Of a stretch of DNA of 64,000 nt, positions 1 through 64,000 are shown one piece after another. The notes below the pieces were generated by a model that worked only from the letters and a program-made list of their open reading frames with translations, was not told the origin of the DNA and did no database searches. A program made the position numbers and the translations under genes. This stretch comes from an uncultured Candidatus Saccharibacteria bacterium (GTDB taxonomy: Bacteria > Patescibacteriota > Minisyncoccia > Phycocordibacterales > UBA9973). Numbering within the stretch: position 1 is the stretch's first letter; each line of letters starts with the position of its first letter. The DNA is taken from contig CAZGNC010000001.1 of NCBI GenBank assembly GCA_964527235.1, positions 83,220 to 147,219 on the forward strand, in the 5' to 3' direction.

Positions 1-1
1 T

Positions 2-145
2 CTACAAAATGTGCTCAAGATTCCAGTTTATGTCGTAGACGACCCTCTTTCTGCTGTGGCGCGTGGTACAGGAGTTATACTAGATGATATTGAAGCTTAC
101 AAAGATGTTTTAATTGGGAACCAAGATGAGTTACCTCCTAGATAG
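2..145 (+). CDS. mreB: Rod shape-determining protein MreB, C-terminal fragment (runs off the window start)
   Basis: Frame-2 translation ...LKIPVYVVDDPLSAVARGTGVILDDIEAYKDVLIGNQDELPPR* matches the conserved MreB C-terminus (DPL..VARGTG). It is followed immediately by mreC. Confidence 0.75.
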   Translation, partial: LQNVLKIPVYVVDDPLSAVARGTGVILDDIEAYKDVLIGNQDELPPR

Positions 146-917
146 AAAATTAAAGAGAAAGAAGTTGGGCAAAATTGCTCTAGGTGTTTTAGGGCTTTTT
201 TTATTTTTTTATTTCAGAGTAGGAATTTTCGGTTTCTTTTCTAGCGTTTCAAGTTTTGTTTTTCGACCAGTTTTAAATTCAGGAAACATGGTGGGACAGA
301 GAGCGAGCGCTGTGTCGGCGTTCTTTCGGTCTAAAGATAGTTTCGTGGAAGAAAATGAAACTCTACGGAGAGACCTCGAAGCCACGTCTCTACGTCTAGC
401 GAATTACAATTCTATTCTCGATGAAAATATTAAATTGCGCGAAATTCTTGGTAGAAAAAAGGAAGACTCAAATATGATATTGGGTGCCATACTTTCCAAG
501 CCCAATCGTAGCCCATATGATACGTTGCTTATTGATATTGGAGAGAAGCATGGGGTGAAGGTAGGGGATTTGGTTCTGGCTTCTGGGTCCATTCCTATTG
601 GGAGGATTGCTGAAGTTTTCAGTAAATCTGCGAAGGTTGTTTTGTTTTCGACTTGGGGAGAAAGCAATCAAGTCGTTATCTCAGGTAAAGATATTTTTAT
701 CGACGCAGTTGGTCGCGGTGGAGGTAATTTCGAAATGGTGCTTTCTCGAGAGTTAGTCTTAGATAAAGGCACCGAAGTGCTTCTGCCTGGTAGTGACTCA
801 CGGGTTTTAGGAGTTGTAGAAACCACCATATCTGACCCCAGAGATGCGTTTAATAAAGTTTTAGTATTAAGTCTTGTAAACATTCAAGAACTCAAATTTG
901 TTCAAGTAGAAATATAA
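114..917 (+). CDS. mreC: Rod shape-determining protein MreC
   Basis: N-terminal TM segment, a coiled coil (LRRDLEATSLRLANYNSILDENIKLREIL), then beta-rich C-terminal domains, directly downstream of mreB. The track start is a TTG at 114; an in-frame ATG lies at 126. Confidence 0.8.
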   Translation: MGTKMSYLLDRKLKRKKLGKIALGVLGLFLFFYFRVGIFGFFSSVSSFVFRPVLNSGNMVGQRASAVSAFFRSKDSFVEENETLRRDLEATSLRLANYNSILDENIKLREILGRKKEDSNMILGAILSKPNRSPYDTLLIDIGEKHGVKVGDLVLASGSIPIGRIAEVFSKSAKVVLFSTWGESNQVVISGKDIFIDAVGRGGGNFEMVLSRELVLDKGTEVLLPGSDSRVLGVVETTISDPRDAFNKVLVLSLVNIQELKFVQVEI

Positions 918-919
918 TA

Positions 920-2119
920 ATGGAATTTAAGATTGAGAAAAAGTTAGCAAATAGTTTGGGCCGAGCGGGAGTACTCACGACACCACACGGGGTCATCGAG
1001 ACTCCAGCGTTTGTGCCTGTGGGCACGAAGGCCACAGTGAAGTCCCTCACCACTGAGCAGGTGAAAGACTTAGGTGCTCAGGTGGTGCTCGGTAATACTT
1101 ATCATCTTTATCTACAACCAGGTGACGAAATAGTGGCGAAGGCTGGAGGAATAGGAAAATTCATGAATTGGCCTGGACCGACCATGACTGATTCGGGAGG
1201 GTTTCAAGTTTTCTCTCTTGGAGCAGCTTATGGTAAAGATATATCAAAAATTGTAAAAATTACCGACCCGTCGCTGATGATTCCTGAGCGATTCGATGAT
1301 TCTCTGGCGCCCGCACTGGCGAAAATAGGAGCTGATGGAGTTTCTTTCAAATCCCATCTAGACGGTTCAATACACTACATAACTCCAGAGAAATCTATCG
1401 AGATTCAGCACAATCTCGGTGCAGATATTATTTTCGCATTTGATGAATGCACTTCACCTGCAGAAGATCTGCGTTACCAAGAAGAAGCTCTCGAGCGTAC
1501 TCATAGATGGGCTGAGAGAAGTTTAGTCCAACATAAAAAATTAAATACTGAAAACAAGATTGCATTATTTGGTATCGTGCAAGGCGGACGCGATGAAAAC
1601 TTACGCAAGAAATCAGCAGAGTTTATCTCTAGTTTAGACTTTGATGGTTTTGGTGTTGGAGGATCTTTCGCTAAAGAAGATATGTCGAGTGCGGTAAAGT
1701 GGGTCAACGAAATTCTTCCCGAAGATAAACCCAGGCACCTACTTGGCATTGGTGAACCTGAAGATCTATTTATGGGGATAGAAAACGGGGTGGATTTGTT
1801 CGATTGTGTCGCTCCTACTAGGTTAGGACGTAACGGAACTATATACACTAAAAAGGGAAGGATGCTCATAATGAACAAGCAATACCGAGATGATTTTTCT
1901 CCGATCGAGGCCGATTGCGGTTGTTATACTTGCAAGAATTATACTCGGGCCTACATCGCGCATATGTTCCACGGCAAGGAGATGCTAGGAGGGACGCTTG
2001 CCTCGACTCACAACTTATACTTCATAGTCAACCTAGTTAAGAAGATTAGGCAGTCTATTCTAGATGGCAATTTCTTTGAGTTTAAGGAGGAGTTCTTGGC
2101 ACAATATCTCCAGAAGTAG
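920..2119 (+). CDS. tgt: Queuine tRNA-ribosyltransferase
   Basis: LGNTYHLYLQPG; catalytic FDCVAPTRLGRNG; Zn-site CGCYTCKNYTRAYIAHMF. Confidence 0.9.
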   Translation: MEFKIEKKLANSLGRAGVLTTPHGVIETPAFVPVGTKATVKSLTTEQVKDLGAQVVLGNTYHLYLQPGDEIVAKAGGIGKFMNWPGPTMTDSGGFQVFSLGAAYGKDISKIVKITDPSLMIPERFDDSLAPALAKIGADGVSFKSHLDGSIHYITPEKSIEIQHNLGADIIFAFDECTSPAEDLRYQEEALERTHRWAERSLVQHKKLNTENKIALFGIVQGGRDENLRKKSAEFISSLDFDGFGVGGSFAKEDMSSAVKWVNEILPEDKPRHLLGIGEPEDLFMGIENGVDLFDCVAPTRLGRNGTIYTKKGRMLIMNKQYRDDFSPIEADCGCYTCKNYTRAYIAHMFHGKEMLGGTLASTHNLYFIVNLVKKIRQSILDGNFFEFKEEFLAQYLQK

Positions 2120-2125
2120 TTTGAT

Positions 2126-2154
2126 TTGACAAGTAACTTATAAAATGTTATACT
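2126..2154 (+). promoter_or_regulatory. Sigma-70 type promoter (TTGACA-17 nt-TATACT) upstream of the decarboxylase gene
   Basis: TTGACA at 2126-2131, a 17-nt spacer, TATACT at 2149-2154, about 60 nt upstream of the ATG at 2213. Confidence 0.55.
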
Positions 2155-2212
2155 TATATAGTTAGTTTTACTTTACAATTATTTCGCAGTTGCTATACTG
2201 TTTTACATTTAA

Positions 2213-3628
2213 ATGTCAGATAAAAAAGTTCGCAAAATAAAAAAGACAAAGAAGCCAGGAAAGAATTGGAGAAAATTTTGGAAACTTGGTGCGGATGAAT
2301 TTAACACTCAATTTCTAGGTGTGAACAAAGAAGGTGAGCTCACTGCTACCGAAGGCCATCACGTTTACAACCTCCACGACTTAGCACAGAAATACGGGAC
2401 ACCTCTTCAGGTGGTTTTCCCATTTCTTATTGAAGACCGACTGAAAGATCTGATCGGTTATTTCCAAGCGTATATGAAGATATACGGTTACAAGGGTAGA
2501 TTCTCTTATCATTACCCAATGAAAGTTAACCAGAACAAAGAATTTATTTTACCTATTCTCTCTGAGGGTGGAAATCTCGAAGTGACTTCTGCTAACGAGC
2601 TTTGGCTTGTGAAGAAACTCTGGGAAGGTGAGAAATTCAACAGCAAGATACGTGTGCTATGTAATGGTCCTAAGACTGATCAGTATATAGACCTGATCGA
2701 AGAGCTTCGCGGTAAGGGTATGAGCATCGTGCCTATCATTGAGGGCTACGAAGAGATAGAAAAATTTGTTAAGTATAAGGGTGATGTCGGCGTGCGCGTG
2801 GATTTAAATATTAAAGCTGACACTCATTGGGATAAAAAGTTCGACCGTTTCGGACTTTCTGAGAAAGACGTTTTGGATTTAGGTAAGATGAAGAATCTAA
2901 AAATTCTGCACTACCACCTAGGTTCACAGATTAAAACTCAGAAAAGTATTCTAGACGGTGTGAAGCACGCGTTTAGTATTTATGTGCAGGTTCAAAAGAC
3001 TAACCCATCTCTAGACACCCTAGATATCGGTGGTGGATTCGGCGTGCCTTACGAAAAGAAGAAATTCTATACTGCGAAAGGCGTTTCAAGTAAAATCATT
3101 AAAGTTCTTAAAAATCTTTCCGATAAAGCAGGCATCAGACACCCTAACTTAGCAGTTGAGTGGGGTCAATACATCGTAGCTCCTTCTCAGGTTACTCTCT
3201 ATAAAGTAATCTCAGAGAAAGCTATTCCGAAAGCTAATGCCAAGGCCTGGTATATAGTAGATGGTAGCTTCATGAATGACCTCAAGGATACTTGGGCGAT
3301 ACATCAGAAATGGCACACCATCCCAGCGAACAACATGGACGGTGCACTTAAGACCGTATGGCTTGCAGGTAGTACCTGTGACTCTGACGATAAATACACC
3401 GCCGGCGGTAACTATATCTTGCTTCCTAAGTTGCATGAGAATAAAGATCAATACGTCGCGCTTCTAGATACTGGTGCCTACCAAGATGCGCTAGCGTCTC
3501 ACCACTGTCTGCTTGCAGCACCGATGAAATTAATCGCTCAAGATGGTACTATTAAGATAGCTCGCAAGCGCGAGACACCTGAGTCTATCGGCAAACTCTT
3601 TGGCTGGACCAACGGGGATCATAAATAA
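2213..3628 (+). CDS. PLP-dependent fold-type III decarboxylase, biosynthetic arginine decarboxylase (SpeA)-like
   Basis: HYPMKVNQN (SpeA has YPIKVNQ) and DIGGGFGVPYE motifs of the Orn/DAP/Arg decarboxylase family. It is shorter than E. coli SpeA. Confidence 0.65.
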   Translation: MSDKKVRKIKKTKKPGKNWRKFWKLGADEFNTQFLGVNKEGELTATEGHHVYNLHDLAQKYGTPLQVVFPFLIEDRLKDLIGYFQAYMKIYGYKGRFSYHYPMKVNQNKEFILPILSEGGNLEVTSANELWLVKKLWEGEKFNSKIRVLCNGPKTDQYIDLIEELRGKGMSIVPIIEGYEEIEKFVKYKGDVGVRVDLNIKADTHWDKKFDRFGLSEKDVLDLGKMKNLKILHYHLGSQIKTQKSILDGVKHAFSIYVQVQKTNPSLDTLDIGGGFGVPYEKKKFYTAKGVSSKIIKVLKNLSDKAGIRHPNLAVEWGQYIVAPSQVTLYKVISEKAIPKANAKAWYIVDGSFMNDLKDTWAIHQKWHTIPANNMDGALKTVWLAGSTCDSDDKYTAGGNYILLPKLHENKDQYVALLDTGAYQDALASHHCLLAAPMKLIAQDGTIKIARKRETPESIGKLFGWTNGDHK

Positions 3629-3642
3629 TTTTCATTTTTAAA

Positions 3643-4116
3643 ATGAAGCAATCAATATTTTTTGTAATAATAGTTACTCTGTTTGCTGTTGTGAATTTTA
3701 TATGGGTGGAGAAGAAATATACTCCCGATACACCACCTCTAACTGTACAAGAAGCGAAAATAAAATATGCAGAGCTTGCTGGTAAAAAGATTAAAGTTGA
3801 TCTAGCTCAAAGCAAAGCCGAGCAGGAACTCGGTCTTTCGGGTAGATCTTCTTTAGCTCCCGATGAAGGACTGCTTTTTGTATTCGAAAATTCTGCCCAA
3901 CATCTTTTCTGGATGAAAGATATGAAGTTCGCTATTGATATTATCTGGATAGACGCAGATGGCAAGGTTGTATATATTAAAAAATCCGCAACCCCAGATT
4001 CTTACCCTGAAGTTTTCAAACCAACTTTAAATGCGAAATACGTTCTAGAAGTTTTAGCTGGATTTTCTGATAGTAATAATCTCAAAGAGGGGGATAGTGT
4101 CCTCTTTACATTCTAG
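3643..4116 (+). CDS. DUF192 (COG1430) family protein
   Basis: N-terminal TM segment; LGLSGRSSLAPDEGLLFVF...FWMKDMKFAIDIIWIDADGKVVYI matches the DUF192 signature. Confidence 0.8.
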   Translation: MKQSIFFVIIVTLFAVVNFIWVEKKYTPDTPPLTVQEAKIKYAELAGKKIKVDLAQSKAEQELGLSGRSSLAPDEGLLFVFENSAQHLFWMKDMKFAIDIIWIDADGKVVYIKKSATPDSYPEVFKPTLNAKYVLEVLAGFSDSNNLKEGDSVLFTF

Positions 4117-4128
4117 TTCTGAAATAGA

Positions 4129-4165
4129 AAATCCCCCGCTTTAGGCAGGGGATTCTCATTTTTTC
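4129..4165. terminator. Bidirectional intrinsic terminator shared by the DUF192 gene (+) and rnpB (-)
   Basis: Hairpin AATCCCC-cgctttaggca-GGGGATT flanked by T-runs on both strands. Confidence 0.6.
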
Positions 4166-4514
4166 ATGGGTATCTATAAGCCGAATTCTGTGTTTTAGCC
4201 GAAGCTAAAAGATAGTAATTTATCTAGGCCCACACTTGCGTGGGGGCTCAAGCGATTCTCTCCAACCAAGGTCGGAGCACGATCTTGCACAGGGGTAAGG
4301 GTTTAGCCGTTTCACTCCTAATGTTGCCATCAGGACTCACCCTTGGCTTGCGCTTTGGGTGTCCCTAGATTTTCACCTCGGGACGTCTCTGCTCGCACCT
4401 ATACATTGCTGTACACGGGGGTTACCCGCTACCTGTCTCTCCGACCAAGGTCGGAGCTGTGTTCGGACTTTCCTCTATAAAGACCGAAGTCTCTACAGTA
4501 ACTATCCAATACCC
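4166..4514 (-). ncRNA. rnpB: RNase P RNA, bacterial type A
   Basis: The reverse complement reads 5' GGGUAU...AGAGGAAAGUCCGAACACAGCUCC...GGUGAAAA...GCUUGAGCC...GGCCUAGAUAAAUUACUAUC...ACAGAAUUCGGCUUAUAGAUACCC 3'. This matches the P4 halves (GGAAAGUCCG / ACAGAA..CGGCUUAU), the CUUGAGCC...GGCCUAGAU block and P1 pairing (GGGUAU/AUACCC), with covariation CCGAA/UUCGG in P4. A near-identical 21-nt hairpin (GCUCCGACCUUGGUYGGAGAG) occurs twice inside the RNA. Confidence 0.9.
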
Positions 4515-4545
4515 ACGTCTGCATCCTAGCATATTTCCCCAAAAC

Positions 4546-4574
4546 TTGCATTATTTTTAGTAATATGATATACT
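4546..4574 (+). promoter_or_regulatory. Near-consensus sigma-70 promoter (TTGCAT-17 nt-TATACT) divergent from rnpB
   Basis: TTGCAT at 4546-4551, a 17-nt spacer, TATACT at 4569-4574. Confidence 0.55.
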
Positions 4575-4580
4575 GTATGC

Positions 4581-4663
4581 GTGAGTGTGAGGTAATTCTC
4601 ACCTTTATAGAACAACATAAGTGCCGCAAGACCCCGCCGTAAGGCGGGGTCTTGTTTTTCTTT
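4581..4663 (+). ncRNA. Candidate small RNA or attenuator leader (~83 nt) between the promoter and an intrinsic terminator, upstream of the Clp-like ATPase gene
   Basis: The predicted TSS lies about 7 nt after TATACT. There is an internal hairpin GUGAG..CUCAC, then the terminator CAAGACCCCGCC-guaa-GGCGGGGUCUUG followed by UUUUUCUUU. No ORF is present. Confidence 0.4.
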
Positions 4664-4691
4664 AGGGTTCTCTATGTGTTAGAATAAATCA

Positions 4692-6581
4692 ATGCATCCT
4701 GGATTAGTGTCTTGGAAAAACTTACTCGTTTATTCTTTTAACGCTTTTTCAACTCCGCTTCTTTTGAAGACCTTGTTTGATCCTTGGAAGAGGGATGATG
4801 ACGTGGGGAGGAACTCAACATTTCTAGAAAGATTCGTCTTCGCTATTATCTCTCGAGTTCTGGGATTTATTGCTAGACTTTTCTTGATTCTTGTTGGACT
4901 TATTTTTTATTTATTGACAGTCTGCACTTTCCCTATTTTCTTTTTTGTACCTTTTAAAATCTCTACTGAGTATTTACAGAGTCTTGGGAGCGTCGGCGCA
5001 TCTCTATCTTATGGTGATACATATACACTAAATGCGCACAGTCGTGACGTGCTCTCACCGATAGCATTGAAACTTTTCGGTAAGGAGAAAACCTTTCGAA
5101 TGATCGAACGTGGGCTCGATAAAGACACCAACCACAATGTTTTGCTTGTGGGCGAGACGGGCTCTGGTAAGACTACAGTAGTGGACTATCTCGGTCGCCT
5201 AGGTCGCTCGGGGCTTTCTTTCCCAGGTATTCGTAACCATCGCGTGGTGGAGCTTTTCATGGAGGGTATAAGTATTGAGGATTTCGATCAAGCTCTTCGT
5301 GAAGCCAACTCTGCGGGCAATGTCGTTCTTGTGATTGAGAACATTCATAGTTATGAAAATATTTTCGATAGGATTATGCCGTACCTGGTGACTTCGAGTT
5401 TGGGAGTTGTGGTGACCACAGATTTTGCTAATTACGACAGAGTGCTTAAAAATTATCCAGAATTTCTTTCTAAGTTTGAGAAGGTTGATGTTCTACCTTC
5501 TAACTTCGAAGACACAGTAAATATAATTAAGAACCATGTTCGTATTTCTGGCACTAGGATCAAAGACGATGCAGTTTTAGAAATAGTCCGACTCTCTGAT
5601 AGATATATCGGCAACCAACCGCAACCACTTAAGTCACTATTGATTCTAGAAGAGCTTCGCTCGCTCAGAAAGACTATCACTATCGAAGACGTCGAGCAGG
5701 TGATTTCAGACAAAACCAACATGCCGATAGGGGCACTAAGTCGCGACGAGCGCTCTGTGTTGGTGGGCCTAGAGGACGCTATGAAGCGCAAGATCATCGG
5801 CCAGGAAGAAGCAGTTAAAGACGTGTGTAACGCCCTACAGCGCCTCCGCACGGGTATATCTGACCCTAGTAAGCCTGCAGGAAGCTTCTTGTTCTTGGGG
5901 CCTACTGGTGTGGGTAAGACCTATACAGCCAAGATCTTAGCTGAGAGTTATTTCGGTAGAAAGAATGCGATGATACGTTTCGATATGACTGAATTTTCTC
6001 TACCTGAGTCAGTGCCTACTTTCGTAGATAGACTGGCGTCAGTTATTGAAGAAGCGCCACTTTCGCTAGTATTTCTAGACGAGCTTGAGAAGTCGAACAG
6101 AATGATTCAGAATTTATTTTTGCAAATTCTAGACGAGGGGGGGCTGACTCGCGGTACAGGTAGAGAAGTGTCTTTCAAAGATGCATTAATCATCGCTACG
6201 TCTAACGCTGGAAGCGCGACAATAATACAAAATCCAAATATTGATAAGAAGACTTTGGTAAGTGATTTAATTCGCAATAATATTTTTGCGCCAGAATTTT
6301 TAAACAGATTTAGTAGTGTGGTACTCTTTGGCCCGCTTAGCGCAGATGAGGTGAGGGAAGTCGCCAAGCTTCTGCTTAACGAACTAGCTCAGAGGTTGCT
6401 TGAAGATAAAAATATAAAATTAGAAATTACCGAAGCGCTTGTAGACAAGATAGCGTTAGCGGGATTTGATTTAGAATTCGGTGCACGACCTATCAAGCGC
6501 GCAATTGAAGATATTGTAGAAAATAAAGTAGCGGACTACATAATGGCAGGGAATACTGGCGGAACTTTAAAGATTTTATAA
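4692..6581 (+). CDS. Clp/Hsp100-family double AAA+ ATPase (ClpC/ClpB-like) with an N-terminal transmembrane anchor in place of the Clp N-domain
   Basis: Two TM helices (aa ~50-95); D1 Walker A LLVGETGSGKTT; D2 Walker A FLFLGPTGVGKTYTAKILAE; LVFLDELEKS; C-terminal D2-small domain GARPIKRAIEDIV. Confidence 0.8.
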   Translation: MHPGLVSWKNLLVYSFNAFSTPLLLKTLFDPWKRDDDVGRNSTFLERFVFAIISRVLGFIARLFLILVGLIFYLLTVCTFPIFFFVPFKISTEYLQSLGSVGASLSYGDTYTLNAHSRDVLSPIALKLFGKEKTFRMIERGLDKDTNHNVLLVGETGSGKTTVVDYLGRLGRSGLSFPGIRNHRVVELFMEGISIEDFDQALREANSAGNVVLVIENIHSYENIFDRIMPYLVTSSLGVVVTTDFANYDRVLKNYPEFLSKFEKVDVLPSNFEDTVNIIKNHVRISGTRIKDDAVLEIVRLSDRYIGNQPQPLKSLLILEELRSLRKTITIEDVEQVISDKTNMPIGALSRDERSVLVGLEDAMKRKIIGQEEAVKDVCNALQRLRTGISDPSKPAGSFLFLGPTGVGKTYTAKILAESYFGRKNAMIRFDMTEFSLPESVPTFVDRLASVIEEAPLSLVFLDELEKSNRMIQNLFLQILDEGGLTRGTGREVSFKDALIIATSNAGSATIIQNPNIDKKTLVSDLIRNNIFAPEFLNRFSSVVLFGPLSADEVREVAKLLLNELAQRLLEDKNIKLEITEALVDKIALAGFDLEFGARPIKRAIEDIVENKVADYIMAGNTGGTLKIL

Positions 6582-6595
6582 AAAAGAAAACAAAG

Positions 6596-6622
6596 AGGCC
6601 CCGTGCTTGCGCGCGGGGCCAT
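6596..6622. terminator. GC hairpin GGCCCCGTGC-ttgc-GCGCGGGGCC at the left boundary of the GC-rich island
   Basis: Perfect stem with a T-rich tract on the minus-strand side (TCTTTGTTTTCTTTTTT), so it terminates the minus-strand lipoprotein gene. It may also act on the Clp-like gene. Confidence 0.55.
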
Positions 6623-6672
6623 GAATGTCTCTCTTTGATGTCAGCCGAGAGACGATTGGCTGTTTGCTTCAA

Positions 6673-8298
6673 CTACGAACTTCCTTCAACCCTTCGCATC
6701 TCTGCGAGAAGGGTAGCTTCACCTCCGGGCTCGAGCGTAGCACGAGCTTCGCCGATGAGGTCGTTAGACCCCGGCTTGACGCATCGCGAGGTGTACTCGC
6801 CGGGCAACATCCCGCGGAGAGTGGTGGGGGTGGTGAAGATTCCCACGATCCCTCCGTTTGTCCGAACTTCGCACTGCATCTCGGGCAGGTTTGCCCGGAT
6901 GTTCAGTGTGCCGCCCATGATGCAGATCAGCTTGGCTGTCTTGCCGGCTTCCACAACAGCGCGTCCTTCGCCGATGATCTGGCCACCAGAGCCAGGCTTC
7001 ACGCATTTCCCGATGTATTCACCGGGTTGTCTGTTTGTGAGCGTGGTGTCGGTCAGCCACGCTCCAATGATGGTTCCGCCGAACGACACCTTCATCTCGA
7101 CGGGACCGTCGATGTTGTCGGTCAACACCAAGGTTCCCGTGGTTGGTGCCGGCGGTGGCGGCGGAGGTGGCGGAGCCACTTCCTTTTCCACATCGCAGTT
7201 CGACACCGTGCGTTGGTCGACGTTCACCGCGACGGGTGGAACCAGTCGCGACACGTATCCAGCGGGAGCCGTGTACGTGACCGAATAGAATCCAGCCTCG
7301 ACATTGATGCTGTCGGGCAGGGCGGGGAAGGACTTCAGCACAGACGAACTTCCAAGCTTCCGCACTTCAGCTTTCACGCCTGCAACTGTGCAGGTAGCGA
7401 GCAGCTTGCCCATGATTCTGGGCGGCGGCGGTGGAGCCGGCGGTTCCGGCTTGAGCGGGTTGTCACACACCGCGTTTGCTGAACCTCCTGCTGGCACCAC
7501 AGCGTAGGCCGTATCGGCCATACGCTTTCCTTCGGGGTCTTCGCATACAACCACGTAGCCTCCCGCCTTGACCTTGAGGTCGAAGTCGGTCGTTTGTGTG
7601 GTCAAGAGAGACCCGTAGAGCGCCGTGTATACCTTCGCGCGCATCCCTCTGGGTGAGGAATACACGTTGAGCACTCCGCTGTCCGACGCTATGGTCGGGA
7701 GCGGAGTGAGGTCGACGAGGAGCGTCTTCGTCGTTCGCGGATCTGGTGTCCATTCGGCCAGCCTGCTAGCATAGCCAGCGCGGCTGAGCGCGAAGATGTA
7801 CGATGACCCGTTACCGACGACGCTCGCCGTGTGAGGCGTCGTCGCATTTGTGAGCTTGGTCCAAGTGGTCGCACCGTTTGTGCGAGCCTGAGCCATGCTG
7901 TCTACCTTGGCCGTCATGCCGTCCTGTGTGCGGACGATGATGGTGGCCATGCTGTCGAGCGGCATCGTGGTCGACGGTTTGACCGTGACGCTGTCGGAGG
8001 CCTGGGTGTTTCCACCAGGGCCAGATGCGAACGCCCGGTATCGTACCGAACGCGACGGGTAGTCCGTCAACGTGTCGCACTTGGCGACAGTGAACCCTCC
8101 GGGTGACACCTGGATGGTGTTGAACCCAGTACCGCAGACTTCAATCTGCACCGGTTGCCCGGTCGTGATCGAGTCCTGCTTGATGTTGATCGTGACCGTT
8201 GGCGCTTCAGGCGCCGACGGTGGGGCTGTGATCTCTTCTACCGGATTGTTACATCCGGCGAGGATGACGAGCCCTACGATTGCAGCGAATCTTTTCAT
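6673..8298 (-). CDS. Secreted lipoprotein with PEGA-like domains, poly-Pro linkers and two C-terminal repeated beta domains (high-GC island)
   Basis: Start is placed at MKRFAAIVGLVILAGC (lipobox LAGC) with RBS GAGGAA 5 nt upstream. The track ORF extends a further 44 codons to 8430. PEPPAPPPPP and PPPPPPPPAP linkers. PEGA-like GFYSVTYTAPAGYVS. Duplicated ~60-aa C-terminal unit (PGEYIGKCVKPGSGGQIIGEGRAV / PGEYTSRCVKPGSNDLIGEARATL). About 60% GC. Confidence 0.7.
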   Translation of the reverse strand: MKRFAAIVGLVILAGCNNPVEEITAPPSAPEAPTVTINIKQDSITTGQPVQIEVCGTGFNTIQVSPGGFTVAKCDTLTDYPSRSVRYRAFASGPGGNTQASDSVTVKPSTTMPLDSMATIIVRTQDGMTAKVDSMAQARTNGATTWTKLTNATTPHTASVVGNGSSYIFALSRAGYASRLAEWTPDPRTTKTLLVDLTPLPTIASDSGVLNVYSSPRGMRAKVYTALYGSLLTTQTTDFDLKVKAGGYVVVCEDPEGKRMADTAYAVVPAGGSANAVCDNPLKPEPPAPPPPPRIMGKLLATCTVAGVKAEVRKLGSSSVLKSFPALPDSINVEAGFYSVTYTAPAGYVSRLVPPVAVNVDQRTVSNCDVEKEVAPPPPPPPPAPTTGTLVLTDNIDGPVEMKVSFGGTIIGAWLTDTTLTNRQPGEYIGKCVKPGSGGQIIGEGRAVVEAGKTAKLICIMGGTLNIRANLPEMQCEVRTNGGIVGIFTTPTTLRGMLPGEYTSRCVKPGSNDLIGEARATLEPGGEATLLAEMRRVEGSS

Positions 8299-8329
8299 GT
8301 GTTCCTCATCGGGGGTTCTTGTGTGGGAG

Positions 8330-9391
8330 CTACTTGCGTTCGCTTGGTGTCCATCGGAGCATGGCCCCGAGTCTCCATCCGATTCCTTTTGTGGGGTTGT
8401 TGGGTGTCTTAGCAAGAGTGTTCTGGCCATAGGTAATGTCTAGGTTCCAGATCGCTCTCGTATCCTTGGCGATCTGTAGTCCTGCGTCCAGACCTAGGCG
8501 ACCATAGTTGTTCTGCTGAACCCAGTTTCCGTTTACTCCCTCCGTGCCGGAGGTGCATGTAATCTCATCATGTCCACCGCCGGCGGTCAAGCCGAATGGG
8601 CCAGAGATGTCTCTCCTGATTCCAAGGTCGAACGATTTGTTCGCTTGGCTGCAGGTTCGACTTTGTCCTCTGGGCGAGTATCCAACCCGCCCTGTGAGTT
8701 CGAACGGGACGACGCGGGCCTTAGCAAAGAATCCCACACCAAATGTGAATGTCGAAAGGCGTTTTCTGCCTCCCGAAATCCCGTATCCGGGGCCGACAGC
8801 GAGGTCGATCCAGGACTCGTTCTTCTTCGCCTCTTCCTTCTTACCGCTGTCGGCGTTCGAGTTGTCGATCATCTTCTGGACCACCCCGGCGATTTGCGCC
8901 GTGGTGTCCTTCAGCGCACTGATGTCCTTCTTGGCCGACTGCATGTCGGTATTGAGCGTGTCGACTGCCTTGGTGACAGTCGCCAACGAGTCGTTCGGCG
9001 GTGCCGAGGCGACTGGGCAATCGAGGGAGATCATCACACCACGGTACTGCGGACCGCGTTGTGGTACTGCAATTCCCTTGGCATGAATTCGTCCGAGTTC
9101 GATCTTCTCGATCTCGTTCAGGATTCTTGTTACGTTACCTGCGCGGCGATCCGCGAGGTCTTGGTTCTGCTCCTTGTTGTTGGTTTTGTAGGGGGTTCCG
9201 TCTGCGAACCCCGTGACGTTGATATGGCACGAAGTGCCCGCGGCAATCGCAATCTCTTTCAATGCCAGACGGGTCTCGTCCTTACCAAGTGTGTACCCCA
9301 TGAAGGGGTATACGGTCGCCTTCGTTTCCTGCGCCTTGAGGGCGAAGGGGAAGATGGCGACCATGAGGATGGTCAGAATGAAGCGAAACAC
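8330..9391 (-). CDS. OmpA-domain protein with inverted architecture: N-terminal OmpA-like peptidoglycan-binding domain, coiled coil, C-terminal beta-rich (barrel-like) domain (high-GC island)
   Basis: GTG start with RBS AGGAG-acaaa-GTG. The track ORF is longer, with an upstream ATG. Signal peptide FRFILTILMVAIFPFALKAQE. OmpA-like motif INVTGFADGTPYK...NQDLADRRAGNVTRILNE. Coiled coil, then alternating-hydrophobic segments ending ...GWRLGAMLRWTPSERK. Confidence 0.65.
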   Translation of the reverse strand: MFRFILTILMVAIFPFALKAQETKATVYPFMGYTLGKDETRLALKEIAIAAGTSCHINVTGFADGTPYKTNNKEQNQDLADRRAGNVTRILNEIEKIELGRIHAKGIAVPQRGPQYRGVMISLDCPVASAPPNDSLATVTKAVDTLNTDMQSAKKDISALKDTTAQIAGVVQKMIDNSNADSGKKEEAKKNESWIDLAVGPGYGISGGRKRLSTFTFGVGFFAKARVVPFELTGRVGYSPRGQSRTCSQANKSFDLGIRRDISGPFGLTAGGGHDEITCTSGTEGVNGNWVQQNNYGRLGLDAGLQIAKDTRAIWNLDITYGQNTLAKTPNNPTKGIGWRLGAMLRWTPSERK

Positions 9392-9691
9392 TTTGTCTCC
9401 TGCGTTGTTGGTTGTGTGACTATTCTTCGGCTTCCCGGTAAGCGTTTGTGTTATTCTATAGCTTTTTTCGTAGTTGAAGTTGTCAAGGTACTGTGATGCC
9501 GGGGGATCCGGCCCACAGAGATTGTTCTCATAAAGACGGATTCCGACTACTGACCTATTACTAGCATAAAAAGTGCATTTTGTCAATGCCTAGCTTGACG
9601 TTTTTGGATTTTATGAAAAAGACAAAGCCGGGTAGCGTGGTGTTCGCTATCCCGGCTCGGATGTCCTCGTTGATGTCCCCTGAGGAAGGGG

Positions 9692-10210
9692 TTACCGCCA
9701 GGTGCGAATCATCACACCTGTGTGCAGACCAAGTGCCTGCTCTCCGTGGTTATTTCTTGTCCAGGCGAGGCCTGGGGCAAGGATGATGCCGAGCTTCTTG
9801 ACGTGCAATGTGTATGCTGGGCCAAGAATCAGGCCCATCTCGCGTTCTCGCTCATCGCGACAATTGTTTGCCTCTATGAGGGCACCTGCTGTGGCGCCCC
9901 ATGGACCACGAATCTCACGATGAATTGAGGCGACCAGAGCGCTCGAGCGTTCAGTGCAGTGATCCCGGGCATTTGCCCAGAATCCTCCCTCTACTTCGAT
10001 GTCGGTCCGATGGTCGATTCGTACGATGCCGATGACGGTCGGTTTGGTGCTCGATCTGCCGTTTGAACGCAGGTCGGACACTCCCGCGCCGAAGTTCAGG
10101 CGCGGGGACGGATTGTGTACGGTCTGGTGCGAGCTGTCTGCGGGTGAGTGTTGCGCATGAGAATTAGTAGCCCATGCGAGAATCGCAAGAAAAGAAATAA
10201 TTATACGCAC
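9692..10210 (-). CDS. Small outer-membrane beta-barrel (OMP_b-brl/porin-family-like) protein with signal peptide (high-GC island)
   Basis: GTG start with RBS GGAG-aatctc-GTG. Signal peptide MRIIISFLAILAWATNSHAQ. The ~150-aa mature part has amphipathic beta-strand periodicity. Confidence 0.5.
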   Translation of the reverse strand: MRIIISFLAILAWATNSHAQHSPADSSHQTVHNPSPRLNFGAGVSDLRSNGRSSTKPTVIGIVRIDHRTDIEVEGGFWANARDHCTERSSALVASIHREIRGPWGATAGALIEANNCRDEREREMGLILGPAYTLHVKKLGIILAPGLAWTRNNHGEQALGLHTGVMIRTWR

Positions 10211-10329
10211 GAGATTCTCCGCCCGGACGGTAATGTAATGTACAAAAATCGTCGGGATTTCCGGCGATCAATATATTTTTATCACAAACTTGCGCACTTG
10301 TCGATTTTAAAAATTTCTAGTTTATGTAT

Positions 10330-10357
10330 TTGACTTTATTTTTATAAATGTTAGAGT
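10330..10357 (+). promoter_or_regulatory. Promoter TTGACT-16 nt-TAGAGT for the micro-gene
   Basis: TTGACT at 10330-10335 and TAGAGT at 10352-10357. The perfect SD AAGGAGGTGA at 10376-10385 follows. Confidence 0.45.
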
Positions 10358-10389
10358 TTTTATTCCTCTAGATATAAGGAGGTGATTGC

Positions 10390-10452
10390 ATGTTCAGTTT
10401 CGCCGATTTCGTGAACGCCGTCTTCGAAGGGTGGAAGCCGCTGAAGAAGTAG
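10390..10452 (+). CDS. 20-aa micro-protein MFSFADFVNAVFEGWKPLKK with a perfect Shine-Dalgarno site
   Basis: AAGGAGGTGA-ttgc-ATG. Followed by a perfect 13-bp inverted repeat (10466-10492) and an intrinsic terminator. Confidence 0.45.
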   Translation: MFSFADFVNAVFEGWKPLKK

Positions 10453-10530
10453 CGTCACCGTCGAGCCTCTCGGCACACAGTGTGCCGAGAGGCCAGCAAT
10501 CAAGAGCTTGTTAAGCTCTGCAGTATTTAA

Positions 10531-10570
10531 GGACCCTGCTCGCCACCGCGCGACAGGGTCCTGCTTTTTT
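10531..10570 (+). terminator. Intrinsic terminator GGACCCTG..CAGGGTCC followed by TTTTTTG
   Basis: 8-bp GC stem and a T6 run, after the micro-gene and its inverted repeat. Confidence 0.6.
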
Positions 10571-10797
10571 GTCTTAATGTGCAGGAATCTCAGTACAAAT
10601 TTTTTCTTATTTTTCTTCAGGACTCGGTCACGAGTTACTAAGTATTTTATTTCATTACATTTATAAAATACAAAGTACTCGCGACCCCGCCTCGACCACG
10701 ACCTTCGGTCGGCTTCGCGGTCTCCGGCTTTCTCGTCCTGTACAATCTCGCAAAATGTAAAACCCCATTGCTTTCGCAATAGGGCTATAACATTTTG

Positions 10798-10870
10798 TGG
10801 ACCGTACAGGACTCGAACCTGCCACCCCCTCATTGCAAATGAGGTGCTCTACCAGATGAGCTAACGGCCC
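10798..10870 (-). tRNA. tRNA-Ala (anticodon UGC)
   Basis: Reverse complement GGGCCGUUAGCUCAUCUGGUAGAGCACCUCAUUUGCAAUGAGGGGGUGGCAGGUUCGAGUCCUGUACGGUCCA. Cloverleaf with G3:U70 in the acceptor stem, the Ala identity element. Anticodon loop UUUGCAA. The 3' end faces the GC-rich island, and a terminator-like hairpin lies at 10763-10784. Confidence 0.9.
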
Positions 10871-10880
10871 AGTAAAAGGT

Positions 10881-10908
10881 ATTCTAAACCATTTTATTAA
10901 TAATGCAA
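10881..10908 (-). promoter_or_regulatory. Promoter for tRNA-Ala (TTGCAT-16 nt-TAGAAT, minus strand)
   Basis: Reverse complement TTGCATtattaataaaatggttTAGAAT, ending about 10 nt upstream of the tRNA 5' end. Confidence 0.5.
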
Positions 10909-10985
10909 ATCAATAGCCGGTCTTGTTGTTGTTTTTTCTCTGTTTTCTGTTAGTATAATAAAAGTTCTCTAGAGAATTATTGTAT

Positions 10986-11058
10986 TCCGGGGTAGCTCAG
11001 CGGTAGAGCGGTCGCCTGTTAAGCGATTGGTCGTAGGTTCGATCCCTACCCCCGGAGC
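10986..11058 (+). tRNA. tRNA-Asn (anticodon GUU)
   Basis: UCCGGGGUAGCUCAGCGGUAGAGCGGUCGCCUGUUAAGCGAUUGGUCGUAGGUUCGAUCCCUACCCCCGGAG. Anticodon loop CUGUUAA; acceptor, D, anticodon and T stems all pair. Confidence 0.85.
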
Positions 11059-11084
11059 TCGTTTTTTGGGATAATCTAAATTAT

Positions 11085-11519
11085 ATGAAGCCATGTGCGT
11101 ACTGTACTAAACCAGAAGCGAAGGAAAGAACTATTATAAAAAATGATTTAGCTTTTGCTTTTCCAACTTATATTCCGATAACTCCAGGGCATACTTTGAT
11201 TTGTCCTATTCGTTGTGTGGCAAAATTTAGCGAATTGTCCAAAGAAGAATTATCAGCAATCTTTGAGCTACAAAATAAACTTAATATCGCACTATCCAAA
11301 GCGTTCGGGGCAGAGGGTTTTAACTATGCTTGGAACGAAGGAGAAATAGGTGGTCAAGATGTGCCACATTTTCATTTACATATGGTGCCAAGAAAGTCAG
11401 GAGATGCTGGTATATATGGGTATGATCCTAGGAAATTTCTTTATCGACCTGGCTCTCGCGAGAAAACCCCTGAAGATGAATTAAAGCACGTTGTTTCTTT
11501 TATCCAGAGTTTTCTTTAA
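11085..11519 (+). CDS. HIT-family (histidine triad) hydrolase
   Basis: HIT motif DVPHFHLHMVPR. Confidence 0.85.
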   Translation: MKPCAYCTKPEAKERTIIKNDLAFAFPTYIPITPGHTLICPIRCVAKFSELSKEELSAIFELQNKLNIALSKAFGAEGFNYAWNEGEIGGQDVPHFHLHMVPRKSGDAGIYGYDPRKFLYRPGSREKTPEDELKHVVSFIQSFL

Positions 11520-11726
11520 TTCAGAAATTGCTAAGATAATTTTGCGAGTTGGTGCCCAGCCCGAGTTTTGCGACGGCAAAGTGAGAGGCGCGGGAGATAT
11601 CCCTACCCTTGATGCAGACTTGACGAAAATTTTTTAATGTGCAAAATAAAAATTGGTTATCACTCTATTTGCGTTGGTTTTTATACGCAGATAGGTTCCT
11701 TATAAAACAACGCAGACAACGCGGAG

Positions 11727-12152
11727 ATGGAACAAATGGACTCACTGCATCTGGCTGGGAACTTGGGTTGGCAAATACTTCTGGCGGTCATTACGCCGGT
11801 TGTGGTTTCTGTCTTCGTGATTGTGAAAGTATTTATGCCCAACGTGAACCGTGAGGAAGAGAGGGCTGTGTCAGTATCCCTGGCACAGCGCGTGGCGTCT
11901 TCTAGCCACGGCGTCAGGAAAGTCGAGCCCAACAAAGGTGCAACTCGTCTCCATTTGTTTCCTCGTGACGGAAAGATGGAGGATTGCGTCCTCTGGTTCT
12001 TCTCCGGTCACCCTGATTTCAAGGAGGTGTCTCGAATTCCTGAGGACATCATGTTCACAGTGGAATTTGTGTTCACCGAGGTCCCCGTCAAAGGGCAAGC
12101 TCAGGAAGCTACGGGGTATCTTCGGTTAAAGAAGATGCCTCTGGTGTTGTAG
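11727..12152 (+). CDS. Hypothetical membrane-anchored protein, GC-rich, SD-driven (foreign-looking)
   Basis: N-terminal TM segment GWQILLAVITPVVVSVFVIVKVF. GGAG upstream of ATG. About 52% GC against an AT-rich background. An intrinsic terminator follows at 12161-12203. Confidence 0.45.
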   Translation: MEQMDSLHLAGNLGWQILLAVITPVVVSVFVIVKVFMPNVNREEERAVSVSLAQRVASSSHGVRKVEPNKGATRLHLFPRDGKMEDCVLWFFSGHPDFKEVSRIPEDIMFTVEFVFTEVPVKGQAQEATGYLRLKKMPLVL

Positions 12153-12160
12153 TTTGGTAT

Positions 12161-12203
12161 TCGCCCGACAGGTCGCCCGACCTCTCGGGCGATTCTGTTT
12201 TTG
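12161..12203 (+). terminator. Intrinsic terminator TCGCCCGA-cctc-TCGGGCGA followed by TTCTGTTTTTG
   Basis: Perfect 8-bp stem plus a T-run. Confidence 0.6.
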
Positions 12204-12428
12204 TATACAATTTTATTTTAATATAGCCATTCGAACATCCTCCCAAGTTTGGAGCATGTGAAAATCTTAAATCCACGCAAGTGGGCTTTTGATTTTTTAG
12301 ACGAGGGGAGAAAGCCAACCATTTGGCTTTCTTGTAGGGATCGAGAAGTTCACTCATGTTTTTTTTCACAAGAAGTTAATTGAATAAAATTAACATTCCT
12401 CTAAAAATTGATAAAATAGGGCTATTGT

Positions 12429-13013
12429 ATGAATAACGATGATATAAAACTAGTTGCACTGGCTAAGGAAAACCCGAAGGAATATGAGAAACTATACACT
12501 AAATATTCTGATAAGGTTTTCAACTATTTCTGGTATCGCACTGGACATGACAAGATGCTATCAGAAGATCTTATGCAAGAAACATTTTTGCGAGGGTTTC
12601 AGTATTTAGGCCGATTTAATAATCGAGGATACTCATACCTGACATATTTGATAACCATTGCTCACAATGTACTAGTTGACCACTATCGCAAGCCACAATC
12701 AGTGCCTTTTGAAGCTATTGATGATATCCCATACGAGGTTACAGAAGATATTGAAAATAAATCAGATGCCGAAGCGCTTTGGCGAGCCATCCAAGATTTG
12801 CCATCCCCAAATAGGGACAAGCTCCTCATGTATTATCAGCAGGATATGTCAATTAAGGATATTGCCACTGCTACCAACACTACGGAAAATGCGGTAAAGC
12901 TTTCGCTTTCTCGAACCAGGAAGAAACTCAAAGATCATCCGTACATCAAGGATATTCGTGGATTTGCAGATAAGAAACGCGAGCAGACCCACGCACAGTT
13001 TTTGGATAAGTAG
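12429..13013 (+). CDS. RNA polymerase sigma factor, sigma-70/ECF-like family
   Basis: Region 2 LMQETFLRGFQYLGRFN...YLTYLITIAHNVLVDHYRK. Region 4 HTH DMSIKDIATATNTTENAVKLSLSRTRKKL. Confidence 0.8.
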   Translation: MNNDDIKLVALAKENPKEYEKLYTKYSDKVFNYFWYRTGHDKMLSEDLMQETFLRGFQYLGRFNNRGYSYLTYLITIAHNVLVDHYRKPQSVPFEAIDDIPYEVTEDIENKSDAEALWRAIQDLPSPNRDKLLMYYQQDMSIKDIATATNTTENAVKLSLSRTRKKLKDHPYIKDIRGFADKKREQTHAQFLDK

Positions 13014-13309
13014 ACACCTTTTTTGGTTAAATACGTTTAATATTTTGACAGTGAGGTGGTCACTCACTGTGGTATAGAAAAAATCAATGATACTTAAGTC
13101 AAATAATGTGAATTCAAAACAAAAAGTGGCTCAAGGGATTCATTCTTTAAATTTCTGATGCCACATACCTCCACACAACTAAATAGTGCCAGTATAAAAG
13201 ATTGCATAAGCAAGCAAGAGAAGGCATATAGCTTTCTGGTGTACCACCAATCCCCCTTGTGATAGATCGACGTCAAGGGCATTAATAGAATCTAATCTTC
13301 AACATACCT

Positions 13310-13807
13310 ATGAATACAGCAATTAAAAAAGTAGACAATAATTCTCTTCAAAGACGAGATGAGTTTTTGGGTCCGTTCTCTTTAGTTGATAGATTCTTTG
13401 ATGATGCGCTCGATTCGTTCTCTATGATGTCGCCAAACCTGTTCCGTCATAGGACGCTAGGTAACGTCAGCACGCTGTTCCCCAAGGTAGATGTTGAGGA
13501 AACAGAGAATGAGATAAAGGTGACAGCCAATATTCCAGGAATCGACGCGGAAAATATAAATGTCGAGGTTGGAGATGATTATCTGTCGCTTTCCGGAAAA
13601 ATTGAGAAAGAGGATAAGTCTAGAGACAGGCAAGGCAAAGTGTATCGCTATGAACGTGAGTTCGGTGAGTTCCGCAGAGAGTTTGCACTCCCTGCGAGAG
13701 TAGATAAGGATGGAATAATTGCCAGGTCTAAAAATGGTGTACTCTCCATCATATTGCCCAAGTCTGAAGAAGAGAAGAAGAAAAAGGTTAAGGTAGAAGT
13801 TGAGTAA
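13310..13807 (+). CDS. Hsp20/alpha-crystallin family small heat-shock protein
   Basis: ACD core VDVEETENEIKVTANIPGIDAENINVEV...LSLSGKIE...FGEFRREFALP...NGVLSIILPK. Terminator at 13826-13858. Confidence 0.9.
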   Translation: MNTAIKKVDNNSLQRRDEFLGPFSLVDRFFDDALDSFSMMSPNLFRHRTLGNVSTLFPKVDVEETENEIKVTANIPGIDAENINVEVGDDYLSLSGKIEKEDKSRDRQGKVYRYEREFGEFRREFALPARVDKDGIIARSKNGVLSIILPKSEEEKKKKVKVEVE

Positions 13808-13825
13808 GTGAAAGAAATATTAAAC

Positions 13826-13858
13826 AAAAACCCGCTTATGAGCGGGTTTTTGTTTTGG
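13826..13858 (+). terminator. Intrinsic terminator AAAAACCCGCT-tatg-AGCGGGTTTTTGTTTTGG
   Basis: Stem plus a long T-run after hsp20. Confidence 0.7.
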
Positions 13859-13928
13859 TTTTTACCGAAGTAAATTTACTATCTATGTTTAGCTCGAAAA
13901 TTTAGATAACTTCTGGTATTATTTACTT

Positions 13929-14309
13929 ATGAAAACAAATAGTAACAAATACGTAGATGGGTTTGTGATACCAATAAAAAAGAAGGATGTAGAAGCTTAT
14001 AAAAAGATGGCGATAGCGGGTGCAAAGATGTGGAAAAAATACGGTGCCTTGGAGTATTTTGAATGCATAGCAGATGACATAGAAGTTAAAAAAGATATGC
14101 CACAAAAAGGCTTCGGCAAACTCGCAGGTCTTAAGCCCGATGAGACTGTTGTGTTTTCTTGGATAGTTTATAAATCCAAAGCTCATAGAGACCAAGTAAA
14201 TAAGAAAGTAATGAGTGACCCAAGCATGAATGATTTCGATCCTGCCACCATGCCAATCAACATGAAGCGTTTCGCTTCTGGAGGCTTTAAGCCGATAGTT
14301 GAATTCTAA
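13929..14309 (+). CDS. DUF1428 (YbaA-like) family protein
   Basis: KYVDGFVIPI..., FSWIVYKSKAHRDQVNKKVMSDP and GGFKPIVEF align with E. coli YbaA. Confidence 0.85.
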   Translation: MKTNSNKYVDGFVIPIKKKDVEAYKKMAIAGAKMWKKYGALEYFECIADDIEVKKDMPQKGFGKLAGLKPDETVVFSWIVYKSKAHRDQVNKKVMSDPSMNDFDPATMPINMKRFASGGFKPIVEF

Positions 14310-14384
14310 ATATTTAAATTGCTAAGATAATTTCCTGAGTATATAATTAAACAATTATATATAAGGTTTATTTTCTACAAGTAC

Positions 14385-15176
14385 ATGAAATCACTTTTTA
14401 AGAACCCTGTAACTATTTTTGCATCAACATACTTCCTCGTGGTTTTGGTTTGGGATCTAGTATTATTCATCGGCGCAGATAAAACCACATTCCTGCATTA
14501 CTGGTTTAATGCAGGTTATGGATTGATATATCTCGTTGCAGGCATTCTAGGAGTTGTGTATGCAAAGCGTATAGGACTAAGTAGTGTGTTTGGCAAGGCC
14601 TTTGCATTTATCGGAGCTAGTTTGGTGTCTTACGGGGTGGCTCAGTTTATTTGGTTCTTCTACAATTTCTTTCTGAACGTAGAGACACCATTTCCTTCTG
14701 TCGCTGATGTGTTTTTCCTCCTATTCTTTGTTTTGATATCAACTGGTTTCCTTTTCCTGTTGAACAATTTCAAGCAGTCGATTACAAAAGAGACCATAGC
14801 GCAATTCGCCTTAATGATCCCAGTTGTTTTTATTATCGCACTTTCGACTATTTTCAGACCCGATTTTTCCTCAGATTTAACATTTTGGCAAAATACTCTA
14901 AACATTATTTATCCAGTTAGTGACACTATACTTCTATGCATCATACTAATAATGCTCACTATCTCTGGTGGATACTTTAGAAGTACAGTAATATTCTTTG
15001 CTGTGGCGGGGATGGCGCAATTGATCGCTGATTTTATATTTACCCTAGATACAGCAAATGGTTCGTATTGGAATGGTGGGCTGGCGGACTTAGTTTTCAC
15101 TGTGGCCTCGTACTTATTCTTGCTAAGTCTTGTGTATTTTATGCAGAAGATGATTCAAGAACCCGCACAAGCTTAA
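14385..15176 (+). CDS. Hypothetical polytopic membrane protein
   Basis: About 8 predicted TM helices. No recognisable catalytic motif. Confidence 0.5.
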   Translation: MKSLFKNPVTIFASTYFLVVLVWDLVLFIGADKTTFLHYWFNAGYGLIYLVAGILGVVYAKRIGLSSVFGKAFAFIGASLVSYGVAQFIWFFYNFFLNVETPFPSVADVFFLLFFVLISTGFLFLLNNFKQSITKETIAQFALMIPVVFIIALSTIFRPDFSSDLTFWQNTLNIIYPVSDTILLCIILIMLTISGGYFRSTVIFFAVAGMAQLIADFIFTLDTANGSYWNGGLADLVFTVASYLFLLSLVYFMQKMIQEPAQA

Positions 15177-15208
15177 TGCTGTGCTTTCTCATCTAAATCA
15201 AAAAATAT

Positions 15209-16048
15209 ATGAAAAAAGAAATTAAATTATTGATATTAGTTTTTGTTATGTTAGGTCTTTGGACCAATGTTGCCTCTGCTCATCAGCCTCAAATAGTGAA
15301 AGGTGAGAATACTATAGTTGCTGATCCTGAAATATCGAAGGCGTATTATGGGCAGTTGAAAGGCGAGCCAGATGTTTTCTTTATCAGTGCTACCGAACCC
15401 TTTGATTTATACGTTAATGTTTTAGTCCCAGACATAGAAGGTCAGAAGAAAGACGTCTCTGCGGTGGTTCTCCAAAATGGCAAGCAGTTGGTGGTGCTTG
15501 ATGGCATGAACTATGAGTGGAAGGAATTCTTTGAACCTTTCGGTCGTGATAGCTACTTCATGGGTCCTGAATATAAATCTAAAGCTCCAAGGGGTGAATA
15601 TGAGATTCGCGTTTGGAGTTCACACAATGATAGTAAGTACGCACTTGCAATTGGCGAGATAGAAAAGTTCGGTCGCAAAGAAGGAATAGATTCGCTCAAA
15701 ACAGTATTGTCTCTAAAGAGTGATTTCTTTGGTAAATCTCGTGCAGGTCTCATCTTCTCATCTATCGGTTACGGGATGATAATAGCTCTCTATCTACTTG
15801 CTCTGCTAGTATTTTTTATTGCGAAGATTATTACCAAGAAATTCTCACATACTGTACCTAATAAAGCCAATAAAAATGTAGGCAAGAAAGATCGCCTAGT
15901 TCGCTTGGTTCTCGGGCTTGCCATCTTGTTCTTTGCTATCACTACTTCGTGGAATCCATTGATTATTTTCATCTCAGGGTTAGTGTTGTGCACCGCACTG
16001 TTCTCTTGGTGTGGGCTTTACTCACTGATGGGAAAGAATACTTGCTAG
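15209..16048 (+). CDS. Secreted protein with C-terminal DUF2892 (YgaP-like) membrane domain
   Basis: Signal peptide MKKEIKLLILVFVMLGLWTNVASA. C-terminal RLVRLVLGLAILFF...SWCGLYSLMGKNTC matches the DUF2892 GxCxxYxxxGxxTC signature. Confidence 0.6.
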   Translation: MKKEIKLLILVFVMLGLWTNVASAHQPQIVKGENTIVADPEISKAYYGQLKGEPDVFFISATEPFDLYVNVLVPDIEGQKKDVSAVVLQNGKQLVVLDGMNYEWKEFFEPFGRDSYFMGPEYKSKAPRGEYEIRVWSSHNDSKYALAIGEIEKFGRKEGIDSLKTVLSLKSDFFGKSRAGLIFSSIGYGMIIALYLLALLVFFIAKIITKKFSHTVPNKANKNVGKKDRLVRLVLGLAILFFAITTSWNPLIIFISGLVLCTALFSWCGLYSLMGKNTC

Positions 16049-16110
16049 TGGAGTATGCAATAGAAGGTCTGTGATATAATTATTTATTATAAGTATAAAT
16101 TTTATATTCT

Positions 16111-16482
16111 ATGGACACTACTCTTTTAGTCGCGAAAATATTAGGTATATATTTAGTGATTAGTGGTTTGTTTCTTTTAATAAGAGGGAAGAGCATTCCG
16201 CATCTTCTTAAAGATTTCTTTAATCATCCAGCTATAGTGTATCTAACTGGGGTTATTTTGGTTTTCCTTTCGTCGCTTTATTTACTACAGTACAACATCT
16301 GGGACGGCACTTGGAAGACAAGCGTTACTATGTTCGTATGGTTAGTATTACTTAAGGGGATTACCTACATATTTGCTCCTGAGTCGCTCTCTGACATGGC
16401 GGTGAAGAAGTCCCGTAAGCTTTTCGGAGTTTATGGTATCTTGGCTATTGCTGTCGGGTTCTACTTATTTTTCCTGATTTAA
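16111..16482 (+). CDS. Small hypothetical membrane protein (4 TM)
   Basis: Hydrophobic helices only. Confidence 0.45.
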   Translation: MDTTLLVAKILGIYLVISGLFLLIRGKSIPHLLKDFFNHPAIVYLTGVILVFLSSLYLLQYNIWDGTWKTSVTMFVWLVLLKGITYIFAPESLSDMAVKKSRKLFGVYGILAIAVGFYLFFLI

Positions 16483-16555
16483 GAATTAAATAAATTTTAA
16501 AAAGCATGCTATGATAGGGAAGTTAGTTTATTAGTATTAAAAATATACAAACAAT

Positions 16556-16675
16556 ATGGCAAAAAGAAGCACAACACTAAGTCCTAAGAAAAAGTCTCGC
16601 CGATCTCACAAGACCAAGAAGCGTCTCGAAGTAAAGCGACAGATGCTAGCTAAGAAAGCAGGGAAGAGAAAATAA
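16556..16675 (+). CDS. 39-aa extremely basic protein MAKRSTTLSPKKKSRRSHKTKKRLEVKRQMLAKKAGKRK (ribosomal-protein-like or nucleic-acid-binding)
   Basis: Not in the track because it is under 60 aa. It is an intact ORF followed by a bidirectional terminator at 16702-16735. The composition is Lys/Arg-rich, like small r-proteins (bL35-like KKATKRK tail). Confidence 0.4.
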   Translation: MAKRSTTLSPKKKSRRSHKTKKRLEVKRQMLAKKAGKRK

Positions 16676-16701
16676 ATAATAGTTCTGCCTAAAAAGTGCG
16701 A

Positions 16702-16735
16702 ACCCCCGACCGTGTGCAACGGTGCGGGGGTTTTG
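16702..16735. terminator. Bidirectional hairpin ACCCCCG...CGGGGGT with T-runs on both strands
   Basis: Serves the 39-aa basic gene (+) and the 36-aa GC-rich peptide gene (-). Confidence 0.5.
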
Positions 16736-16753
16736 GGCGCCTGGGGGTGTTTT

Positions 16754-16864
16754 CTAGAACATCCCCAGGGCGCGATCGATGCTGTCGGTGCCGATGGCGT
16801 CGAGCACGGCGCCGGCGGCGAGGGTTGCGGTAAAGATGAGGAAGTCGGCAATCTTACGACGCAT
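16754..16864 (-). CDS. 36-aa GC-rich peptide MRRKIADFLIFTATLAAGAVLDAIGTDSIDRALGMF with SD (foreign-looking)
   Basis: RBS GGAGA-cccgcc-ATG. Lies in a ~200-bp stretch of >60% GC. Hydrophobic core. Confidence 0.35.
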   Translation of the reverse strand: MRRKIADFLIFTATLAAGAVLDAIGTDSIDRALGMF

Positions 16865-17035
16865 GGCGGGTCTCCGGGTTGTGCCTAGCAAAGCTAGGCG
16901 GTGATTTGTGCAACTGAGTACATTATAGCACGTTTTATGCTCAAAAGTCAATAGGCAAAACACCTTATATTGACTGTGTTTTGTAGTGTTTTTAGGCGAT
17001 TTAACATAAAGCCATATTTGTGATACAATGTAGGT

Positions 17036-17719
17036 ATGGAAACAAAAGATAAACTAAAGGAATATGGCGTTTTTTGGGTAGCTTTGGCATTACTAGTATT
17101 TGCATTAATATTTTTCGTGTCAGCTAGAGGATTCTCTGCGCAAGGAAAATTCGTAGAAGTTAAAGGTCTTTCAGAGAGAATCGTTAAAGCTGATGTGGCT
17201 ATCTGGTCTATCAACTTTGAAGTTAAGTCTAACAACATTGATACTCTTTCTCTCGATATCGAAAAGAATATTTCCGGAATAAAATCTTTCCTAACAGAGA
17301 AAGGATTTGAAGCTTCTGAGATAAATATCGCTCCAGTAAATATTTATCAGGATACTTATCGTGATGCACTATTCCGATACAATGCGAACGTGCAAATGTC
17401 TGTATATACCAAGAAAGTTGACCTAGTGAAGTCTGCTTCAGGAGAGACTCTGTCTTTGGTTAAAAAGGGCGTAACTATGAATCAAAACATGGTAACCTTC
17501 GAATTCTCTGACCTAAATAGCATCAAGCCCGAAATGTTACAAGAAGCTATCAAGAATGCGAGAGTTTCAGCTACACAGTTTGCCAAGGATTCTGGTTCAG
17601 CCCTAGGTGGCGTGTCTCGCGCGAATCAGGGAGTTTTCGATATTACTGAGAAAGACCCAGGTTCTCCTGAGTACAAGAAAATCCGCGTAGTTTCAAGTTT
17701 GAGATTCTTATTAAAGTAG
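17036..17719 (+). CDS. SIMPL/DUF541-family protein with N-terminal TM anchor
   Basis: TM anchor FWVALALLVFALIFFV. C-terminal ...AIKNARVSATQFAKDSGSALGGVSRANQGVF resembles the SIMPL domain. Extended -10 TGATACAAT lies 6 nt before the ATG. Confidence 0.55.
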   Translation: METKDKLKEYGVFWVALALLVFALIFFVSARGFSAQGKFVEVKGLSERIVKADVAIWSINFEVKSNNIDTLSLDIEKNISGIKSFLTEKGFEASEINIAPVNIYQDTYRDALFRYNANVQMSVYTKKVDLVKSASGETLSLVKKGVTMNQNMVTFEFSDLNSIKPEMLQEAIKNARVSATQFAKDSGSALGGVSRANQGVFDITEKDPGSPEYKKIRVVSSLRFLLK

Positions 17720-17747
17720 CTAAATAATCAACGTTCTATCTTAGTCT

Positions 17748-17930
17748 ATGATGGAAGTATTGTTTAAAGTCTGGATGCTTATAGCGGTGTTGCCTTTTCT
17801 GATGGCGCAGAAGGGTCTTGAGATGTTGGCTGAGCATATGGGCAAAGAAAGCTGGACAGAGATACTCCCTGAGATATTGGTGGTTGTATTATCTATTGCT
17901 GTGATAGTTCTGATATTGCTTGGATACTAA
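17748..17930 (+). CDS. 60-aa two-TM membrane peptide (hypothetical)
   Basis: Two hydrophobic helices. Confidence 0.3.
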   Translation: MMEVLFKVWMLIAVLPFLMAQKGLEMLAEHMGKESWTEILPEILVVVLSIAVIVLILLGY

Positions 17931-18611
17931 TTATTCCAAAGCCTCAGTGTTGTTCCAAGTTAAGAGCTTCCACTCGGTTTTACTAAACCAGTGTGGAATA
18001 CAGAGGCATATAGTCATGCCGGCGTTGTTGATGGGGTTAAAATAGCTAAGCTCGTTATACTGTGAGGCAGTTAGCTTCTTGCCGTATAGCATGGATGCGA
18101 TGACCATTTTAAGAAATATTCCATGGGTCACCATTATTATTCTTTCTTCTTTTTGTCCCTTGATGAAGCGAAGTAGCTTGTGGGCTCTGTTTTTCAAATC
18201 TATGAAATTTTCTTCATCAGAATAGCGTAGATTATCTTCATGAAAGCTGTTGTCGATACGGTCGACTATTTGTTTTACTTCTTTTGAGTCAGCCTTTTTA
18301 CCGATTATTTCTGAAGGGTTCCTTCTTTCTACTAGAAGATCAGAAAAATGGATTTCCATGTCCAATTCTTTGGCAATTATTTCTGCGGTTTCTTTGGTGC
18401 GCTGATACGGACTTGCAAAGAGTATCTGGGGTTTGCCTCTTTTCTTTGGGAATTTTTGTGCAGTTTCTAGTGCCTGTCTACGACCGAGTTCAGTCAGAGA
18501 GCCTTCTGAGCCTTGCCTTATACCCTGGGCATTGAGCTCTGATTCTCCATGTCTAACGAAGTAAATAATTTTTCTAGCCATAGATAATATTTTAGCATAA
18601 CTGCCTTGCAA
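17931..18611 (-). CDS. Histidine phosphatase superfamily (phosphoglycerate mutase-like) protein
   Basis: IIYFVRHGESELN (RHG catalytic motif)...TELGRRQA. Extended -10 TGCTAAAAT lies 6 nt before the ATG. Confidence 0.85.
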   Translation of the reverse strand: MQGSYAKILSMARKIIYFVRHGESELNAQGIRQGSEGSLTELGRRQALETAQKFPKKRGKPQILFASPYQRTKETAEIIAKELDMEIHFSDLLVERRNPSEIIGKKADSKEVKQIVDRIDNSFHEDNLRYSDEENFIDLKNRAHKLLRFIKGQKEERIIMVTHGIFLKMVIASMLYGKKLTASQYNELSYFNPINNAGMTICLCIPHWFSKTEWKLLTWNNTEALE

Positions 18612-18665
18612 CGACTATGGATTCTTGGATTTTGGCTTATTTTCTTGCTATACTGCAATTAATTT

Positions 18666-19352
18666 ATGAACAACAATTTACCTAGAGTTTCTGCGGTTGT
18701 GGCAGCATATAGAGAGAGACCTCGCATAGGTAGTGTACTCGAAACTTTACTTGCCTCAGATGTATTGAGTGAAGTGGTGCTGGTGGATGATGGGTCAGGT
18801 GACGGTACTGAAGAATACGTGCGAAAAGAATTCCCAGCTGTGCGATTGCTAGTAAATGAGCGCAACCACGGTAAAGCATACTCAATGGATAAAGGAGTGA
18901 AAGCATCTACTGGGGATGTGATATTTTTCTGTGATGCAGACCTGGTGGGGCTAACACCCGAAATGGTTAGAGATATGGTGAGCCCGGTGATAGAGAATAA
19001 GTACGATATGTTTATTGGCATACGTAATAATGTAATGCAGAAATCATTTCTGCCCTTTGCTCTAAACTCTGGTGAGCGCACGATGCGTAAAGAGGTTTGG
19101 CAGAGGTTGCCTCAGTTTTATAAGTTCAGATTTCGCATAGAGGCAGGGCTTAACTTTATGGTGTATTTTATGGGGCGACGTGGTTTGGGTTACAGGGTGA
19201 TGCCGTACTTTCAGACATTAAAAGAAAAGAAATATGGTTTTTGGCGTGGGGAGTGGCAACGCCAGAAAATGAATTTAGATGTGGTGACTGGCTGGGTGAG
19301 AGCTTTCTTTGAATTTTTATTTTTGGCGAAAATTCTAGGTAAAAAGTTATAA
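18666..19352 (+). CDS. Glycosyltransferase family 2
   Basis: VVLVDDGSGDGT...HGKAYSMDKG...FFCDADL. Confidence 0.85.
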   Translation: MNNNLPRVSAVVAAYRERPRIGSVLETLLASDVLSEVVLVDDGSGDGTEEYVRKEFPAVRLLVNERNHGKAYSMDKGVKASTGDVIFFCDADLVGLTPEMVRDMVSPVIENKYDMFIGIRNNVMQKSFLPFALNSGERTMRKEVWQRLPQFYKFRFRIEAGLNFMVYFMGRRGLGYRVMPYFQTLKEKKYGFWRGEWQRQKMNLDVVTGWVRAFFEFLFLAKILGKKL

Positions 19353-19361
19353 AATATATTT

Positions 19362-19970
19362 ATGGTAGAACAACTCACATGGTTACGGGAAGTAATAATT
19401 AATTATCCTTCGTTTCAATACGTGACGATATTCTTGGGCGCTGCGCTTGGAGGGGAGGTAGCACTTTTTACGTTAGCATTTCTGGCGGCGCAGAAAATAA
19501 TTTCTCCTATCGCCTTGGTTTTATTGAGCTTGGTTGGCACGATGTGTTCTGATTCTATGTGGTTCCTGTTGGGTCGGACAAATCCTGCCAAGAAATTCAT
19601 CTATCATCGTTATACTACTTCGACCATTACAGTTATAGCTGAAGCAATACGCAGAGTAAGTCGAGGGAGTCATCTGATGGCTCTGATATTTGCAAAATTT
19701 CTAGTTGGGACTCGTATTGTGATGCTCCTTTACCTTAGTAATTTAGAGTTTTCTTTTAAGGAATTTATCCGCTATAATGTGGTCGCTACCTTAATCTGGC
19801 TTCTGGTGGTTATACCGACTGGGTATCTCTCGGGTTTGGGCTTTACGTATGTAGCAGAAGTTTTCCAGAATATTTATGCCGGGCTAGGGTTTGTCTTTTT
19901 GGTTTTGATAGTTATAGTTATACTTCAATTATGGTTAAAAAAGATATTCATCCACATGCGCGACCGATAG
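19362..19970 (+). CDS. DedA/SNARE-associated (TVP38/TMEM64) family membrane protein
   Basis: VTIFLGAALGGEVALFTLAFLAAQK...LVGTMCSDSMWFLLGR. Confidence 0.55.
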   Translation: MVEQLTWLREVIINYPSFQYVTIFLGAALGGEVALFTLAFLAAQKIISPIALVLLSLVGTMCSDSMWFLLGRTNPAKKFIYHRYTTSTITVIAEAIRRVSRGSHLMALIFAKFLVGTRIVMLLYLSNLEFSFKEFIRYNVVATLIWLLVVIPTGYLSGLGFTYVAEVFQNIYAGLGFVFLVLIVIVILQLWLKKIFIHMRDR

Positions 19971-20701
19971 CTTTGAAAGGCGGAGGTGAATTGGCGTTTT
20001 TGCTTATTCACGGATACACCGGAAGTCCTACAGACTTTAACGGTTTGCCGGCGTTCTTGGAGAAGAATTTACAGGCTTCGGTATATGCGCCACTTCTGCC
20101 TGGGCACGGAACTGTAGTAGAAGATCTTGTCGGACTAACCAAGGATGATTTTATAAAAAGTGCTGAGCAAGAGCTCGAACATCTTCTTTCTAAACATAAA
20201 AAGGTAATAGTTGGTGGGCATAGTTTTGGTGGGCAGATAGCGCTGCATTTATCGGCTAGATATCCAGTACACGGAGTGGTGGTGACGGCGGCTCCAGTGA
20301 AGCCAGCGATACTTCTGACTATTCCTTGGCTATATGAGGTGTATAAGTTTTTATTCAGGAAAAAGTTTTTCAATAAATCTCACTCTAAAGAGCAGATACA
20401 GGCTAGAAGAAATGCTAGCTCTTTCTCGTACGATAAAATGCCGGCTTATGGGTTGCGATTGATTTTAGATATGAATAAAGACCTAAAGAAAATACTAAAA
20501 AACACAACAAGCCCTATGCTGAGTTTCTACGTGAAAAAGGATGGTGTTGCTGATGCTGAAAGTGGCGCAGAGATCGAAAGACTGATTTCTTCCGTTGAAA
20601 AACGGACACACACACTAGACTCTCTAGAGCATGGAGTTTTCTTTACTGAAGACGCTCCGCAGATATACCAGGAAGTTGTGGAATTCTTTAAAGATAGATA
20701 A
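19931..20701 (+). CDS. Alpha/beta-hydrolase fold esterase
   Basis: GxSxG nucleophile elbow GGHSFGG. HGYTGSP oxyanion-region motif. Confidence 0.75.
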   Translation: MVKKDIHPHARPIALKGGGELAFLLIHGYTGSPTDFNGLPAFLEKNLQASVYAPLLPGHGTVVEDLVGLTKDDFIKSAEQELEHLLSKHKKVIVGGHSFGGQIALHLSARYPVHGVVVTAAPVKPAILLTIPWLYEVYKFLFRKKFFNKSHSKEQIQARRNASSFSYDKMPAYGLRLILDMNKDLKKILKNTTSPMLSFYVKKDGVADAESGAEIERLISSVEKRTHTLDSLEHGVFFTEDAPQIYQEVVEFFKDR

Positions 20702-20758
20702 TGCTTGACTTAGGCTGTGAGTATTTTAAGATAATATTGAATATACACCGGAGCGTGT

Positions 20759-20923
20759 ATGAGTGCATTCGATAAGGGGCAGCGCGGTGATGAGACCATC
20801 AAGACCGAGCTCCCAACGTTTCGTCTGAAGCCAAGCCCAATTCCGCACTTGGCTACTCCAGAGGATAACGGAGAGTGCAGGAGGCCGTTGCCTCCTGCGA
20901 CGCAGGGGAAAGACCCTCAGTGA
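20759..20923 (+). CDS. Possible 54-aa hydrophilic ORF in a GC-rich intergenic module (alternatively an ncRNA)
   Basis: GGAG-cgtgt-ATG. ~58% GC patch (20740-20990) between AT-rich genes. Weak terminator-like hairpin at 20946-20975. No homology recognised. Confidence 0.2.
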   Translation: MSAFDKGQRGDETIKTELPTFRLKPSPIPHLATPEDNGECRRPLPPATQGKDPQ

Positions 20924-21014
20924 TCATACATGGGGGCAGGTAAAGGGGGCCGATTGCAGCACAGCGCAGTCGGTCCTTTGTACTTTAATGCCCCAAATAT
21001 GATATAATGTAATT

Positions 21015-21413
21015 ATGAAAATCAACTTATTAAGCAAGAATATGGAGCTCACAGAGGCCATATATGAGTATGTTGAGAAGAGGGTTACTAATTTAGAAAA
21101 ATTATTAGGCAAGATTGAGGAGAGTGGTGGGGAAGTTTCTGTAGTGTTCGAAGTTTCTCAGAGTAGTAAGCGTCACAAGTCAGGAGATATTTTCCATGCA
21201 GATTGTTTAGTAAAAATAAAAGGCGAAGAATATTATGCTAGTGCTGATGAGAGTGATCTATATGCCGCTGTAGATAAAATCAAAGACACTCTATTTAGAG
21301 AAATAAGTAAAGACAAAGATCGCACTCAGACACTACTTCATCGTGGAGCTCGTAGCGTAAAGAAAATGCTCAAGGGCCTCTCAAAGAGAAATCCTTTCAC
21401 CTCTAAATATTAA
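21015..21413 (+). CDS. hpf: Ribosome hibernation-promoting factor / RaiA (S30AE family)
   Basis: MKINLLSKNMELTEAIYEYVEKRVTNLEKL matches the HPF N-terminus (MQLNITGHN.E.T.AL...V..K..KL). Confidence 0.75.
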   Translation: MKINLLSKNMELTEAIYEYVEKRVTNLEKLLGKIEESGGEVSVVFEVSQSSKRHKSGDIFHADCLVKIKGEEYYASADESDLYAAVDKIKDTLFREISKDKDRTQTLLHRGARSVKKMLKGLSKRNPFTSKY

Positions 21414-22223
21414 TTAGTTTCTAAAGTCTATCTCTTTGCCACCTTCAGGGATTACTTTTTCTATTATAAATTTCCCGTCTTCTAGTCTAGCTTTGGTTAT
21501 GATTATTCTTTTGCCGTCTTTGAAAAAGAAGGTTCTGGGCCAGTGTGCATAGGCACGGAATTTATTGTAATTTTTCGTAGCATCGTCGTTTAAATCTATA
21601 AGCCCGTCCTCTTTCTTTATTTTCTTACAGAAAGTCGCTTCATTTTCTGATTGTGGAGTTTCTTTGGTGTTACCTGCAATTAAATCAGGTAGAATTTTAA
21701 CCAACAATTCTCCGCCTACTTTTATCAGCCTAGCTCTGAGTTCTGGAGCAGTTTCATCTGGCATTATGGCTGTTTCTTCTAGGGCTATAATTGGCCCTGA
21801 GTCCATCTTGTAAGCCATCTTTTGGATTGTAACGCCAGTGATCGTATCACCGTTAAGAATCGCCGATTCTACTGGTGAGGCGCCACGGTATTTGGGCAGC
21901 ATGGAATAATGGATATTGATTGAGCCTAATCTAGGGGCGTTTAATATATCCTCTGGAATTATTTTCCCATAAGCTACTACAATAGATAAATCAAATTTAG
22001 ATACGTCAGGGTTTTCAGTTTGCGTATAGGGGATATTGTTCTTTTCTGCCCAGACTTTAACGGGTGGAGGAGTAACAAGCATTTTACGGCCTTGAGGTTT
22101 ATCTTCTCCTGTAACAATTAATGCTGGAATGTATCCTGAGTTTTTAAGTATTTCAAGAGTTTCTGACGCTACATCAGGAGTACCCCAAAACACGAAATTA
22201 AGTTTCTCGTTTGAATTATGCAT
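21414..22223 (-). CDS. fmt: Methionyl-tRNA formyltransferase
   Basis: FWGTPDVASETLEIL; formyltransferase core SINIHYSMLPKYRGASPVESAILNGD. Confidence 0.85.
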   Translation of the reverse strand: MHNSNEKLNFVFWGTPDVASETLEILKNSGYIPALIVTGEDKPQGRKMLVTPPPVKVWAEKNNIPYTQTENPDVSKFDLSIVVAYGKIIPEDILNAPRLGSINIHYSMLPKYRGASPVESAILNGDTITGVTIQKMAYKMDSGPIIALEETAIMPDETAPELRARLIKVGGELLVKILPDLIAGNTKETPQSENEATFCKKIKKEDGLIDLNDDATKNYNKFRAYAHWPRTFFFKDGKRIIITKARLEDGKFIIEKVIPEGGKEIDFRN

Positions 22224-22227
22224 ACTC

Positions 22228-22767
22228 TTATCCTATGTGCTCTGCTTTAATATCTTTCGCGTGGTCGATAAACAATACGCCGTTGAGATGGTCTGTCTCG
22301 TGCTGGAATATTTGTGCCAAGAGCCCTGATGCACCTCGGGTGAATTTCTTGCCTTTTTCGTCATAAGCAGTTACTGTGGCTTTCTTTGACCGCCAGGTTT
22401 TCCCATATAGCGGGCGCACTGAAAGACAGCCTTCAGGCATCCATTCTTTGTCGCGGGATAGTTTAGAAATCTTTGGATTTATAAATACCACATCTTCAAC
22501 CTCAGCATTATTAAGTTCAGCCAGAGATTCTTCTTGAAGGTCTTCTTTGCCAAAATCTTTTAGGAATATTCTTCCTGATACCAAGAAAATTCTAAGCGAA
22601 TATCCTATCTGTGGAGCTGCTATCGCCACGCCGTCGCTCTGGCTCCTGAGTGATTGAGACATTTCAGCCAAGATTTTCTTAATTTTAGTAGAAGCAATTT
22701 GCTCTAGAGGAACTTCTTTGGCTATCTTCCTGAGAACTTTTTCTTCTTTTTGAAGAATTTTCTTCAT
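22228..22767 (-). CDS. def: Peptide deformylase
   Basis: Motifs GVAIAAPQIG, EGCLS and HETDHLNG. Confidence 0.9.
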   Translation of the reverse strand: MKKILQKEEKVLRKIAKEVPLEQIASTKIKKILAEMSQSLRSQSDGVAIAAPQIGYSLRIFLVSGRIFLKDFGKEDLQEESLAELNNAEVEDVVFINPKISKLSRDKEWMPEGCLSVRPLYGKTWRSKKATVTAYDEKGKKFTRGASGLLAQIFQHETDHLNGVLFIDHAKDIKAEHIG

Positions 22768-22771
22768 TGTT

Positions 22772-24070
22772 TTATTTTAGCTCTTTTATGTATTCTAAGA
22801 GTTTGCTTAGTTTGACTGTTTCTTGGGAGCGGTTAGTCATATTGCGTACGATAACAGCGTTATCGAGTGCTTCCTTAACCCCGAAAATTATAGCGTAGGG
22901 GATGGCGAGTCTTTCTGCTACTGCTAGCTGGGATCCCAGACTGTCTTTAGATAGTGAATGAGCTATCGGTATGTGTGCCTTACGGAGAATTTCTATAATG
23001 TTTAGACTTTTCAATTTTGCCTCATTGCCAAGCTGAATGAAGTAAATTTTTGGTTTTTTAACAATGCGAGGAGAGAGCTTCTTGTACCATTTAGCTTCTA
23101 TGACTCGATCTACACCGATAGAGAAACCAACTCCAGGGACATCCTTCTTGCTCCCAATTTGACGAGCCAGGTAATCATATCTACCTCCTGAGGCTATCTG
23201 CATAGGTCCTACGCCTTCTTCACCGCTTTCAGAATAAACTTCGAATACTGTTCGGGTGTAATAAGAAAGACCGCGAACTAGATTCTTATTGATGTTGTAC
23301 GGAATACCCATTTCTTCGAGGTACTCCAATACTTCTTTGAAGTGTTTCTTGCAAGACGCGCACAGGAAGCTAACTGCATCTGGAGCGTTCTCGTTTATTT
23401 CTTTTGTTTTTTCTTCTTTAGAGTCTAGGATGCGAAGGGGATTGGTCTTTAGTCTTTGTCTATCAATTGCGCCCAGGCTGTTGATGTGCTTTTTGTAGTA
23501 GTTGGTTAGTTCTTTGATATATCCACCACGGCATTCTTTATCCCCGATAGAATTTATCTCTATTGAAAGATTTTCTGCACCGGCTTCTTCTAGGATACTC
23601 ATACCTGTTTTAATAACGAAAGCGTCCATAATACTCTTGTCGCTTCCTAGTGAATCAAGATCGAACTGCCAGAATTGTCGATAACGTCCGCGCTGAGGTT
23701 TGTCATGGCGGAAGACTGGTCCGTATTGATAGAACATTACAGGCTGAGGCATAGCTTGCATACCATGCTCTATGTATGCGCGCATTAGAGGAGCAGTGTG
23801 TTCTGGGCGCATTGCTAAATGATCACCGCCCTTGGTTCGCAAGGTATACATTTCTTTATCTACGATATCAGTACCTTCGCCGACGCTACTGGTGAACACA
23901 TCTTCGTTTTCAAGTATTGGAGTTTCTATTGGTTTAAAGCCATAATACACTGCTACTTCTTGAGCCTTTTCGAATAGACCTTGAAAAGCATAATATTCTT
24001 CACTAACAATATCCCTCATTCCTTTTGGAGAGGTGTAATCTTTCTGTTTGGTTTTTGAATCTTTAGACAT
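22772..24070 (-). CDS. hisS: Histidyl-tRNA synthetase
   Basis: Class II motifs. GMRD near the N-terminus and the HisRS-specific GGRYDYL. Confidence 0.9.
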   Translation of the reverse strand: MSKDSKTKQKDYTSPKGMRDIVSEEYYAFQGLFEKAQEVAVYYGFKPIETPILENEDVFTSSVGEGTDIVDKEMYTLRTKGGDHLAMRPEHTAPLMRAYIEHGMQAMPQPVMFYQYGPVFRHDKPQRGRYRQFWQFDLDSLGSDKSIMDAFVIKTGMSILEEAGAENLSIEINSIGDKECRGGYIKELTNYYKKHINSLGAIDRQRLKTNPLRILDSKEEKTKEINENAPDAVSFLCASCKKHFKEVLEYLEEMGIPYNINKNLVRGLSYYTRTVFEVYSESGEEGVGPMQIASGGRYDYLARQIGSKKDVPGVGFSIGVDRVIEAKWYKKLSPRIVKKPKIYFIQLGNEAKLKSLNIIEILRKAHIPIAHSLSKDSLGSQLAVAERLAIPYAIIFGVKEALDNAVIVRNMTNRSQETVKLSKLLEYIKELK

Positions 24071-24080
24071 TTTATTAATT

Positions 24081-24692
24081 TTATTTCACACTTCCTGGGA
24101 GCAAATCCATATCACTTACCGGCAATAAGCGTAGGAAGGCCCTACCCACTAAAAGATCTTTTTTTACTGGACCCCAATATCTAGAGTCTGAGCTTGCATC
24201 TCTGTTGTCGCCCATAACAAAGTATTCGTCGTTACCTAATTCAAAATGCATAGCTTCGTCATTGGAGGGATTTTTTATAAAATATTGATCAATCTTGAAC
24301 CCCTCTTTGTTTTCTTTGTTGGTTATGGTGACAGTCTCTCCCTTTATATCAACGGTTTCATTTGGGAGCCCAATGATTCTTTTTATAAAGAATTTTGTGG
24401 TGTCCTTGGGGTATTTAAATATCACTACATCAAGTCTTTGAGGTTCGCCGAGGCGATAAGATAATTCATCTACAATTAGATAATCTGAATTTTCAAAAGT
24501 AGGAACCATTGAAGACCCAGATACTATGAAAGGCTGGGCTATAAACACTCTCACAGGCACCACGACGGCTATTGCTACTAAAGCAAAACCGGCAAATTCT
24601 AATATAGATTGGCCGAGGGTTTTTAAGGGAGTGGGGCTGGTTTCTCTCGAACCAACTTCTTTTTCTAATTCCATGCTTATAATATAGCACAA
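24081..24692 (-). CDS. lepB: Signal peptidase I
   Basis: Catalytic-Ser box GSSMVPTF and box E GDNRDASSDSRYWG. TM anchor. Confidence 0.9.
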   Translation of the reverse strand: MCYIISMELEKEVGSRETSPTPLKTLGQSILEFAGFALVAIAVVVPVRVFIAQPFIVSGSSMVPTFENSDYLIVDELSYRLGEPQRLDVVIFKYPKDTTKFFIKRIIGLPNETVDIKGETVTITNKENKEGFKIDQYFIKNPSNDEAMHFELGNDEYFVMGDNRDASSDSRYWGPVKKDLLVGRAFLRLLPVSDMDLLPGSVK

Positions 24693-24770
24693 AAAAGTAT
24701 TGACACAACACCTATATGTGTTTTGAAATAAAATTTGCCACTTCGGTGTTTTGAGTGGTATTATGAATGC

Positions 24771-25304
24771 ATGAAATTATTAGTTGGTCTTGGAAATCCT
24801 GGAGAGGAATACGAAAACACTAGGCACAATACTGGACGTATTGTGGTAGGTTTGGTTGAGAAGAAGCTCGAAGATAGTAATTTAAAAATAAAATACCTCA
24901 CACCAGACACCTTTATGAATAATTCAGGTAAGGCTGTTGCGCCGTTAGTGAAGTCTAAAAAAGATTTGAAAGATTTAGTGGTAGTGTACGACGATATTGA
25001 TTTACCACTAGGTAAGATGAAAATTTCTTTTAATCGTTCTTCTGGTGGTCACAATGGTCTAGGATCTATCATAAAGTCACTAAAGACTGAAGAATTTGTT
25101 CGTATTCGAATAGGTATCGCGCCATCGACACCATCTGGAAAAATAAAAAAGCCAAAAGGTGAGAAAGCCACACTTAACTTCCTCCTAGGAGAGTTTAAAA
25201 AGCCAGAACTCGAAGTTTTGAAAAAACTCTCAAAGAACGTTGCTCTCGCAGTAGAAACTATCTTTACTGAAAGCAAAGATAAGGCGATGACTTTATATAA
25301 TTAG
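24771..25304 (+). CDS. pth: Peptidyl-tRNA hydrolase
   Basis: Start is placed at MKLLVGLGNPGEEYENTRHNTG (the track ORF begins 12 codons upstream). Extended -10 TGGTATTAT lies 6 nt before this ATG. Confidence 0.85.
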   Translation: MKLLVGLGNPGEEYENTRHNTGRIVVGLVEKKLEDSNLKIKYLTPDTFMNNSGKAVAPLVKSKKDLKDLVVVYDDIDLPLGKMKISFNRSSGGHNGLGSIIKSLKTEEFVRIRIGIAPSTPSGKIKKPKGEKATLNFLLGEFKKPELEVLKKLSKNVALAVETIFTESKDKAMTLYN

Positions 25305-25305
25305 C

Positions 25306-28300
25306 TTATACTTCCTTCACGGCTTCAATGATGATGCTTTTTTCGCCGTTGCGATTTGAGATTTTGCCAGTGAGTGCGATGCATTTTTCAGCGACTAGGA
25401 CATCTATGAAGTCTTTGAATATAGAAGGGAAAGTCACGGCTTCTATTGATCCTGTGAAATCAGCTATTTTAATAAACGCCATGCGTTCGTTTTTCTTGGT
25501 AACTACTTGCCGTACATTTTCTATGATTCCGGCAATTGTTACCGGCAGACCGTTGCCTAGTTCTTCTTTTATTTTTTTAATATTTACATCACGTTTCTCG
25601 AGTTTTTCACGAAGCCTGTCTAGCGGGTGGCCTGAGATATATAATCCTAGAAGTTCTTTCTCCCATAGTAGCTTTTCTGCCATGCTTGAGGGGGTGCCTT
25701 CTTTGAGCTTAAAGCCCACACTACTTGTTTCTGGTAAATCTCCAAAAAGAGAAACCTGGTTTTGATTCTGCGTGCCGGATTCTTTGTTGTAGGCAAGCAT
25801 GTCCTCGAGGTTGGATAACAATTTTCCTCTTTCTTCCCAGTCATCGAAACAGCCCGATTTAATTAAAGCCTCCATAGATTTCTTGTTTAGATTTTTGTGT
25901 TTGATTCTATCTAGGAAATCAGTGATTGATTTAAATTTACCTTTTGCTTTTCTCTCTTCGATTATTGCATCAGAGATATCAGTGCCGAGATTTTTAATTG
26001 TATAAAGTCCGAATCTTATCTTTTCACTTTTGTGATCTTTGTCTACTAGAATTTCATTTCCTCCTGGTAGGCAAGTGAAGCCTCCGAAACTTTCATTGAT
26101 GTGAGGCGGAAGCACTTGGATTTTCATATTTTTGCACTCCTCGATGATCTCAGCGATTTTCTCTACGTCCCCAGATTCGGCTGTTAGTATCGCAGCCATG
26201 TATTCCACTGGGTAATGAGCTTTCATGTACGCAGTCTGATAAGCCACTCGTCCGTAGCTCGCAGCGTGGGCCTTATTGAATCCATAAGCCTGGAAAGGTT
26301 CGAAAAGTTTCCATAAATCTTCGGCAAACTTTTTCGTCTGACCATTTTTGATAACTCCTTTCACGAATTTTTCATGCTGAGCTGCCATCTCTGCTGGGAT
26401 CTTTTTACCCACAGCTTTACGGAATTTATCTGCTTCTTCCCAGTTGTAACCTGCAAGTTCGAGTGCGCAGAAAAGTAGATCGTCCTGATACACAATCAAT
26501 CCATAAGATTCAGTTAAGAAATTCTTCATTCTAGGGTCTAGATATTTTATGAGGTTTGGATTGTGTTTACGTTTGATGTATTCAGGAATTGTCTCCATTG
26601 GTCCAGGACGATACAGTGCCACCATGGCATTGATGTCGTGAATCGAAGTTGGTTTGAGTTCTTTGAGATAACGAGTCATCCCAGAGCCGTTGAGCTGGAA
26701 CAATCCTTCGGTCTGGCCCTTAGCCAATAGAGAGAAAGTTTTCTTGTCGTCCAGTGGAATTTTCTCGATGTCGATTTCAATACCGTAGAACTTTTTCACT
26801 AATCTAACTGCATCTCCGAGAATAGCTAAGTTGCGAATTCCCAAGAAGTCGAATTTTAGTAGCCCAGCATCTTCGACGCTGTACATGTCGTACTGAGTTA
26901 TTATTTTCCCACCCTTTGGGTCGAGCTGTGTTGGTACGTACTCATATAGTGGTCCTGGAGCTATAACCACACCTGCGGCGTGCACTGAGATGTGCCTTAC
27001 GCAACCTTCTAACTTCTTTGCGAGATTAATTATTTCTTTAGTGTCTTTTTCTTTTTCGTATGCTTCTTTGAGTTCTGGGACTATCTCCATGGCATGATCT
27101 ATCGTCATGGGCATTCCTTGAGACCCCATTGGAATCATTTTGGAAATTCTATCACCGATGCCGTATGGATATCCCTGAGCACGAGCCACGTCACGAACCG
27201 CACCACGAGCCATCATAGTACCGAAGGTACCAATTTGAGCGACTTTGTCAGCGCCGTATTTTGATTTCGCGTACTCAATCATTTCATCGCGACGGTTGTC
27301 AGCGTAATCCATGTCGATATCGGGAGCCGAAGGACGAAATGGGTTTAAGAATCTTTCGAACGGGAGTTTGTACTCTATTGGGTTCATGTTGGTGATGCCA
27401 ATCAGGTAAGTAACCATAGAGCCTGCCACCGATCCGCGGATTGTTGTGAGTATTCCGTTTTCTCTAGCGTGGCGCAGTAGGTCTCCCACCACAAGAAAGT
27501 AAGGGGAGTAACCTTTATCGAAAATAATTTTCAGTTCGTATTCTAGACGATCAACTATTTCTTTAGTTTCTTCTAGTCCGCGATTTTTGATACCTGCGTA
27601 TGCAAGCTGGCGGAGTTTGTCATTATAAGACATGCCTTCTTCTATCTTTAAGTCAGGGAAAACCCAACGCCCGAGATCTAGCTCGAGGTCGCACATGTTG
27701 GCGACTTTTACAGTGTTAGTTACTGCCTCGGGGGTGTCTTTGAAAATTTCGAATGCTTCCTCGGTACTAATGAAAGAGAAGTTGTCGTTTGAGAATTCGA
27801 ATTTACTTGCGTCTTTTATGTCTCCTTGAGTGTTGATTTGTAGCAGTGTTTTGTGGGCGTCGTGGTCGTCAGCACATGGGTAATGTGAGTCTTGGGTAGC
27901 TACAAGGTCGACGTTGTGTTTGTGAGCTAGCTTTATCAAAGATTCACGCACAAATGCATCCTTCTCTACAGTAGGATGTTTTTGAATTTCTATAAAGTAA
28001 TTTTCTTTGCCGAAAATATCCTGATAGTCGGTTATGATTTTGTCAGCTGCTTCGAAATCTTCACGCAGAACTGCCTGAGAGAGCTCACCACCTAAACATC
28101 CTGAAAGCGCAATAATACCGTCAGAGTATTCACGTAGGATTTCTTTATCCATTCTGGGTTTGTAGTAGTAGCCTTCGAGGTTGGCGAGTGTGACAAGGCG
28201 GATAAGGTTTTTGTAGCCCTGCATGTTTTTCGCAAGTAGGGTCAGGTGGTAGTAGCGCTTAGTGCCGTTGGCTTCAGTTGTCTTATCTTTACGACTTCCG

Positions 28301-28524
28301 GCTGTCATGTATGCTTCAACACCAATAATAGGCTTAACACCGGCCTTCTTGGCTAATTTATAGAACTCTATTGCGCCGTACATGTTGCCGTGGTCAGTGA
28401 TAGCTATAGCGGGCATATTGAACTTCTTGGCTAGGTTAACTAAATCCTCAAGTTTTGAAAGCCCGTCTAGAAGGGAGTAGTGGCTGTGGGTATGCAGATG
28501 TACGAAGCTTTTTTCCATGCCCAT
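25306..28524 (-). CDS. dnaE: DNA polymerase III alpha subunit
   Basis: N-terminal PHP domain [14 protein letters not shown]. 1072 aa with the polymerase core. The likely true start is MEKSF at 28518, placed 8 nt after a TATAAT box. Confidence 0.95.
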
Positions 28525-28565
28525 TGATTATACTAGTTTTTTATTTTTTTGGTATAATTAAAATT

Positions 28566-29588
28566 ATGAAAAAAATAAGAGTTGGAATTAATGGTTTCGG
28601 TAGAATCGGACGAGCTTTTTTGAAAATAGCGTGGGAACGTCCAGAATTGGAGATAGTTGCAGTAAATGATTTGGGGGATGTGCACAACTTAGCTTATTTA
28701 TTAAAACATGACACAGTCTACAGAGAGTGGAAGCATGAGATAAGCGCTGAAGGACAGATAATTAAAATTGATGGAAAGGAAGTGAAAGTTCTAGCCGAGA
28801 AAGATCCTGCGATGCTTCCTTGGAAGGATTTAGAAGTAGATGTAGTTGTAGAGTCTACTGGACTTTTCACTTCTTACGATAAAGCTAATGCACACATTAA
28901 AGCTGGCGCTAAGAAAGTTGTAATTTCTGCCCCTTCAAAAGGTGGAGACGACAGTGTGCATGGAGAGACAATACTACTTGCGGTGAATGAAGAAAAATTC
29001 GGAACTTGTGATGTTACCTCGAATGCTTCTTGTACCACGAATGCAGCTTCTCCACTTATAGCGATACTTGATGAAACATTAGGAATCGAGAAAGCGATTT
29101 TAAGTACAGTGCATGGCTATACTGCATCTCAAGCATTAGTTGATGGTCCAAGCAAGAAAGACATGCGTGAAGGTCGTGCAGCAGCGCAAAACATAGTGCC
29201 TTCTTCTACAGGAGCAGCTATCGCAGTAACGAAAGCTTTTACCAAACTCGAAGGACTCTTTGACGGGATATCTATCCGCGTGCCAGTACCAGCGGGGTCT
29301 ATTGCGGATATTACTTTCATTTCCAAAAAAGAAACTACAGCTGAAGAAGTAAATGAAATATTGAAGAAAGCTGCGTCTGATAAAAGATGGCAAGGAGTTT
29401 TCGCTGTTACCGAAGAGCCACTCGTTTCGAGTGATATATTGGGCAATTCCCATGCATCCATCGCAGACCTCGAGATGACTCGAGTGGTGGGTGGTAATTT
29501 AGTGAAAGTTTTAGGTTGGTATGACAATGAAATGGGGTATACATATACGCTTGTAGACCACGTTATCAAAACAGGTCAGTTGATTTAG
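28566..29588 (+). CDS. gap: Glyceraldehyde-3-phosphate dehydrogenase
   Basis: INGFGRIGR NAD-binding motif; active-site ASCTTN. Start is at MKKIRVG. Extended -10 TGGTATAAT lies 7 nt before the ATG, so the transcript is likely leaderless. Confidence 0.95.
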   Translation: MKKIRVGINGFGRIGRAFLKIAWERPELEIVAVNDLGDVHNLAYLLKHDTVYREWKHEISAEGQIIKIDGKEVKVLAEKDPAMLPWKDLEVDVVVESTGLFTSYDKANAHIKAGAKKVVISAPSKGGDDSVHGETILLAVNEEKFGTCDVTSNASCTTNAASPLIAILDETLGIEKAILSTVHGYTASQALVDGPSKKDMREGRAAAQNIVPSSTGAAIAVTKAFTKLEGLFDGISIRVPVPAGSIADITFISKKETTAEEVNEILKKAASDKRWQGVFAVTEEPLVSSDILGNSHASIADLEMTRVVGGNLVKVLGWYDNEMGYTYTLVDHVIKTGQLI

Positions 29589-29592
29589 TTAC

Positions 29593-29937
29593 ATGAAAAC
29601 TATAAAAAGTTACAGACTTCTTTTTCCACTTAGTCTTGTATTGCTTTTAATTGTTGCTGCCTCCGAAATGAATTTAAACCTAGAATTACGTTATGATGTA
29701 GCTATCCTTTTATTATTTTTCGGTTTAGTACTATTTGTTTTTAGCTTACTTGATATTATCTTATGTCTCGCTCGCGAAAAGATGAGTTTTGGACTAATAC
29801 CCCTTAATCAGAAATTTTCGAAAACGCTAAAATATTTTGGTTTAACAATAATCATCATAATTACAGTCATTATCGCAATTATCCTTGCCTACCTCGTGTT
29901 TTTTGTGTGGCAGGTTTCATTTGGGCACTGGTGGTGA
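29593..29937 (+). CDS. Hypothetical small membrane protein (3 TM)
   Basis: Hydrophobic helices, no motif. Confidence 0.4.
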   Translation: MKTIKSYRLLFPLSLVLLLIVAASEMNLNLELRYDVAILLLFFGLVLFVFSLLDIILCLAREKMSFGLIPLNQKFSKTLKYFGLTIIIIITVIIAIILAYLVFFVWQVSFGHWW

Positions 29938-30025
29938 TTAAAGTTGTATCTCCAAATTACCTTGATCTATTTTAGGAGTTATTGCGATAAGGTTGCTTTG
30001 TGTGGTGGTGTGGTATAATCATTAT

Positions 30026-30505
30026 ATGAAAATTTTTGTTGGAACAGATCATGCGGGGTATGTTTTAAAAGAGAAACTTGTGGTTTTGCTCAAGGGTCTT
30101 GGGCACGAAGTAGTTGATAAAGGAGCTTTCGGATACAACGAAGAAGATGATTATCCTGATTTTGTTATACCAGTAGCAGAAGAAGTTTCCAAGAATCCAG
30201 ATACCGTAAAAGGGATTATATTAGGAGCCACAGGTCAAGGAGAAGCTATGGTTGCTAATAAATTTCCTCATGTTCGTGCAGTTGTATATTATGGTGAAGC
30301 ACATAGTGTGGTGGATGATGAAGCCGATGTGGTAGAAAGATCCAGGGCGCATAATAATTCTAATATTCTTTCTTTGGGCGCCAGATATCTCACAGAAGAA
30401 ATTATGACTAATGCTGTTGCGTTGTGGCTCCAAACACCATTTAGTGAAGGAGAAAGACACATTCGTCGTTTGGCAAAAATTGATAAAATAAAAATAAATG
30501 GTTGA
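30026..30505 (+). CDS. rpiB: Ribose-5-phosphate isomerase B (RpiB/LacAB family)
   Basis: MKIFVGTDHAGYVLKEKLVVLLKGLGHEVVD. Extended -10 TGGTATAAT lies 6 nt before the ATG. Confidence 0.85.
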   Translation: MKIFVGTDHAGYVLKEKLVVLLKGLGHEVVDKGAFGYNEEDDYPDFVIPVAEEVSKNPDTVKGIILGATGQGEAMVANKFPHVRAVVYYGEAHSVVDDEADVVERSRAHNNSNILSLGARYLTEEIMTNAVALWLQTPFSEGERHIRRLAKIDKIKING

Positions 30506-31190
30506 AGTAATTCCGGCAATTTTGCCGAAAAATTATGAAAATCTGAAAAACGACGTCGCGCTCGTGCGTGGGGTTGTTCCTCTAGTTCAAATAGATATAT
30601 GCGATGGAGTTTTCACCAAGTCTCGGACTTGGCCTTTCTTGGGTGGGGATTTCGATATTCACTTCAAGGCGATAATGAATGAAGAGGAAGGGATGCCTTT
30701 TTGGGAAGATATCGACTTTGAGCTTGATTTGATGGTAGCTGACGCGGTGGAGAATTTCGATATTTATACCAAACTTGGTCCGAAAAGTATTATTTTTCAC
30801 ATAGAAGCAGTAGGGAATTTGGAAAGTTTCAAGGATTTCATCGAAGGTATAGATATGTATATCAGAGATAGTATGAAAATTGGGGTAGCTATTAATCCTT
30901 CAACTCCACTTGAAAATATTTTCCCACTAATTTCTCACATTGATTTTGTGCAATGCATGGGTAACGACACATTGGGGCACCACGGTGTAGAACTAGATGA
31001 AAAAGTATATGAGAGAATAAAAATTTTACGAGAAAAGTATTCTGATCTACCCATCGCTATCGATATAGGTGTTGATCAAGACACAGCACCAGCATTAGTA
31101 GAAGCAGGAGTTACTAAACTTGTCTCAGGCTCTGCTATTTTCAACACTGATGATATAATTGATACTGTAGAACGTTTTCGAAATTTATAA
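30498..31190 (+). CDS. rpe: Ribulose-phosphate 3-epimerase-like (TIM barrel)
   Basis: VIPAILPKNYENL...VQIDICDGVFT and C-terminal VSGSAIF align with Rpe (IAPSILSADF...HFDVMDNHYVPN...VAGSAIF). Confidence 0.65.
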   Translation: MVEVIPAILPKNYENLKNDVALVRGVVPLVQIDICDGVFTKSRTWPFLGGDFDIHFKAIMNEEEGMPFWEDIDFELDLMVADAVENFDIYTKLGPKSIIFHIEAVGNLESFKDFIEGIDMYIRDSMKIGVAINPSTPLENIFPLISHIDFVQCMGNDTLGHHGVELDEKVYERIKILREKYSDLPIAIDIGVDQDTAPALVEAGVTKLVSGSAIFNTDDIIDTVERFRNL

Positions 31191-31191
31191 T

Positions 31192-32052
31192 ATGCTAAGC
31201 GACAAGAAAATTTTAGATTTAGAATTACAAGCGAACGAAGTTCGTAAATCTATTATTGAGATGTTGGTAGAAGCAGGTAGTGGTCACACAGCAGGGCCTC
31301 TGGGCATGGCTGATATTTTCACGCTTTTTTATTTTGATATTTTAAAAAATGATCCCAAGAACACTTCTTGGGAAGATCGTGACCGACTAGTGCTTTCCAA
31401 TGGACACATTGCTCCAGTTTTGTATTCTGCTATGGCGCATGCAGGGTATTTCCCAGTTTCTGAGCTTAAAACTTTACGTAAATTTGGGACTAGGCTTCAA
31501 GGTCATCCACACAGAGAGTTTATGCCTTGGCTCGAGACGTCATCAGGCCCTCTCGGCGCAGGACTTTCCCAGGCTGTTGGTATGGCGCTAGCTGATAGAA
31601 TCGATAAGAAAGATGGAGATAGATATATATATTGTTTTATGTCTGATGGTGAGCTCGGAGAAGGGAATTCCTGGGAGGCAATAATGCTTGCAGGGAAAAA
31701 TCAATTACGAAATCTCATCGCTATTATTGATAGAAACAATATTCAGATCGACGGGAACACAGAAGACGTGTTGCCCCTCGAACCTCTTGCTTCAAAATGG
31801 AAAGCTTTTAATTGGCATGTGATTGAAGTGTCAGGACATGATTTTCTGGCGCTTAAGCAAGCAGTAGTTGAAGCGCAAGCAATATTTGAAAAGCCGACAG
31901 TGATAATAGCACACACCATCCCAGGTAAAGGTGTGCATGAATTTGAGCGAGATTATACCTGGCACGGTAAACCACCCTCAAAAGAAGAAGCCAAGATGGC
32001 CCTGGCTGAGCTTCATACTCTTGGTGGTAAAATAAAAAGTGAACATCAATAA
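31192..32052 (+). CDS. Transketolase, N-terminal (thiamine-diphosphate-binding) subunit of a split enzyme
   Basis: GHTAGPLGMADIF and MSDGELGEGNSWEA (TPP-binding GDG-like motif). Confidence 0.85.
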   Translation: MLSDKKILDLELQANEVRKSIIEMLVEAGSGHTAGPLGMADIFTLFYFDILKNDPKNTSWEDRDRLVLSNGHIAPVLYSAMAHAGYFPVSELKTLRKFGTRLQGHPHREFMPWLETSSGPLGAGLSQAVGMALADRIDKKDGDRYIYCFMSDGELGEGNSWEAIMLAGKNQLRNLIAIIDRNNIQIDGNTEDVLPLEPLASKWKAFNWHVIEVSGHDFLALKQAVVEAQAIFEKPTVIIAHTIPGKGVHEFERDYTWHGKPPSKEEAKMALAELHTLGGKIKSEHQ

Positions 32053-32054
32053 AA

Positions 32055-33059
32055 ATGCTTAATCCAAAATTAAAATTAAATCCTAAAATTTTCTCTCAAG
32101 ATGTAGAGCAAGCCCCTATTCGTAAAGGTTTCGGCGAAGGTTTAGTAAAAGCAGGGGAAGAAAACTCCCAAGTGGTTGCCCTGTGTGCAGATCTCACAGA
32201 GTCTACTCAGATGCACCTTTTCAAAGCGAAATTTCCTGAAAGGTTTGTAGAGATTGGTGTAGCAGAACAGAATCTCGTTACCGTGTCTTCAGGAATGTCT
32301 GCGATGGGCAAGATCCCTTTTTGTTCTTCTTATGCGATGTTTTCTCCTGGAAGAAATTGGGAACAAATTCGCACTACTATTGCTTATAACGATAGGAAGG
32401 TTGTGGTAGTGGGAAGCCACGCCGGAATTTCTGTGGGCCCAGATGGCGGAACTCATCAAGCCCTAGAAGACATTGCACTCATGCGAGTAATTCCTAACAT
32501 GGATGTAATTTCTCCATGTGATGTTATAGAGGCTAAGAAAGCGACACTTGCTTTAGCGAAATCTAAACGACCTGCGTATCTACGCCTAGCACGTGAGAAA
32601 ACTCCAGTAATTACAACCGAAGAAACCCCGTATGAAATAGGTAAGGCAGAAATATATTGGATGCCTGAAGTCGGTGTAGCGCAAGTAGGTATTGTTGTGA
32701 CTGGTGGTTTAATTTCTCGTGCATTATTCGCTGCGAAAGAATTAGAAGAAGAGGGAATCAAGACTAAAGTATTAAATCTCTCTTCCATTAAACCATTAGA
32801 CTCTGATGCGATACTAAAATTAGCTAAAGAAGTAAATGCAATAGTGACAGTTGAAGAACATCAAGTCGCTGGGGGGATGGGCAGCGCGGTTTCTGAATTT
32901 CTTTCTCAGAATTATCCAGTTATTGTTGAGCGTGTCGGTGTGCGGGATCAGTTTGGACAATCAGGTACCCCAGATGAGCTAATAGAGCACTATGGCATGG
33001 GGAAGAATTCTATAAAAGAGTCTGTTAAAAAGGTTCTAAAGTCCAAAAGAGCGCAATAA
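32055..33059 (+). CDS. Transketolase, C-terminal (pyrimidine-binding) subunit
   Basis: GVAEQNLV and GSHAGISVGPDGGTHQALEDIALMRVIPNM. Confidence 0.85.
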   Translation: MLNPKLKLNPKIFSQDVEQAPIRKGFGEGLVKAGEENSQVVALCADLTESTQMHLFKAKFPERFVEIGVAEQNLVTVSSGMSAMGKIPFCSSYAMFSPGRNWEQIRTTIAYNDRKVVVVGSHAGISVGPDGGTHQALEDIALMRVIPNMDVISPCDVIEAKKATLALAKSKRPAYLRLAREKTPVITTEETPYEIGKAEIYWMPEVGVAQVGIVVTGGLISRALFAAKELEEEGIKTKVLNLSSIKPLDSDAILKLAKEVNAIVTVEEHQVAGGMGSAVSEFLSQNYPVIVERVGVRDQFGQSGTPDELIEHYGMGKNSIKESVKKVLKSKRAQ

Positions 33060-33118
33060 TTTGTTATTGTGGATAACTTTATTTATAAGCTTAAGCTCTA
33101 GGGTGATATAATTAATTT

Positions 33119-36100
33119 ATGAAAAAATTCATAATTGGCTTTTTATTTTTTGGAACTTTTTTATTGATTCCAAGTATTAGTCTTGCTCAGACTTCAGGAT
33201 TTGGTGGTTATGATCCTAATAAGCCTCCAGCAGGTTATGATGCTGATTGTTGGGCAACTAAATTTTCTAGCCAAGGCGTGGGAGTTGACCTAAGAACAGG
33301 AAAGAGTGTTGATTTCCATTGTCGTGCTTTGACTGATAATACTACTGCGAAGTTTCCCAATGATTGGTATCAATGGACTGCTCAGCAATGGCAAACCATG
33401 TTTGCGGATGTGAAAACCAATCCTTATATCAAAGGTACCGTCACCGCGACGACTTTTTCTTGGGCAGAACAAGCTTATAACCAGGCTGGCATAAAAGCTG
33501 CGGCTGATTTAATGGCGCATAACTTAACAGTATCTCAAGCTGTTTCGGGAAATTGGCCAGGAGGACCTAATTATAAACCAGTTACTACTTCTTCCAATTC
33601 CACCAGTTCAGCAACTGTTGATGTAAAAGCAGATGGTCAGGATGGAGGAGTGAGTGTTCCAGCTTTTTCTAATGTTTCTATCTCTTGGACTTCAAGCGGT
33701 ATGAATGTTTGTAATATTTCTGCTCCAGATGCAAGTTCTCGTGTTTCCAATAGCGGTTCTTTAACAATGACCGTCCCATCTAGAATTGGATACACAAATA
33801 ATTGGCCATATACGATTTATTGTCTGGATTCAGGTGGTCAGAGATTTTCAGATACAGTTACAGTGAGTGCTACTCCAGCGTCTTTCCCTGCGAAGCCTGC
33901 ACCAATACCATTCATTGCTACTATGGCTAGTGGTTCTGATTGCCAGGCTGTAAATATTTCTTGGGGTTCATATGATTTAAATACAGCTTCAAGTTTCAAT
34001 ATATATCGAGATAGTATTAAAGTTGGTAGTGTAAACGCTAATGTATATAACTATCAGGACACAGGTCTGGTTGTCGGTAAAACTTATAGATATACAGTAC
34101 GAGCTGTTGGTACAAATGGTGAGTCTTTAGATTCGAATGCATCCTCATCTATTCCTAGTGGTTCTTGCAGTTCGTCAAATCCTAATCCCTCAACTATCAC
34201 ATACCCAACTCCAACCCTACCCACAACCACGACAACTACCACCAAAACTACACCCAACGTATTACCAGTAGGTTGTTCTACTACCGCAGGGCTAAGTCCA
34301 ATAACAGGAATTGCTTGCTCGAGTAATGGTGCAACAACCTACTATACTTCTTCAACTCCTACAGTGAAGGCCTCAGGATCATTGCCAATAAATCTTATCG
34401 CTTCTCCGTCTTCGATTTCTGCTGGTCAGGCGTCTACAATTGCGTGGAGTTCTACGGGGTTCACATCTTGTTCTAGTATAGATTTTTATGTTCCAAGAGG
34501 GAATTCAACTGCGGGTTCTGCTGTGGTGTATCCATCTAGAACCACAACATTTTGGATTGAATGTACAAAATCTTCTGGTGTAGAACAAAAGTCAGTCACT
34601 ATAACTGTAGGTGGCACTGGTAGTTCGTCTTCTGGTGGTTATGTGCCTCCCACCACGACTCTACCTATTGGAACAACACCACCTACTGTTGGCACTCCAA
34701 CGGTTGTACCGTCTTCTTACTGTGTTGGTAATGTTTTACCTACCATTCCGACCCCACCAGGACCGGTACCAACAGGTTGGGATGGTGTGTACACACGCGC
34801 TATTGATTTGATGGCGACAATGCAAAACAACATGAGTACCAACTATGTACTCGCGGCTCAATATAATTTACTTTCTGCTATGTTGGGAGCTCAGGGTGGG
34901 CAAAATGATTACACTCCGCCAGCAAATATCGCACCATTTCATACCTGGGTTAATTTAGTTTACAGAGCAGGGAGTGCTTGGGTGGGTGAAAGGGCTGTTA
35001 CAGGTCCTAATGGGCAAGGAATTCTACAAACTACCACTACTGGATCGTCACTATCTCAGTTGTTAAATTCTTACGGTGTTAATTGGCTACCTACATGTCC
35101 AGGGTCTTCTGGAACTGGTTCAGGAAGTGCCGTAATAACTTCTTTTACTGCGTCTCCTGATTCAATTTCTTCTGGAAATTCTTCAACTCTTTCTTGGACT
35201 ACAAGAAATGCTTCTTCCTGTGAAATAATAGGATCAATTAATGAAACAGTTCCAGTAAATGGGAAAAAAGTTGTTAGCCCTTCGGAGACTTCGTATTATG
35301 TTTTGCAGTGCACGAGTGCCAATGGGGTTACTGGTGTCGGGAAATATGTAACTGTCGATGGTTTACCTTTTGTGCCGAAAAATCCTGTGATTTCTATAGA
35401 TGTGTCTCCAAATATTATTACAGTTCCTCCTCTGACTTCAAGGACAATTGATGCGACTGTTAGCTGGAGCACAACTAATGCCATAACATGTTCAGGTGAC
35501 TTTGATGTTAATAGTGGTTCTGTAAAAAAAGCTCTTTCTGGATCAGAAATTGTTAAGATTCAAGTACCACCTAGTGCCTCGGGTGATACAGAAAGACATG
35601 TATTTACTTTGACTTGTGGAGGGGTGGGCACTAATAACATTTCTAAGTACACTACTTTAGATGTTAAGATCAGCAATGCGTCTCAGTCAAATTCTACAAA
35701 ATTTAAGGTTGGAGATAGTGTGTCTACTACTTCAATGTTGAACGTTCGTAGTTCAGCATCGATCAATGGTCAGGTATTAGGTACTCAAGCCAGGGGCGCA
35801 GTAGGTAAAATTATTAGCGGTGGTAATTACATAGATGGATATTATTGGTGGCAGGTTGATTATGTGAATGGCGATGACGGATGGAGTGCAGAGAACTATT
35901 TAACCAAGAGCACAAGTTCTTCTAGTACATCTTCTGGTGTACCTGCGTCTGTGAATGTAACTGGAGTTAAAGATGGGGATACAGTTTCTGGCACCTTGCA
36001 ACTCGGATTTGATTTTACTGGTGATACTTGTACATCCACTGATGGTGTTACCAAAGCCCCTTGCTCCTTGAATTGGCATACAGTAATTCTTTTAAGGAAT

Positions 36101-36580
36101 GACTCCGTGACTCAGGATTTTCTAGGATACAGAAACAGTTCTGATCCTTTTATTACAACACTAGATACAAAAACTTTAGCCGATGGTTGGCATGTAATTA
36201 TGGTTAGACCACAAGTAAATGTTCCTGTTGGGTTTACTCTAGACATGACGAAAGCGATTTATTTTAAAGTTGATAACAACAAGGCCGCGAAAACAACTCT
36301 TATAACTTCTCCTTTGGGTGTATCAACGACTAATGGAGGCACAATACAAGTAGATGCTCAGACCTCAAATTCTGCTGCCAATGTTCAATTTTTTGTTGGC
36401 AACGGCATATATCAAACAGTTGCCCCAATAAATGGCAAAGCCAGCGTGAATGTGTCTTATTCACAATTCAAGAACAATACAGGTATTCCTTTGTGGCCTG
36501 TACAGATATGTGCTCAGGCTAATTTCTCAGCAACTGGAGGTTTCTCTACCAGCACACCTGATTGTGTGTTTGTTAAATAG
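33119..36580 (+). CDS. 1153-aa secreted multidomain surface protein (Ig/FN3-like repeats plus a bacterial SH3-like domain)
   Basis: Signal peptide. FN3-like ...GKTYRYTVRAVGTNGES. Thr/Pro linker TPTLPTTTTTTTKTTP. Repeated ~90-aa Ig-like units (SISSGNSSTLSWTTRNASSCEI / SISAGQASTIAWSSTGFTSCSS). SH3b-like KVGDSVSTTSMLNVRSSASINGQVLGTQARGAVGKI...WWQVDY. Confidence 0.6.
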   Translation: MKKFIIGFLFFGTFLLIPSISLAQTSGFGGYDPNKPPAGYDADCWATKFSSQGVGVDLRTGKSVDFHCRALTDNTTAKFPNDWYQWTAQQWQTMFADVKTNPYIKGTVTATTFSWAEQAYNQAGIKAAADLMAHNLTVSQAVSGNWPGGPNYKPVTTSSNSTSSATVDVKADGQDGGVSVPAFSNVSISWTSSGMNVCNISAPDASSRVSNSGSLTMTVPSRIGYTNNWPYTIYCLDSGGQRFSDTVTVSATPASFPAKPAPIPFIATMASGSDCQAVNISWGSYDLNTASSFNIYRDSIKVGSVNANVYNYQDTGLVVGKTYRYTVRAVGTNGESLDSNASSSIPSGSCSSSNPNPSTITYPTPTLPTTTTTTTKTTPNVLPVGCSTTAGLSPITGIACSSNGATTYYTSSTPTVKASGSLPINLIASPSSISAGQASTIAWSSTGFTSCSSIDFYVPRGNSTAGSAVVYPSRTTTFWIECTKSSGVEQKSVTITVGGTGSSSSGGYVPPTTTLPIGTTPPTVGTPTVVPSSYCVGNVLPTIPTPPGPVPTGWDGVYTRAIDLMATMQNNMSTNYVLAAQYNLLSAMLGAQGGQNDYTPPANIAPFHTWVNLVYRAGSAWVGERAVTGPNGQGILQTTTTGSSLSQLLNSYGVNWLPTCPGSSGTGSGSAVITSFTASPDSISSGNSSTLSWTTRNASSCEIIGSINETVPVNGKKVVSPSETSYYVLQCTSANGVTGVGKYVTVDGLPFVPKNPVISIDVSPNIITVPPLTSRTIDATVSWSTTNAITCSGDFDVNSGSVKKALSGSEIVKIQVPPSASGDTERHVFTLTCGGVGTNNISKYTTLDVKISNASQSNSTKFKVGDSVSTTSMLNVRSSASINGQVLGTQARGAVGKIISGGNYIDGYYWWQVDYVNGDDGWSAENYLTKSTSSSSTSSGVPASVNVTGVKDGDTVSGTLQLGFDFTGDTCTSTDGVTKAPCSLNWHTVILLRNDSVTQDFLGYRNSSDPFITTLDTKTLADGWHVIMVRPQVNVPVGFTLDMTKAIYFKVDNNKAAKTTLITSPLGVSTTNGGTIQVDAQTSNSAANVQFFVGNGIYQTVAPINGKASVNVSYSQFKNNTGIPLWPVQICAQANFSATGGFSTSTPDCVFVK

Positions 36581-36592
36581 TATATTGTCAGC

Positions 36593-37594
36593 CTAGTTTT
36601 CTTTAGGAGTATAAGACGCAGGGGCTACAGAGAGGAACTTTTCAAGACTTTCTCTACTGAGTAGCCCTTCTTGCGCTCCTACTTTCTGAACTACAGACAT
36701 TGAGTTTATTGGCCCCCATTTTAGTGCTTCAAGAGGGGATTTACCAAGCGCTATGGCTGAGGTCAAGGTAGAAGAAAATGCATCTCCTGCGCCAGTTCTT
36801 TCAACTGGGGGAGCTATATCTGGGTATATTGGTATGTGCCAAAGCTTGTTGTCTTCATACAGATATGCGCCATTAGGGCCGTCACTTATTGATACAATTT
36901 TAGGACCTAGGTTGCGGATCCCTTCAGAAAGAGTTCGAACATCCTTCGTGTCTATGCCCAGTATCCTCTGAGCTTCTTCTAGGTTACAGAAGAATATCTC
37001 AGTTCTTTGGTATATTTCTTTTAGTTTTTCTGTGCCGAGTTTCATCTGAAAAGTCCCTGGTTGGAATGCGAGCTTAACATCTCTATTTTCTCTAAGATAT
37101 TTGGCAATTTCTTTATGATATTCTAGAGAATTTTCCCCCAAAGAGCTTAGATATACCCAAGCCACCTTAGGCATACCAAGAAATGGCTTAGGGAATTTGT
37201 AAGAAAATTTTTCGTGTTTGATTAGGATGGTTCGATCTACATCATAAGACAAAACATAGTGGTAATTTGTTTTCTTACCTTTCTCTTTTGTGACGAATTT
37301 TGTTTCTATGCCATCATTTTTTAAACTTTTCAGGCATTCTTCACCATCTTTGTCGTCACCGATGTTGGTAATTAAAGCTGAGTGAAGTCCTAACCGTGAA
37401 GCAGAAACGGCGGCATTTGCACTATTGCCTACAGCGGGTAAAACTTTAACATCTTCATAAGGAACTTTATCACCGAAACGCAGACATAATTCACAAGAGT
37501 CTGTATCGATCTTGCAGTGCACATGTGCATCTTTTAACTTTATAAAAGCATCAACAACCACATCACCAATAGCTAAGAAATCAATTTTTTTCAT
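36593..37594 (-). CDS. PfkB-family carbohydrate kinase (ribokinase-like)
   Basis: C-terminal PfkB signature ERTGAGDAFSSTLTSAIALG. N-terminal LAIGDVVVDAF. Confidence 0.8.
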   Translation of the reverse strand: MKKIDFLAIGDVVVDAFIKLKDAHVHCKIDTDSCELCLRFGDKVPYEDVKVLPAVGNSANAAVSASRLGLHSALITNIGDDKDGEECLKSLKNDGIETKFVTKEKGKKTNYHYVLSYDVDRTILIKHEKFSYKFPKPFLGMPKVAWVYLSSLGENSLEYHKEIAKYLRENRDVKLAFQPGTFQMKLGTEKLKEIYQRTEIFFCNLEEAQRILGIDTKDVRTLSEGIRNLGPKIVSISDGPNGAYLYEDNKLWHIPIYPDIAPPVERTGAGDAFSSTLTSAIALGKSPLEALKWGPINSMSVVQKVGAQEGLLSRESLEKFLSVAPASYTPKEN

Positions 37595-37926
37595 CCTGTT
37601 AGAAGTTAAAATTAAATTATAATACCCAAACAATTCTCGTTATTGAAATTTGTAACGGGATTTATGTTAAAATTATATCATACAATATGAAATTTTTCTT
37701 AATTTTTGTTATTTTCTTGGTCTTGCTTGCAGTTTTGGTTTTTGTGTTGCGTAAAACCAAAAATCAGACAAAAATCGGCGACGATTTTGAGATTCTGGAG
37801 TAGTAATTTCGACAAGTTAGGGCACTGAACTTTTCGGTGTAATTTTTCGCGTAAAAAGTTATGCACAACTGTTGAAAAACCCTATATTGCAAAAGAAAAA
37901 TATGCTAAAATTAACTTGTTACACTA

Positions 37927-40900
37927 ATGAAATTAAGTAACAAAAAATTGAGCGGGAAAAAGGGTCCTAGAATGCTTTTCGGCGTTCAGGTTTTTTTCAT
38001 AACTTTTGCTCTAATTTTAAATTTATTTTTCACAAGTTTTGCTAACGCTACTGCTGGCGTTCCTCTAGTCATAAATTTTCAAGGACGATTGATGGATAAT
38101 GCGGGTGATCTTTTGGGTGGACCTTCTGGAACAGACTATTGTTATAAATTTTCTATTTATGACGCTACCACTGGAGGATCTAAAATTTGGCCGACAGGTT
38201 CTCCTTCGACTATGACCATCGTAACTCGTGAAGGAGTCTTCGATGCAAGTATCGGAGATACTGGTGCTGGAGGCGATGCGTTGGATTTAGCTTTCACTGA
38301 CGACCAGGCATATGTAAATGTTGAAGTTGCAGCTAAGGTGGGTGGCTCATGTACTACAGGTGGTGATGAAGTTTTCGAAACTCTATCACCTCGTCCGAGA
38401 ATTGTTTCTTCGGCTTTCGCTATAAATTCTAAAACTGTTGGAGGATTCACTCCAGCGCAATCCGCAACCAACAACCAGATTCCAGTTCTAACTTCTGGTT
38501 CACTTATACTTAGTCACGCAACTACTGCTGGTATAACCTCGTCAGGCGCAAACCCTCTTGCAGTAGATGCCGGTGCTTCTGGGGTATTAAATATTAACGG
38601 AACTTCAACAGGAGACATTCTAATCGGTGGAGGTTCTGGTTCTACTGGTTGTACGATTACTAACTCCTCTGGAGCATTTGCTTGTTCTGCTGGTATCTCG
38701 GGTACTACTGGCACTTTCTCAGGAGCCATCGCTGCTAACGGAGGCATCACATTCGACGCATCTACCGACACCATCGGAGCATTCACTGCAGCAGGGACGA
38801 TCGACATGAATGCAAACATCATTACCAACATCGGTAATGCTGGCACAGACTTCACAGCAACAGGAGGCTTAACATTAGACGACATACTCACAGTTAATGA
38901 CGACCTTACTGTTGCACTTTCAGGAAATGAGAACGTAGAGATTACTGATGGAGCTACTCCAACAACAGACATATTAAGCATCATAGCTGATGGAGCTTCA
39001 ATCACTAATGATGCTAACGCTTTAGAAATTGACTTTACCACAGGTGACGGAGCTAACGTAACTCAATCAGGATTACAGATTGATCTAGCTTCTGGAGGTA
39101 CTGCTTCTGGAGATACCATCTACGGTATCCATTTAACCATGGATGCAGCCGATGCTTCAACCCAAGACGCAATTTTCGTAAATGGTAACTTCGATACTAT
39201 CCTCGGTGGTACGACTGCTGGCACTTCAATATTCGACTTCACCAACTTCGATGTTACTTCTGCGGGAGCTATTTCTGGACTTAGTTTAGATCTTACAAGT
39301 GCAACACAAGCGACGATTAACCTAACTGATAGTGGTGACACATCTGGTCTTGGTATTATTAACTTTAAAGGAGGAGCTACTACAAGATTTCAAATACTTG
39401 GTAGAAACGATGTAACTACCGGCAATACTTTAACTTTCACCGATGGAACCAATGAACTTGTAAGAATTACCGACAATGGTCGTGTGGGTATCGGATCAAC
39501 TGACCCTGAAGACCTCCTCGAAGTTCAAGGAGCCGAAGCCACAGATTCAGTGTTAGTACTTGATGCTGACGATGGTGATGATGCTGCTGACACATGGTTT
39601 GTAAAATCTGTTGCTACAAGTAACTCTCTTTCAATACTAAATGATGTCACAGAAAGATTCGCTTTAACTTCTGCAGGGAATCTTCAGTTTGATGGAACAC
39701 TTACCTCAGGCTCCGGCAACACCGTCCTCACTCTCTCTACCGGTATGATTGATGCAGATGCACTTACTCTAACAACAGCCGCAGACGGAGGTACAGGTAC
39801 TTCTTCAGGCTCAGGACTTATTGTAAGAAGTGATGGTATAGGATTACTACAAGGTTGTACTGATGGACAAGTGCTGGCATGGGTAGAGTCTACTGATACT
39901 TGGGATTGTGCGACAGCGAGTGGAGGAGTATCTGACGGAGACAAGGGAGATGTAACAGTTTCGGGTTCTGGGGCAACCTGGACTGTGGACTATACTTCTT
40001 CTGATGGAGTAGGTGGCACCTCAACATCTGGGGGGCTCGAACAAGGCACAGGAGGCATAGGATTATTACAGGGTTGTGCTGATAATGAAATTTTGAAATG
40101 GAATGATGGCACTTCTGTCTGGGCGTGTGCTACTGACGCTACATCTGCTGGTGCTGGAGTTTCTACAATTCAAGAAGGAGATAGCACCATAGAAGGTTCA
40201 GCTTCGACTATAGATTTCTTAGCTGCTGATTTTACAGTTACAAGTTCTCCAGCCGGTGAAGCGAACATAGTAATTGATTACACAAACTCAGGAATAACTC
40301 GAAACAGCCAGAACGAAGCAATAACTGGTGACTGGGGCTTTACTTTAGGAGCGGGAGAGGCTATAGATTTTGTTGCTGGGGCTGCGCCAACTGTAGACAT
40401 GGTAGAAATTGGAAATACTGGTCAAGGGACCACTACTACTGGCGTTGATGGATTAGAAATAAATTTCGTAACAGCAGCGGTGGCTGGTTCAGTAGAGAAC
40501 TCTGCTTTAGAGATTATCCTTGATCCTTCAGGAGCCACAGAAGCAGGAGATCAAGTTAATGCTGTTGACATAGCCAACATAACCAATCCAACAGGGCTAA
40601 CTACAGGAGTGAGAGTTGGTAGTGGGTACGATGTCGGTATCGCTTTCAGGGATTCTGCTGGAGATTATGTAGGATTTAAAGCTCCTGCAGATGTAACAAC
40701 AACTACGACTTGGACACTACCAGCTGCGGATGCTGCGGGATGTTTTAAATCTGATGGCTCTGGAAACATGTCTATAAGTTCTTGCGGTGATACTAAGGTT
40801 CAGGTCTATGATTCCAACACTACTTATACAGTTCCCGCTGATGCTCAGATGATAATAATTGAAGCTATCGGTGGAGGAGGATCTGGAGGTGGTGGTGCGC

Positions 40901-43740
40901 TTGGCAACATTGCTCAGGTTGCGGGTGGAGGAGGTGGAGGAGGTGGAGCTTACTACCTTGGAACTTTCGCAGTGAGTGATCTAGGAGGAGCAAACTCAGT
41001 GCTCCAGATTACAAGAGGTGCAGGAGGATCTTCTCCTAACTTAACAGTTGATGGTAACTCAGGAGGAGCGAGCTGTGTTTCTACATCTTCTTCTTGTGGA
41101 GGTACTGTTTATCATCGAGCTTACGGCGGTGGCGGTGGATCGGCTTCAGCTAACAACACTGCAAACGGTGGCGGTGGAGGTGGTGGAGGAGGAGGTGCTA
41201 CAAGTGCTGGTAACAATGCTGCTGCGGCGAACCGTGTCGGAGGTACAGGAGGTCTGCCGGGTCCTGCTGCTGTGGGTATTGCCTCCGATGGACTTGGAGG
41301 AGGAGGAGGAGCGACTGGAGCCGGAACTGGTGCCGATGGAGGTAACTCAGGCTGGGGAGGTGCAGGAGGAGGAGCGTCATCTACAAACGGTGCTGCGACA
41401 ACTGGACGTGGAGGTAACTCAGCGCGTGGAGGTGCGGGTGGCGGAGGTGGTGCTTCCTGTACGATTTCACCTTGTACTACTGCACGTGTCGGGCAGATTG
41501 GAGGATCTGGCGGAAATGGACAATTTGCTGGAGGTGCTGGAGGTACTGCTCCTGGAGGAGATGGATCAGCGGGAACAAATGCCGCTGCGAATAGTGCATT
41601 TGGAGGAGGTGGAGGAGGTGGAGGAGGTTCTAACCAGGCAGCTTCTGGTGTCCCAGGAGATGGAGGTGCAGGAGGTGTTCCTGGCGGAGGAGGTGGAGGA
41701 GGTGGAACAGCGATTAACAACACTGCCTGTGCTGCCAATTGTCAGGGTACAGGAGGAGCCGGAGGTAATGGGCGCGTGAGAATCACTACTCTACGTGGAG
41801 CCGGAGCAGACTTGGCTGAAATGTATGCCACAAATGACGACGAACTTAAGGCGGGTGATGTTGTTGCGTTAGATCCAGAACTTAAGGCGGGTGTTAAAAA
41901 GACAACTAGGGCTTATGATCCAAACGTGATTGGTGTTATTTCCACGGATCCAGGAATTACTATAGGTAACATTGACCAAGATCCTACCGCTCGTCCAGTG
42001 TTGCTTGCCCTAGCGGGTCGTGTGCCGGTGAAAGTAAGTATGGAAAACGGACCTATTAATCCGGGAGATTTATTGACACCTTCTTCTGTGCCTGGAGTTG
42101 CGATGAAGTCTACTAAAGCAGGAATTATTATAGGGCAAGCTCTTACCAAATTTGATCAATCGATAGTAGACCTAGGTGACGCACCACACCCCACAGGATA
42201 TTTGATGATGTTTATAAAAAATAGCTATGCTAATGGAAGTACATTAGCTCAAGTAATACCAGGCCTAGAGTTATCTGACGGTCCGCCAATTGCCACAGAA
42301 GAAGATAATAATATTCCAAGTGAAAATGATGCTGGTGTTGCAAACAGCGAAGCCGATACTGATCCACCAGAATCAGAAGAGGGTTCTACAGAGCTTCCAA
42401 TACCAGAAGTGACTGCGAAAAATGATGTTGGAATTTTTGCTCTTAAATATTTCATGGATAAAAAGGGCGAACTAAGCGAGTCTGTAAGCTTCTCTGAAGT
42501 TATGGCAGACAGAGTTAGTGCTGGACTTGAAGTTATTACTCCTACTCTAACTGCAGACACTGTTCGAACTAACACGATAACCACTTCAACGGGTAAAGAT
42601 ATAAATTTGGTTTTGGGCCCAGATGGTAAGTTTGTAATTGGAGGATCTTCTGAGGTCACTACTAATGAAGACGGCTCAACTTCGACCATAGAGACAGAAC
42701 CACCGGTGATCACCTTTGACTCTCTAGGTAATGCTATATTTGCAGGCAAAATTACCGCTAATGAAATTTCTATAAATTCTGTAGAGGGGATTCAGTCGAT
42801 AATCGCGCAGTTGTCTCAATTAAGCCAAGGTCAAGCTGGACTCACATTAACTGCGTCTGCTCTCGATGCGCTTACTTTAGCCTTAGAAGAGAGTAAGAAT
42901 AAAATTCTTGGTTTAGAGACCACAACCACAGACCTAGCGACTCGACTTGGAGTTATTGAAGTAATGTTGAATGCAAATGCTTTCGATGCACTGACCTCTC
43001 TCACTACTGGCAACTTAGCAGTGTCGGGAGACAGTACTTACACAGGGCAAGCACAATTTGACGGACTTTCATTCTTCAATAACGAAGCGAAGTTTAGTGG
43101 CTTGGTAACTTTTGATCAAGAAGTTGAATTTAAAGCCCCACCATTGTTTAATAAAGATACTGCTGGGTTCGCTCTTATTCATGAGGGAGACAGGAGAGTT
43201 AGCGTGACTTTTGACAAACCTTATGTTATGACTCCTATAGTGAATGTTAGTATGTCGTTTGAGACTACAGACAACATAGATGATGTCTCTGCGATGTCGC
43301 TCTTTGACTCAGATATACGTTTTGTTACTTTAGACAAAAGTAATACAGGGTTCACCATACTTTTGAATCAAAATGCACCTATGAATATTAGGTTTTCGTG
43401 GATAGCATTAGGGGTACGTGATCCTAAGATTATAGAGAGTATTGCTGAAGGTTTAGTTATTAATCCTCCCGAGACAAACGATGACACTATCCCAATTCCA
43501 ATACCTGTACCCAACAATAACCCTGCACCAAGTCCCGAAGTTGTACCATTAGAGAATCCTTCTGGTGGTGTGGAGATACCTCCTACCGGAGACACAACAG
43601 GAGGCGTGATTGAAGACTCTACTTCTACGGAGGAGATTGTACCCGAGCCTGAGCCTGAAGTTGAAGATTCAAGTGAGCCTCCCGCGCCAGAGTCGTCTGC
43701 GGACTCGAGTAGTCCTGATGGTGGAAGCACTGCACCATAG
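37927..43740 (+). CDS. 1937-aa giant Gly/Thr-rich fibrous cell-surface protein (tail-fibre-like adhesin architecture)
   Basis: N-terminal TM/signal. Gly/Thr-rich repeats. Duplicated GLLQGCTDGQVLAWVESTDTWDCAT / GLLQGCADNEILKWNDGTSVWACAT motifs. Poly-Gly tracts. A coiled-coil segment. Pro-rich C-terminus. Confidence 0.6.
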   Translation: MKLSNKKLSGKKGPRMLFGVQVFFITFALILNLFFTSFANATAGVPLVINFQGRLMDNAGDLLGGPSGTDYCYKFSIYDATTGGSKIWPTGSPSTMTIVTREGVFDASIGDTGAGGDALDLAFTDDQAYVNVEVAAKVGGSCTTGGDEVFETLSPRPRIVSSAFAINSKTVGGFTPAQSATNNQIPVLTSGSLILSHATTAGITSSGANPLAVDAGASGVLNINGTSTGDILIGGGSGSTGCTITNSSGAFACSAGISGTTGTFSGAIAANGGITFDASTDTIGAFTAAGTIDMNANIITNIGNAGTDFTATGGLTLDDILTVNDDLTVALSGNENVEITDGATPTTDILSIIADGASITNDANALEIDFTTGDGANVTQSGLQIDLASGGTASGDTIYGIHLTMDAADASTQDAIFVNGNFDTILGGTTAGTSIFDFTNFDVTSAGAISGLSLDLTSATQATINLTDSGDTSGLGIINFKGGATTRFQILGRNDVTTGNTLTFTDGTNELVRITDNGRVGIGSTDPEDLLEVQGAEATDSVLVLDADDGDDAADTWFVKSVATSNSLSILNDVTERFALTSAGNLQFDGTLTSGSGNTVLTLSTGMIDADALTLTTAADGGTGTSSGSGLIVRSDGIGLLQGCTDGQVLAWVESTDTWDCATASGGVSDGDKGDVTVSGSGATWTVDYTSSDGVGGTSTSGGLEQGTGGIGLLQGCADNEILKWNDGTSVWACATDATSAGAGVSTIQEGDSTIEGSASTIDFLAADFTVTSSPAGEANIVIDYTNSGITRNSQNEAITGDWGFTLGAGEAIDFVAGAAPTVDMVEIGNTGQGTTTTGVDGLEINFVTAAVAGSVENSALEIILDPSGATEAGDQVNAVDIANITNPTGLTTGVRVGSGYDVGIAFRDSAGDYVGFKAPADVTTTTTWTLPAADAAGCFKSDGSGNMSISSCGDTKVQVYDSNTTYTVPADAQMIIIEAIGGGGSGGGGALGNIAQVAGGGGGGGGAYYLGTFAVSDLGGANSVLQITRGAGGSSPNLTVDGNSGGASCVSTSSSCGGTVYHRAYGGGGGSASANNTANGGGGGGGGGGATSAGNNAAAANRVGGTGGLPGPAAVGIASDGLGGGGGATGAGTGADGGNSGWGGAGGGASSTNGAATTGRGGNSARGGAGGGGGASCTISPCTTARVGQIGGSGGNGQFAGGAGGTAPGGDGSAGTNAAANSAFGGGGGGGGGSNQAASGVPGDGGAGGVPGGGGGGGGTAINNTACAANCQGTGGAGGNGRVRITTLRGAGADLAEMYATNDDELKAGDVVALDPELKAGVKKTTRAYDPNVIGVISTDPGITIGNIDQDPTARPVLLALAGRVPVKVSMENGPINPGDLLTPSSVPGVAMKSTKAGIIIGQALTKFDQSIVDLGDAPHPTGYLMMFIKNSYANGSTLAQVIPGLELSDGPPIATEEDNNIPSENDAGVANSEADTDPPESEEGSTELPIPEVTAKNDVGIFALKYFMDKKGELSESVSFSEVMADRVSAGLEVITPTLTADTVRTNTITTSTGKDINLVLGPDGKFVIGGSSEVTTNEDGSTSTIETEPPVITFDSLGNAIFAGKITANEISINSVEGIQSIIAQLSQLSQGQAGLTLTASALDALTLALEESKNKILGLETTTTDLATRLGVIEVMLNANAFDALTSLTTGNLAVSGDSTYTGQAQFDGLSFFNNEAKFSGLVTFDQEVEFKAPPLFNKDTAGFALIHEGDRRVSVTFDKPYVMTPIVNVSMSFETTDNIDDVSAMSLFDSDIRFVTLDKSNTGFTILLNQNAPMNIRFSWIALGVRDPKIIESIAEGLVINPPETNDDTIPIPIPVPNNNPAPSPEVVPLENPSGGVEIPPTGDTTGGVIEDSTSTEEIVPEPEPEVEDSSEPPAPESSADSSSPDGGSTAP

Positions 43741-43757
43741 TTGTTAATTAAAATAAT

Positions 43758-44753
43758 ATGGAAGTTACAAAAAATAAAAAAAATAATATTAAATCAGCCA
43801 CTCTGTGTATTATTGTTTTTTTTGTTGGTTTTTTTGTGCATAATTTCTTTCCAAGAGATCATCACTTAGAATGTGAACCCGATAAGTTTAGGTATATCAA
43901 TATTGACTTTGTCTGCAGTAAAAAACCAGTAGTAGAAAAGTATGCATATGCAGCTCTTAAAGGAGAGCTTATGGGCATGATCCAGCAGTCGAAAGAAGAA
44001 AATAAAATTACTTCAGCTTCTATCTACTTTAGAGATTTGCAAGGGGGCCCCACTATGGGAATCGAAGAATATGTTAAGTTTTCACCAGCTAGCTTATTGA
44101 AATTGTCAATGTTGTTGACGTATCTATCTTTAGCTGAAGCAAATCCCCAAATTCTAGAAAGGCAGTTTTCCTTCTCGCGTTTCGAGGAGGAGTGGAAGCA
44201 GTACTATCCAGCTCAGCAACAAATTCAAGAAAATATATCATATAGCATCAACGACATGCTGAATTTTATGATACGTTTTTCTGATAATCGTTCTTATTAT
44301 GCACTGTTGGATTATTTAACTGAATTGAGTCCCAATGAGAGTATTTTACAGAAAACTTTCTTTGACTTAGGAATTGTTGACCCAAAAGATTTTATAGATC
44401 AAACTATCTCCGTGAAGGCCTACGCTTCTATATTTGTGGGTCTATATAATAATGCATTTTTTAGTGAAAAGGAGACTTCAGAAAAGGCTCTCGAAATACT
44501 TGTACGCACAGATTTTAACGAAGGCCTAGTGAAAGGCTTGCCTCCAGGTATGGTGGTGGCGCATAAATTTGGTGAAAGAGATGGGCTTCCAGGAGGGATT
44601 AAGCAGCTGCATGATTGTGGCATTGTTTATTTCCCTGAGAATCCATATCTGTTGTGTGTGATGACGAGAGGTAAAGATTTTCAAAAACTATCAGATACTA
44701 TAGGTATTATTTCTGCGATGGTGTATAAAGAATTTAACGATAGAAGTATCTGA
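43758..44753 (+). CDS. Class-A beta-lactamase-like serine hydrolase (PBP fold) with N-terminal TM anchor
   Basis: S-x-x-K (PASLLK), SDN (FSDNRSY) and KTG-equivalent (HKFGE) motifs in canonical order. Confidence 0.6.
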   Translation: MEVTKNKKNNIKSATLCIIVFFVGFFVHNFFPRDHHLECEPDKFRYINIDFVCSKKPVVEKYAYAALKGELMGMIQQSKEENKITSASIYFRDLQGGPTMGIEEYVKFSPASLLKLSMLLTYLSLAEANPQILERQFSFSRFEEEWKQYYPAQQQIQENISYSINDMLNFMIRFSDNRSYYALLDYLTELSPNESILQKTFFDLGIVDPKDFIDQTISVKAYASIFVGLYNNAFFSEKETSEKALEILVRTDFNEGLVKGLPPGMVVAHKFGERDGLPGGIKQLHDCGIVYFPENPYLLCVMTRGKDFQKLSDTIGIISAMVYKEFNDRSI

Positions 44754-44756
44754 TTT

Positions 44757-46799
44757 ATGATTAAAGACAAAATAGTGTGGCAGAAAATTTCTAAATATGT
44801 TGTTTTCTTTGTACTGCTTTCATTTCTAGGTTTATTAATTACCTATAAAATACCCCTCCCAGCGGCGGAAGATTTACCTCGCCAGATGGCCAATGGGCGA
44901 GATATTTTACAGGGGAATTTTGAAGTTCTAACTAACAACTTTTATTCTTATACTGAGCCTAGTCACTATTTTGCCAATCACCATTGGCTTTATGGAGTAT
45001 TTGCGTATTTACTTCACGGGGCTGTTGGGTGGAGTGGAATGGTGATATTTAAGATCCTATTCATTTTTGCGACCTTTACACTATTGTTTTTAACGGCCTT
45101 AAGGAAAGCGGACTTTTGGTTGGTTTCACTATTTTCTGTGCCTACTATAATCATGATAGCAGGTAGATCTGGGTTGCGTCCTGAGTTGTTTGGGTATTTT
45201 TTTGTTGTTGTTTACATTTATTTTTTGCTTAGATTTGAAGAGAACCCAAAAAGCAACAAAATTTTCTGGTTGATTCCAGCTCAGATATTGTGGGCGAATC
45301 TACATATAACTTTCCCTATCGGAGTCATGATAACTGGCGCCTTTCTATTGGAAAAAATTATTATTCGACAAACAGCTTGGTCCTGGAAAAGGCTTAGCTT
45401 AGAGGGGTTAAGGCAAATTTACAATGATGTAATTGTGAAAAAGCTCGTGGCCCTAGTTGTTTTCCTGGCTATTGCGAGCTTCGTCAATCCGCTTGGAATA
45501 GGCGGTGTAATTTATTCCCTAACGGCCAATGTGGGAGCTGATTCTCTCGTGAAAAGCTCCGAAGTGCAAAATATATTCTCTACTATTGATGATATTCCTA
45601 AATGGGCTAGTACTCCTGTAGCTCTTGTTATTCCTATTATTATAGTAACTCTAGCCAGCTTTGTTGTCGGTTTTAAAAAGAAAAATATATTCTTCTTTTT
45701 AATGTACTTAGGTGTATCTGTGTTGGCGTATGTGATGTTAAGGGGAGCTCCATTTTTGGGAATTGTATTTCTACTTGCTGCTTCTGCTAATTTTAACGAT
45801 GTCTTTATTAAAGGTAAGTATTGGGTGATGGAGAGAATAAAAGTAAATAGAGAATATGGGGAAATTATCCTAAATGCAGTATTAGTTCTTTCTGTTGTAT
45901 TGTTTGTTTGGGTAAATCATGTTGATTTTTTATTTGGTCGTGAGTTGGGAGTAGGGCTCGAGAGGAACTCAGAAGATTCTGCTAGGTTTTTCATTGATAA
46001 CAATCTCAAAGGTCCAGTTTTTAATGATACGGACATAGGTAGTTATCTATCTTTTTATTTATATCCTAAAGAAAGAATATACACAGATAATAGATTTGGT
46101 GATGCATATTCGGATAATTTTTTCAGAAATAGTTACGTGAATGCAGTTACAAGTGAAGCTGATTGGCAAGAAGTTTCTGCAAAATATAAATTCAATGTTA
46201 TTTTTATGTATCAGTACGACCAAGGATACAATATGCGGGACTTTCTTTTCAGAAGAATACGAGACAAGAATTGGGTCTTTGTATATGCGGACAGATTTAG
46301 TGTGATTTTAGTTAGGAATATACCAGAGAATAAGGATGTCATAGAAAAATACGCAATCAATATAGATAATATCGATAAAAGATTAGCTCATATGTCTGAG
46401 CATTATGATGGTTATAACCAAGTTGCTGTGGCGGACATCTACGCTCTTATGGGTGAGCCTGCTTGGGCTATGGCTAACTATGCTGTGGCAGTAGCCGAAA
46501 ACCCAAGATGGGCCAAGATATGGTTTACCATGGGAAAGATGGAATTGCAGAGAGCTGATTGGGTTGGTTCTAATCCTGCCTTGGCGTTGATGTATTTACA
46601 CCAAGCCATAGATAGGGGATGGAAGACTACGAATTCTTATAGTTTTTTGGCTCTAGCGTATTATAGGCTCGGGCAGCTCGATAAGGTTGAAGAAGCTGTA
46701 AAGGAAGAATTAAAGATAAATCCAAAAAGTGAAGACGCCCAGGCGTGGTTGAAAACAATTGCACGTGAAAAAGCTAAAAGACAAGAAAATGCAAAATAA
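44757..46799 (+). CDS. Polytopic membrane protein with C-terminal TPR repeats (PMT/ArnT/DUF2723-type glycosyltransferase architecture)
   Basis: More than 10 TM helices, then TPR-like repeats (ANYAVAVAENPRWAKIWFTMGKMELQ...). Confidence 0.4.
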   Translation: MIKDKIVWQKISKYVVFFVLLSFLGLLITYKIPLPAAEDLPRQMANGRDILQGNFEVLTNNFYSYTEPSHYFANHHWLYGVFAYLLHGAVGWSGMVIFKILFIFATFTLLFLTALRKADFWLVSLFSVPTIIMIAGRSGLRPELFGYFFVVVYIYFLLRFEENPKSNKIFWLIPAQILWANLHITFPIGVMITGAFLLEKIIIRQTAWSWKRLSLEGLRQIYNDVIVKKLVALVVFLAIASFVNPLGIGGVIYSLTANVGADSLVKSSEVQNIFSTIDDIPKWASTPVALVIPIIIVTLASFVVGFKKKNIFFFLMYLGVSVLAYVMLRGAPFLGIVFLLAASANFNDVFIKGKYWVMERIKVNREYGEIILNAVLVLSVVLFVWVNHVDFLFGRELGVGLERNSEDSARFFIDNNLKGPVFNDTDIGSYLSFYLYPKERIYTDNRFGDAYSDNFFRNSYVNAVTSEADWQEVSAKYKFNVIFMYQYDQGYNMRDFLFRRIRDKNWVFVYADRFSVILVRNIPENKDVIEKYAINIDNIDKRLAHMSEHYDGYNQVAVADIYALMGEPAWAMANYAVAVAENPRWAKIWFTMGKMELQRADWVGSNPALALMYLHQAIDRGWKTTNSYSFLALAYYRLGQLDKVEEAVKEELKINPKSEDAQAWLKTIAREKAKRQENAK

Positions 46800-47535
46800 T
46801 TTCAATAATAAAAAAGTTGTTGGTGTAATTTTAGCTTATAAACATGCTAGCTTTTTAAGAGACTTGTATCAGAAAATTCCTTTTGGAGTGGTGGATAGTG
46901 TTTTTATAACCAATGATGATTCTGGAGATGGGATAGAAGAGATTGCTCGAGAATTACAAATACCATGTTTTAGTCATGCACGACTTGGCTATGGTGGCAA
47001 CATGAAGTATGGTATGCAGAAAGCCCTAGAGATGGGTGCGGATTATGTTGTGGAGATTCATGGAGATGGGCAGTATGACCTTGCTTTTGTCGAACTTGCA
47101 ATAAAGAAAATGGAGGAGGAGAGGCTTGATTTAGTTTTAGGTAGTAGGTTTTTGAACTCGAAGCAGGCTTTGTGCGATGAAATGCCTATTGAGAAATATA
47201 TAGCCAATGTTGGTTTGTCTTTGATAGAGAGATTGGTTCTTGGGGTTGGGATTACTGAATTTCATACAGGGGCTAGGGTCTATAGTAGAAAAGCTATTGA
47301 AAGCGTTGATTTATCAAGAACTTCCAATAATTTTCTTTTTGGGTTTGAGATAATAGCGCAGATTATTTATCATAATTTGAAAATTGGCGAAGTGCCAGTT
47401 AGGTGTTATTATGCGAAAGAGCATACTACAATTGGCTTTAAAGATAGCGTTGTATATGCATTATTGAATATGAAGGTCTTATTACTTTATGTTTGGGCTA
47501 GGCTTGGTTTTAATACTAGGTTATTTCATAAATAA
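46789..47535 (+). CDS. Glycosyltransferase family 2 (dolichol/polyprenol-phosphate sugar transferase-like)
   Basis: VGVILAYKHASFLRDL...TNDDSGDG...EIHGDGQYD. Confidence 0.7.
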   Translation: MQNNFNNKKVVGVILAYKHASFLRDLYQKIPFGVVDSVFITNDDSGDGIEEIARELQIPCFSHARLGYGGNMKYGMQKALEMGADYVVEIHGDGQYDLAFVELAIKKMEEERLDLVLGSRFLNSKQALCDEMPIEKYIANVGLSLIERLVLGVGITEFHTGARVYSRKAIESVDLSRTSNNFLFGFEIIAQIIYHNLKIGEVPVRCYYAKEHTTIGFKDSVVYALLNMKVLLLYVWARLGFNTRLFHK

Positions 47536-47541
47536 TTTTTA

Positions 47542-48321
47542 ATGAGTCACAACAATACAATGAAAGGAGTTATCTTGGCGGGCGGCCGAGCGACAAGGTT
47601 GCACCCATTAACTTTGGTGACCAACAAGCATCTATTGCCGGTTTTTAATAAACCTGTAATTTATTATGTTATAGAGAAAATGGTTAGGTTAGGTATAGAT
47701 AAAATAATGATAGTCACTTCCCCAGAACATGTTGAAGACTTCATAAAGTTACTTGGCTCAGGCGAGGGTTTCAAGCCTAATGGTAGAGGAAGTCAAATAC
47801 AGATAGTCTATGGTATACAGAATGAACCCAATGGAATCGCGCAAGGTTTATGGATTGCTAAGGATTATGTCGGCCAGGATGCGTGTATGCTGTGTTTAGG
47901 GGATAATATTATCGAAGATGATTTAGAAAGCCAAGTTAGAGGTTTTACAGAAGGATCTGCGATATTTTTAAAGGAAGTAGAAGATCCTAGTGCTTTTGGT
48001 GTTGCTGAAATAGATACAAATGGTAATGTGTTGGGGATAGAAGAGAAACCTAAAATTCCAAAATCTAATTTTATTGTTACAGGTGTGTATTTATATGACA
48101 ACACTGTCTTCGATAAATTTGAAGGTATACAGAAATCAGATAGGGGTGAATATGAGATAAACTACATAAACAATCAATATATCAAAGAGGGGAAGATGAA
48201 GGCGCATTTTTTACATAAAGCTTGGTTCGATACTGGAACTTTTGAAGGATTGGCAGAAGCGAATAAATATATGGAAGAAAAAGCTAAAACTATTGATAGT
48301 ACTAAATCACATGACATATAA
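47542..48321 (+). CDS. rmlA: Glucose-1-phosphate thymidylyltransferase-like sugar nucleotidyltransferase
   Basis: MKGVILAGGRATRLHPLTLVTNKHLLPVFNKPVIYY. Confidence 0.85.
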   Translation: MSHNNTMKGVILAGGRATRLHPLTLVTNKHLLPVFNKPVIYYVIEKMVRLGIDKIMIVTSPEHVEDFIKLLGSGEGFKPNGRGSQIQIVYGIQNEPNGIAQGLWIAKDYVGQDACMLCLGDNIIEDDLESQVRGFTEGSAIFLKEVEDPSAFGVAEIDTNGNVLGIEEKPKIPKSNFIVTGVYLYDNTVFDKFEGIQKSDRGEYEINYINNQYIKEGKMKAHFLHKAWFDTGTFEGLAEANKYMEEKAKTIDSTKSHDI

Positions 48322-49270
48322 AAAAACTATATTGATAACAGGGGGAGCTGGGTTCATTGGTAGTAATTTTTTAAATATCTGGGTAAAAAAATACCCTGAT
48401 TATTTTTTTGTAAATATTGATTCTCTAACGTATGCCTCTGATATGTCTAACGTCTTGGTTGAGAAGATGGAAAATTATAATTTCCAGAAGATGGATATTA
48501 GAGATTTTAATTCTCTAGATCTTTTATTCAAAGAGTTTAATTTTACAGATATAATAAATTTTGCCGCGGAGAGTCATGTGGATGTTAGTATTGATAATCC
48601 TAAGATATTTTTAGAGACTAATATTGTTGGGACATACAATCTGCTTGAACTAGCTCGAAAGTACAATATAAAAAGGTTTTACCAGATATCTACTGATGAG
48701 GTTTACGGTTCTCTTGCGATAGATGATAAGCCCTTCACTACAGATTCCATTTTGAATCCTAGTAGCCCATATAGCGCAAGTAAGGCAAGTGCTGACATGT
48801 TGGTCTCTGCCTATCATAAAACCTATGGCCTGGATACTGTTATTTCTAGAAGCACTAATAACTACGGCCCCAATCAAGATAATTCTAAATTCATACCTAA
48901 ATTTATTGAGAATTTAATAAAAGGGGAGAAAGTTCCTTTGTATTCAAATGGTCAGCATGTACGTGATTGGATATATGTGTTAGATCATGTGGAAGCTATT
49001 GATGTTGTATTTCATCGTGGTATTTCGGGCGGTGTGTATAACATAGGTTCTAATCAAGAATTTACGAATAGGGAAGTCGTCAATAAACTTCTAGAGTTGT
49101 CTGGGCGAGATGAGTCGTACATAGATAATGTGCCTGACCGCTTGGGGCATGATTTTCGTTATGCATTAGACACCAAAGAAATGTTTGAAGAATTTGGTTG
49201 GCAAGCGCGTACTAGTTTTATTGAAGGCATACAAAAGACATTTGATTTCTATAAGGAGAAGCGTGTTTAA
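48311..49270 (+). CDS. rmlB: dTDP-glucose 4,6-dehydratase
   Basis: ILITGGAGFIGSNF Rossmann motif; catalytic YSASKASADMLV (YxxxK); YQISTDEVYGS. Confidence 0.9.
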   Translation: MTYKKTILITGGAGFIGSNFLNIWVKKYPDYFFVNIDSLTYASDMSNVLVEKMENYNFQKMDIRDFNSLDLLFKEFNFTDIINFAAESHVDVSIDNPKIFLETNIVGTYNLLELARKYNIKRFYQISTDEVYGSLAIDDKPFTTDSILNPSSPYSASKASADMLVSAYHKTYGLDTVISRSTNNYGPNQDNSKFIPKFIENLIKGEKVPLYSNGQHVRDWIYVLDHVEAIDVVFHRGISGGVYNIGSNQEFTNREVVNKLLELSGRDESYIDNVPDRLGHDFRYALDTKEMFEEFGWQARTSFIEGIQKTFDFYKEKRV

Positions 49271-49273
49271 ACT

Positions 49274-49663
49274 ATGAAGACGCAACTTTATCAAACAATT
49301 CGGTATGTCTTAGCTGGAGCGACAGGGGCTGGGATAAATTTCTTGATTTACTTTATACTTCTTAGGTTTTTAAATGTATGGTATGTTCTGGCGTCCATTG
49401 TTTCATTTACCCTCTCTCTTTTTGCAGGTTTTTATTTACAAAAACATTTCACTTTTCGTAATTTCTCTAGTCATAATATTAAAAATCAAATGGCGCAATA
49501 TTATGCTTTTTCTGTTTTAAATTTAGTTATCAATGTTGCAATCTTAGCTTTCTTGGTGGAGATAATAATGATGGGTAAAGTTATATCTAAGGTTATTACC
49601 CTAATTATAATCTCTCTCTGGAGTTATTTTATTTATCAAAAGATTATATTTAAAAACCCTTAG
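49274..49663 (+). CDS. GtrA-family membrane protein (polysaccharide biosynthesis or flippase-associated)
   Basis: 4 TM segments. YVLAGATGAGINFLIYFILL...FYLQKHFTFRN is typical of GtrA. Confidence 0.65.
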   Translation: MKTQLYQTIRYVLAGATGAGINFLIYFILLRFLNVWYVLASIVSFTLSLFAGFYLQKHFTFRNFSSHNIKNQMAQYYAFSVLNLVINVAILAFLVEIIMMGKVISKVITLIIISLWSYFIYQKIIFKNP

Positions 49664-50613
49664 ATTGTATTATTACGAGCCATTTGTGTCAGCTCTTGAA
49701 CTCGCAGTCCATCTTCGAAAGAAGGGGTCATTTGTTGGCCGTTCTGACATGCCTTTATAAATCTTTTTGCCAAAATTCTAATTATTTTTACTCGCTGGTC
49801 TTCGTTTCCTACCTGTTTGTCTCTTTTTGTCTTTAGTATTTTGATTTTTTTACCATTTAATTGTGTTGATATTTGGAAATTATCCACTACGCTATTTTGA
49901 GTTGATAATATTATAGTGCCTTTCTCGCACTCAAATACTAGTTTATGTTCTATTAAGTTTGGGTGTACACATGATACGTGCACATCTCCAATAACCCCGT
50001 TTTTGAATTGGATAGATAGATCCACAGTTGTTTCTGCATACCTTGGTCTATCTTTAGGATAAGTAAGTTTAGCCTTTATGGTTTTTATTGGACCTGCAAA
50101 ATGTTCTAGGTAGTAAAGTCCATGAGAGAAATAAAAAGACAACACCCCGCCTCCTTCTTGTGTGTTATTTTTCCAGGAGTATTGGCTGTTTTTTATACTA
50201 TTAGCTAGCCATGCCCAATTCACTGAGATTTTCTTTAATTTGCCAAATTTTTTTGTGTCTAAGAGTTCTTTAACTTTTCTCCATTCTGCAATTTCAGGAA
50301 ATTCAAAATCTACACAAGTTATAATTTTATGTTTTCTAGCAAGTTTGGCTAGTGATTTACCTTGAGCTAGGTTTGCTGATAAGGGTTTTTCTGCGAATAC
50401 GTGTAGGCCCTGACTCAGAGCTTTTTGGGCGATATTGTATTGTTGACTCGGAGGTACCGCTATTGCTACTGCATCTAGGGATTTATTTTTTAATACATCT
50501 ACCCATTCGTGTCCAGGGAAAACTCCAACTACTTCACAATCTTTCAGCGAGCTGAATGCTGGCAGTAGTCCTATTTTACCAAAATTTGAACCGATGATAG
50601 CTAGGCGTATCAT
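49660..50613 (-). CDS. Gfo/Idh/MocA-family NAD(P)-dependent sugar oxidoreductase
   Basis: MIRLAIIGSNFGKIGLLPAF Rossmann N-terminus; EKPLS motif. Confidence 0.75.
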   Translation of the reverse strand: MIRLAIIGSNFGKIGLLPAFSSLKDCEVVGVFPGHEWVDVLKNKSLDAVAIAVPPSQQYNIAQKALSQGLHVFAEKPLSANLAQGKSLAKLARKHKIITCVDFEFPEIAEWRKVKELLDTKKFGKLKKISVNWAWLANSIKNSQYSWKNNTQEGGGVLSFYFSHGLYYLEHFAGPIKTIKAKLTYPKDRPRYAETTVDLSIQFKNGVIGDVHVSCVHPNLIEHKLVFECEKGTIILSTQNSVVDNFQISTQLNGKKIKILKTKRDKQVGNEDQRVKIIRILAKRFIKACQNGQQMTPSFEDGLRVQELTQMARNNTI

Positions 50614-51893
50614 TTTATGCTTGAATTTTTTATTATTCTAAAATTAGGCAATGGTATAACGAAATCTGATTTTAACCCAGCTCTTTTCAGTCTTGTGGTT
50701 ATGACTTCTTGGTAGTGCCAAGAAAGTATCACCACAAAGTCGGGTTGGTCCTTGAAAAGTATTTTTTCCTTCACTATAGGTATGTGTTTGCCAGGAAGAT
50801 ACATGCCTAGTTTTAGTGAATTATGTAGTTCAGCTAGGTAGGGCATTAATTCCTTATCTACACCGTAGTAATTTAATAATGTAGATGCGCGTCCCGGACA
50901 TGATTTCCCAACTACAGTTTTACCAGACTTTTTTGCGTTTATTATGAAACTCATGAAATCTAGACGAGCTTTTTTTACTTTTTGTGCAAATTCTCGATAA
51001 GTTTCAATTCGTTCTAGGCCAGCATCCTTTTCTAGTTTTAGTAGATTCTTTACATTTTCACTAACTGGTCTGTTCTTACCTTTCATTACATGGATTCTAA
51101 TATTACCACCATACCTACTTCCTCGTTCTACATCCGTTACGGTGAAGTCATATTGGTCAAAAAGCACAACAAGAGATTTCAGTGAATAAGTTCTTAGATG
51201 TTCGTGGTATATAGTATCAAACTGAACTTCCTTTATTACATCCATAAGATAGTGTGTTTCAGAAATGAATACTCCGTCATCTTCTAGTAAGTTATAAACA
51301 CCCATGATTACTTCACCCAATGTCTGTATGTGGGCGAAGACGTTTGTGGTAGTTATAATCTTCGCCCTACCATATTTTTCTAATATTTCTTTTGATGTGT
51401 CTATGTCAAAAAATTTCTGCAACGTTTTTATCCCATGCTTGTTAGCATATTTAGCCATGTTTGTAGGTTCTATTCCTAGTGTTTTTATCCCTTTTGATTT
51501 AAAGCCACTAAGTAACGTGCCGTCGTTGGATCCTATATCTATAACTAGGTCGTTTTTATTCAGAGAGTATCTTTCTGTTAAAGAATTTGCAATATCTTTC
51601 TGGTACACAACTAGTGGCTTGGATATGCCAGTACGGTAGGGGTATTCTGGATAATAAACTTCTCCTCCATCAACACAGTAGTCAATTTGGATCAAGGTAC
51701 ATTTTTCACACCACATCATGTGTAGTGGGTAAGTTTTCTCAGGGGTGTTTAAAGTCTTGTTTGTTAACAGGCTGTCGCAAGGTGGCTGGTGGCCCAAATC
51801 TAGTATGAGTCGGAGTTTATCATTGGCACATACTTGGCACTTATTTATCGGGCCTGTCTTTATTGAGTGGTGTCGAGGATATTTCAGCTTCAT
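50610..51893 (-). CDS. NDP-hexose C-methyltransferase-like class I SAM methyltransferase (TylCIII-type)
   Basis: N-terminal Cys-rich C-x-x-C...C (CQVCAND...PPCDS). SAM motif VIDIGSNDGTLLSGF. C-terminal C-methyltransferase-like domain. Confidence 0.65.
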   Translation of the reverse strand: MKLKYPRHHSIKTGPINKCQVCANDKLRLILDLGHQPPCDSLLTNKTLNTPEKTYPLHMMWCEKCTLIQIDYCVDGGEVYYPEYPYRTGISKPLVVYQKDIANSLTERYSLNKNDLVIDIGSNDGTLLSGFKSKGIKTLGIEPTNMAKYANKHGIKTLQKFFDIDTSKEILEKYGRAKIITTTNVFAHIQTLGEVIMGVYNLLEDDGVFISETHYLMDVIKEVQFDTIYHEHLRTYSLKSLVVLFDQYDFTVTDVERGSRYGGNIRIHVMKGKNRPVSENVKNLLKLEKDAGLERIETYREFAQKVKKARLDFMSFIINAKKSGKTVVGKSCPGRASTLLNYYGVDKELMPYLAELHNSLKLGMYLPGKHIPIVKEKILFKDQPDFVVILSWHYQEVITTRLKRAGLKSDFVIPLPNFRIIKNSSIK

Positions 51894-51996
51894 ATGGTTG
51901 TGTCTATTTAATCACGTTATCGTATAATTTACAAATTAAATATTTTATTAAAACCATAGCTTCCTTTTTTTAATAATCATTGTTATAATTCACCCC

Positions 51997-52380
51997 ATGA
52001 GGAAATTAAACATAATTCTAGTTCTTCTTATAGTTGTTTTGAGTGCAACAACTTTTTATTTTTACAGGAATAGTCAAATTTCTAAAGGTCCTGGATCAAA
52101 AACTATTGATCAAACTGAAGCCAAAGCCCTATCTGACAAAGTGGGGAAATTAATAATGTTACCTTCGGATGAAATTCCTACAATCGCGACCGTTTCAGAC
52201 CCTGAGGCTCTCAAAGATCAGTCTTTCTTTGTTGATGCAAAGAAGGGTGACAAGGTTCTGATATATTCAAATGCCAAAAAGGCAATCCTTTATGACCCAG
52301 TAGCCAACAAGATCATAACAGTTGCCCCTCTTGATACTAAAAACCAAAATCCAAATTCTACCCAATCCGGAACTCCATAA
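51997..52380 (+). CDS. Small TM-anchored hypothetical protein, paralog 1 of a tandem pair
   Basis: Shares GKLIMLPSDEIPTIATVSDPEALKDQSFFVDAKKGDKVLIYSNAKKAILYDPVANKII with the next gene. Extended -10 TGTTATAAT lies 7 nt before the ATG. Confidence 0.55.
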   Translation: MRKLNIILVLLIVVLSATTFYFYRNSQISKGPGSKTIDQTEAKALSDKVGKLIMLPSDEIPTIATVSDPEALKDQSFFVDAKKGDKVLIYSNAKKAILYDPVANKIITVAPLDTKNQNPNSTQSGTP

Positions 52381-52433
52381 TAATTGACTTTTGTAGTTGT
52401 ATTTCTGAAATAGAACTATGTTATAATATTTAA

Positions 52434-52874
52434 ATGAGAAAGTTTGCCTGGGAGCATCTTCCGTTGATTTTGGTGTTTTTGCTCGTTGTTGTGGGCTCTT
52501 TGACTGAATATTTTTATGAAAATGATGTCGTGTATGAGAACCCCAATTTAATTGCTGAAAGTCAGGTCAGTGTTTATACAGAAAAGATTGGTAGGCTGGT
52601 GTTTCTACCAAAGGATGAGATACCAAGTGTTGCCACAGTGTCTGAGCCAGAACTTCTAAATAATCAGATATTTTTCGCAGAAGCGAAGAAGGGATATATA
52701 GTGCTTATTTATTCAAACGCAAAGAAGGCTATATTGTATGACCCAATAGCAGACAAAATTATTGCCATGGCTTCAGTCAATATAGGTGATGTAGAGCAAT
52801 CAGCTGAAATGTTGCCGGATTTACAGCCTGGGCAATTTAAAGAGTCAGACACGACAACAGAGAATCAATTTTAG
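52434..52874 (+). CDS. Small TM-anchored hypothetical protein, paralog 2
   Basis: GRLVFLPKDEIPSVATVSEPELLNNQIFFAEAKKGYIVLIYSNAKKAILYDPIADKII. Confidence 0.55.
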   Translation: MRKFAWEHLPLILVFLLVVVGSLTEYFYENDVVYENPNLIAESQVSVYTEKIGRLVFLPKDEIPSVATVSEPELLNNQIFFAEAKKGYIVLIYSNAKKAILYDPIADKIIAMASVNIGDVEQSAEMLPDLQPGQFKESDTTTENQF

Positions 52875-52890
52875 ATTAAAATATTTATTC

Positions 52891-53967
52891 ATGCGATTTT
52901 TAGATCTTAAAAAATATTTTCCAGAAACCATACTCATCGTATTTTTTCTATTGTTCGGTGTTGCTTACTTTGCAAGTGCAGAGACTCTGACTAGTACGAA
53001 TTTTATTATCAAAGATCCAGTGATAGGCACAGGAGGGGGCTACGGATCTTCTGCTAGTTTTCAATTGCTTTCTGAGGGTGATAAAGTTTTGACCGGAGCA
53101 GGCTCATCTACTTCTTTTATTGGGCATTATGGATTTTTATATTATCCATTCATTACTGAAGCTGTGCTTACCGCCGTTGCCAATGGTTCTGATGGCGACC
53201 TGACTTGGACTGCCTCTGATGCTGGACAAGGCTGGACTGTATCAGGCTACAACGTGGGTAAGGCGACAGCACCTGGCGGTCCTTATACTTACATTGATGT
53301 CGGCAATGTGTTGCTTTATAGTTATGACAATCTTGCACCCGGGGATTACTGCTTTGTGGTGCAGACTTATGATGTGTTTGATTATGTGATTGCTACATCT
53401 AATGAAGACTGTATAACGATATTACCCACCATTGTTTTCGACTTAGACACTGAGGCTGGCGGTGGCACAGGAGAATCTTCTACTCCATATAGTGTAGGTT
53501 TGGGAGTTATCTCGACCTCAGACACCCGTGTCTCTGGAACTACCGATGGCATACAGATGATTGTCGCTGAAGGAGAGACAAATGCTACGAGTGGCGTGGT
53601 AGTCACTGTGCGTAATACGAATGGTGCAAATGGTCTGGCTTCCACCTCAGTGCCTGCTGATGATATCGATAGTGCTGATGGCACCATGGCTGATGGCACA
53701 GAGAACTATGGTTTATGTGTGGCGACTGCAGGACTTACTGGGTTTGCTCGATCTTCACCTTACAATTCTGGTACTTGTGCGACCGATTCCGAAACCAATG
53801 ACATTCAGGGTTTGACTTCAGTGGGGGAGAATATATTAAATTCTGCGACGGTACCGATGGTGGGAGGTCATGCTGAGATTATAGTCAATGGCGCCATTAG
53901 CAACATCACTCCTGCTCATTCGGATTACACCGACACCTTAACTTTCATTGCGACCAGCACATTTTAG
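52891..53967 (+). CDS. Secreted cell-surface protein, paralog A (divergent N-terminal half, conserved C-terminal ~190 aa)
   Basis: Signal peptide ...AYFASAET. The C-terminal region is ~80% identical at protein level to paralog B (SSTPYSVGLGVISTSDTRVSGTTD...HSDYTDTLTFIATSTF). Confidence 0.6.
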   Translation: MRFLDLKKYFPETILIVFFLLFGVAYFASAETLTSTNFIIKDPVIGTGGGYGSSASFQLLSEGDKVLTGAGSSTSFIGHYGFLYYPFITEAVLTAVANGSDGDLTWTASDAGQGWTVSGYNVGKATAPGGPYTYIDVGNVLLYSYDNLAPGDYCFVVQTYDVFDYVIATSNEDCITILPTIVFDLDTEAGGGTGESSTPYSVGLGVISTSDTRVSGTTDGIQMIVAEGETNATSGVVVTVRNTNGANGLASTSVPADDIDSADGTMADGTENYGLCVATAGLTGFARSSPYNSGTCATDSETNDIQGLTSVGENILNSATVPMVGGHAEIIVNGAISNITPAHSDYTDTLTFIATSTF

Positions 53968-54067
53968 TAGTTATCCACAGAGGCATTTTATACTGTGAAA
54001 GTATTATATAGTATAATTAAGGCATAATTTATTAACAAAATTTTAATTTATTAATTAATATAAAAAT

Positions 54068-55225
54068 ATGATAAAGAAATTAGGTAGTTTGTCTTTCGCC
54101 AAGTTCGTTAGCGGTTTCACTATATTGGCTATACTCACAGTTATGGCTGCTCCACAGCCAGCACAAGCTGCGTCAGTCACTAGTGCCAAGGCTACATTTG
54201 GTAGACTGAAGGCAAGTACTGCCAATGAATACGGCACCATTGAATTCGCTACTCCCACAGGCATACAGACTGGAGGTGCTGATACCATAAGCTTTACTTT
54301 CAGTGCTGACTTTACTCTAGCTGCTGAGTCCGCAAACAACTTCGACATAGAGCTTGGAGACAGTGCTACTTGTTCTTCTGCTGTTTATACCGATGAAGTT
54401 GTTGCGTTGACTGCTTCGGCTACAGATTGGGGAGTGGATGTGACTGGCAATGTGATAACTCTTTCTCCTGAAACTGACCAGACTCTTACAGCAGGATTCT
54501 GTATGAGACTTGTTTGGGGTACAGCTGCTACAACTGGAGCTACTGGTTCTGCGAGTACTATAACTAACGGAGCTGCAGACGATGATGACACGATAGTTAT
54601 CGGTGGAGTTTTTGGTGATTCAGGAACTATTACAGTAGACATAATCGACGATGATCAAGTTACAGTTACTGCAACAGTAAACCAGAGTATTACTTTCGAC
54701 CTAGACACCTCTGTGGCTGATGGCGAAACATCTACTCCTTACTCTGTTGCTTTGGGCACAATAACAGTAACCGATACAAGAGTTTCTGGAAGCACTGATT
54801 CTGTTAATATGATTATTGCTGAGTTAGACACAAACGCTTCTGGCGGTGCTGTGGTGACTGTAAGAAATGCTAATGGTGCCAACGGCCTAGCTTCTACTTC
54901 AGTGCCAGCAGACAACATAGGTAGTGCAGATGGTACCATAGCAGATGGCACTGAGAACTATGGTCTGTGTGTTATGTCAGTAACGCAAACTGCTGGTACT
55001 CTAGCAAAAGCGTCTCCATATAACGCTGGAACATGTGCAACTAACTCTGAGACCAACGACATACAAGGCTTAACTACTACTGGAGAAAATATTTTAAACT
55101 CTTCTTCTGCTCCTATCGCAGGAGGACATGCTGAGATCGCAGTTAACGCTGCTATCTCTGGGGTTACAGTAGCGCATTCTGATTACACTGACACTCTGAC
55201 TTTCGTTGCGACCGGAACTTTCTAG
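54068..55225 (+). CDS. Secreted cell-surface protein, paralog B
   Basis: Signal peptide ...AAPQPAQAAS. C-terminal TSTPYSVALGTITVTDTRVSGSTD...HSDYTDTLTFVATGTF. The DNA is only ~70% identical to paralog A, so the duplication is old. Confidence 0.6.
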   Translation: MIKKLGSLSFAKFVSGFTILAILTVMAAPQPAQAASVTSAKATFGRLKASTANEYGTIEFATPTGIQTGGADTISFTFSADFTLAAESANNFDIELGDSATCSSAVYTDEVVALTASATDWGVDVTGNVITLSPETDQTLTAGFCMRLVWGTAATTGATGSASTITNGAADDDDTIVIGGVFGDSGTITVDIIDDDQVTVTATVNQSITFDLDTSVADGETSTPYSVALGTITVTDTRVSGSTDSVNMIIAELDTNASGGAVVTVRNANGANGLASTSVPADNIGSADGTIADGTENYGLCVMSVTQTAGTLAKASPYNAGTCATNSETNDIQGLTTTGENILNSSSAPIAGGHAEIAVNAAISGVTVAHSDYTDTLTFVATGTF

Positions 55226-55249
55226 TACCAATAACTTAATTTTTGGATA

Positions 55250-56281
55250 ATGAAAAACCACTCAAATTGCAGAGTATTGCTAACACTTTTCACGATAATA
55301 ACACTCGGCATTTGTTTGTATCCGGGAAACGCTGATGCGATAACCATAACTCCAACTCGCTTTGAGGTGAGTGGCAACCCAGGAGAAACTCTAAGCTATG
55401 AGATACTACTTATAAACGAAACTGAATCCTCAGAAACTTTTTACCCTTCGTTTTCAAACTTTGAAGCTCAAGGGGACACTGGTAGCCCTGCTTTCACTGA
55501 GCCTACTGATGATCTAGGAACTTGGATGTCGGCCGACATGTCGTCGGTGTATCTTGCACCAAGACAGCAGAAGATAGTTCCATTTAAAATTCAAATACCT
55601 AAAGATGCAGAACCAGGAGGGCATTTTGCTGTGATATTCTGGGGTACTTCTCCTCCCAATGGAGCTCCTGGTGTCGCAGTTGGTGCCAAGACTGGAGTTC
55701 TTGTCCTTCTTTCTGTGAATGGAGATGTTCGAGAGGAGGCGGGGTTGTTGGATTTCAATACTAAAGATAAAAAGTTTTTCTATAAGACCTTACCAGTTTC
55801 CTTTGAATATAGATTGAGAAATGACGGAGGAGACAGAATAAAACCAAATGGTGTTATAAAAGTAAGAAACACTTTCTTCTTGCCATCTGAGAAATTAGAT
55901 GCAAACCCTGTACAGGGAAACGTCTTACCAAGCAGTACACGAAAGTTCAAGATTGATTGGGTTGAATATGAAAGAGCTCTAGATTATGTGCCACCTACTG
56001 GAGTATTCAAGAAATTCTGGAGTGAGACAGTCTATCAATGGAGAAACTTCGCAGTTGGCTTGTATTCAGCAAATCTAAACATAGAATACGGTACGCAAGG
56101 CGCTAAAGCTAAAAGCACATCTTTCTTCTTTGTCTTTCCTTGGCAACTTGTATCAGTGTTGTTACTAATATTTATTATAGTCTTCTGGGGTGGTAAGAAA
56201 ATTATCAGACGCTACAATAGATTTATAATCGAGAAGGCAAGGGCTGGTATGCATTTACCGTCCGATTCTTCTCATGTCTAA
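55250..56281 (+). CDS. Cell-surface protein with signal peptide and C-terminal TM anchor plus basic tail (DUF916-like architecture)
   Basis: SP ...CLYPGNADA. C-terminal VLLLIFIIVFWGGKKIIRRYNRF. Confidence 0.4.
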   Translation: MKNHSNCRVLLTLFTIITLGICLYPGNADAITITPTRFEVSGNPGETLSYEILLINETESSETFYPSFSNFEAQGDTGSPAFTEPTDDLGTWMSADMSSVYLAPRQQKIVPFKIQIPKDAEPGGHFAVIFWGTSPPNGAPGVAVGAKTGVLVLLSVNGDVREEAGLLDFNTKDKKFFYKTLPVSFEYRLRNDGGDRIKPNGVIKVRNTFFLPSEKLDANPVQGNVLPSSTRKFKIDWVEYERALDYVPPTGVFKKFWSETVYQWRNFAVGLYSANLNIEYGTQGAKAKSTSFFFVFPWQLVSVLLLIFIIVFWGGKKIIRRYNRFIIEKARAGMHLPSDSSHV

Positions 56282-57167
56282 TTCTTTTAAATTTTATCTT
56301 GTTTTTTCTTTAGCTCTATTTGTTTCTTGTTTTTGCGTTAGAGTTGTTTTGGCACAAACTGGACCAGTTACTGAGAATGTGAATGTAACTGCCAGGGTTG
56401 GCGAGGAAGTAGTAGTCACTCCTGGAGGCCCTAGCGGGGGTAGTGTGGCTTCGCCAGCTACTGCGGTGAGATTTTCTGGACAGGCTTACCCTAACGCAAG
56501 TGTTAAGCTTTTAAAGTGGGGTCAAGAACAGGTGGAAGTGTTTGCAGATCAAAACGGAAATTTCTCTATTACGTTGCCAGAATATTATGATGCTAGTGTG
56601 CTTTACTCGCTTACCGCTGAGGATATATTCGGGAACAGGTCTCTAATAATCAACTATCCTCTGGTTGTTAAGGTTGGCTTTGTTACGCATCTAAGTGGTG
56701 TGCGATTTGCTCCAACAATAGTGACAGATAAAACTGAAGTTAAATCCGGAGACTATTTAACGGTTAGCGGCTATGCATTACCAAGTCAGAATATGGAAAT
56801 ATTAGTAGATGGGGCAGCGAAGCGTAATTTTTCCTTAGTTTCAAATTCTGATGGAACTTACAAGATAGTCTTACCACTCTCTCTCTTGCCGAAAGGTGAA
56901 TACACAGTTTCTATACACTATATAAACGATGATCGATTTAGTAAATTAGTAAAATTTATAATAGGTGAGTTGAATATTCTTAATGCTGACATATTACTAA
57001 ACATTCCGGGGGATTGTAATACTGATAAAATAATAAACTTAGTTGATTTCTCAGTGCTAGCATTCTGGTATGGTAAACCCAATCCGCCTGTGTGTGTTGA
57101 TACGAATGCAGACAAGAAAATCGACTTGATAGACTTCTCAATATTAGCTTTTTATTGGACTGGATAA
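56274..57167 (+). CDS. Secreted protein with C-terminal dockerin-like domain
   Basis: Signal peptide. Two tandem Ca-binding dockerin segments GDCNTDKIINLVDFSVLAFWY and DTNADKKIDLIDFSILAFYW, with D/N at positions 1, 3, 5, 9 and 12 plus the following aromatic/Leu pattern. Confidence 0.7.
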   Translation: MSNSFKFYLVFSLALFVSCFCVRVVLAQTGPVTENVNVTARVGEEVVVTPGGPSGGSVASPATAVRFSGQAYPNASVKLLKWGQEQVEVFADQNGNFSITLPEYYDASVLYSLTAEDIFGNRSLIINYPLVVKVGFVTHLSGVRFAPTIVTDKTEVKSGDYLTVSGYALPSQNMEILVDGAAKRNFSLVSNSDGTYKIVLPLSLLPKGEYTVSIHYINDDRFSKLVKFIIGELNILNADILLNIPGDCNTDKIINLVDFSVLAFWYGKPNPPVCVDTNADKKIDLIDFSILAFYWTG

Positions 57168-57168
57168 T

Positions 57169-58053
57169 ATGAATAAATATTTACGATACTTTTTTATAGG
57201 AATTATTTTTTTTCTCAGTCCTCTAGCCACCATACTAGCAGCGGAGGTTTCTTTCGATGCACCGAAGCAAGTATACTTAGGTGAAGTTTTTAATGTTCCG
57301 GTAAATGTGGACAGTGGTGGGGTAATGATTAATTCTGTTGATTTGTCTATAGATTTCAATGAAGATATGATTGTTTTTTCAGGCTATAAGAGTGATGACG
57401 GAATTGTGAAGCTATGGGTTAAATCCCCAACTGACGAGAATGGTGTGCTCAAAATGAGTGGGATTATTCCTGGTGGAGTGTCAGGCCTGTATGATCCTAA
57501 AGAGAGTGGATTAAGAGCCGTGCCAGTGGTAAGTTTAATTTTCACTGCAAATAAGACTGGCAATGCCGAATTTTATTTTACAGATTCTAAAGTTTTCAAA
57601 CATGATGGTAAGGGTACTGAGATTGAACATCAACGATCTAGCGCTTCAGTCACGATTGTAGATGATCCAGATTCTGATCCTAGTATCGTTAAAGATATAA
57701 ATATTACTGATACTGATAAACCAGAGCCCTTCGAGATGGTTTTCCTAAATTCAGCATTCTTTGGTCGCACACCTTCTATGATTATTTTTGAAACTACTGA
57801 CAAAACTTCTGGGGTTAAGGAGTTTCGCATGAAGGCTGTAGGTGATACATGGTTTACGGTAAAAAGTCCGTATCCTGTGTCTAAAGGTCTTTTCCCTAGG
57901 AGTGTGGTTGTTAGGGCTTATGATTTTTATGATAATTTTCAAGAAAGTTCTGTGAGAGTGCCAGGCATCATGGGTTCGAAGTTCTTCTGGGGCTTTGTTG
58001 TCTGGTTGTTGTTTTGTTTGGGAGTATATAAAGTGTTAAAATATAAATCATGA
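57169..58053 (+). CDS. Cohesin-like domain protein with C-terminal TM anchor
   Basis: SP, then AEVSFDAPKQVYLGEVFNVPVNVDSGGVMINSVDLSIDFNEDMIVFSGY...GVLKMSGII, the cohesin beta-sandwich pattern. C-terminal TM FFWGFVVWLLFCLGVY. Confidence 0.6.
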   Translation: MNKYLRYFFIGIIFFLSPLATILAAEVSFDAPKQVYLGEVFNVPVNVDSGGVMINSVDLSIDFNEDMIVFSGYKSDDGIVKLWVKSPTDENGVLKMSGIIPGGVSGLYDPKESGLRAVPVVSLIFTANKTGNAEFYFTDSKVFKHDGKGTEIEHQRSSASVTIVDDPDSDPSIVKDINITDTDKPEPFEMVFLNSAFFGRTPSMIIFETTDKTSGVKEFRMKAVGDTWFTVKSPYPVSKGLFPRSVVVRAYDFYDNFQESSVRVPGIMGSKFFWGFVVWLLFCLGVYKVLKYKS

Positions 58054-59168
58054 GAGCTATTTTAAATTCCAAGGTCTTCAGTATATTGCTGTTTGGCTTC
58101 CTAATAGCTAATGTGGCTCACGCACAAACTCCTAGCGTATTTTTCAGCACACCGCCTAAGCAGATTCACGAGGGTGAGAGGCTGACTGTTGATGTAAAAA
58201 TTCAATCACCAGGTAAGTCCGTAAACGCTATTTCTGGAGTTATTTCGTATCCAGAAAGTTTGGTGAATGTCGCTTCAATTTCAAAAGACAAGAGCATCAT
58301 CAATATTTGGACCCGTGAACCGAAAGCCAGTAAGGGCCGAATTGTGTTTGAGGGTGTTGCGCTCAATCCAGGATTCGAAGGTTACAATGGTTTGGTTTTT
58401 AGGATTACCTTTGAAGCAAAACGCACAGGCACTGTGTTCCTCAAGATTACCGAAGGGGCGGTGTTGGCGAACGATGGTCGGGGTACGAATGTTCTAGCTA
58501 GTTTGGGTTCTACTAACTTCAATATTATCCAAGGTCTTACTCCTGCACCAACTATTGCCGAAGTAATAACCCCAGAAGGTGGCACCAAGCTAACCGCCTT
58601 GCCTGTCATCATTGAATATTCACCTTTAGTTAATACTAAAGAAGGACTCTTTGTAAAAGGTAAAGGCGAGCCGAATGCTCTAACCAAGATTGTTTTCAAA
58701 GATGTCTCAGTCAAGTCTATAGGCGAGCAATTAATTGCAATGCTTCAGACTAAGAAGAAAAAGCTTAATGAAGTTTTGGTTCAAAACGATGAGATTGGCG
58801 GATTCAATTATATTAGCCCTAAGAACTTAGTTGCAGGGGTGTATAATGCAACGCCGTTCTTGGTTGAAGAGAGTACCAACACAGAGAAGCCTGGTTTTGG
58901 TGTTCAGCTTCTGGTTGACGATAGTAAGATAGTGAAGTGGCTTGTGGTGTTGATAAATGTATTAGGATTGTTGATTCCGGTTGTCGCATTGATCGTTGTT
59001 ATATACTTTATTCCTTGGTATTCCTTTAGACGAATGCGGGTGATTAAGAAGAAGCTTGGGTTAGAAGAGGAACAGCTAGACCTCACCGAGCATCAGCTAG
59101 AACGGCAAGACAAAAGTCAGGATAAGCCTCTTATTCCACCTTTCATACCACCCACAGGTACGCAATAA
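58050..59168 (+). CDS. Cohesin-like domain protein with C-terminal TM anchor and coiled-coil or Pro-rich tail
   Basis: SP, then PPKQIHEGERLTVDVKIQSPGKSVNAISGVISYPESLVNVASI...GLVFRITFEAKRTGTVFLKITEGAVL. C-terminal TM WLVVLINVLGLLIPVVALIVVIYFIPWY. Confidence 0.6.
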   Translation: MRAILNSKVFSILLFGFLIANVAHAQTPSVFFSTPPKQIHEGERLTVDVKIQSPGKSVNAISGVISYPESLVNVASISKDKSIINIWTREPKASKGRIVFEGVALNPGFEGYNGLVFRITFEAKRTGTVFLKITEGAVLANDGRGTNVLASLGSTNFNIIQGLTPAPTIAEVITPEGGTKLTALPVIIEYSPLVNTKEGLFVKGKGEPNALTKIVFKDVSVKSIGEQLIAMLQTKKKKLNEVLVQNDEIGGFNYISPKNLVAGVYNATPFLVEESTNTEKPGFGVQLLVDDSKIVKWLVVLINVLGLLIPVVALIVVIYFIPWYSFRRMRVIKKKLGLEEEQLDLTEHQLERQDKSQDKPLIPPFIPPTGTQ

Positions 59169-59211
59169 TTTCGTTGTTTTATCTACTTAATGTGATATTA
59201 TTAATGGCAAG

Positions 59212-60306
59212 ATGAGGATGTCTAGGTATAATTTTATACTCGCTTTAGTTCTATTTTTGGCTGCTTTTCCAGTATTTGGACAGACAAGTGATTTACTTTC
59301 CCCTGAAGAAGAATTATGGTTAAAGTCTCGCAACAATACCATAGTAGTTTATCCCGAGAAAAACAATCCTCCTTTTTCTTACACTAGTGCCAGTGGCAAC
59401 ATTCAAGGTCTAGCCATTGATTTCATTGAACTAATCGCTGAAAAAATAGATGCTAAGGTTGTTTATTTATTGCCACAGTCTCGCAGCCAAGTTTTAAATG
59501 ATTTCAAACAAGGCAAGGGTGATGTTGTGATCGGTGTTATGGACACAGAGAGTCGAGGCGCAGAACTTATTTTTTCTGATTCTTTTGTCACCGTGCCGAC
59601 TGTGATAGTAGTTAGGAAAGATTTTGAAAAAAGAAAAGCTCTAACTCTCAATGATTTTAACGGGAAGAGAGTTGCGATGGTTGATGACTCTGCTTTGGAG
59701 GAATATGTGAAGAAAAATTATCCCAGAGTTGTTATAGAAGACGTTACCGATGACGAGGTGAGTTTACAGCAGGTCATACTTGGTGAAGTCGATGCTGCAG
59801 TGATGGATATAGCATCTCTATCTTTTTATCTTTCAAAGCAAGTTCTTAGTAGTGTAAAAGTAGTAGGGAATACTGGGCTTGATTACAAGCCTGCCATGGC
59901 GCTTCTCCCCAACAACACCATTCTGCAATCAATATTAGAGAAGGGCATGACTCAGATTAGCACCACTGATCGCAGTGTTTTAAATGACAAATGGATTATT
60001 ACACCAGGAGAACCCGAGACAGAAAGCCCCGTCTTAGATATCTTTCAGGGACATGCTGATATTATAGTACCTTATGCTTTGCTGGTTTTAGTATTAGTTA
60101 TTGTTGCTTTCAGGCTTGTGTCTCATAGGCGCCATGATTTAGAGCATTTACATAAAGTAGATACAGTGGTAGATCTTAAAAAAGAAGTCTCTGAGCTAGA
60201 GAGCACTAACGACATATTGGCTGCTGAGATGAGATTGATAAAAGAAAAAGAAGATAAACTTCAAGAGAAAATAAACTCTATAGCCCAAGAACACACACAA
60301 CCATAG
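59212..60306 (+). CDS. Periplasmic substrate-binding (SBP_bac_3-like) domain fused to a TM helix and C-terminal coiled coil, with no output domain
   Basis: SP. SBP-like NTIVVYPEKNNPPFSY...GLAIDFIELIAEKI. TM IIVPYALLVLVLVIVAF. Coiled coil to the C-terminus. Confidence 0.55.
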   Translation: MRMSRYNFILALVLFLAAFPVFGQTSDLLSPEEELWLKSRNNTIVVYPEKNNPPFSYTSASGNIQGLAIDFIELIAEKIDAKVVYLLPQSRSQVLNDFKQGKGDVVIGVMDTESRGAELIFSDSFVTVPTVIVVRKDFEKRKALTLNDFNGKRVAMVDDSALEEYVKKNYPRVVIEDVTDDEVSLQQVILGEVDAAVMDIASLSFYLSKQVLSSVKVVGNTGLDYKPAMALLPNNTILQSILEKGMTQISTTDRSVLNDKWIITPGEPETESPVLDIFQGHADIIVPYALLVLVLVIVAFRLVSHRRHDLEHLHKVDTVVDLKKEVSELESTNDILAAEMRLIKEKEDKLQEKINSIAQEHTQP

Positions 60307-60405
60307 AAGTGCTTAAAAATTTCTTTACTTTTTAGGGGTGTATTCACACCAAAATGTATTGCGTTAATATCTCAATATAGTAAAATTAAGCTAAGTAGAT
60401 ATTTT

Positions 60406-61212
60406 ATGGTGAGTCAAAAAAAATCTTCAAATTTTAATTCAAAAAACACTTCTAAAAAAAGTAATGTTTTGCGCGTTCAAGTAGATGGAATTTACAAGAA
60501 AAGAAAATTTACTGAAGTAAAAGACGAAAAAGTTGTATGCAATTTAAGTAGTATAGATAGTGATAAAGTTGAAGAAATTAATTCAGTAGATGATAACAGG
60601 CGTCTATTTCTGAAAGCTGCTGGTGTTGCTGGTTTGGGCTTGGCGGCAGGGGCTTTATTTCCAAAAGGTGCTGAGGCGTACGTTGCTGGTAGTACGCCGA
60701 CTTCAAATGTCGTGGGGTCTAAGGACGCTTCAAACGTCCGAATAAATCCAGCCAAAGAAGATGGCAACTTAGCAACTATTGCTGGGAAAGACTTTGCCAC
60801 ACAGACAACCCTGGCGGCGATGAAAGCCAAGACGGATTTACTGACTTTCGATGGTAGTAATAATCTTCTAACTGCGTCTAGTGGTGGAGCTTCATCTGTT
60901 AAAATAAAAGATACTTCGAATACCGAAGTAAACCCTGCCACAGAAGATAGCATGATGTTGCTTAGAAGAATTCTAAGACAAATGGACTCATTGGCTGTCG
61001 TAGATTCTGCGCAAAGACAGAAAGTCACAGTTGAAGGTGCAACTATTACAAGTGGAACCATTACGACAGTAACCACAGTAACCACAGTTTCTACTCTAAC
61101 TTCAGCAACTAACTTAGTTGCACTCGGAGGTGTGGATGGTAGGTATTTATATATTGATACTGCACGAAATGCTTCAGCGAATGGTATTAGAGGTAACTTA
61201 TTATTTTCATAA
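60406..61212 (+). CDS. Hypothetical Thr-rich protein with an internal twin-arginine-like motif (NRRLFLKAAGVAGLGLAAGALF)
   Basis: RRLFLK plus a hydrophobic stretch at aa ~64-90. Ends at a TAA that is in frame with, and 3 nt before, the next large ORF. Confidence 0.45.
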   Translation: MVSQKKSSNFNSKNTSKKSNVLRVQVDGIYKKRKFTEVKDEKVVCNLSSIDSDKVEEINSVDDNRRLFLKAAGVAGLGLAAGALFPKGAEAYVAGSTPTSNVVGSKDASNVRINPAKEDGNLATIAGKDFATQTTLAAMKAKTDLLTFDGSNNLLTASSGGASSVKIKDTSNTEVNPATEDSMMLLRRILRQMDSLAVVDSAQRQKVTVEGATITSGTITTVTTVTTVSTLTSATNLVALGGVDGRYLYIDTARNASANGIRGNLLFS

Positions 61213-61215
61213 TAT

Positions 61216-64000
61216 ATGGCTGTTACAAATAATCTTAAAGCTCAAGTAGATTTACCCGTATGGGAATGGTGTAGATTTGCCCCTACTGCTTCTGTTGCTC
61301 TTTCAGGTATGGCCACCGCTGATGATGGGACAGCTAGGTTTATATATTACATGACAACAGCGACTTTCTATCGCTATGATACTTATGCTGATACATGGCA
61401 ACAGCTCGCTACTCCTAACACTACTCCTGTTACTATTCTTTCTTTACGATATACAGGATTTCGTGGTTATCACGGTAGAGTGTTGAGTGCGACAAGTACC
61501 ACAGTGCAAATTCCTGGCCTTAGGGGGCCAACGCTAAATGGTAAGACTTTAAAAATATTAAGTGGCACGGGTATGGGTCAGGAGAGAGTGTTGACTTACA
61601 CGGGGGAAACTATTCATGATGCTGGGGTTATCACAGGTACCACGACAGCTACATTGGTGGACTCCACAAAGAAGTGGAGGTTCAATCAATGGTCGGGTTA
61701 CCTTGTTGGTATAACTTTCGGTACAGATGCGACTCAGTACAAGAAGATTCTATACAATGATGCTACCACTCTTTATATCCAGGATTCAAACTTACAACCA
61801 CAGGATCCATGGAATAACCAGATTTTCGTTGCAGCAGCACCTTATGCATTACCTGTTACTACTGCAGGTTCTCAGGCACATTTTCAGATTTTATCTAGTA
61901 CATTCTCAGTAGCTTCATGGGATGTTACTCCGGATTATACTTCTTACTTTACTACCACAACTGGTGGAATTTATTTACTTTCCTCAGCCGCTGCTGCGCC
62001 ATTCTTTACTTTACAGTATTACGATATTATCCATGATTCATGGCAAACTAAAACTTGTAACCAGGGTTTAATTCAGGCTGCATTTGGTACTGATTGTACT
62101 TTTGAAAGATTGGCAAAGACAGGTACAGCTTTTCTTTCATCAACTGCTACGGCTGGGTCAGCACGTACTGTCACTGATTCTGTGCAGACTTTAACAGTAG
62201 ATAGATATGCCAATTATAGAATTTTAATCACTGGCGGTACTGGTATTGGTCAAAGCCGAAGAATCATTTGCAACACTACCACCGTGTTTACAGTCAATAA
62301 GGCCTGGGATGTTACACCTGACAATACTTCTACTTATGAAATATGGGGAGATTACGACAAAGCATTTATGGCAGGAGGTGCAGCAGGTGCTTTGTATGCT
62401 TATTCTCCGAGTAATGATTTTTGGATGCAGGGACAGAGCTTCGATGATGGAATTGTAGCTAACATCGCAGTAAAGATGAATGGCTGGGAAGCCCTAGGTG
62501 TAACTTCTGGAGTAAGAATTGCTTCGGGAGTTACAGCAGTGAATCCTGTTCCGACCGCGGGTGGGACAGGATATGTGGTTGGAGATATTTTAACTTGCTC
62601 TGTTGGTGGTACAGGTGCTCGTGTGATAGTTACTTCTACTACATTTTCTGGTTCCTCTGGTGTTGTCACCGGTATTGAACTTGTTGCCTCTGGTACTGTA
62701 ACTGGTTTTACTACAGGCACTGGTAAGGCTACTACCGGTGGTACTGGTACAGGATGCACAATAGAAATAACTTCAGTGGGGGCTACTTGTTTAGTAACCA
62801 CTGCTTCAGCAAACTGGTTTAAGACAGGGGATTCTGTAACTTTCTCTGGTTGCACCGAAGCTGCATATAATGCTGCCCATACTATCTTAGGAGTTGGAAG
62901 TACTACAACTTTTGATGTTGCTGTTTCTGCTACAGCTAACATGGCAGCAAGTAATTCTCAGTCGACAACTGTTATAGTTGACCCTACAAAGAGCTGGACG
63001 ACTAATGAGCACGTAGGTAAGTTGGTGCACCTTTCTGTGGCTGGTACTGCACCTACTGCGCAGATAAGATGGATTACCGCGAATACTGCAACAACTTTAA
63101 CTGTTGCAACTATAGTTGCGGGTGTTAATGGTACTTCAAAGTATGCAATTTACGATTCTAAAGTCTTCGGAACTGATAATCAATTCAAACCAGCTAATCA
63201 GCAAAATTGGGGTCATGCTTCTAGTGGATCTACCACTACTTTAGTAGATTCTTCAAAAAGTTGGGTTACCAACTGTTGGGCGGGTTATAAACTTCGCATA
63301 GAGTCTGGCACTGGCTTCGCTTCGGGAATTATTTCTATTGTTTCAAATACTGCTACGACTTTAACCTATGCGTCACAATCTTTTACCCCTGATGCTACTA
63401 CTCACTATGAAATTGCTGATAGTTGGGGTTTGATAACTGCCGGTGGTACTACTACACCTGTTACCGAAACGACTACGAAAAACTGGACTACTAACATGTG
63501 GGCAGGAAAAAGATTGCGAATCACAGGAGGCACAGCTTTAGGGCAGGAGGGAACTATAACCTCAAACACTGCTACAGCTCTCACCACTGCAGCGCTTACT
63601 TTGACTGATACGACTTCTACATATGCAATTCTTGGCATCCCAGCTCGTGGTGCAGGTATTCAGTTGATTTGGCTATGGAATAATTCAGATTCCACCACTA
63701 AGGGTAAATATATGTTCTTGCCGAGAGGTGGAGCGTCTAACACTGCTGATATATATGACATCACGACCTCTCGTTGGATATATGGGTACTTTTATTCACC
63801 GCAGGCAGAAACTCTTACCACTGGGTCAATGTATGCATATGATGGTCATAACACTATTTACTTCCAAAAAGATGCAACAGGAAGAGTGTATGCATATAAT
63901 TTTACCACCAATGATATTAAATTATTAGGTACTATACCTTACGGACACTCCACGGCTATAGTTGGTAATAGAATGGAGATAATAGAAACAGCAGATGGTT
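61216..64000 (+). CDS. Partial (>928 aa, open at the window end) giant repeat protein with ~50-aa [ST]K-x-W-x-x-N-x-W-x-G...GTG-x-GQ...NT-x-T-x-LT repeats and a C-terminal Kelch/beta-propeller-like region
   Basis: Frame 1 from the ATG at 61216 stays open to position 64000. It is absent from the track because no stop lies in the window. Repeats include STTVIVDPTKSWTTNEHVGKLVHL..., STTTLVDSSKSWVTNCWAGYKLRIESGTGFASG...NTATTLTY and TKNWTTNMWAGKRLRITGGTALGQEGTITSNTATALT. Confidence 0.6.
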   Translation, partial: MAVTNNLKAQVDLPVWEWCRFAPTASVALSGMATADDGTARFIYYMTTATFYRYDTYADTWQQLATPNTTPVTILSLRYTGFRGYHGRVLSATSTTVQIPGLRGPTLNGKTLKILSGTGMGQERVLTYTGETIHDAGVITGTTTATLVDSTKKWRFNQWSGYLVGITFGTDATQYKKILYNDATTLYIQDSNLQPQDPWNNQIFVAAAPYALPVTTAGSQAHFQILSSTFSVASWDVTPDYTSYFTTTTGGIYLLSSAAAAPFFTLQYYDIIHDSWQTKTCNQGLIQAAFGTDCTFERLAKTGTAFLSSTATAGSARTVTDSVQTLTVDRYANYRILITGGTGIGQSRRIICNTTTVFTVNKAWDVTPDNTSTYEIWGDYDKAFMAGGAAGALYAYSPSNDFWMQGQSFDDGIVANIAVKMNGWEALGVTSGVRIASGVTAVNPVPTAGGTGYVVGDILTCSVGGTGARVIVTSTTFSGSSGVVTGIELVASGTVTGFTTGTGKATTGGTGTGCTIEITSVGATCLVTTASANWFKTGDSVTFSGCTEAAYNAAHTILGVGSTTTFDVAVSATANMAASNSQSTTVIVDPTKSWTTNEHVGKLVHLSVAGTAPTAQIRWITANTATTLTVATIVAGVNGTSKYAIYDSKVFGTDNQFKPANQQNWGHASSGSTTTLVDSSKSWVTNCWAGYKLRIESGTGFASGIISIVSNTATTLTYASQSFTPDATTHYEIADSWGLITAGGTTTPVTETTTKNWTTNMWAGKRLRITGGTALGQEGTITSNTATALTTAALTLTDTTSTYAILGIPARGAGIQLIWLWNNSDSTTKGKYMFLPRGGASNTADIYDITTSRWIYGYFYSPQAETLTTGSMYAYDGHNTIYFQKDATGRVYAYNFTTNDIKLLGTIPYGHSTAIVGNRMEIIETADG

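What the first reader, a model, noticed from the sequence alone, without database searches (positions are those of the whole stretch)
56274..59168. Compact cohesin-dockerin trio: one secreted dockerin protein followed by two membrane-anchored cohesin-like proteins
Gene 56274-57167 ends in two canonical Ca-binding dockerin segments. The next two genes each carry an N-terminal cohesin-like beta-sandwich and a C-terminal TM anchor. Together they look like a minimal surface-display system that docks a secreted protein onto membrane-anchored scaffolds. There are no glycoside hydrolases here. The module sits inside a large locus of secreted or adhesin-like proteins. The donor-scaffold arrangement in a reduced-genome lineage that may be an episymbiont suggests attachment or surface organisation rather than cellulolysis.
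Basis: partly seen in the sequence, partly recalled or inferred. Interest (0 to 1): 0.75.

Follow-up and report, generated by a model that had tools for sequence, protein, structure and literature searches.

The report
Patescibacterial dockerin plus twin membrane cohesins
Three back-to-back genes of a tiny-celled (Patescibacteria) bacterium do encode one secreted protein ending in a dockerin "plug" and two membrane-anchored proteins carrying cohesin "sockets"; the trio keeps the same order in nearly all of the 80 related species loci examined and most likely builds a non-enzymatic protein complex on the cell surface, though binding itself is still untested.

Summary
Gene 56274-57167 ends in a duplicated Ca-loop/helix dockerin. 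Genes 57169-58053 and 58050-59168 each have a signal peptide, an N-terminal cohesin fold (AlphaFold models; the top PDB matches are almost all cohesins), a second beta domain and one C-terminal TM helix.

Alone, the window proteins fall below Pfam thresholds. Their families supply the support: 34/41, 20/38 and 6/43 members hit dockerin or cohesin models.

The trio is not a stand-alone "minimal" unit. It is the invariant core of a larger cassette:
- small TM proteins;
- two secreted proteins sharing a portable C-terminal domain;
- a remote WxLIP/DUF916 homologue;
- dockerin protein, cohesin-TM, cohesin-TM;
- a membrane-tethered solute-binding protein.

A scan found 258 genome stretches with relatives. 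In 74 of 76 informative loci, the two cohesin types directly follow the dockerin gene. No glycoside hydrolase or CBM is nearby.

Best reading (about 0.6): a Ca-dependent cohesin-dockerin surface complex that holds a stalk/adaptor protein on the membrane, for adhesion or envelope organisation.

This is a new variant of the known non-cellulosomal cohesin-dockerin kind, of moderate interest.

The parts
51997..52874 (+). gA/gB: two small paralogous proteins (127 and 146 aa), each with an N-terminal TM segment. They sit at the head of the cassette.
   Evidence: ORFs. A homologue lies on the same strand upstream of the cassette in 31 related loci. No Pfam family.
52891..53967 (+). g0: secreted protein. 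It has a head (NF-motif segment plus an FN3-like region, aa 1-175) and a ~185-aa C-terminal domain shared with g1.
   Evidence: The head is fused to the dockerin protein in L049, L052, L059, L076 and L079.
54068..55225 (+). g1: secreted protein with a different N-terminal region and the same C-terminal domain (69% identity to g0).
   Evidence: The C-terminal domain lies at the very C-terminus of 653 representative proteins, those listed 151-2955 aa. No Pfam hit and no hhalign similarity to a WxL protein.
55250..56281 (+). g2: signal peptide, two beta-sandwich domains, a C-terminal TM helix and a short basic tail. It is a remote WxLIP (DUF916) homologue.
   Evidence: 29/36 family members hit PF06030, best 3.8e-5. 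tblastn hits proteins annotated as DUF916. hhalign gives 93.7%, E 1.9e-7, against a Paenibacillus DUF916 protein adjacent to a WxL gene. Topology.
56274..57167 (+). g3: secreted dockerin protein. Layout: signal peptide (aa 1-27), Big_6 Ig-like domain (aa 66-124), second beta-sandwich (aa ~152-219), dockerin (aa 245-297).
57006..57164 (+). Dockerin module of g3. Ca loop/helix segment 1 spans 57012-57077 and segment 2 spans 57099-57164. Cys248 and Cys274 covary.
   Evidence: Motif. The two segment consensus sequences are almost identical over 68 loci. Cys covariation is 42 both, 26 neither, 0 single. It is the most conserved part of the protein.
57169..58053 (+). g4: signal peptide (aa 1-24), cohesin (aa 25-165; nt 57241-57663), conserved Ig/FN3-like domain (aa ~185-265), TM helix (aa 270-291; nt 57976-58041) and a 3-residue tail.
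58050..59168 (+). g5: signal peptide (aa 1-25), cohesin (aa 28-161; nt 58131-58532), second beta domain (aa ~175-290), highly conserved TM helix (aa ~296-323) and a conserved charged helical cytoplasmic tail (aa 324-372).
59212..60306 (+). g6: signal peptide, SBP_bac_3 solute-binding domain, TM helix and a cytoplasmic coiled-coil tail. It follows g5 in the nearer clade.
   Evidence: Pfam E 2.6e-17. Synteny. Topology.

Best explanation
The three genes encode a non-cellulosomal cohesin-dockerin assembly on the outer face of the cytoplasmic membrane of a Patescibacteria (Paceibacteria-type) cell.

Proposed mechanism:
- g3 is exported by Sec and folds into an Ig-like stalk ending in a Ca2+-binding dockerin.
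- g4 and g5 are type I membrane proteins. Each has an N-terminal cohesin held away from the membrane by a second beta domain.
- The dockerin inserts its two nearly identical helices onto the cohesin 8-3-6-5 sheet of g4 and/or g5. This tethers the stalk protein to the cell.
- The trio works together with the neighbouring WxLIP-like anchor (g2) and the two secreted proteins that share a C-terminal attachment-type domain (g0, g1).
- Together they form a multi-subunit surface structure used for adhesion or envelope organisation, not for polysaccharide degradation.

Shown: domain identities, topology, operon coupling, deep conservation of gene order, and the absence of enzymes.
Inferred: cohesin-dockerin binding, stoichiometry, and the adhesion role.
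For: Domain identities.
- Dockerin: sequence motif, 34/41 family Pfam hits, and PDB dockerin hits.
- Cohesin folds: AF2 plus Foldseek for both proteins.

Compatible topology. All three modules are extracytoplasmic. g3 has only a signal peptide, while g4 and g5 have one C-terminal TM helix.

Translational coupling. Junctions have 1-8 nt overlaps or spacers.

Conservation.
- 258 stretches in the species-representative genome collection encode a g3 relative.
- In 70 of 76 loci with enough downstream DNA, a g4-type ORF and then a g5-type ORF follow the dockerin ORF, with a median gap of 4 nt.
- Three more loci differ only through ORF-start artefacts and one is a g4-g5 fusion ORF, giving 74/76. This holds down to about 35% g3 identity.

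Exclusivity. There is one dockerin and two cohesins in the 64 kb window, and one dockerin-like ORF per ~15 kb related locus.

Conserved surfaces.
- The dockerin is the best conserved module: median identity to the window is 66%, against 35% for the g4 cohesin and 41% for the g5 cohesin.
- Its two helices are nearly invariant and alike.
- In g4, all 11 cohesin positions that are at least 85% conserved lie on strands 3, 5, 6, 8 or the loop after strand 8. In g5, 20 of 27 do.
- From established cohesin structures, that sheet is the dockerin-binding face. The strand numbering here is inferred from the DSSP order.

Anchor interchange. In five loci the g0 head is fused in front of the stalk-dockerin, and g0/g1/g2 are absent there. 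So the dockerin can replace the other C-terminal module as the means of attaching the same head.

No glycoside hydrolase or CBM in the cassette or its flanks.
Against: - No binding test or co-fold was possible.
- The window proteins themselves are below Pfam gathering thresholds, or have no hit at all.
- Many of the conserved cohesin positions are Gly or Pro and could be purely structural.
- Dockerin positions 10/11 and 17/18, which set specificity in cellulosomal dockerins, are hydrophobic or aromatic here (L-V, A-F). No solved complex is a direct precedent for that.
- In this clade g3 carries no recognisable cargo and is itself strongly conserved (57% mean column identity). 'Display of a secreted protein' is therefore an incomplete description.
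- The very conserved TM helix and cytoplasmic tail of g5, and the tethered solute-binding protein g6, hint at a role beyond passive anchoring.
Confidence: 0.6

Rival explanations
1. The folds are real but the modules do not pair with each other. The cohesin-like domains of g4 and g5 would be generic beta-sandwich adhesin or spacer domains, or would bind some other ligand. The dockerin-like EF-hand pair of g3 would be a Ca-dependent structural or wall/ligand-binding module. Co-location would reflect only a shared role in the envelope.
For: - No interaction data exist.
- Pfam scores are sub-threshold for the window proteins.
- From general knowledge of the families, many dockerin-like and cohesin-like modules outside cellulosomes have no demonstrated partner.
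- The dockerin contact positions are atypical.
Against: - The 1 dockerin to 2 cohesin unit is kept in the same order with near-zero spacers in 74/76 loci over deep divergence.
- The dockerin helices are the most conserved element.
- Conserved cohesin positions cluster on the canonical binding sheet.
- No other candidate partner of either module type lies nearby.
Confidence: 0.2
2. The cassette is mainly a trans-membrane sensing or signalling (or uptake-associated) complex. In this view the single-pass proteins g2, g4, g5 and g6 associate through conserved TM helices and cytoplasmic tails. The SBP_bac_3 domain of g6 senses a solute or host cue. The cohesin-dockerin contact only holds the extracellular parts together.
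For: - The g5 TM helix and tail are nearly invariant, including polar and Pro residues (N303, P310, P322) and an RRMRV...LEEE tail.
- The g2 TM helix and tail are conserved.
- g6 is a solute-binding domain tethered by a TM helix, with a coiled-coil tail.
- A response-regulator gene follows the cassette in L004.
Against: - g6 is absent from the more distant loci that still keep the trio.
- No kinase, cyclase or transporter domain lies in the cassette.
- No response regulator is adjacent in the window.
Confidence: 0.12
3. A miniature cellulosome: the cohesins scaffold dockerin-bearing polysaccharide-degrading enzymes encoded elsewhere in the genome.
For: Cohesin and dockerin are the defining cellulosome modules. 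Only 64 kb of the genome could be inspected.
Against: - No GH, CBM, PL or CE domain is in the cassette, its flanks or the related loci examined.
- The only dockerin found is on an Ig-like stalk protein.
- From general knowledge, Patescibacteria have minimal catabolic repertoires.
- The cohesin proteins carry a single cohesin each and are membrane-anchored, with no CBM.
Confidence: 0.03

Closest known systems
Type I cohesin-dockerin pairs of clostridial cellulosomes (e.g. C. thermocellum 1ohz; C. cellulolyticum 2vn5/2vn6, dual binding mode)
   Same: - Same two folds.
- The dockerin is a duplicated 22-residue Ca loop plus helix.
- The two segments are near-identical, as in dual-binding-mode dockerins.
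- The cohesin models superpose on these structures.
   Different: - No enzymes, no CBM and no multi-cohesin scaffoldin.
- Single cohesins sit on two separate membrane proteins.
- Hydrophobic or aromatic residues occupy the usual specificity positions.
- The linker between segments is short.
- A covarying Cys pair is present.
- The lineage is Patescibacteria.
Non-cellulosomal cohesin-dockerin modules of Clostridium perfringens glycoside hydrolases/toxins (2w1n, 2vo8, 2jh2, 2ozn)
   Same: - These are the best structural and profile matches.
- The cohesin followed by an FN3/Ig-like domain in 2w1n mirrors the two-domain ectodomains of g4 and g5.
- The pair is used for protein-protein assembly outside a cellulosome.
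   Different: There, both modules are appended to large secreted enzymes. Here the cohesin carriers are small, TM-anchored and non-enzymatic, and the dockerin carrier is a stalk protein.
Archaeoglobus fulgidus non-cellulosomal cohesin (2xdh) and the wider set of cohesin/dockerin-like modules scattered over the three domains of life
   Same: A stand-alone cohesin in an organism with no cellulolytic life style. The g5 model matches 2xdh with TM 0.77.
   Different: Here there is a fixed 1 dockerin + 2 cohesin operon with membrane anchors, conserved across nearly all of the related species loci examined. To my knowledge, and in the searched library, that arrangement has not been described.
Anchoring scaffoldins (SLH-anchored SdbA/OlpB/Orf2p; sortase-anchored ScaE)
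   Same: A cohesin fixed to the cell envelope captures a dockerin-bearing partner.
   Different: The anchor here is a C-terminal TM helix, not SLH repeats or an LPXTG motif. The captured partner is not a scaffoldin.
WxL / WxLIP (DUF916-DUF3324-TM) surface clusters of Bacillota (PMC10599100)
   Same: - g2 is a remote WxLIP homologue.
- The layout of one WxLIP-like TM protein plus two secreted proteins sharing a C-terminal domain (one with a larger head) matches the canonical cluster of 1 WxLIP + 2 WxL.
- RCC1 heads occur on both kinds of C-terminal domain.
   Different: - The shared C-terminal domain of g0/g1 has no WxL motifs and no detectable similarity to WxL.
- No WxL cluster is known to include a cohesin-dockerin trio.

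Membership tests
Dockerin (PF00404) | Two tandem ~22-residue segments, each a Ca-binding loop with D/N at positions 1, 3, 5, 9 and 12, followed by a helix | tested here: met
   The segments are D247-K268 and D276-G297. The ligands are D247/N249/D251/N255/D258 and D276/N278/D280/D284/D287. These positions are conserved at 0.6-1.0 frequency over 68 loci.
Dockerin (PF00404) | Significant match to the curated family model | tested here: inconclusive
   The window protein scores 18.7 bits, E 0.002, below the gathering score of 22.9. 34/41 relatives match at E < 0.01, best 1.2e-6. The family profile hits solved dockerins, with 2y3n_B at E 6.4e-5.
Dockerin (PF00404) | Three-helix dockerin fold with two bound Ca2+ | not tested
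Cohesin (PF00963) | Nine-stranded beta jelly-roll superposable on solved cohesins | tested here: met
   For the g4 model, the top 24 PDB matches are all cohesins (2vo8 TM 0.79, rmsd 2.8). For the g5 model, the top matches are cohesins (2vo8 TM 0.81; 2xdh TM 0.77).
Cohesin (PF00963) | Significant match to the curated family model | tested here: inconclusive
   The two window proteins have no hit. 20/38 g4 relatives (best 1.2e-6) and 6/43 g5 relatives (best 1e-5) match. The g4 profile hits the NagJ cohesin at E 0.006. NCBI names several relatives 'cohesin domain-containing protein'.
Cohesin-dockerin pair | Ca2+-dependent high-affinity binding of the dockerin helices to the 8-3-6-5 face of the cohesin | not testable with these tools
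Only indirect support exists, from synteny and from conserved positions on strands 3, 5, 6 and 8.
Cellulosome | Dockerin-bearing carbohydrate-active enzymes and a scaffoldin with several cohesins and a CBM | tested here: not met
   No GH or CBM domains are in the cassette or its flanks. There is a single cohesin per protein and one non-enzymatic dockerin protein.
WxL cluster (WxLIP + WxL proteins) | WxLIP: DUF916 (PGBD) plus a second Ig-like domain plus a C-terminal TM helix | tested here: met
   For g2, 29/36 relatives hit PF06030, all below the gathering score. hhalign gives 93.7%, E 1.9e-7, over 182 columns against a bona fide DUF916 protein next to a WxL gene. The TM helix is shown. This is remote homology, and the second domain was not identified as DUF3324.
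WxL cluster (WxLIP + WxL proteins) | [quoted passage not shown] | tested here: not met
   The C-terminal domain of g0/g1 has no Trp, no PF13731 hit among 31 relatives, and hhalign probability 0.1% against a WxL protein. It is analogous only in position and architecture.

The most novel reading that the evidence does not exclude
One internally symmetric dockerin clamps the two different membrane cohesins at once, with one helix on g4 and the other on g5. This would give an obligate 1:1:1 heterotrimer.

That trimer would be the hub of a lineage-wide Paceibacteria surface machine with three further parts:
- a WxLIP-like anchor with interchangeable head proteins;
- a tethered solute-binding protein;
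- conserved TM helices and cytoplasmic tails that relay host contact into the cell.

In short, it would be a dedicated host-attachment and sensing apparatus of episymbiotic bacteria, built from cellulosome parts.
Probability: 0.12. Interest if true: 0.8.

Novelty: new variant of a known kind. Interest (0 to 1): 0.55.

Why it matters
Patescibacteria make up a large share of bacterial diversity, and most are thought to live attached to other cells. Outside a few cultured Saccharibacteria, almost nothing is known about the proteins on their surface.

This cassette is a concrete, widely conserved candidate for such a structure. It is found in 258 stretches of the species-representative genome collection and in hundreds of metagenome protein clusters.

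It can also be tested directly with small soluble domains: a dockerin of about 60 aa and cohesins of about 140 aa.

For the cohesin-dockerin field, it adds four things:
- a membrane-helix-anchored, enzyme-free arrangement of one dockerin and two cohesins;
- an unusual hydrophobic recognition code;
- a covarying Cys pair in the dockerin;
- a link between cohesin-dockerin docking and WxLIP-type surface clusters.

Tried and rejected
1. Co-folding. There is therefore no interface prediction.
2. Single-sequence searches of g4 and g5 against PDB sequences gave only noise. The g5 family profile against PDB sequences gave only E 0.66 to a cohesin. The fold comparison was needed to settle the question.
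3. WxL identity of the g0/g1 C-terminal domain was rejected. There were no Pfam or PDB hits. hhalign gave 0.1% against a Paenibacillus WxL protein, against its RCC1 neighbour, and against two Streptomyces neighbours of DUF916 genes.
4. The cellulosome reading was rejected, because no GH or CBM is present.
5. An intermolecular disulfide between dockerin and cohesin was rejected. The cohesin domains contain no Cys in the Cys-bearing clade.
6. Promoter and terminator scans over 51.8-61.6 kb found nothing beyond shuffled expectation.
7. The afdb50 fold library was unavailable.
8. Literature searches found no paper linking cohesin or dockerin with Paceibacteria, Parcubacteria or other CPR surface biology.
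9. The g4-g5 single ORF in L043 keeps the g4 TM helix and the g5 signal peptide in the middle. I do not count it as Rosetta-stone evidence.

Full report
**Observation**

The three ORFs are present exactly as described: g3 at 56274-57167 (297 aa), g4 at 57169-58053 (294 aa) and g5 at 58050-59168 (372 aa), all on the + strand. They are joined almost without spacers. The g2 stop overlaps the g3 start (ATGTCTAA), one base separates g3 from g4, and g4/g5 overlap as ATGA.

The last 53 residues of g3 contain two F-hand segments, DCNTDKIINLVDFSVLAFWYGK and DTNADKKIDLIDFSILAFYWTG. D/N occupy positions 1, 3, 5, 9 and 12 of each loop. A strict regular expression for that loop finds only these two sites in long ORFs of all six frames, plus one unrelated hit in the DNA polymerase gene.

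**Are the domain calls right?**

On their own, the window proteins are weak. Dockerin_1 scores 18.7 bits (E 0.002), below the gathering score of 22.9. g4 and g5 have no Pfam hit and no NCBIfam hit. Single-sequence searches of PDB sequences give a dockerin at E 0.007 for g3 and nothing for g4 or g5. The families settle the matter.

- g3 has more than 414 relatives of about 300 aa at 50-90% identity. Of 41 aligned members, 34 hit Dockerin_1 (best 1.2e-6) and 40 hit Big_6. The family profile finds solved dockerins (2y3n_B at E 6.4e-5, 5nrm_B at 0.011).
- g4 relatives hit PF00963 in 20 of 38 cases. The g4 profile finds the C. perfringens NagJ cohesin.
- g5 relatives hit PF00963 in 6 of 43 cases.
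- g4 and g5 are paralogues (E 8e-15), and each family HMM finds the other.
- The AlphaFold2 models have mean pLDDT 85.1 and 83.6. Foldseek against the PDB returns cohesins almost exclusively at the top. The first match for both is the cohesin-FN3 double module 2w1n, 2vo8 superposes at TM 0.79-0.81 and rmsd 2.7-2.8, and 2xdh from A. fulgidus matches g5 at TM 0.77.

Hydropathy and the models give the topologies. g3 has a signal peptide only. g4 and g5 each have a signal peptide, a cohesin, a second beta domain and one C-terminal TM helix. g5 also has a helical, charged cytoplasmic tail of about 50 aa.

**The surroundings**

The trio is the core of a larger cassette. The genes upstream are:
- two small paralogous TM proteins (51997-52874);
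- g0 and g1, secreted proteins with different heads and a shared C-terminal domain of about 185 aa at 69% identity;
- g2, with a signal peptide, two beta domains and a TM helix.

Downstream is g6, an SBP_bac_3 domain tethered by a TM helix with a coiled-coil tail.

g2 is a remote WxLIP/DUF916 homologue. 29 of 36 relatives hit PF06030. tblastn finds plasmid genes annotated as DUF916. hhalign gives 93.7% (E 1.9e-7) against the DUF916 protein that sits next to a WxL gene on a Paenibacillus plasmid.

The canonical WxL cluster is one WxLIP plus two WxL proteins (PMC10599100). That is the same layout as g2 plus g0/g1. However, the g0/g1 C-terminal domain shows no similarity to WxL. It is a portable module found at the very C-terminus of 653 representative proteins; those listed are 151-2955 aa long.

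Further upstream lie sugar-nucleotide and glycosylation genes, a beta-lactamase-like protein and two large secreted proteins. There is no glycoside hydrolase or CBM. The rest of the window holds housekeeping genes, including DnaE, HisRS, GAPDH, Tgt and RNase P RNA.

**Conservation**

A scan of one genome per species found 258 stretches that encode g3 relatives. Nearly all come from MAGs labelled Patescibacteria, Paceibacterota, Nomurabacteria, Minisyncoccia or similar. Some automatic labels, such as 'Saccharibacteria' and 'Gammaproteobacteria', are probably unreliable.

In the 80 loci fetched, the order g3-g4-g5 on one strand is nearly universal. Using family HMMs on the 76 loci with enough downstream DNA:
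- 70 have a g4-type ORF and then a g5-type ORF immediately after the dockerin ORF, with a median gap of 4 nt;
- three more differ only through ORF-start artefacts;
- one has both cohesins in a single ORF.

g2 and g0/g1 precede the trio in most loci, and g6 follows it in the nearer clade. No second dockerin-like ORF occurs in any locus.

**Clues to mechanism**

- The dockerin is the most conserved module. Median identity to the window is 66%, against 35% for the g4 cohesin and 41% for the g5 cohesin.
- The two dockerin segments have almost the same consensus, DxNxDxxINLVDFSILAF(W/Y)(Y/W). This internal symmetry underlies dual-binding-mode dockerins (established knowledge; 2vn5/2vn6 are among the structural hits).
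- In g4, all 11 cohesin positions that are at least 85% conserved lie on strands 3, 5, 6, 8 or the loop after strand 8. In g5, 20 of 27 do. In solved complexes the 8-3-6-5 sheet is the dockerin-binding face. That is my knowledge, and the strand numbers are inferred from the DSSP order. Many of these residues are Gly or Pro, so this is only suggestive.
- In five loci the g0 head (NF-motif plus an FN3-like region) is fused in front of the stalk-dockerin, and g0/g1/g2 are missing there. Other distant g3 proteins carry unrelated N-terminal extensions. The same head can thus be attached either through the g0/g1-type C-terminal domain or through the dockerin. This is what one expects if the dockerin is a cell-attachment module.

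**Most likely function**

I conclude, at a confidence of about 0.6, that g3 is held on the outer face of the membrane by Ca-dependent docking of its C-terminal dockerin onto the cohesins of g4 and/or g5. This trio, together with the WxLIP-like g2 and its secreted partners, would form a non-enzymatic surface complex for adhesion or envelope organisation.

Binding, stoichiometry and role are inferred.

The rivals are:
- independent modules that do not pair (0.2);
- a primarily sensing or signalling trans-membrane complex (0.12), suggested by the nearly invariant TM helix and tail of g5 and by the tethered solute-binding protein;
- a mini-cellulosome (0.03).

**Comparison and novelty**

Non-cellulosomal cohesins and dockerins are known in many bacteria and archaea. 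NCBI's pipeline already names some relatives 'cohesin domain-containing' or 'dockerin type I domain-containing'.

The new elements are:
- the fixed, deeply conserved operon of one dockerin and two cohesins;
- TM-helix anchoring;
- an enzyme-free stalk protein as the carrier;
- hydrophobic contact positions;
- the association with a WxLIP-type cluster.

No paper in the searchable library describes it. I rate it a new variant of a known kind, with interest 0.55.

**Unexplained**

Cys248 and Cys274 of the dockerin co-occur strictly: 42 loci have both, 26 have neither and none has only one. This argues for a disulfide. Yet in canonical dockerins the two Ca loops lie at opposite ends of the module (my knowledge). 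No model of g3 could be made to check this.

Noticed in passing
window 53413-53964 and 54665-55222 (C-terminal halves of g0 and g1): A ~185-aa domain is shared at 69% identity and ends in DYTDTLTF(I/V)AT(S/G)TF. It has a conserved Cys pair. It always sits at the extreme C-terminus of 653 representative proteins, those listed 151-2955 aa, one of which has an RCC1 head. It has no Pfam family and no detectable similarity to WxL. It looks like an undescribed portable C-terminal surface-attachment module of Patescibacteria.
   Followed up: partly
window 57015-57017 and 57093-57095 (Cys248, Cys274 of g3): The two dockerin cysteines co-occur strictly across 68 loci: 42 have both, 26 have neither and none has only one. 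Some Cys-less relatives carry a different Cys pair near loop 1. This implies a disulfide whose geometry does not obviously fit a canonical dockerin.
   Followed up: partly
L049:6377-7708, L052:6485-7774, L059:5939-7720, L076:6347-7720, L079:6255-7583: These are natural fusions of the g0 head (NF-motif plus an FN3-like region) in front of the stalk-dockerin protein. They occur in loci that lack g0, g1 and g2.
   Followed up: yes
window 58926-59165 (g5 TM helix and tail); 59212-60306 (g6): The TM helix of g5 (N303, P310, P322, W323) and its cytoplasmic RRMRV...LEEE helix are nearly invariant over 43 relatives. That is unusual for a passive anchor. g6 is a solute-binding domain tethered by a TM helix, with a coiled-coil tail. 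Together they hint at signalling or intramembrane assembly.
   Followed up: no
window 51997-52380 and 52434-52874: Two small paralogous proteins, each with an N-terminal TM segment and no known family. A homologue is kept at the head of the cassette in 31 related loci.
   Followed up: partly
L043:7809-9818: g4 and g5 are read as one 670-aa ORF, with the g4 TM helix and the g5 signal peptide retained in the middle. This may be a real polytopic fusion or just a lost stop codon.
   Followed up: partly
L053-L085, g5-type ORFs of ~570-610 aa: In the distant clade the second cohesin protein is about 200 aa longer. It carries extra beta domains, one of which resembles the conserved membrane-proximal domain of g4. 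g6 is absent there.
   Followed up: partly
window 6600-9600: This stretch has GC 0.55 against about 0.40 elsewhere, with long overlapping ORFs on both strands. The minus-strand ORFs encode a Pro-rich 585-aa protein and an OmpA-like (peptidoglycan-binding) 418-aa protein. There is no rRNA here.
   Followed up: partly
window 60406-61212 and 61216-63999: Downstream of the cassette are a 268-aa protein with a twin-arginine signal (TIGR01409, E 3.8e-4) and a protein of more than 928 aa with no known domain and no hydrophobic segment. Apart from a 226-aa homologue of the first in the close relative L006 (55% identity), neither is conserved next to the cassette in other loci.
   Followed up: no

What the first reader, a model, noticed from the sequence alone, without database searches (positions are those of the whole stretch)
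61216..64000. Open-ended giant ORF with an unfamiliar ~50-aa tandem repeat, separated by a single in-frame TAA from the upstream gene
Frame 1 is open from 61216 to the window edge (>928 aa), so the ORF track missed it. It contains at least five copies of a repeat with invariant Trp/Asn/Gly positions and ends in Kelch- or propeller-like Tyr/Gly-rich segments. I do not recognise the repeat as a known family. The preceding 268-aa ORF (60406-61212) is in the same frame and ends at a TAA 3 nt before this ATG. This could be a nonsense-interrupted single giant gene, a programmed arrangement, or two genes.
Basis: seen in the sequence. Interest (0 to 1): 0.6.

Follow-up and report, generated by a model that had tools for sequence, protein, structure and literature searches.

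The report
Phage-type propeller protein beside a Tat-signal partner
The "giant interrupted gene" is really two ordinary-sized genes: a small exported protein and a 949-residue propeller protein whose relatives are phage particle proteins, and in this group of tiny bacteria (CPR, the Candidate Phyla Radiation) the pair sits next to its own export machinery.

Summary
The raw observation holds. Frame 1 is open from 61216 to the window edge. The 268-aa ORF upstream (60406-61212) ends in TAA 3 nt before the ATG, in the same frame.

The "giant" and "interrupted gene" readings fail:
- Orthologues are 937-972 aa, so only about 21 residues are missing.
- No fused version exists among more than 500 homologues.
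- The stop is always present at 97 distinct junctions.

I call the upstream ORF A and the large ORF B.
- **B:** the AlphaFold2 model (pLDDT 91, pTM 0.90) is a six-bladed Kelch-like propeller. It carries six copies of a 61-64-aa beta domain with no Pfam, NCBIfam or PHROGs match, plus other inserts.
- **A:** it carries a twin-arginine (Tat) signal that scores above the TIGR01409 cut-off.

The A/B pair is widespread in tailed-phage genomes. In those, the small partner has no Tat signal. Both homologues were detected by mass spectrometry in Pseudanabaena phage Pam2 virions.

In 17 CPR contigs the pair lies in a conserved cluster: A, B, a GH73-like cell-wall hydrolase, tatC and tatA. A second, unrelated phage-type pair uses the same Tat module.

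Best reading (inferred, not shown): a phage-derived complex is exported in folded form through Tat, with B riding on A.

The parts
60406..61212 (+). Gene A: 268-aa Tat-signal protein, the small partner of the propeller protein. Its C-terminal half (about aa 165-268) is the part shared with the phage partner proteins.
   Evidence: 426 homologues of 193-358 aa, none fused. The conserved C-terminus is followed by a stop. A profile of the C-terminal half finds an ORF directly upstream of B in 88 of 93 loci. The AlphaFold2 model of A alone is poor (pLDDT 58, pTM 0.18, mostly isolated helices).
60595..60678 (+). Twin-arginine signal peptide of A (aa 64-91): N-R-R-L-F-L-K, a hydrophobic stretch, then A-E-A before Y-V. 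It follows an unusually long 63-aa N-region.
   Evidence: TIGR01409 TAT_signal_seq scores 20.7 bits against a cut-off of 16.7, over residues 64-91. R66 and F68 are invariant in 82 homologues. Position 65 is R in 21 and K in 61. It is the only ORF in the window with such a motif followed by a hydrophobic stretch.
61210..61218 (+). Junction: TAA stop of A, a 3-nt spacer (TAT), then the ATG of B, all in the same frame.
   Evidence: Across the family the spacer is 0-50 nt and all three frame relations occur.
61216..64000 (+). Gene B: a propeller protein of about 949 aa with no signal peptide. It is cut by the window edge, about 21 codons short.
61216..61494 (+). N-terminal propeller strands of B (aa 1-93).
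   Evidence: DSSP strands in the model. A sub-threshold Kelch_1 hit at aa 48-67.
61495..61599 (+). Repeat copy 1, first half (aa 94-128).
   Evidence: The seed profile matches aa 109-128 to profile positions 19-38. Profiles R3 and R6 match with independent E-values of 3.5e-4 and 1.6e-5.
61642..61827 (+). Repeat copy 2 (aa 143-204), nested inside copy 1.
   Evidence: The other copies' profiles find it at 2.6e-9 to 7.6e-8.
61888..61956 (+). Repeat copy 1, second half (aa 225-247).
   Evidence: The seed profile matches aa 228-244 to profile positions 42-58. Profile R3 matches at 4.6e-4.
62158..62346 (+). Repeat copy 3 (aa 315-377).
62494..62940 (+). Central insert of B (aa 427-575). It comprises a long-stranded Gly/Thr-rich beta domain and a small beta domain.
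   Evidence: DSSP strands 427-569 in the model. Family variants of 780-830 aa match in three stretches, so a middle part is absent or divergent; whether this insert is the part affected was not checked.
62962..63153 (+). Repeat copy 4 (aa 583-646).
63229..63417 (+). Repeat copy 5 (aa 672-734).
63451..63633 (+). Repeat copy 6 (aa 746-806).
63634..64000 (+). C-terminal propeller blades of B (aa 807-928), truncated by the window edge.
   Evidence: DSSP strands 832-906. Orthologues continue with ...LNYLYIMRHTGAEMWRTIIFF.

Best explanation
These are two separate, tightly coupled genes of a CPR (Parcubacteria-type) bacterium.

**Gene A (60406-61212)** encodes a small protein with a twin-arginine (Tat) signal peptide.

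**Gene B (61216 to beyond the edge, about 949 aa)** encodes a compact all-beta protein with no signal peptide. Its core is a six-bladed Kelch-like propeller. Six copies of an uncatalogued 61-64-aa beta domain, plus a central insert, are grafted into that core.

**The A/B pair is a module shared with tailed phages.** In phages the small partner has no Tat signal, the pair lies among tail and tail-fibre genes, and both proteins are virion components.

**In CPR genomes the pair has a different setting.** A carries a Tat signal plus an extra N-terminal repeat module. The pair is followed by a GH73-like peptidoglycan hydrolase, tatC and tatA.

**Proposed mechanism (inferred):**
1. A and B fold and associate in the cytoplasm, as phage particle proteins do.
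2. The Tat translocase, which moves folded proteins, exports the complex using A's signal, with B as a "hitchhiker".
3. The hydrolase opens the wall locally.
4. The product is a surface or secreted phage-derived binding device.

**Status of each step.** Shown: gene structure, fold, Tat signal, phage homology and operon conservation. Inferred: the A-B complex, co-export of B, and a surface role.
For: **Separate genes of ordinary size**
- Orthologues are 937-972 aa.
- No fusions were found.
- A stop is always present.
- The junction is reproduced in two independent assemblies.

**Fold**
- AlphaFold2 pLDDT 91, pTM 0.90.

**Repeats:** they are mutually detectable with independent profiles.

**Tat signal**
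- TIGR01409 scores above its cut-off.
- The motif is conserved in 82 homologues.

**Operon**
- A-B-C-tatC-tatA is present in all 6 distinct genome loci long enough to show it and in 11 further metagenome contigs.
- B identity across these loci runs from 85% down to 31%.
- C matches the Pfam family Glucosaminidase in 6 of 6 members.

**Phage link**
- 135 contigs of the viral collection IMG/VR encode B relatives.
- Their neighbours include tail sheath, tail tube, portal and endolysin genes.
- Pam2 ORF65 and ORF66 are the A and B homologues. Both are marked as identified by mass spectrometry (PMC9382816, Table S2).
- The RR/KR-x-F-L-K motif is found in 11 of 11 CPR loci and in none of the viral loci.

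**Not a prophage here:** the neighbours in the window are envelope-sugar and surface-protein genes, and dnaE lies in the same window.

**Support for the adaptor idea**
- A second cluster (L142) joins the same Tat N-terminal module to a different partner domain and a different 709-aa signal-less protein.
- That protein's relatives also occur in viral contigs, preceded by a partner that lacks the Tat part.

**Other**
- B is more conserved than tatC between the same loci (79% against 47%).
- A alone does not fold in prediction, which fits folding on a partner.
Against: - The window ends inside B, so the hydrolase and tat genes are not seen in this genome. Their presence is inferred from synteny.
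- No direct evidence exists that A binds B or that B leaves the cell.
- Most A homologues have K-R rather than R-R (61 of 82), and the region before the motif is unusually long (median 58 aa). Both are atypical for Tat signals.
- If the complex is oligomeric, as many phage fibres are, it may be too large for Tat.
- In C, an Asp sits where GH73 enzymes have the catalytic Glu. This rests on my reading of the motif, so its activity is uncertain.
- The neighbour-joining tree that nests the CPR clade within viral sequences is crude, so the direction of transfer is not settled.
Confidence: 0.5

Rival explanations
1. One giant gene interrupted by a nonsense codon, or a programmed stop-codon read-through that makes an A-B fusion protein.
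For: - A and B are in frame in the window.
- In-frame junctions are over-represented family-wide: 57 of 92 distinct junctions.
- After clustering at 60% identity, 18.9 of 31 clusters are in frame (p about 0.001).
Against: - No fused protein exists among 120+120+150 listed homologues or at 97 junctions.
- 35 of 92 junctions are out of frame.
- 52 of 57 in-frame junctions use TAA. In the window it is followed by T, which from general knowledge is the strongest bacterial termination context.
- 24 of 57 have a second in-frame stop in the spacer.
- A's C-terminus is conserved right up to the stop.
Confidence: 0.03
2. The pair belongs to an integrated prophage or phage remnant and encodes virion parts. 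The Tat signal and the neighbouring tat genes are incidental.
For: - Homologues are virion proteins in Pam2.
- The family is abundant in phage contigs.
- A lysozyme-like gene follows the pair in related loci.
Against: - No phage hallmark gene lies in the 20 kb upstream in the window or in the flanks of L001 and L002.
- The five-gene order is kept in 17 CPR contigs whose flanks differ (shown for the window, L001 and L002) and whose GC content ranges from 0.32 to 0.57 in the six genome loci.
- The Tat motif is present in all CPR copies and in no phage copy.
Confidence: 0.1
3. Only A is exported by Tat. B works in the cytoplasm or is released some other way, and the gene linkage reflects only a shared regulatory or assembly role.
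For: B has no signal. Nothing directly shows co-export.
Against: - The pair is adjacent in 88 of 93 loci, and both proteins are in the same virion.
- A is predicted to be unstructured on its own.
- A second, unrelated signal-less cargo sits in the same position behind the same Tat module.
- The tat genes are embedded in the operon.
Confidence: 0.25

Closest known systems
Pseudanabaena phage Pam2 ORF65/ORF66 (GenBank ON014754; ORF66 is annotated "FliK" by transfer from a Parcubacteria record)
   Same: - Same two-gene order.
- ORF66 (875 aa) aligns with B from the N-terminal ...QVDxPxWEW to the C-terminal ...GNRMEI...LKYL.
- ORF65 (150 aa) matches the C-terminal half of A (E 1.4e-22).
-.
   Different: - The phage partner has no Tat signal and lacks the N-terminal NPAxEDGNLATI module.
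- The context is a siphovirus tail region.
- Both proteins are in virions by mass spectrometry (PMC9382816).
- No function has been assigned to the phage proteins either.
Six-bladed Kelch propellers (KLHL12, KEAP1, KLHL17)
   Different: - Sequence identity is 14-17%.
- The Pfam Kelch motif is below threshold in this protein.
- About two thirds of B is inserted domains that these propellers lack.
- There is no BTB/BACK context.
Tat "hitchhiker" export of signal-less subunits (E. coli hydrogenase-2 HybO/HybC, DMSO reductase DmsA/DmsB; from general knowledge)
   Same: A subunit with a Tat signal is encoded next to a signal-less partner, alongside a translocase that accepts folded complexes.
   Different: - Those cargoes are cofactor-containing redox enzymes.
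- Here the cargo is a cofactor-less phage-type structural protein.
- The signal is on a small, apparently unstructured adaptor.
- The tat genes are part of the same operon.
- Co-export is not shown here.
Dedicated wall hydrolases of envelope-spanning assemblies and of phages (FlgJ-type GH73 glucosaminidases, phage endolysins)
   Same: Gene C, which follows B in related loci, matches Pfam Glucosaminidase in 6 of 6 members.
   Different: - C lies outside the window.
- Its score is below the Pfam cut-off in the member for which a score was shown.
- It has no signal peptide.
- It has a highly conserved helical N-terminus.
- By my reading of the motif, Asp replaces the catalytic Glu.
Domesticated phage structural modules (tailocins, phage-tail-like injection systems)
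   Same: Phage particle proteins are kept in cellular genomes under strong conservation.
   Different: There is no sheath, tube or baseplate here. Only a two-protein peripheral module is kept, and export appears to go through Tat rather than by lysis.

Membership tests
Kelch-type six-bladed beta-propeller | Six four-stranded blades that superpose on solved Kelch domains | tested here: met
Kelch-type six-bladed beta-propeller | Sequence match to the Pfam Kelch motif (PF01344) above its gathering score | tested here: not met
   14.7 bits against a cut-off of 20.1, E 0.022. A minority of orthologues carry a precomputed PF01344 hit.
Tat (twin-arginine) signal-peptide proteins (gene A) | (S/T)-R-R-x-F-L-K motif, then a hydrophobic stretch and an A-x-A site, recognised by TIGR01409 | tested here: met
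   20.7 bits against a cut-off of 16.7, residues 64-91. The sequence reads NRRLFLK...AEA/YV. R66 and F68 are invariant in 82 homologues.
Tat (twin-arginine) signal-peptide proteins (gene A) | A Tat translocase (TatC plus TatA) encoded in the same genome | not testable with these tools
   The window ends inside B. In 17 related contigs, tatC and tatA belong to the same cluster (NCBIfam hits).
Tat hitchhiker complexes | The partner subunit has no signal peptide of its own | tested here: met
   The B N-terminus MAVTNNLKAQVDLPVWEW has no hydrophobic stretch. It is shared with the phage versions.
Tat hitchhiker complexes | A stable complex of the two proteins that is exported together | not testable with these tools
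   Only indirect support: the genes are adjacent in 88 of 93 loci, both proteins occur in Pam2 virions, and A does not fold alone.
Pam2 ORF65/ORF66-type phage virion pair | Full-length homology of the large protein, and a small partner gene directly upstream | tested here: met
   tblastn E 6e-21. End-to-end similarity in the translation. The partner profile matches at E 1.4e-22.
Pam2 ORF65/ORF66-type phage virion pair | Located in a phage genome among structural genes | tested here: not met
   The window neighbours are cellular envelope and surface genes, and dnaE is in the same window. None has a PHROGs structural hit.
Nonsense-interrupted gene or programmed read-through | Uninterrupted (fused) orthologues exist | tested here: not met
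   None were found among the homologues listed, or at 97 junctions.
Nonsense-interrupted gene or programmed read-through | The in-frame relation is conserved and the stop context is leaky | tested here: inconclusive
   In-frame junctions are enriched (57 of 92) but not universal. TAA is used in 52 of 57, and a second in-frame stop occurs in 24 of 57.
Giant repeat surface proteins (more than 2000 aa) | Length of several thousand residues with a long tandem array | tested here: not met
   Orthologues are 937-972 aa. There are six non-tandem copies.

The most novel reading that the evidence does not exclude
In CPR bacteria the Tat system, or one copy of it, is a dedicated exporter for domesticated phage particle proteins. 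A reusable adaptor consists of a Tat signal plus the GSTPTSNVVG...RINPATDD module. This adaptor has been grafted onto the small partners of at least two unrelated phage protein pairs. It carries their large, pre-folded, signal-less partners to the cell surface, possibly as host-attachment devices of these episymbionts. A weaker side possibility is that the family-wide in-frame bias reflects an ancient gene fission, or rare read-through fusions that tether B to A.
Probability: 0.35. Interest if true: 0.8.

Novelty: new variant of a known kind. Interest (0 to 1): 0.6.

Why it matters
CPR bacteria have tiny genomes and live attached to other cells. How they build their surface and hold on to hosts is largely unknown.

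This locus offers a concrete, testable candidate. It is a strongly conserved phage-type propeller complex with its own Tat genes and wall hydrolase. It also suggests what the sporadically retained Tat system of CPR is for.

It gives a first context to a large, uncatalogued family of phage virion proteins that is present in sipho-, myo- and podovirus-like contigs with GC content of 0.29-0.64.

It corrects misleading database names ("FliK", "Mucin-2 precursor") that have already spread into a phage annotation.

If the hitchhiker idea holds, it would extend Tat piggy-back export from redox enzymes to structural proteins of viral origin.

Tried and rejected
- **Self-BLAST of B** found no repeats. 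Profile methods were needed.
- **Library searches with B** (Pfam, NCBIfam, PHROGs and a profile against PDB sequences) gave nothing significant.
- **Foldseek against PDB** gave only local Kelch-blade matches and meaningless global alignments.
- **The species-genome scan** returned only 6 loci.
- **Recovering the 259,673-bp source contig to extend the ORF** failed. Only two short read-set contigs came back, and the cluster look-up gave no names.
- **Profile of gene C against PDB sequences** gave nothing.
- **Structure prediction of A alone** was uninformative beyond showing that it lacks a fold of its own.
- **One literature search on "Pam2"** was swamped by lipopeptide papers. Searches for Tat in Parcubacteria, Patescibacteria or CPR found only general statements that tatA and tatC occur in some CPR classes.
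- **Conserved antisense ORFs** (60492-61085 and 62400-62942, minus strand) are shadows of the conserved genes and were dismissed.
- **Coordinates of the model** were not available, so blade-by-blade mapping of the inserts is inferred from DSSP and motifs only.
Full report
**1. The observation**

Translation of 60406-64000 in frame 1 gives a 268-aa ORF, one TAA, one Tyr codon, and then 928 codons with no stop up to the window edge. In sequence of about 40% GC, such an open frame cannot arise by chance, and it has hundreds of close homologues. Two assemblies made from independent read sets (SRR14271372 and SRR14271365) have the identical junction. The TAA is therefore not an error peculiar to this record.

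I call the upstream ORF A and the large ORF B.

**2. Not giant and not interrupted**

- The 120 best relatives of B are 58-88% identical, cover 98-100% of the query, and are 937-972 aa long.
- An alignment shows that the window lacks only the last 21 or so residues (...LNYLYIMRHTGAEMWRTIIFF).
- A search of 1.84 billion cluster representatives finds 205 clusters at E<1e-30. Full-length members are mostly 935-990 aa, with shorter (780-830 aa) and longer (1190-2534 aa) variants. None has an N-terminal extension the size of A.
- All 120 listed relatives of A are 193-358 aa.
- In 97 distinct A/B junctions from phage and CPR loci, a stop always separates the genes. The spacers are mostly 0-30 nt.

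**3. What B is**

AlphaFold2, run with 86 orthologues, gives a confident, compact, all-beta model (mean pLDDT 91.1, pTM 0.90).

- Foldseek against PDB finds only local Kelch-blade matches and no global analogue.
- At sequence level there is no significant match to Pfam (Kelch_1 E 0.022, below its cut-off), NCBIfam, PHROGs or any PDB chain.

Its approximate consensus is sTTtLvDssKsWxxNxWaGxxlrIxsGTGxGQxrxIxSNTxTtLTvxxxxxxxPDxTSxYxI.

- It has 61-64 residues and about five strands.
- Five full copies lie at aa 143-204, 315-377, 583-646, 672-734 and 746-806.
- A sixth copy is split (94-128 + 225-247) and has copy 2 nested inside it.
- Profiles built from one copy across 86 orthologues find the other full copies at independent E-values of 2e-4 to 6e-16. 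They find the two halves of the split copy at 1.6e-5 to 4.6e-4.

A central insert (aa 427-575) adds two more beta domains. The non-repeat segments at the N-terminus, between the repeats and at the C-terminus carry Kelch-like Y/G/W patterns. I infer that they form the six blades, with the repeat domains inserted into them. I could not verify this blade by blade without the model coordinates.

**4. What A is**

- Residues 64-91 (NRRLFLKAAGVAGLGLAAGALFPKGAEA) match the twin-arginine signal model TIGR01409 above its curated cut-off (20.7 against 16.7 bits).
- In 82 homologues the second Arg and the Phe are invariant. The first position is Arg in 21 and Lys in 61. The h-region and an A-x-A site before YV-GSTPTSNVVG are conserved.
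- The motif is preceded by an unusually long, variable N-region (median 58 aa).
- A is the only ORF in the 64-kb window with such a motif followed by a hydrophobic stretch.
- Mature A contains two copies of a (I/V)NPAxED motif, a helix LLRRILRQMDSLAVVDSAQRQ, a Thr/Val/Ser-rich stretch, and a conserved C-terminal ...ARNAxANGIRxNLxFS.
- Predicted alone, it has no stable fold (pLDDT 58, pTM 0.18).

**5. Genomic setting in relatives**

The contigs carrying close B orthologues are labelled Parcubacteria, Nomurabacteria, Doudnabacteria and "Saccharibacteria". All are CPR.

- Every distinct genome locus long enough to show it (6 of 6) has the same order on one strand. The order is A, B, a protein of about 288 aa (C), tatC, and one or two tatA genes (TatC and TatA are confirmed by NCBIfam).
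- A metagenome scan seeded with A adds 11 more contigs with the same five genes. B identity there falls as low as 31%. In four of them tatA sits just upstream of A.
- C matches Pfam Glucosaminidase (GH73) in 6 of 6 members, with a best E-value of 9e-8. It scores below the cut-off in the one member for which a score was shown.
- C also has an invariant helical N-terminus and no signal peptide.
- Between the same pair of loci, B is far more conserved than the rest: 79% against TatC 47%, C 45% and A 55%.
- Further downstream in these loci lie a dockerin-bearing surface protein and two cohesin-like membrane-anchored proteins. Their homologues in the window lie upstream, at 56274-59168.

The window itself is chromosomal:
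- RNase P RNA and two tRNAs;
- dnaE;
- envelope-sugar genes at 46759-51893;
- Sec-signal surface proteins at 52891-59168;
- no PHROGs structural hits.

**6. The phage connection**

A scan of IMG/VR viral contigs found 135 loci that encode B relatives (39-63% identical, full length).

- Of the 80 loci kept, none has tatC, tatA or C.
- Their GC content ranges from 0.29 to 0.64.
- Sampled neighbours include tail sheath (E 9e-60), tail tube, long-tail-fibre-like proteins, portal, tail-fibre assembly protein and endolysin.
- A profile of A's C-terminal half finds an ORF of 92-305 aa immediately upstream of B in 88 of 93 loci. Four of the five exceptions have no or almost no DNA upstream of B.
- The RR/KR-x-F-L-K motif occurs in 11 of 11 CPR loci and in none of the viral ones.
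- In the BFVD library of predicted viral structures, an uncharacterised 968-aa protein of an uncultured Caudovirales phage matches the model end to end (TM 0.93/0.89, 36% identity).

Among 50,697 GenBank phage records, only Pseudanabaena phage Pam2 has the pair.

- ORF66 (875 aa) is a full-length B homologue, and ORF65 (150 aa) is an A C-terminal homologue. They lie among genes annotated as distal tail protein, minor tail subunit and tail fibre.
- Table S2 of the Pam2 genome paper marks both ORF65 and ORF66 as identified by mass spectrometry. It lists "FliK, Parcubacteria bacterium C7867-004" as ORF66's best BLAST hit (PMC9382816). That name is an annotation artefact.
- A neighbour-joining tree places the tight CPR clade (the window, L001, L002, L004, L005 and L007) inside the viral diversity. 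The Doudnabacteria copy sits elsewhere. The tree is crude, so the direction of transfer is only suggested.

**7. A second cargo with the same adaptor**

Contig L142 has a 205-aa protein with the same signal and N-terminal module (KRAFLK..., AYVVGSTPTSNVVG..RINPATDD) but a different C-terminal domain. It is followed by an unrelated 709-aa signal-less protein with no Pfam match, a Pro/Glu-rich protein, tatC and tatA.

The 709-aa protein has relatives that are 54-63% identical in 10 viral contigs. In three of them, a small upstream ORF matches only the non-Tat part of the 205-aa protein.

So the same Tat module has been joined to the small partners of two different phage-type pairs.

**8. Mechanism**

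Shown:
- two genes;
- a Tat signal on A and none on B;
- a compact propeller fold for B;
- homology of the pair to phage virion proteins;
- an operon with a wall-hydrolase-like gene and tatC/tatA in related CPR genomes.

Inferred:
- A and B form a complex. The arguments are that the genes are almost always adjacent, both proteins are in one virion, and A does not fold alone.
- Because phage particle proteins fold in the cytoplasm, a cell that wants them outside needs the one general exporter that takes folded proteins. This would explain why tat genes are wired into the operon.
- B would leave the cell as a hitchhiker on A, as signal-less subunits of some redox enzymes do (general knowledge).
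- C would open the wall locally.

The final role is open. It could be adhesion to a host cell, a secreted binding protein, or something else.

Points against or untested:
- K-R dominates over R-R in the family.
- The N-region is long.
- The size limit of Tat would be a problem if the complex is oligomeric.
- The tat genes are not visible in this window.
- There is no experimental evidence.

**9. An unexplained detail**

- 57 of 92 distinct adjacent junctions are in frame 0.
- By distinct spacer sequence the three frame relations count 41, 14 and 14.
- After clustering B N-termini at 60% identity, 18.9 of 31 clusters are in frame (p about 0.001).

Read-through does not explain this. TAA is used in 52 of 57 in-frame junctions, 24 of 57 have a second in-frame stop, a third of junctions are out of frame, and no fusion product is known. 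The bias may be an ancestral character that changes slowly. For example, it could descend from an in-frame spacer or an ancient gene fission, with start and stop shifts by point mutation keeping multiples of three. I could not resolve it.

**10. Verdict**

As written, the finding is half right.

- The ORF and the repeat are real and uncatalogued.
- There is no giant gene and no interrupted gene.
- B belongs to a large, unnamed family of phage virion proteins with a Kelch-like core.
- The distinctive feature is its CPR setting behind a Tat-signal partner and next to tat genes. I found no description of this in the searchable literature.

I rate it a new variant of known kinds (Tat piggy-back export and domesticated phage parts), with interest 0.6.

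Noticed in passing
window 52891-59168 (+): A run of six genes with Sec-type signals. Two share a C-terminal domain (52891-53967 and 54068-55225). One is a DUF916/WxL-interacting-like protein with a C-terminal membrane anchor (55250-56281). One is an Ig-like protein ending in a dockerin-like repeat (56274-57167). Two are cohesin-like proteins with C-terminal anchors (57169-58053 and 58050-59168). Homologues of the last three lie downstream of tatA in the related Tat clusters. The surface-protein set and the A/B/Tat cluster therefore travel together, although their order differs.
   Followed up: partly
L142 7980-12327 (also L151): A variant Tat cluster. It has the same Tat signal and GSTPTSNVVG..RINPATDD module on a 205-aa protein with a different C-terminal domain. 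This is followed by an unrelated 709-aa signal-less protein, a Pro/Glu-rich protein, tatC and tatA. The 709-aa protein has relatives that are 54-63% identical in 10 IMG/VR contigs, and in three of them the upstream partner lacks the Tat part.
   Followed up: partly
junctions in L001-L155 and window 61210-61218: A and B are in the same reading frame in 57 of 92 distinct junctions (p about 0.001 after clustering), with spacer lengths of 0, 3, 6, ... 30 nt. Yet the stops are mostly TAA and are often doubled. No explanation is established.
   Followed up: partly
L100, L122, L124, L125, L135: These are divergent clusters. B matches only over its first 350-790 residues, and the hydrolase-like gene lies 2-6 kb further downstream, so B may be longer there or extra genes may intervene. 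In all but L135, tatA sits just upstream of A instead of after tatC.
   Followed up: no
window 6001-10000: A stretch with GC 0.55 in a genome of about 0.40 GC. It has long overlapping ORFs on both strands. The two minus-strand ORFs (6673-8430 and 8330-9586) gave only weak hits: proline-rich, and OmpA-like at 25 bits. Rfam found no RNA gene there.
   Followed up: partly
window 4161-4517 (-), 10797-10870 (-), 10986-11058 (+): A bacterial RNase P RNA of class A (112 bits), plus tRNA-Ala(TGC) and tRNA-Asn(GTT). These confirm a bacterial chromosome.
   Followed up: yes
window 37927-43740 (+) and 33119-36580 (+): Two large ORFs of 1937 and 1153 aa. They have no Pfam family apart from a weak SH3_3 hit in the second. 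Part of the first has raised GC (0.51 at 40001-42000).
   Followed up: no
database annotations of B homologues (P0011, P0017; Pam2_66): Names such as "Mucin-2 precursor" and "Flagellar hook-length control protein FliK" are attached to B orthologues. They have been carried over into the Pam2 phage record. Nothing in the sequence or fold supports either name.
   Followed up: yes
L142 6178-7872 (-): A 564-aa dockerin-ended protein made of repeats such as IKAKTDTLAWxDVTG. These resemble the AAMKAKTDLLTF motif inside A.
   Followed up: no
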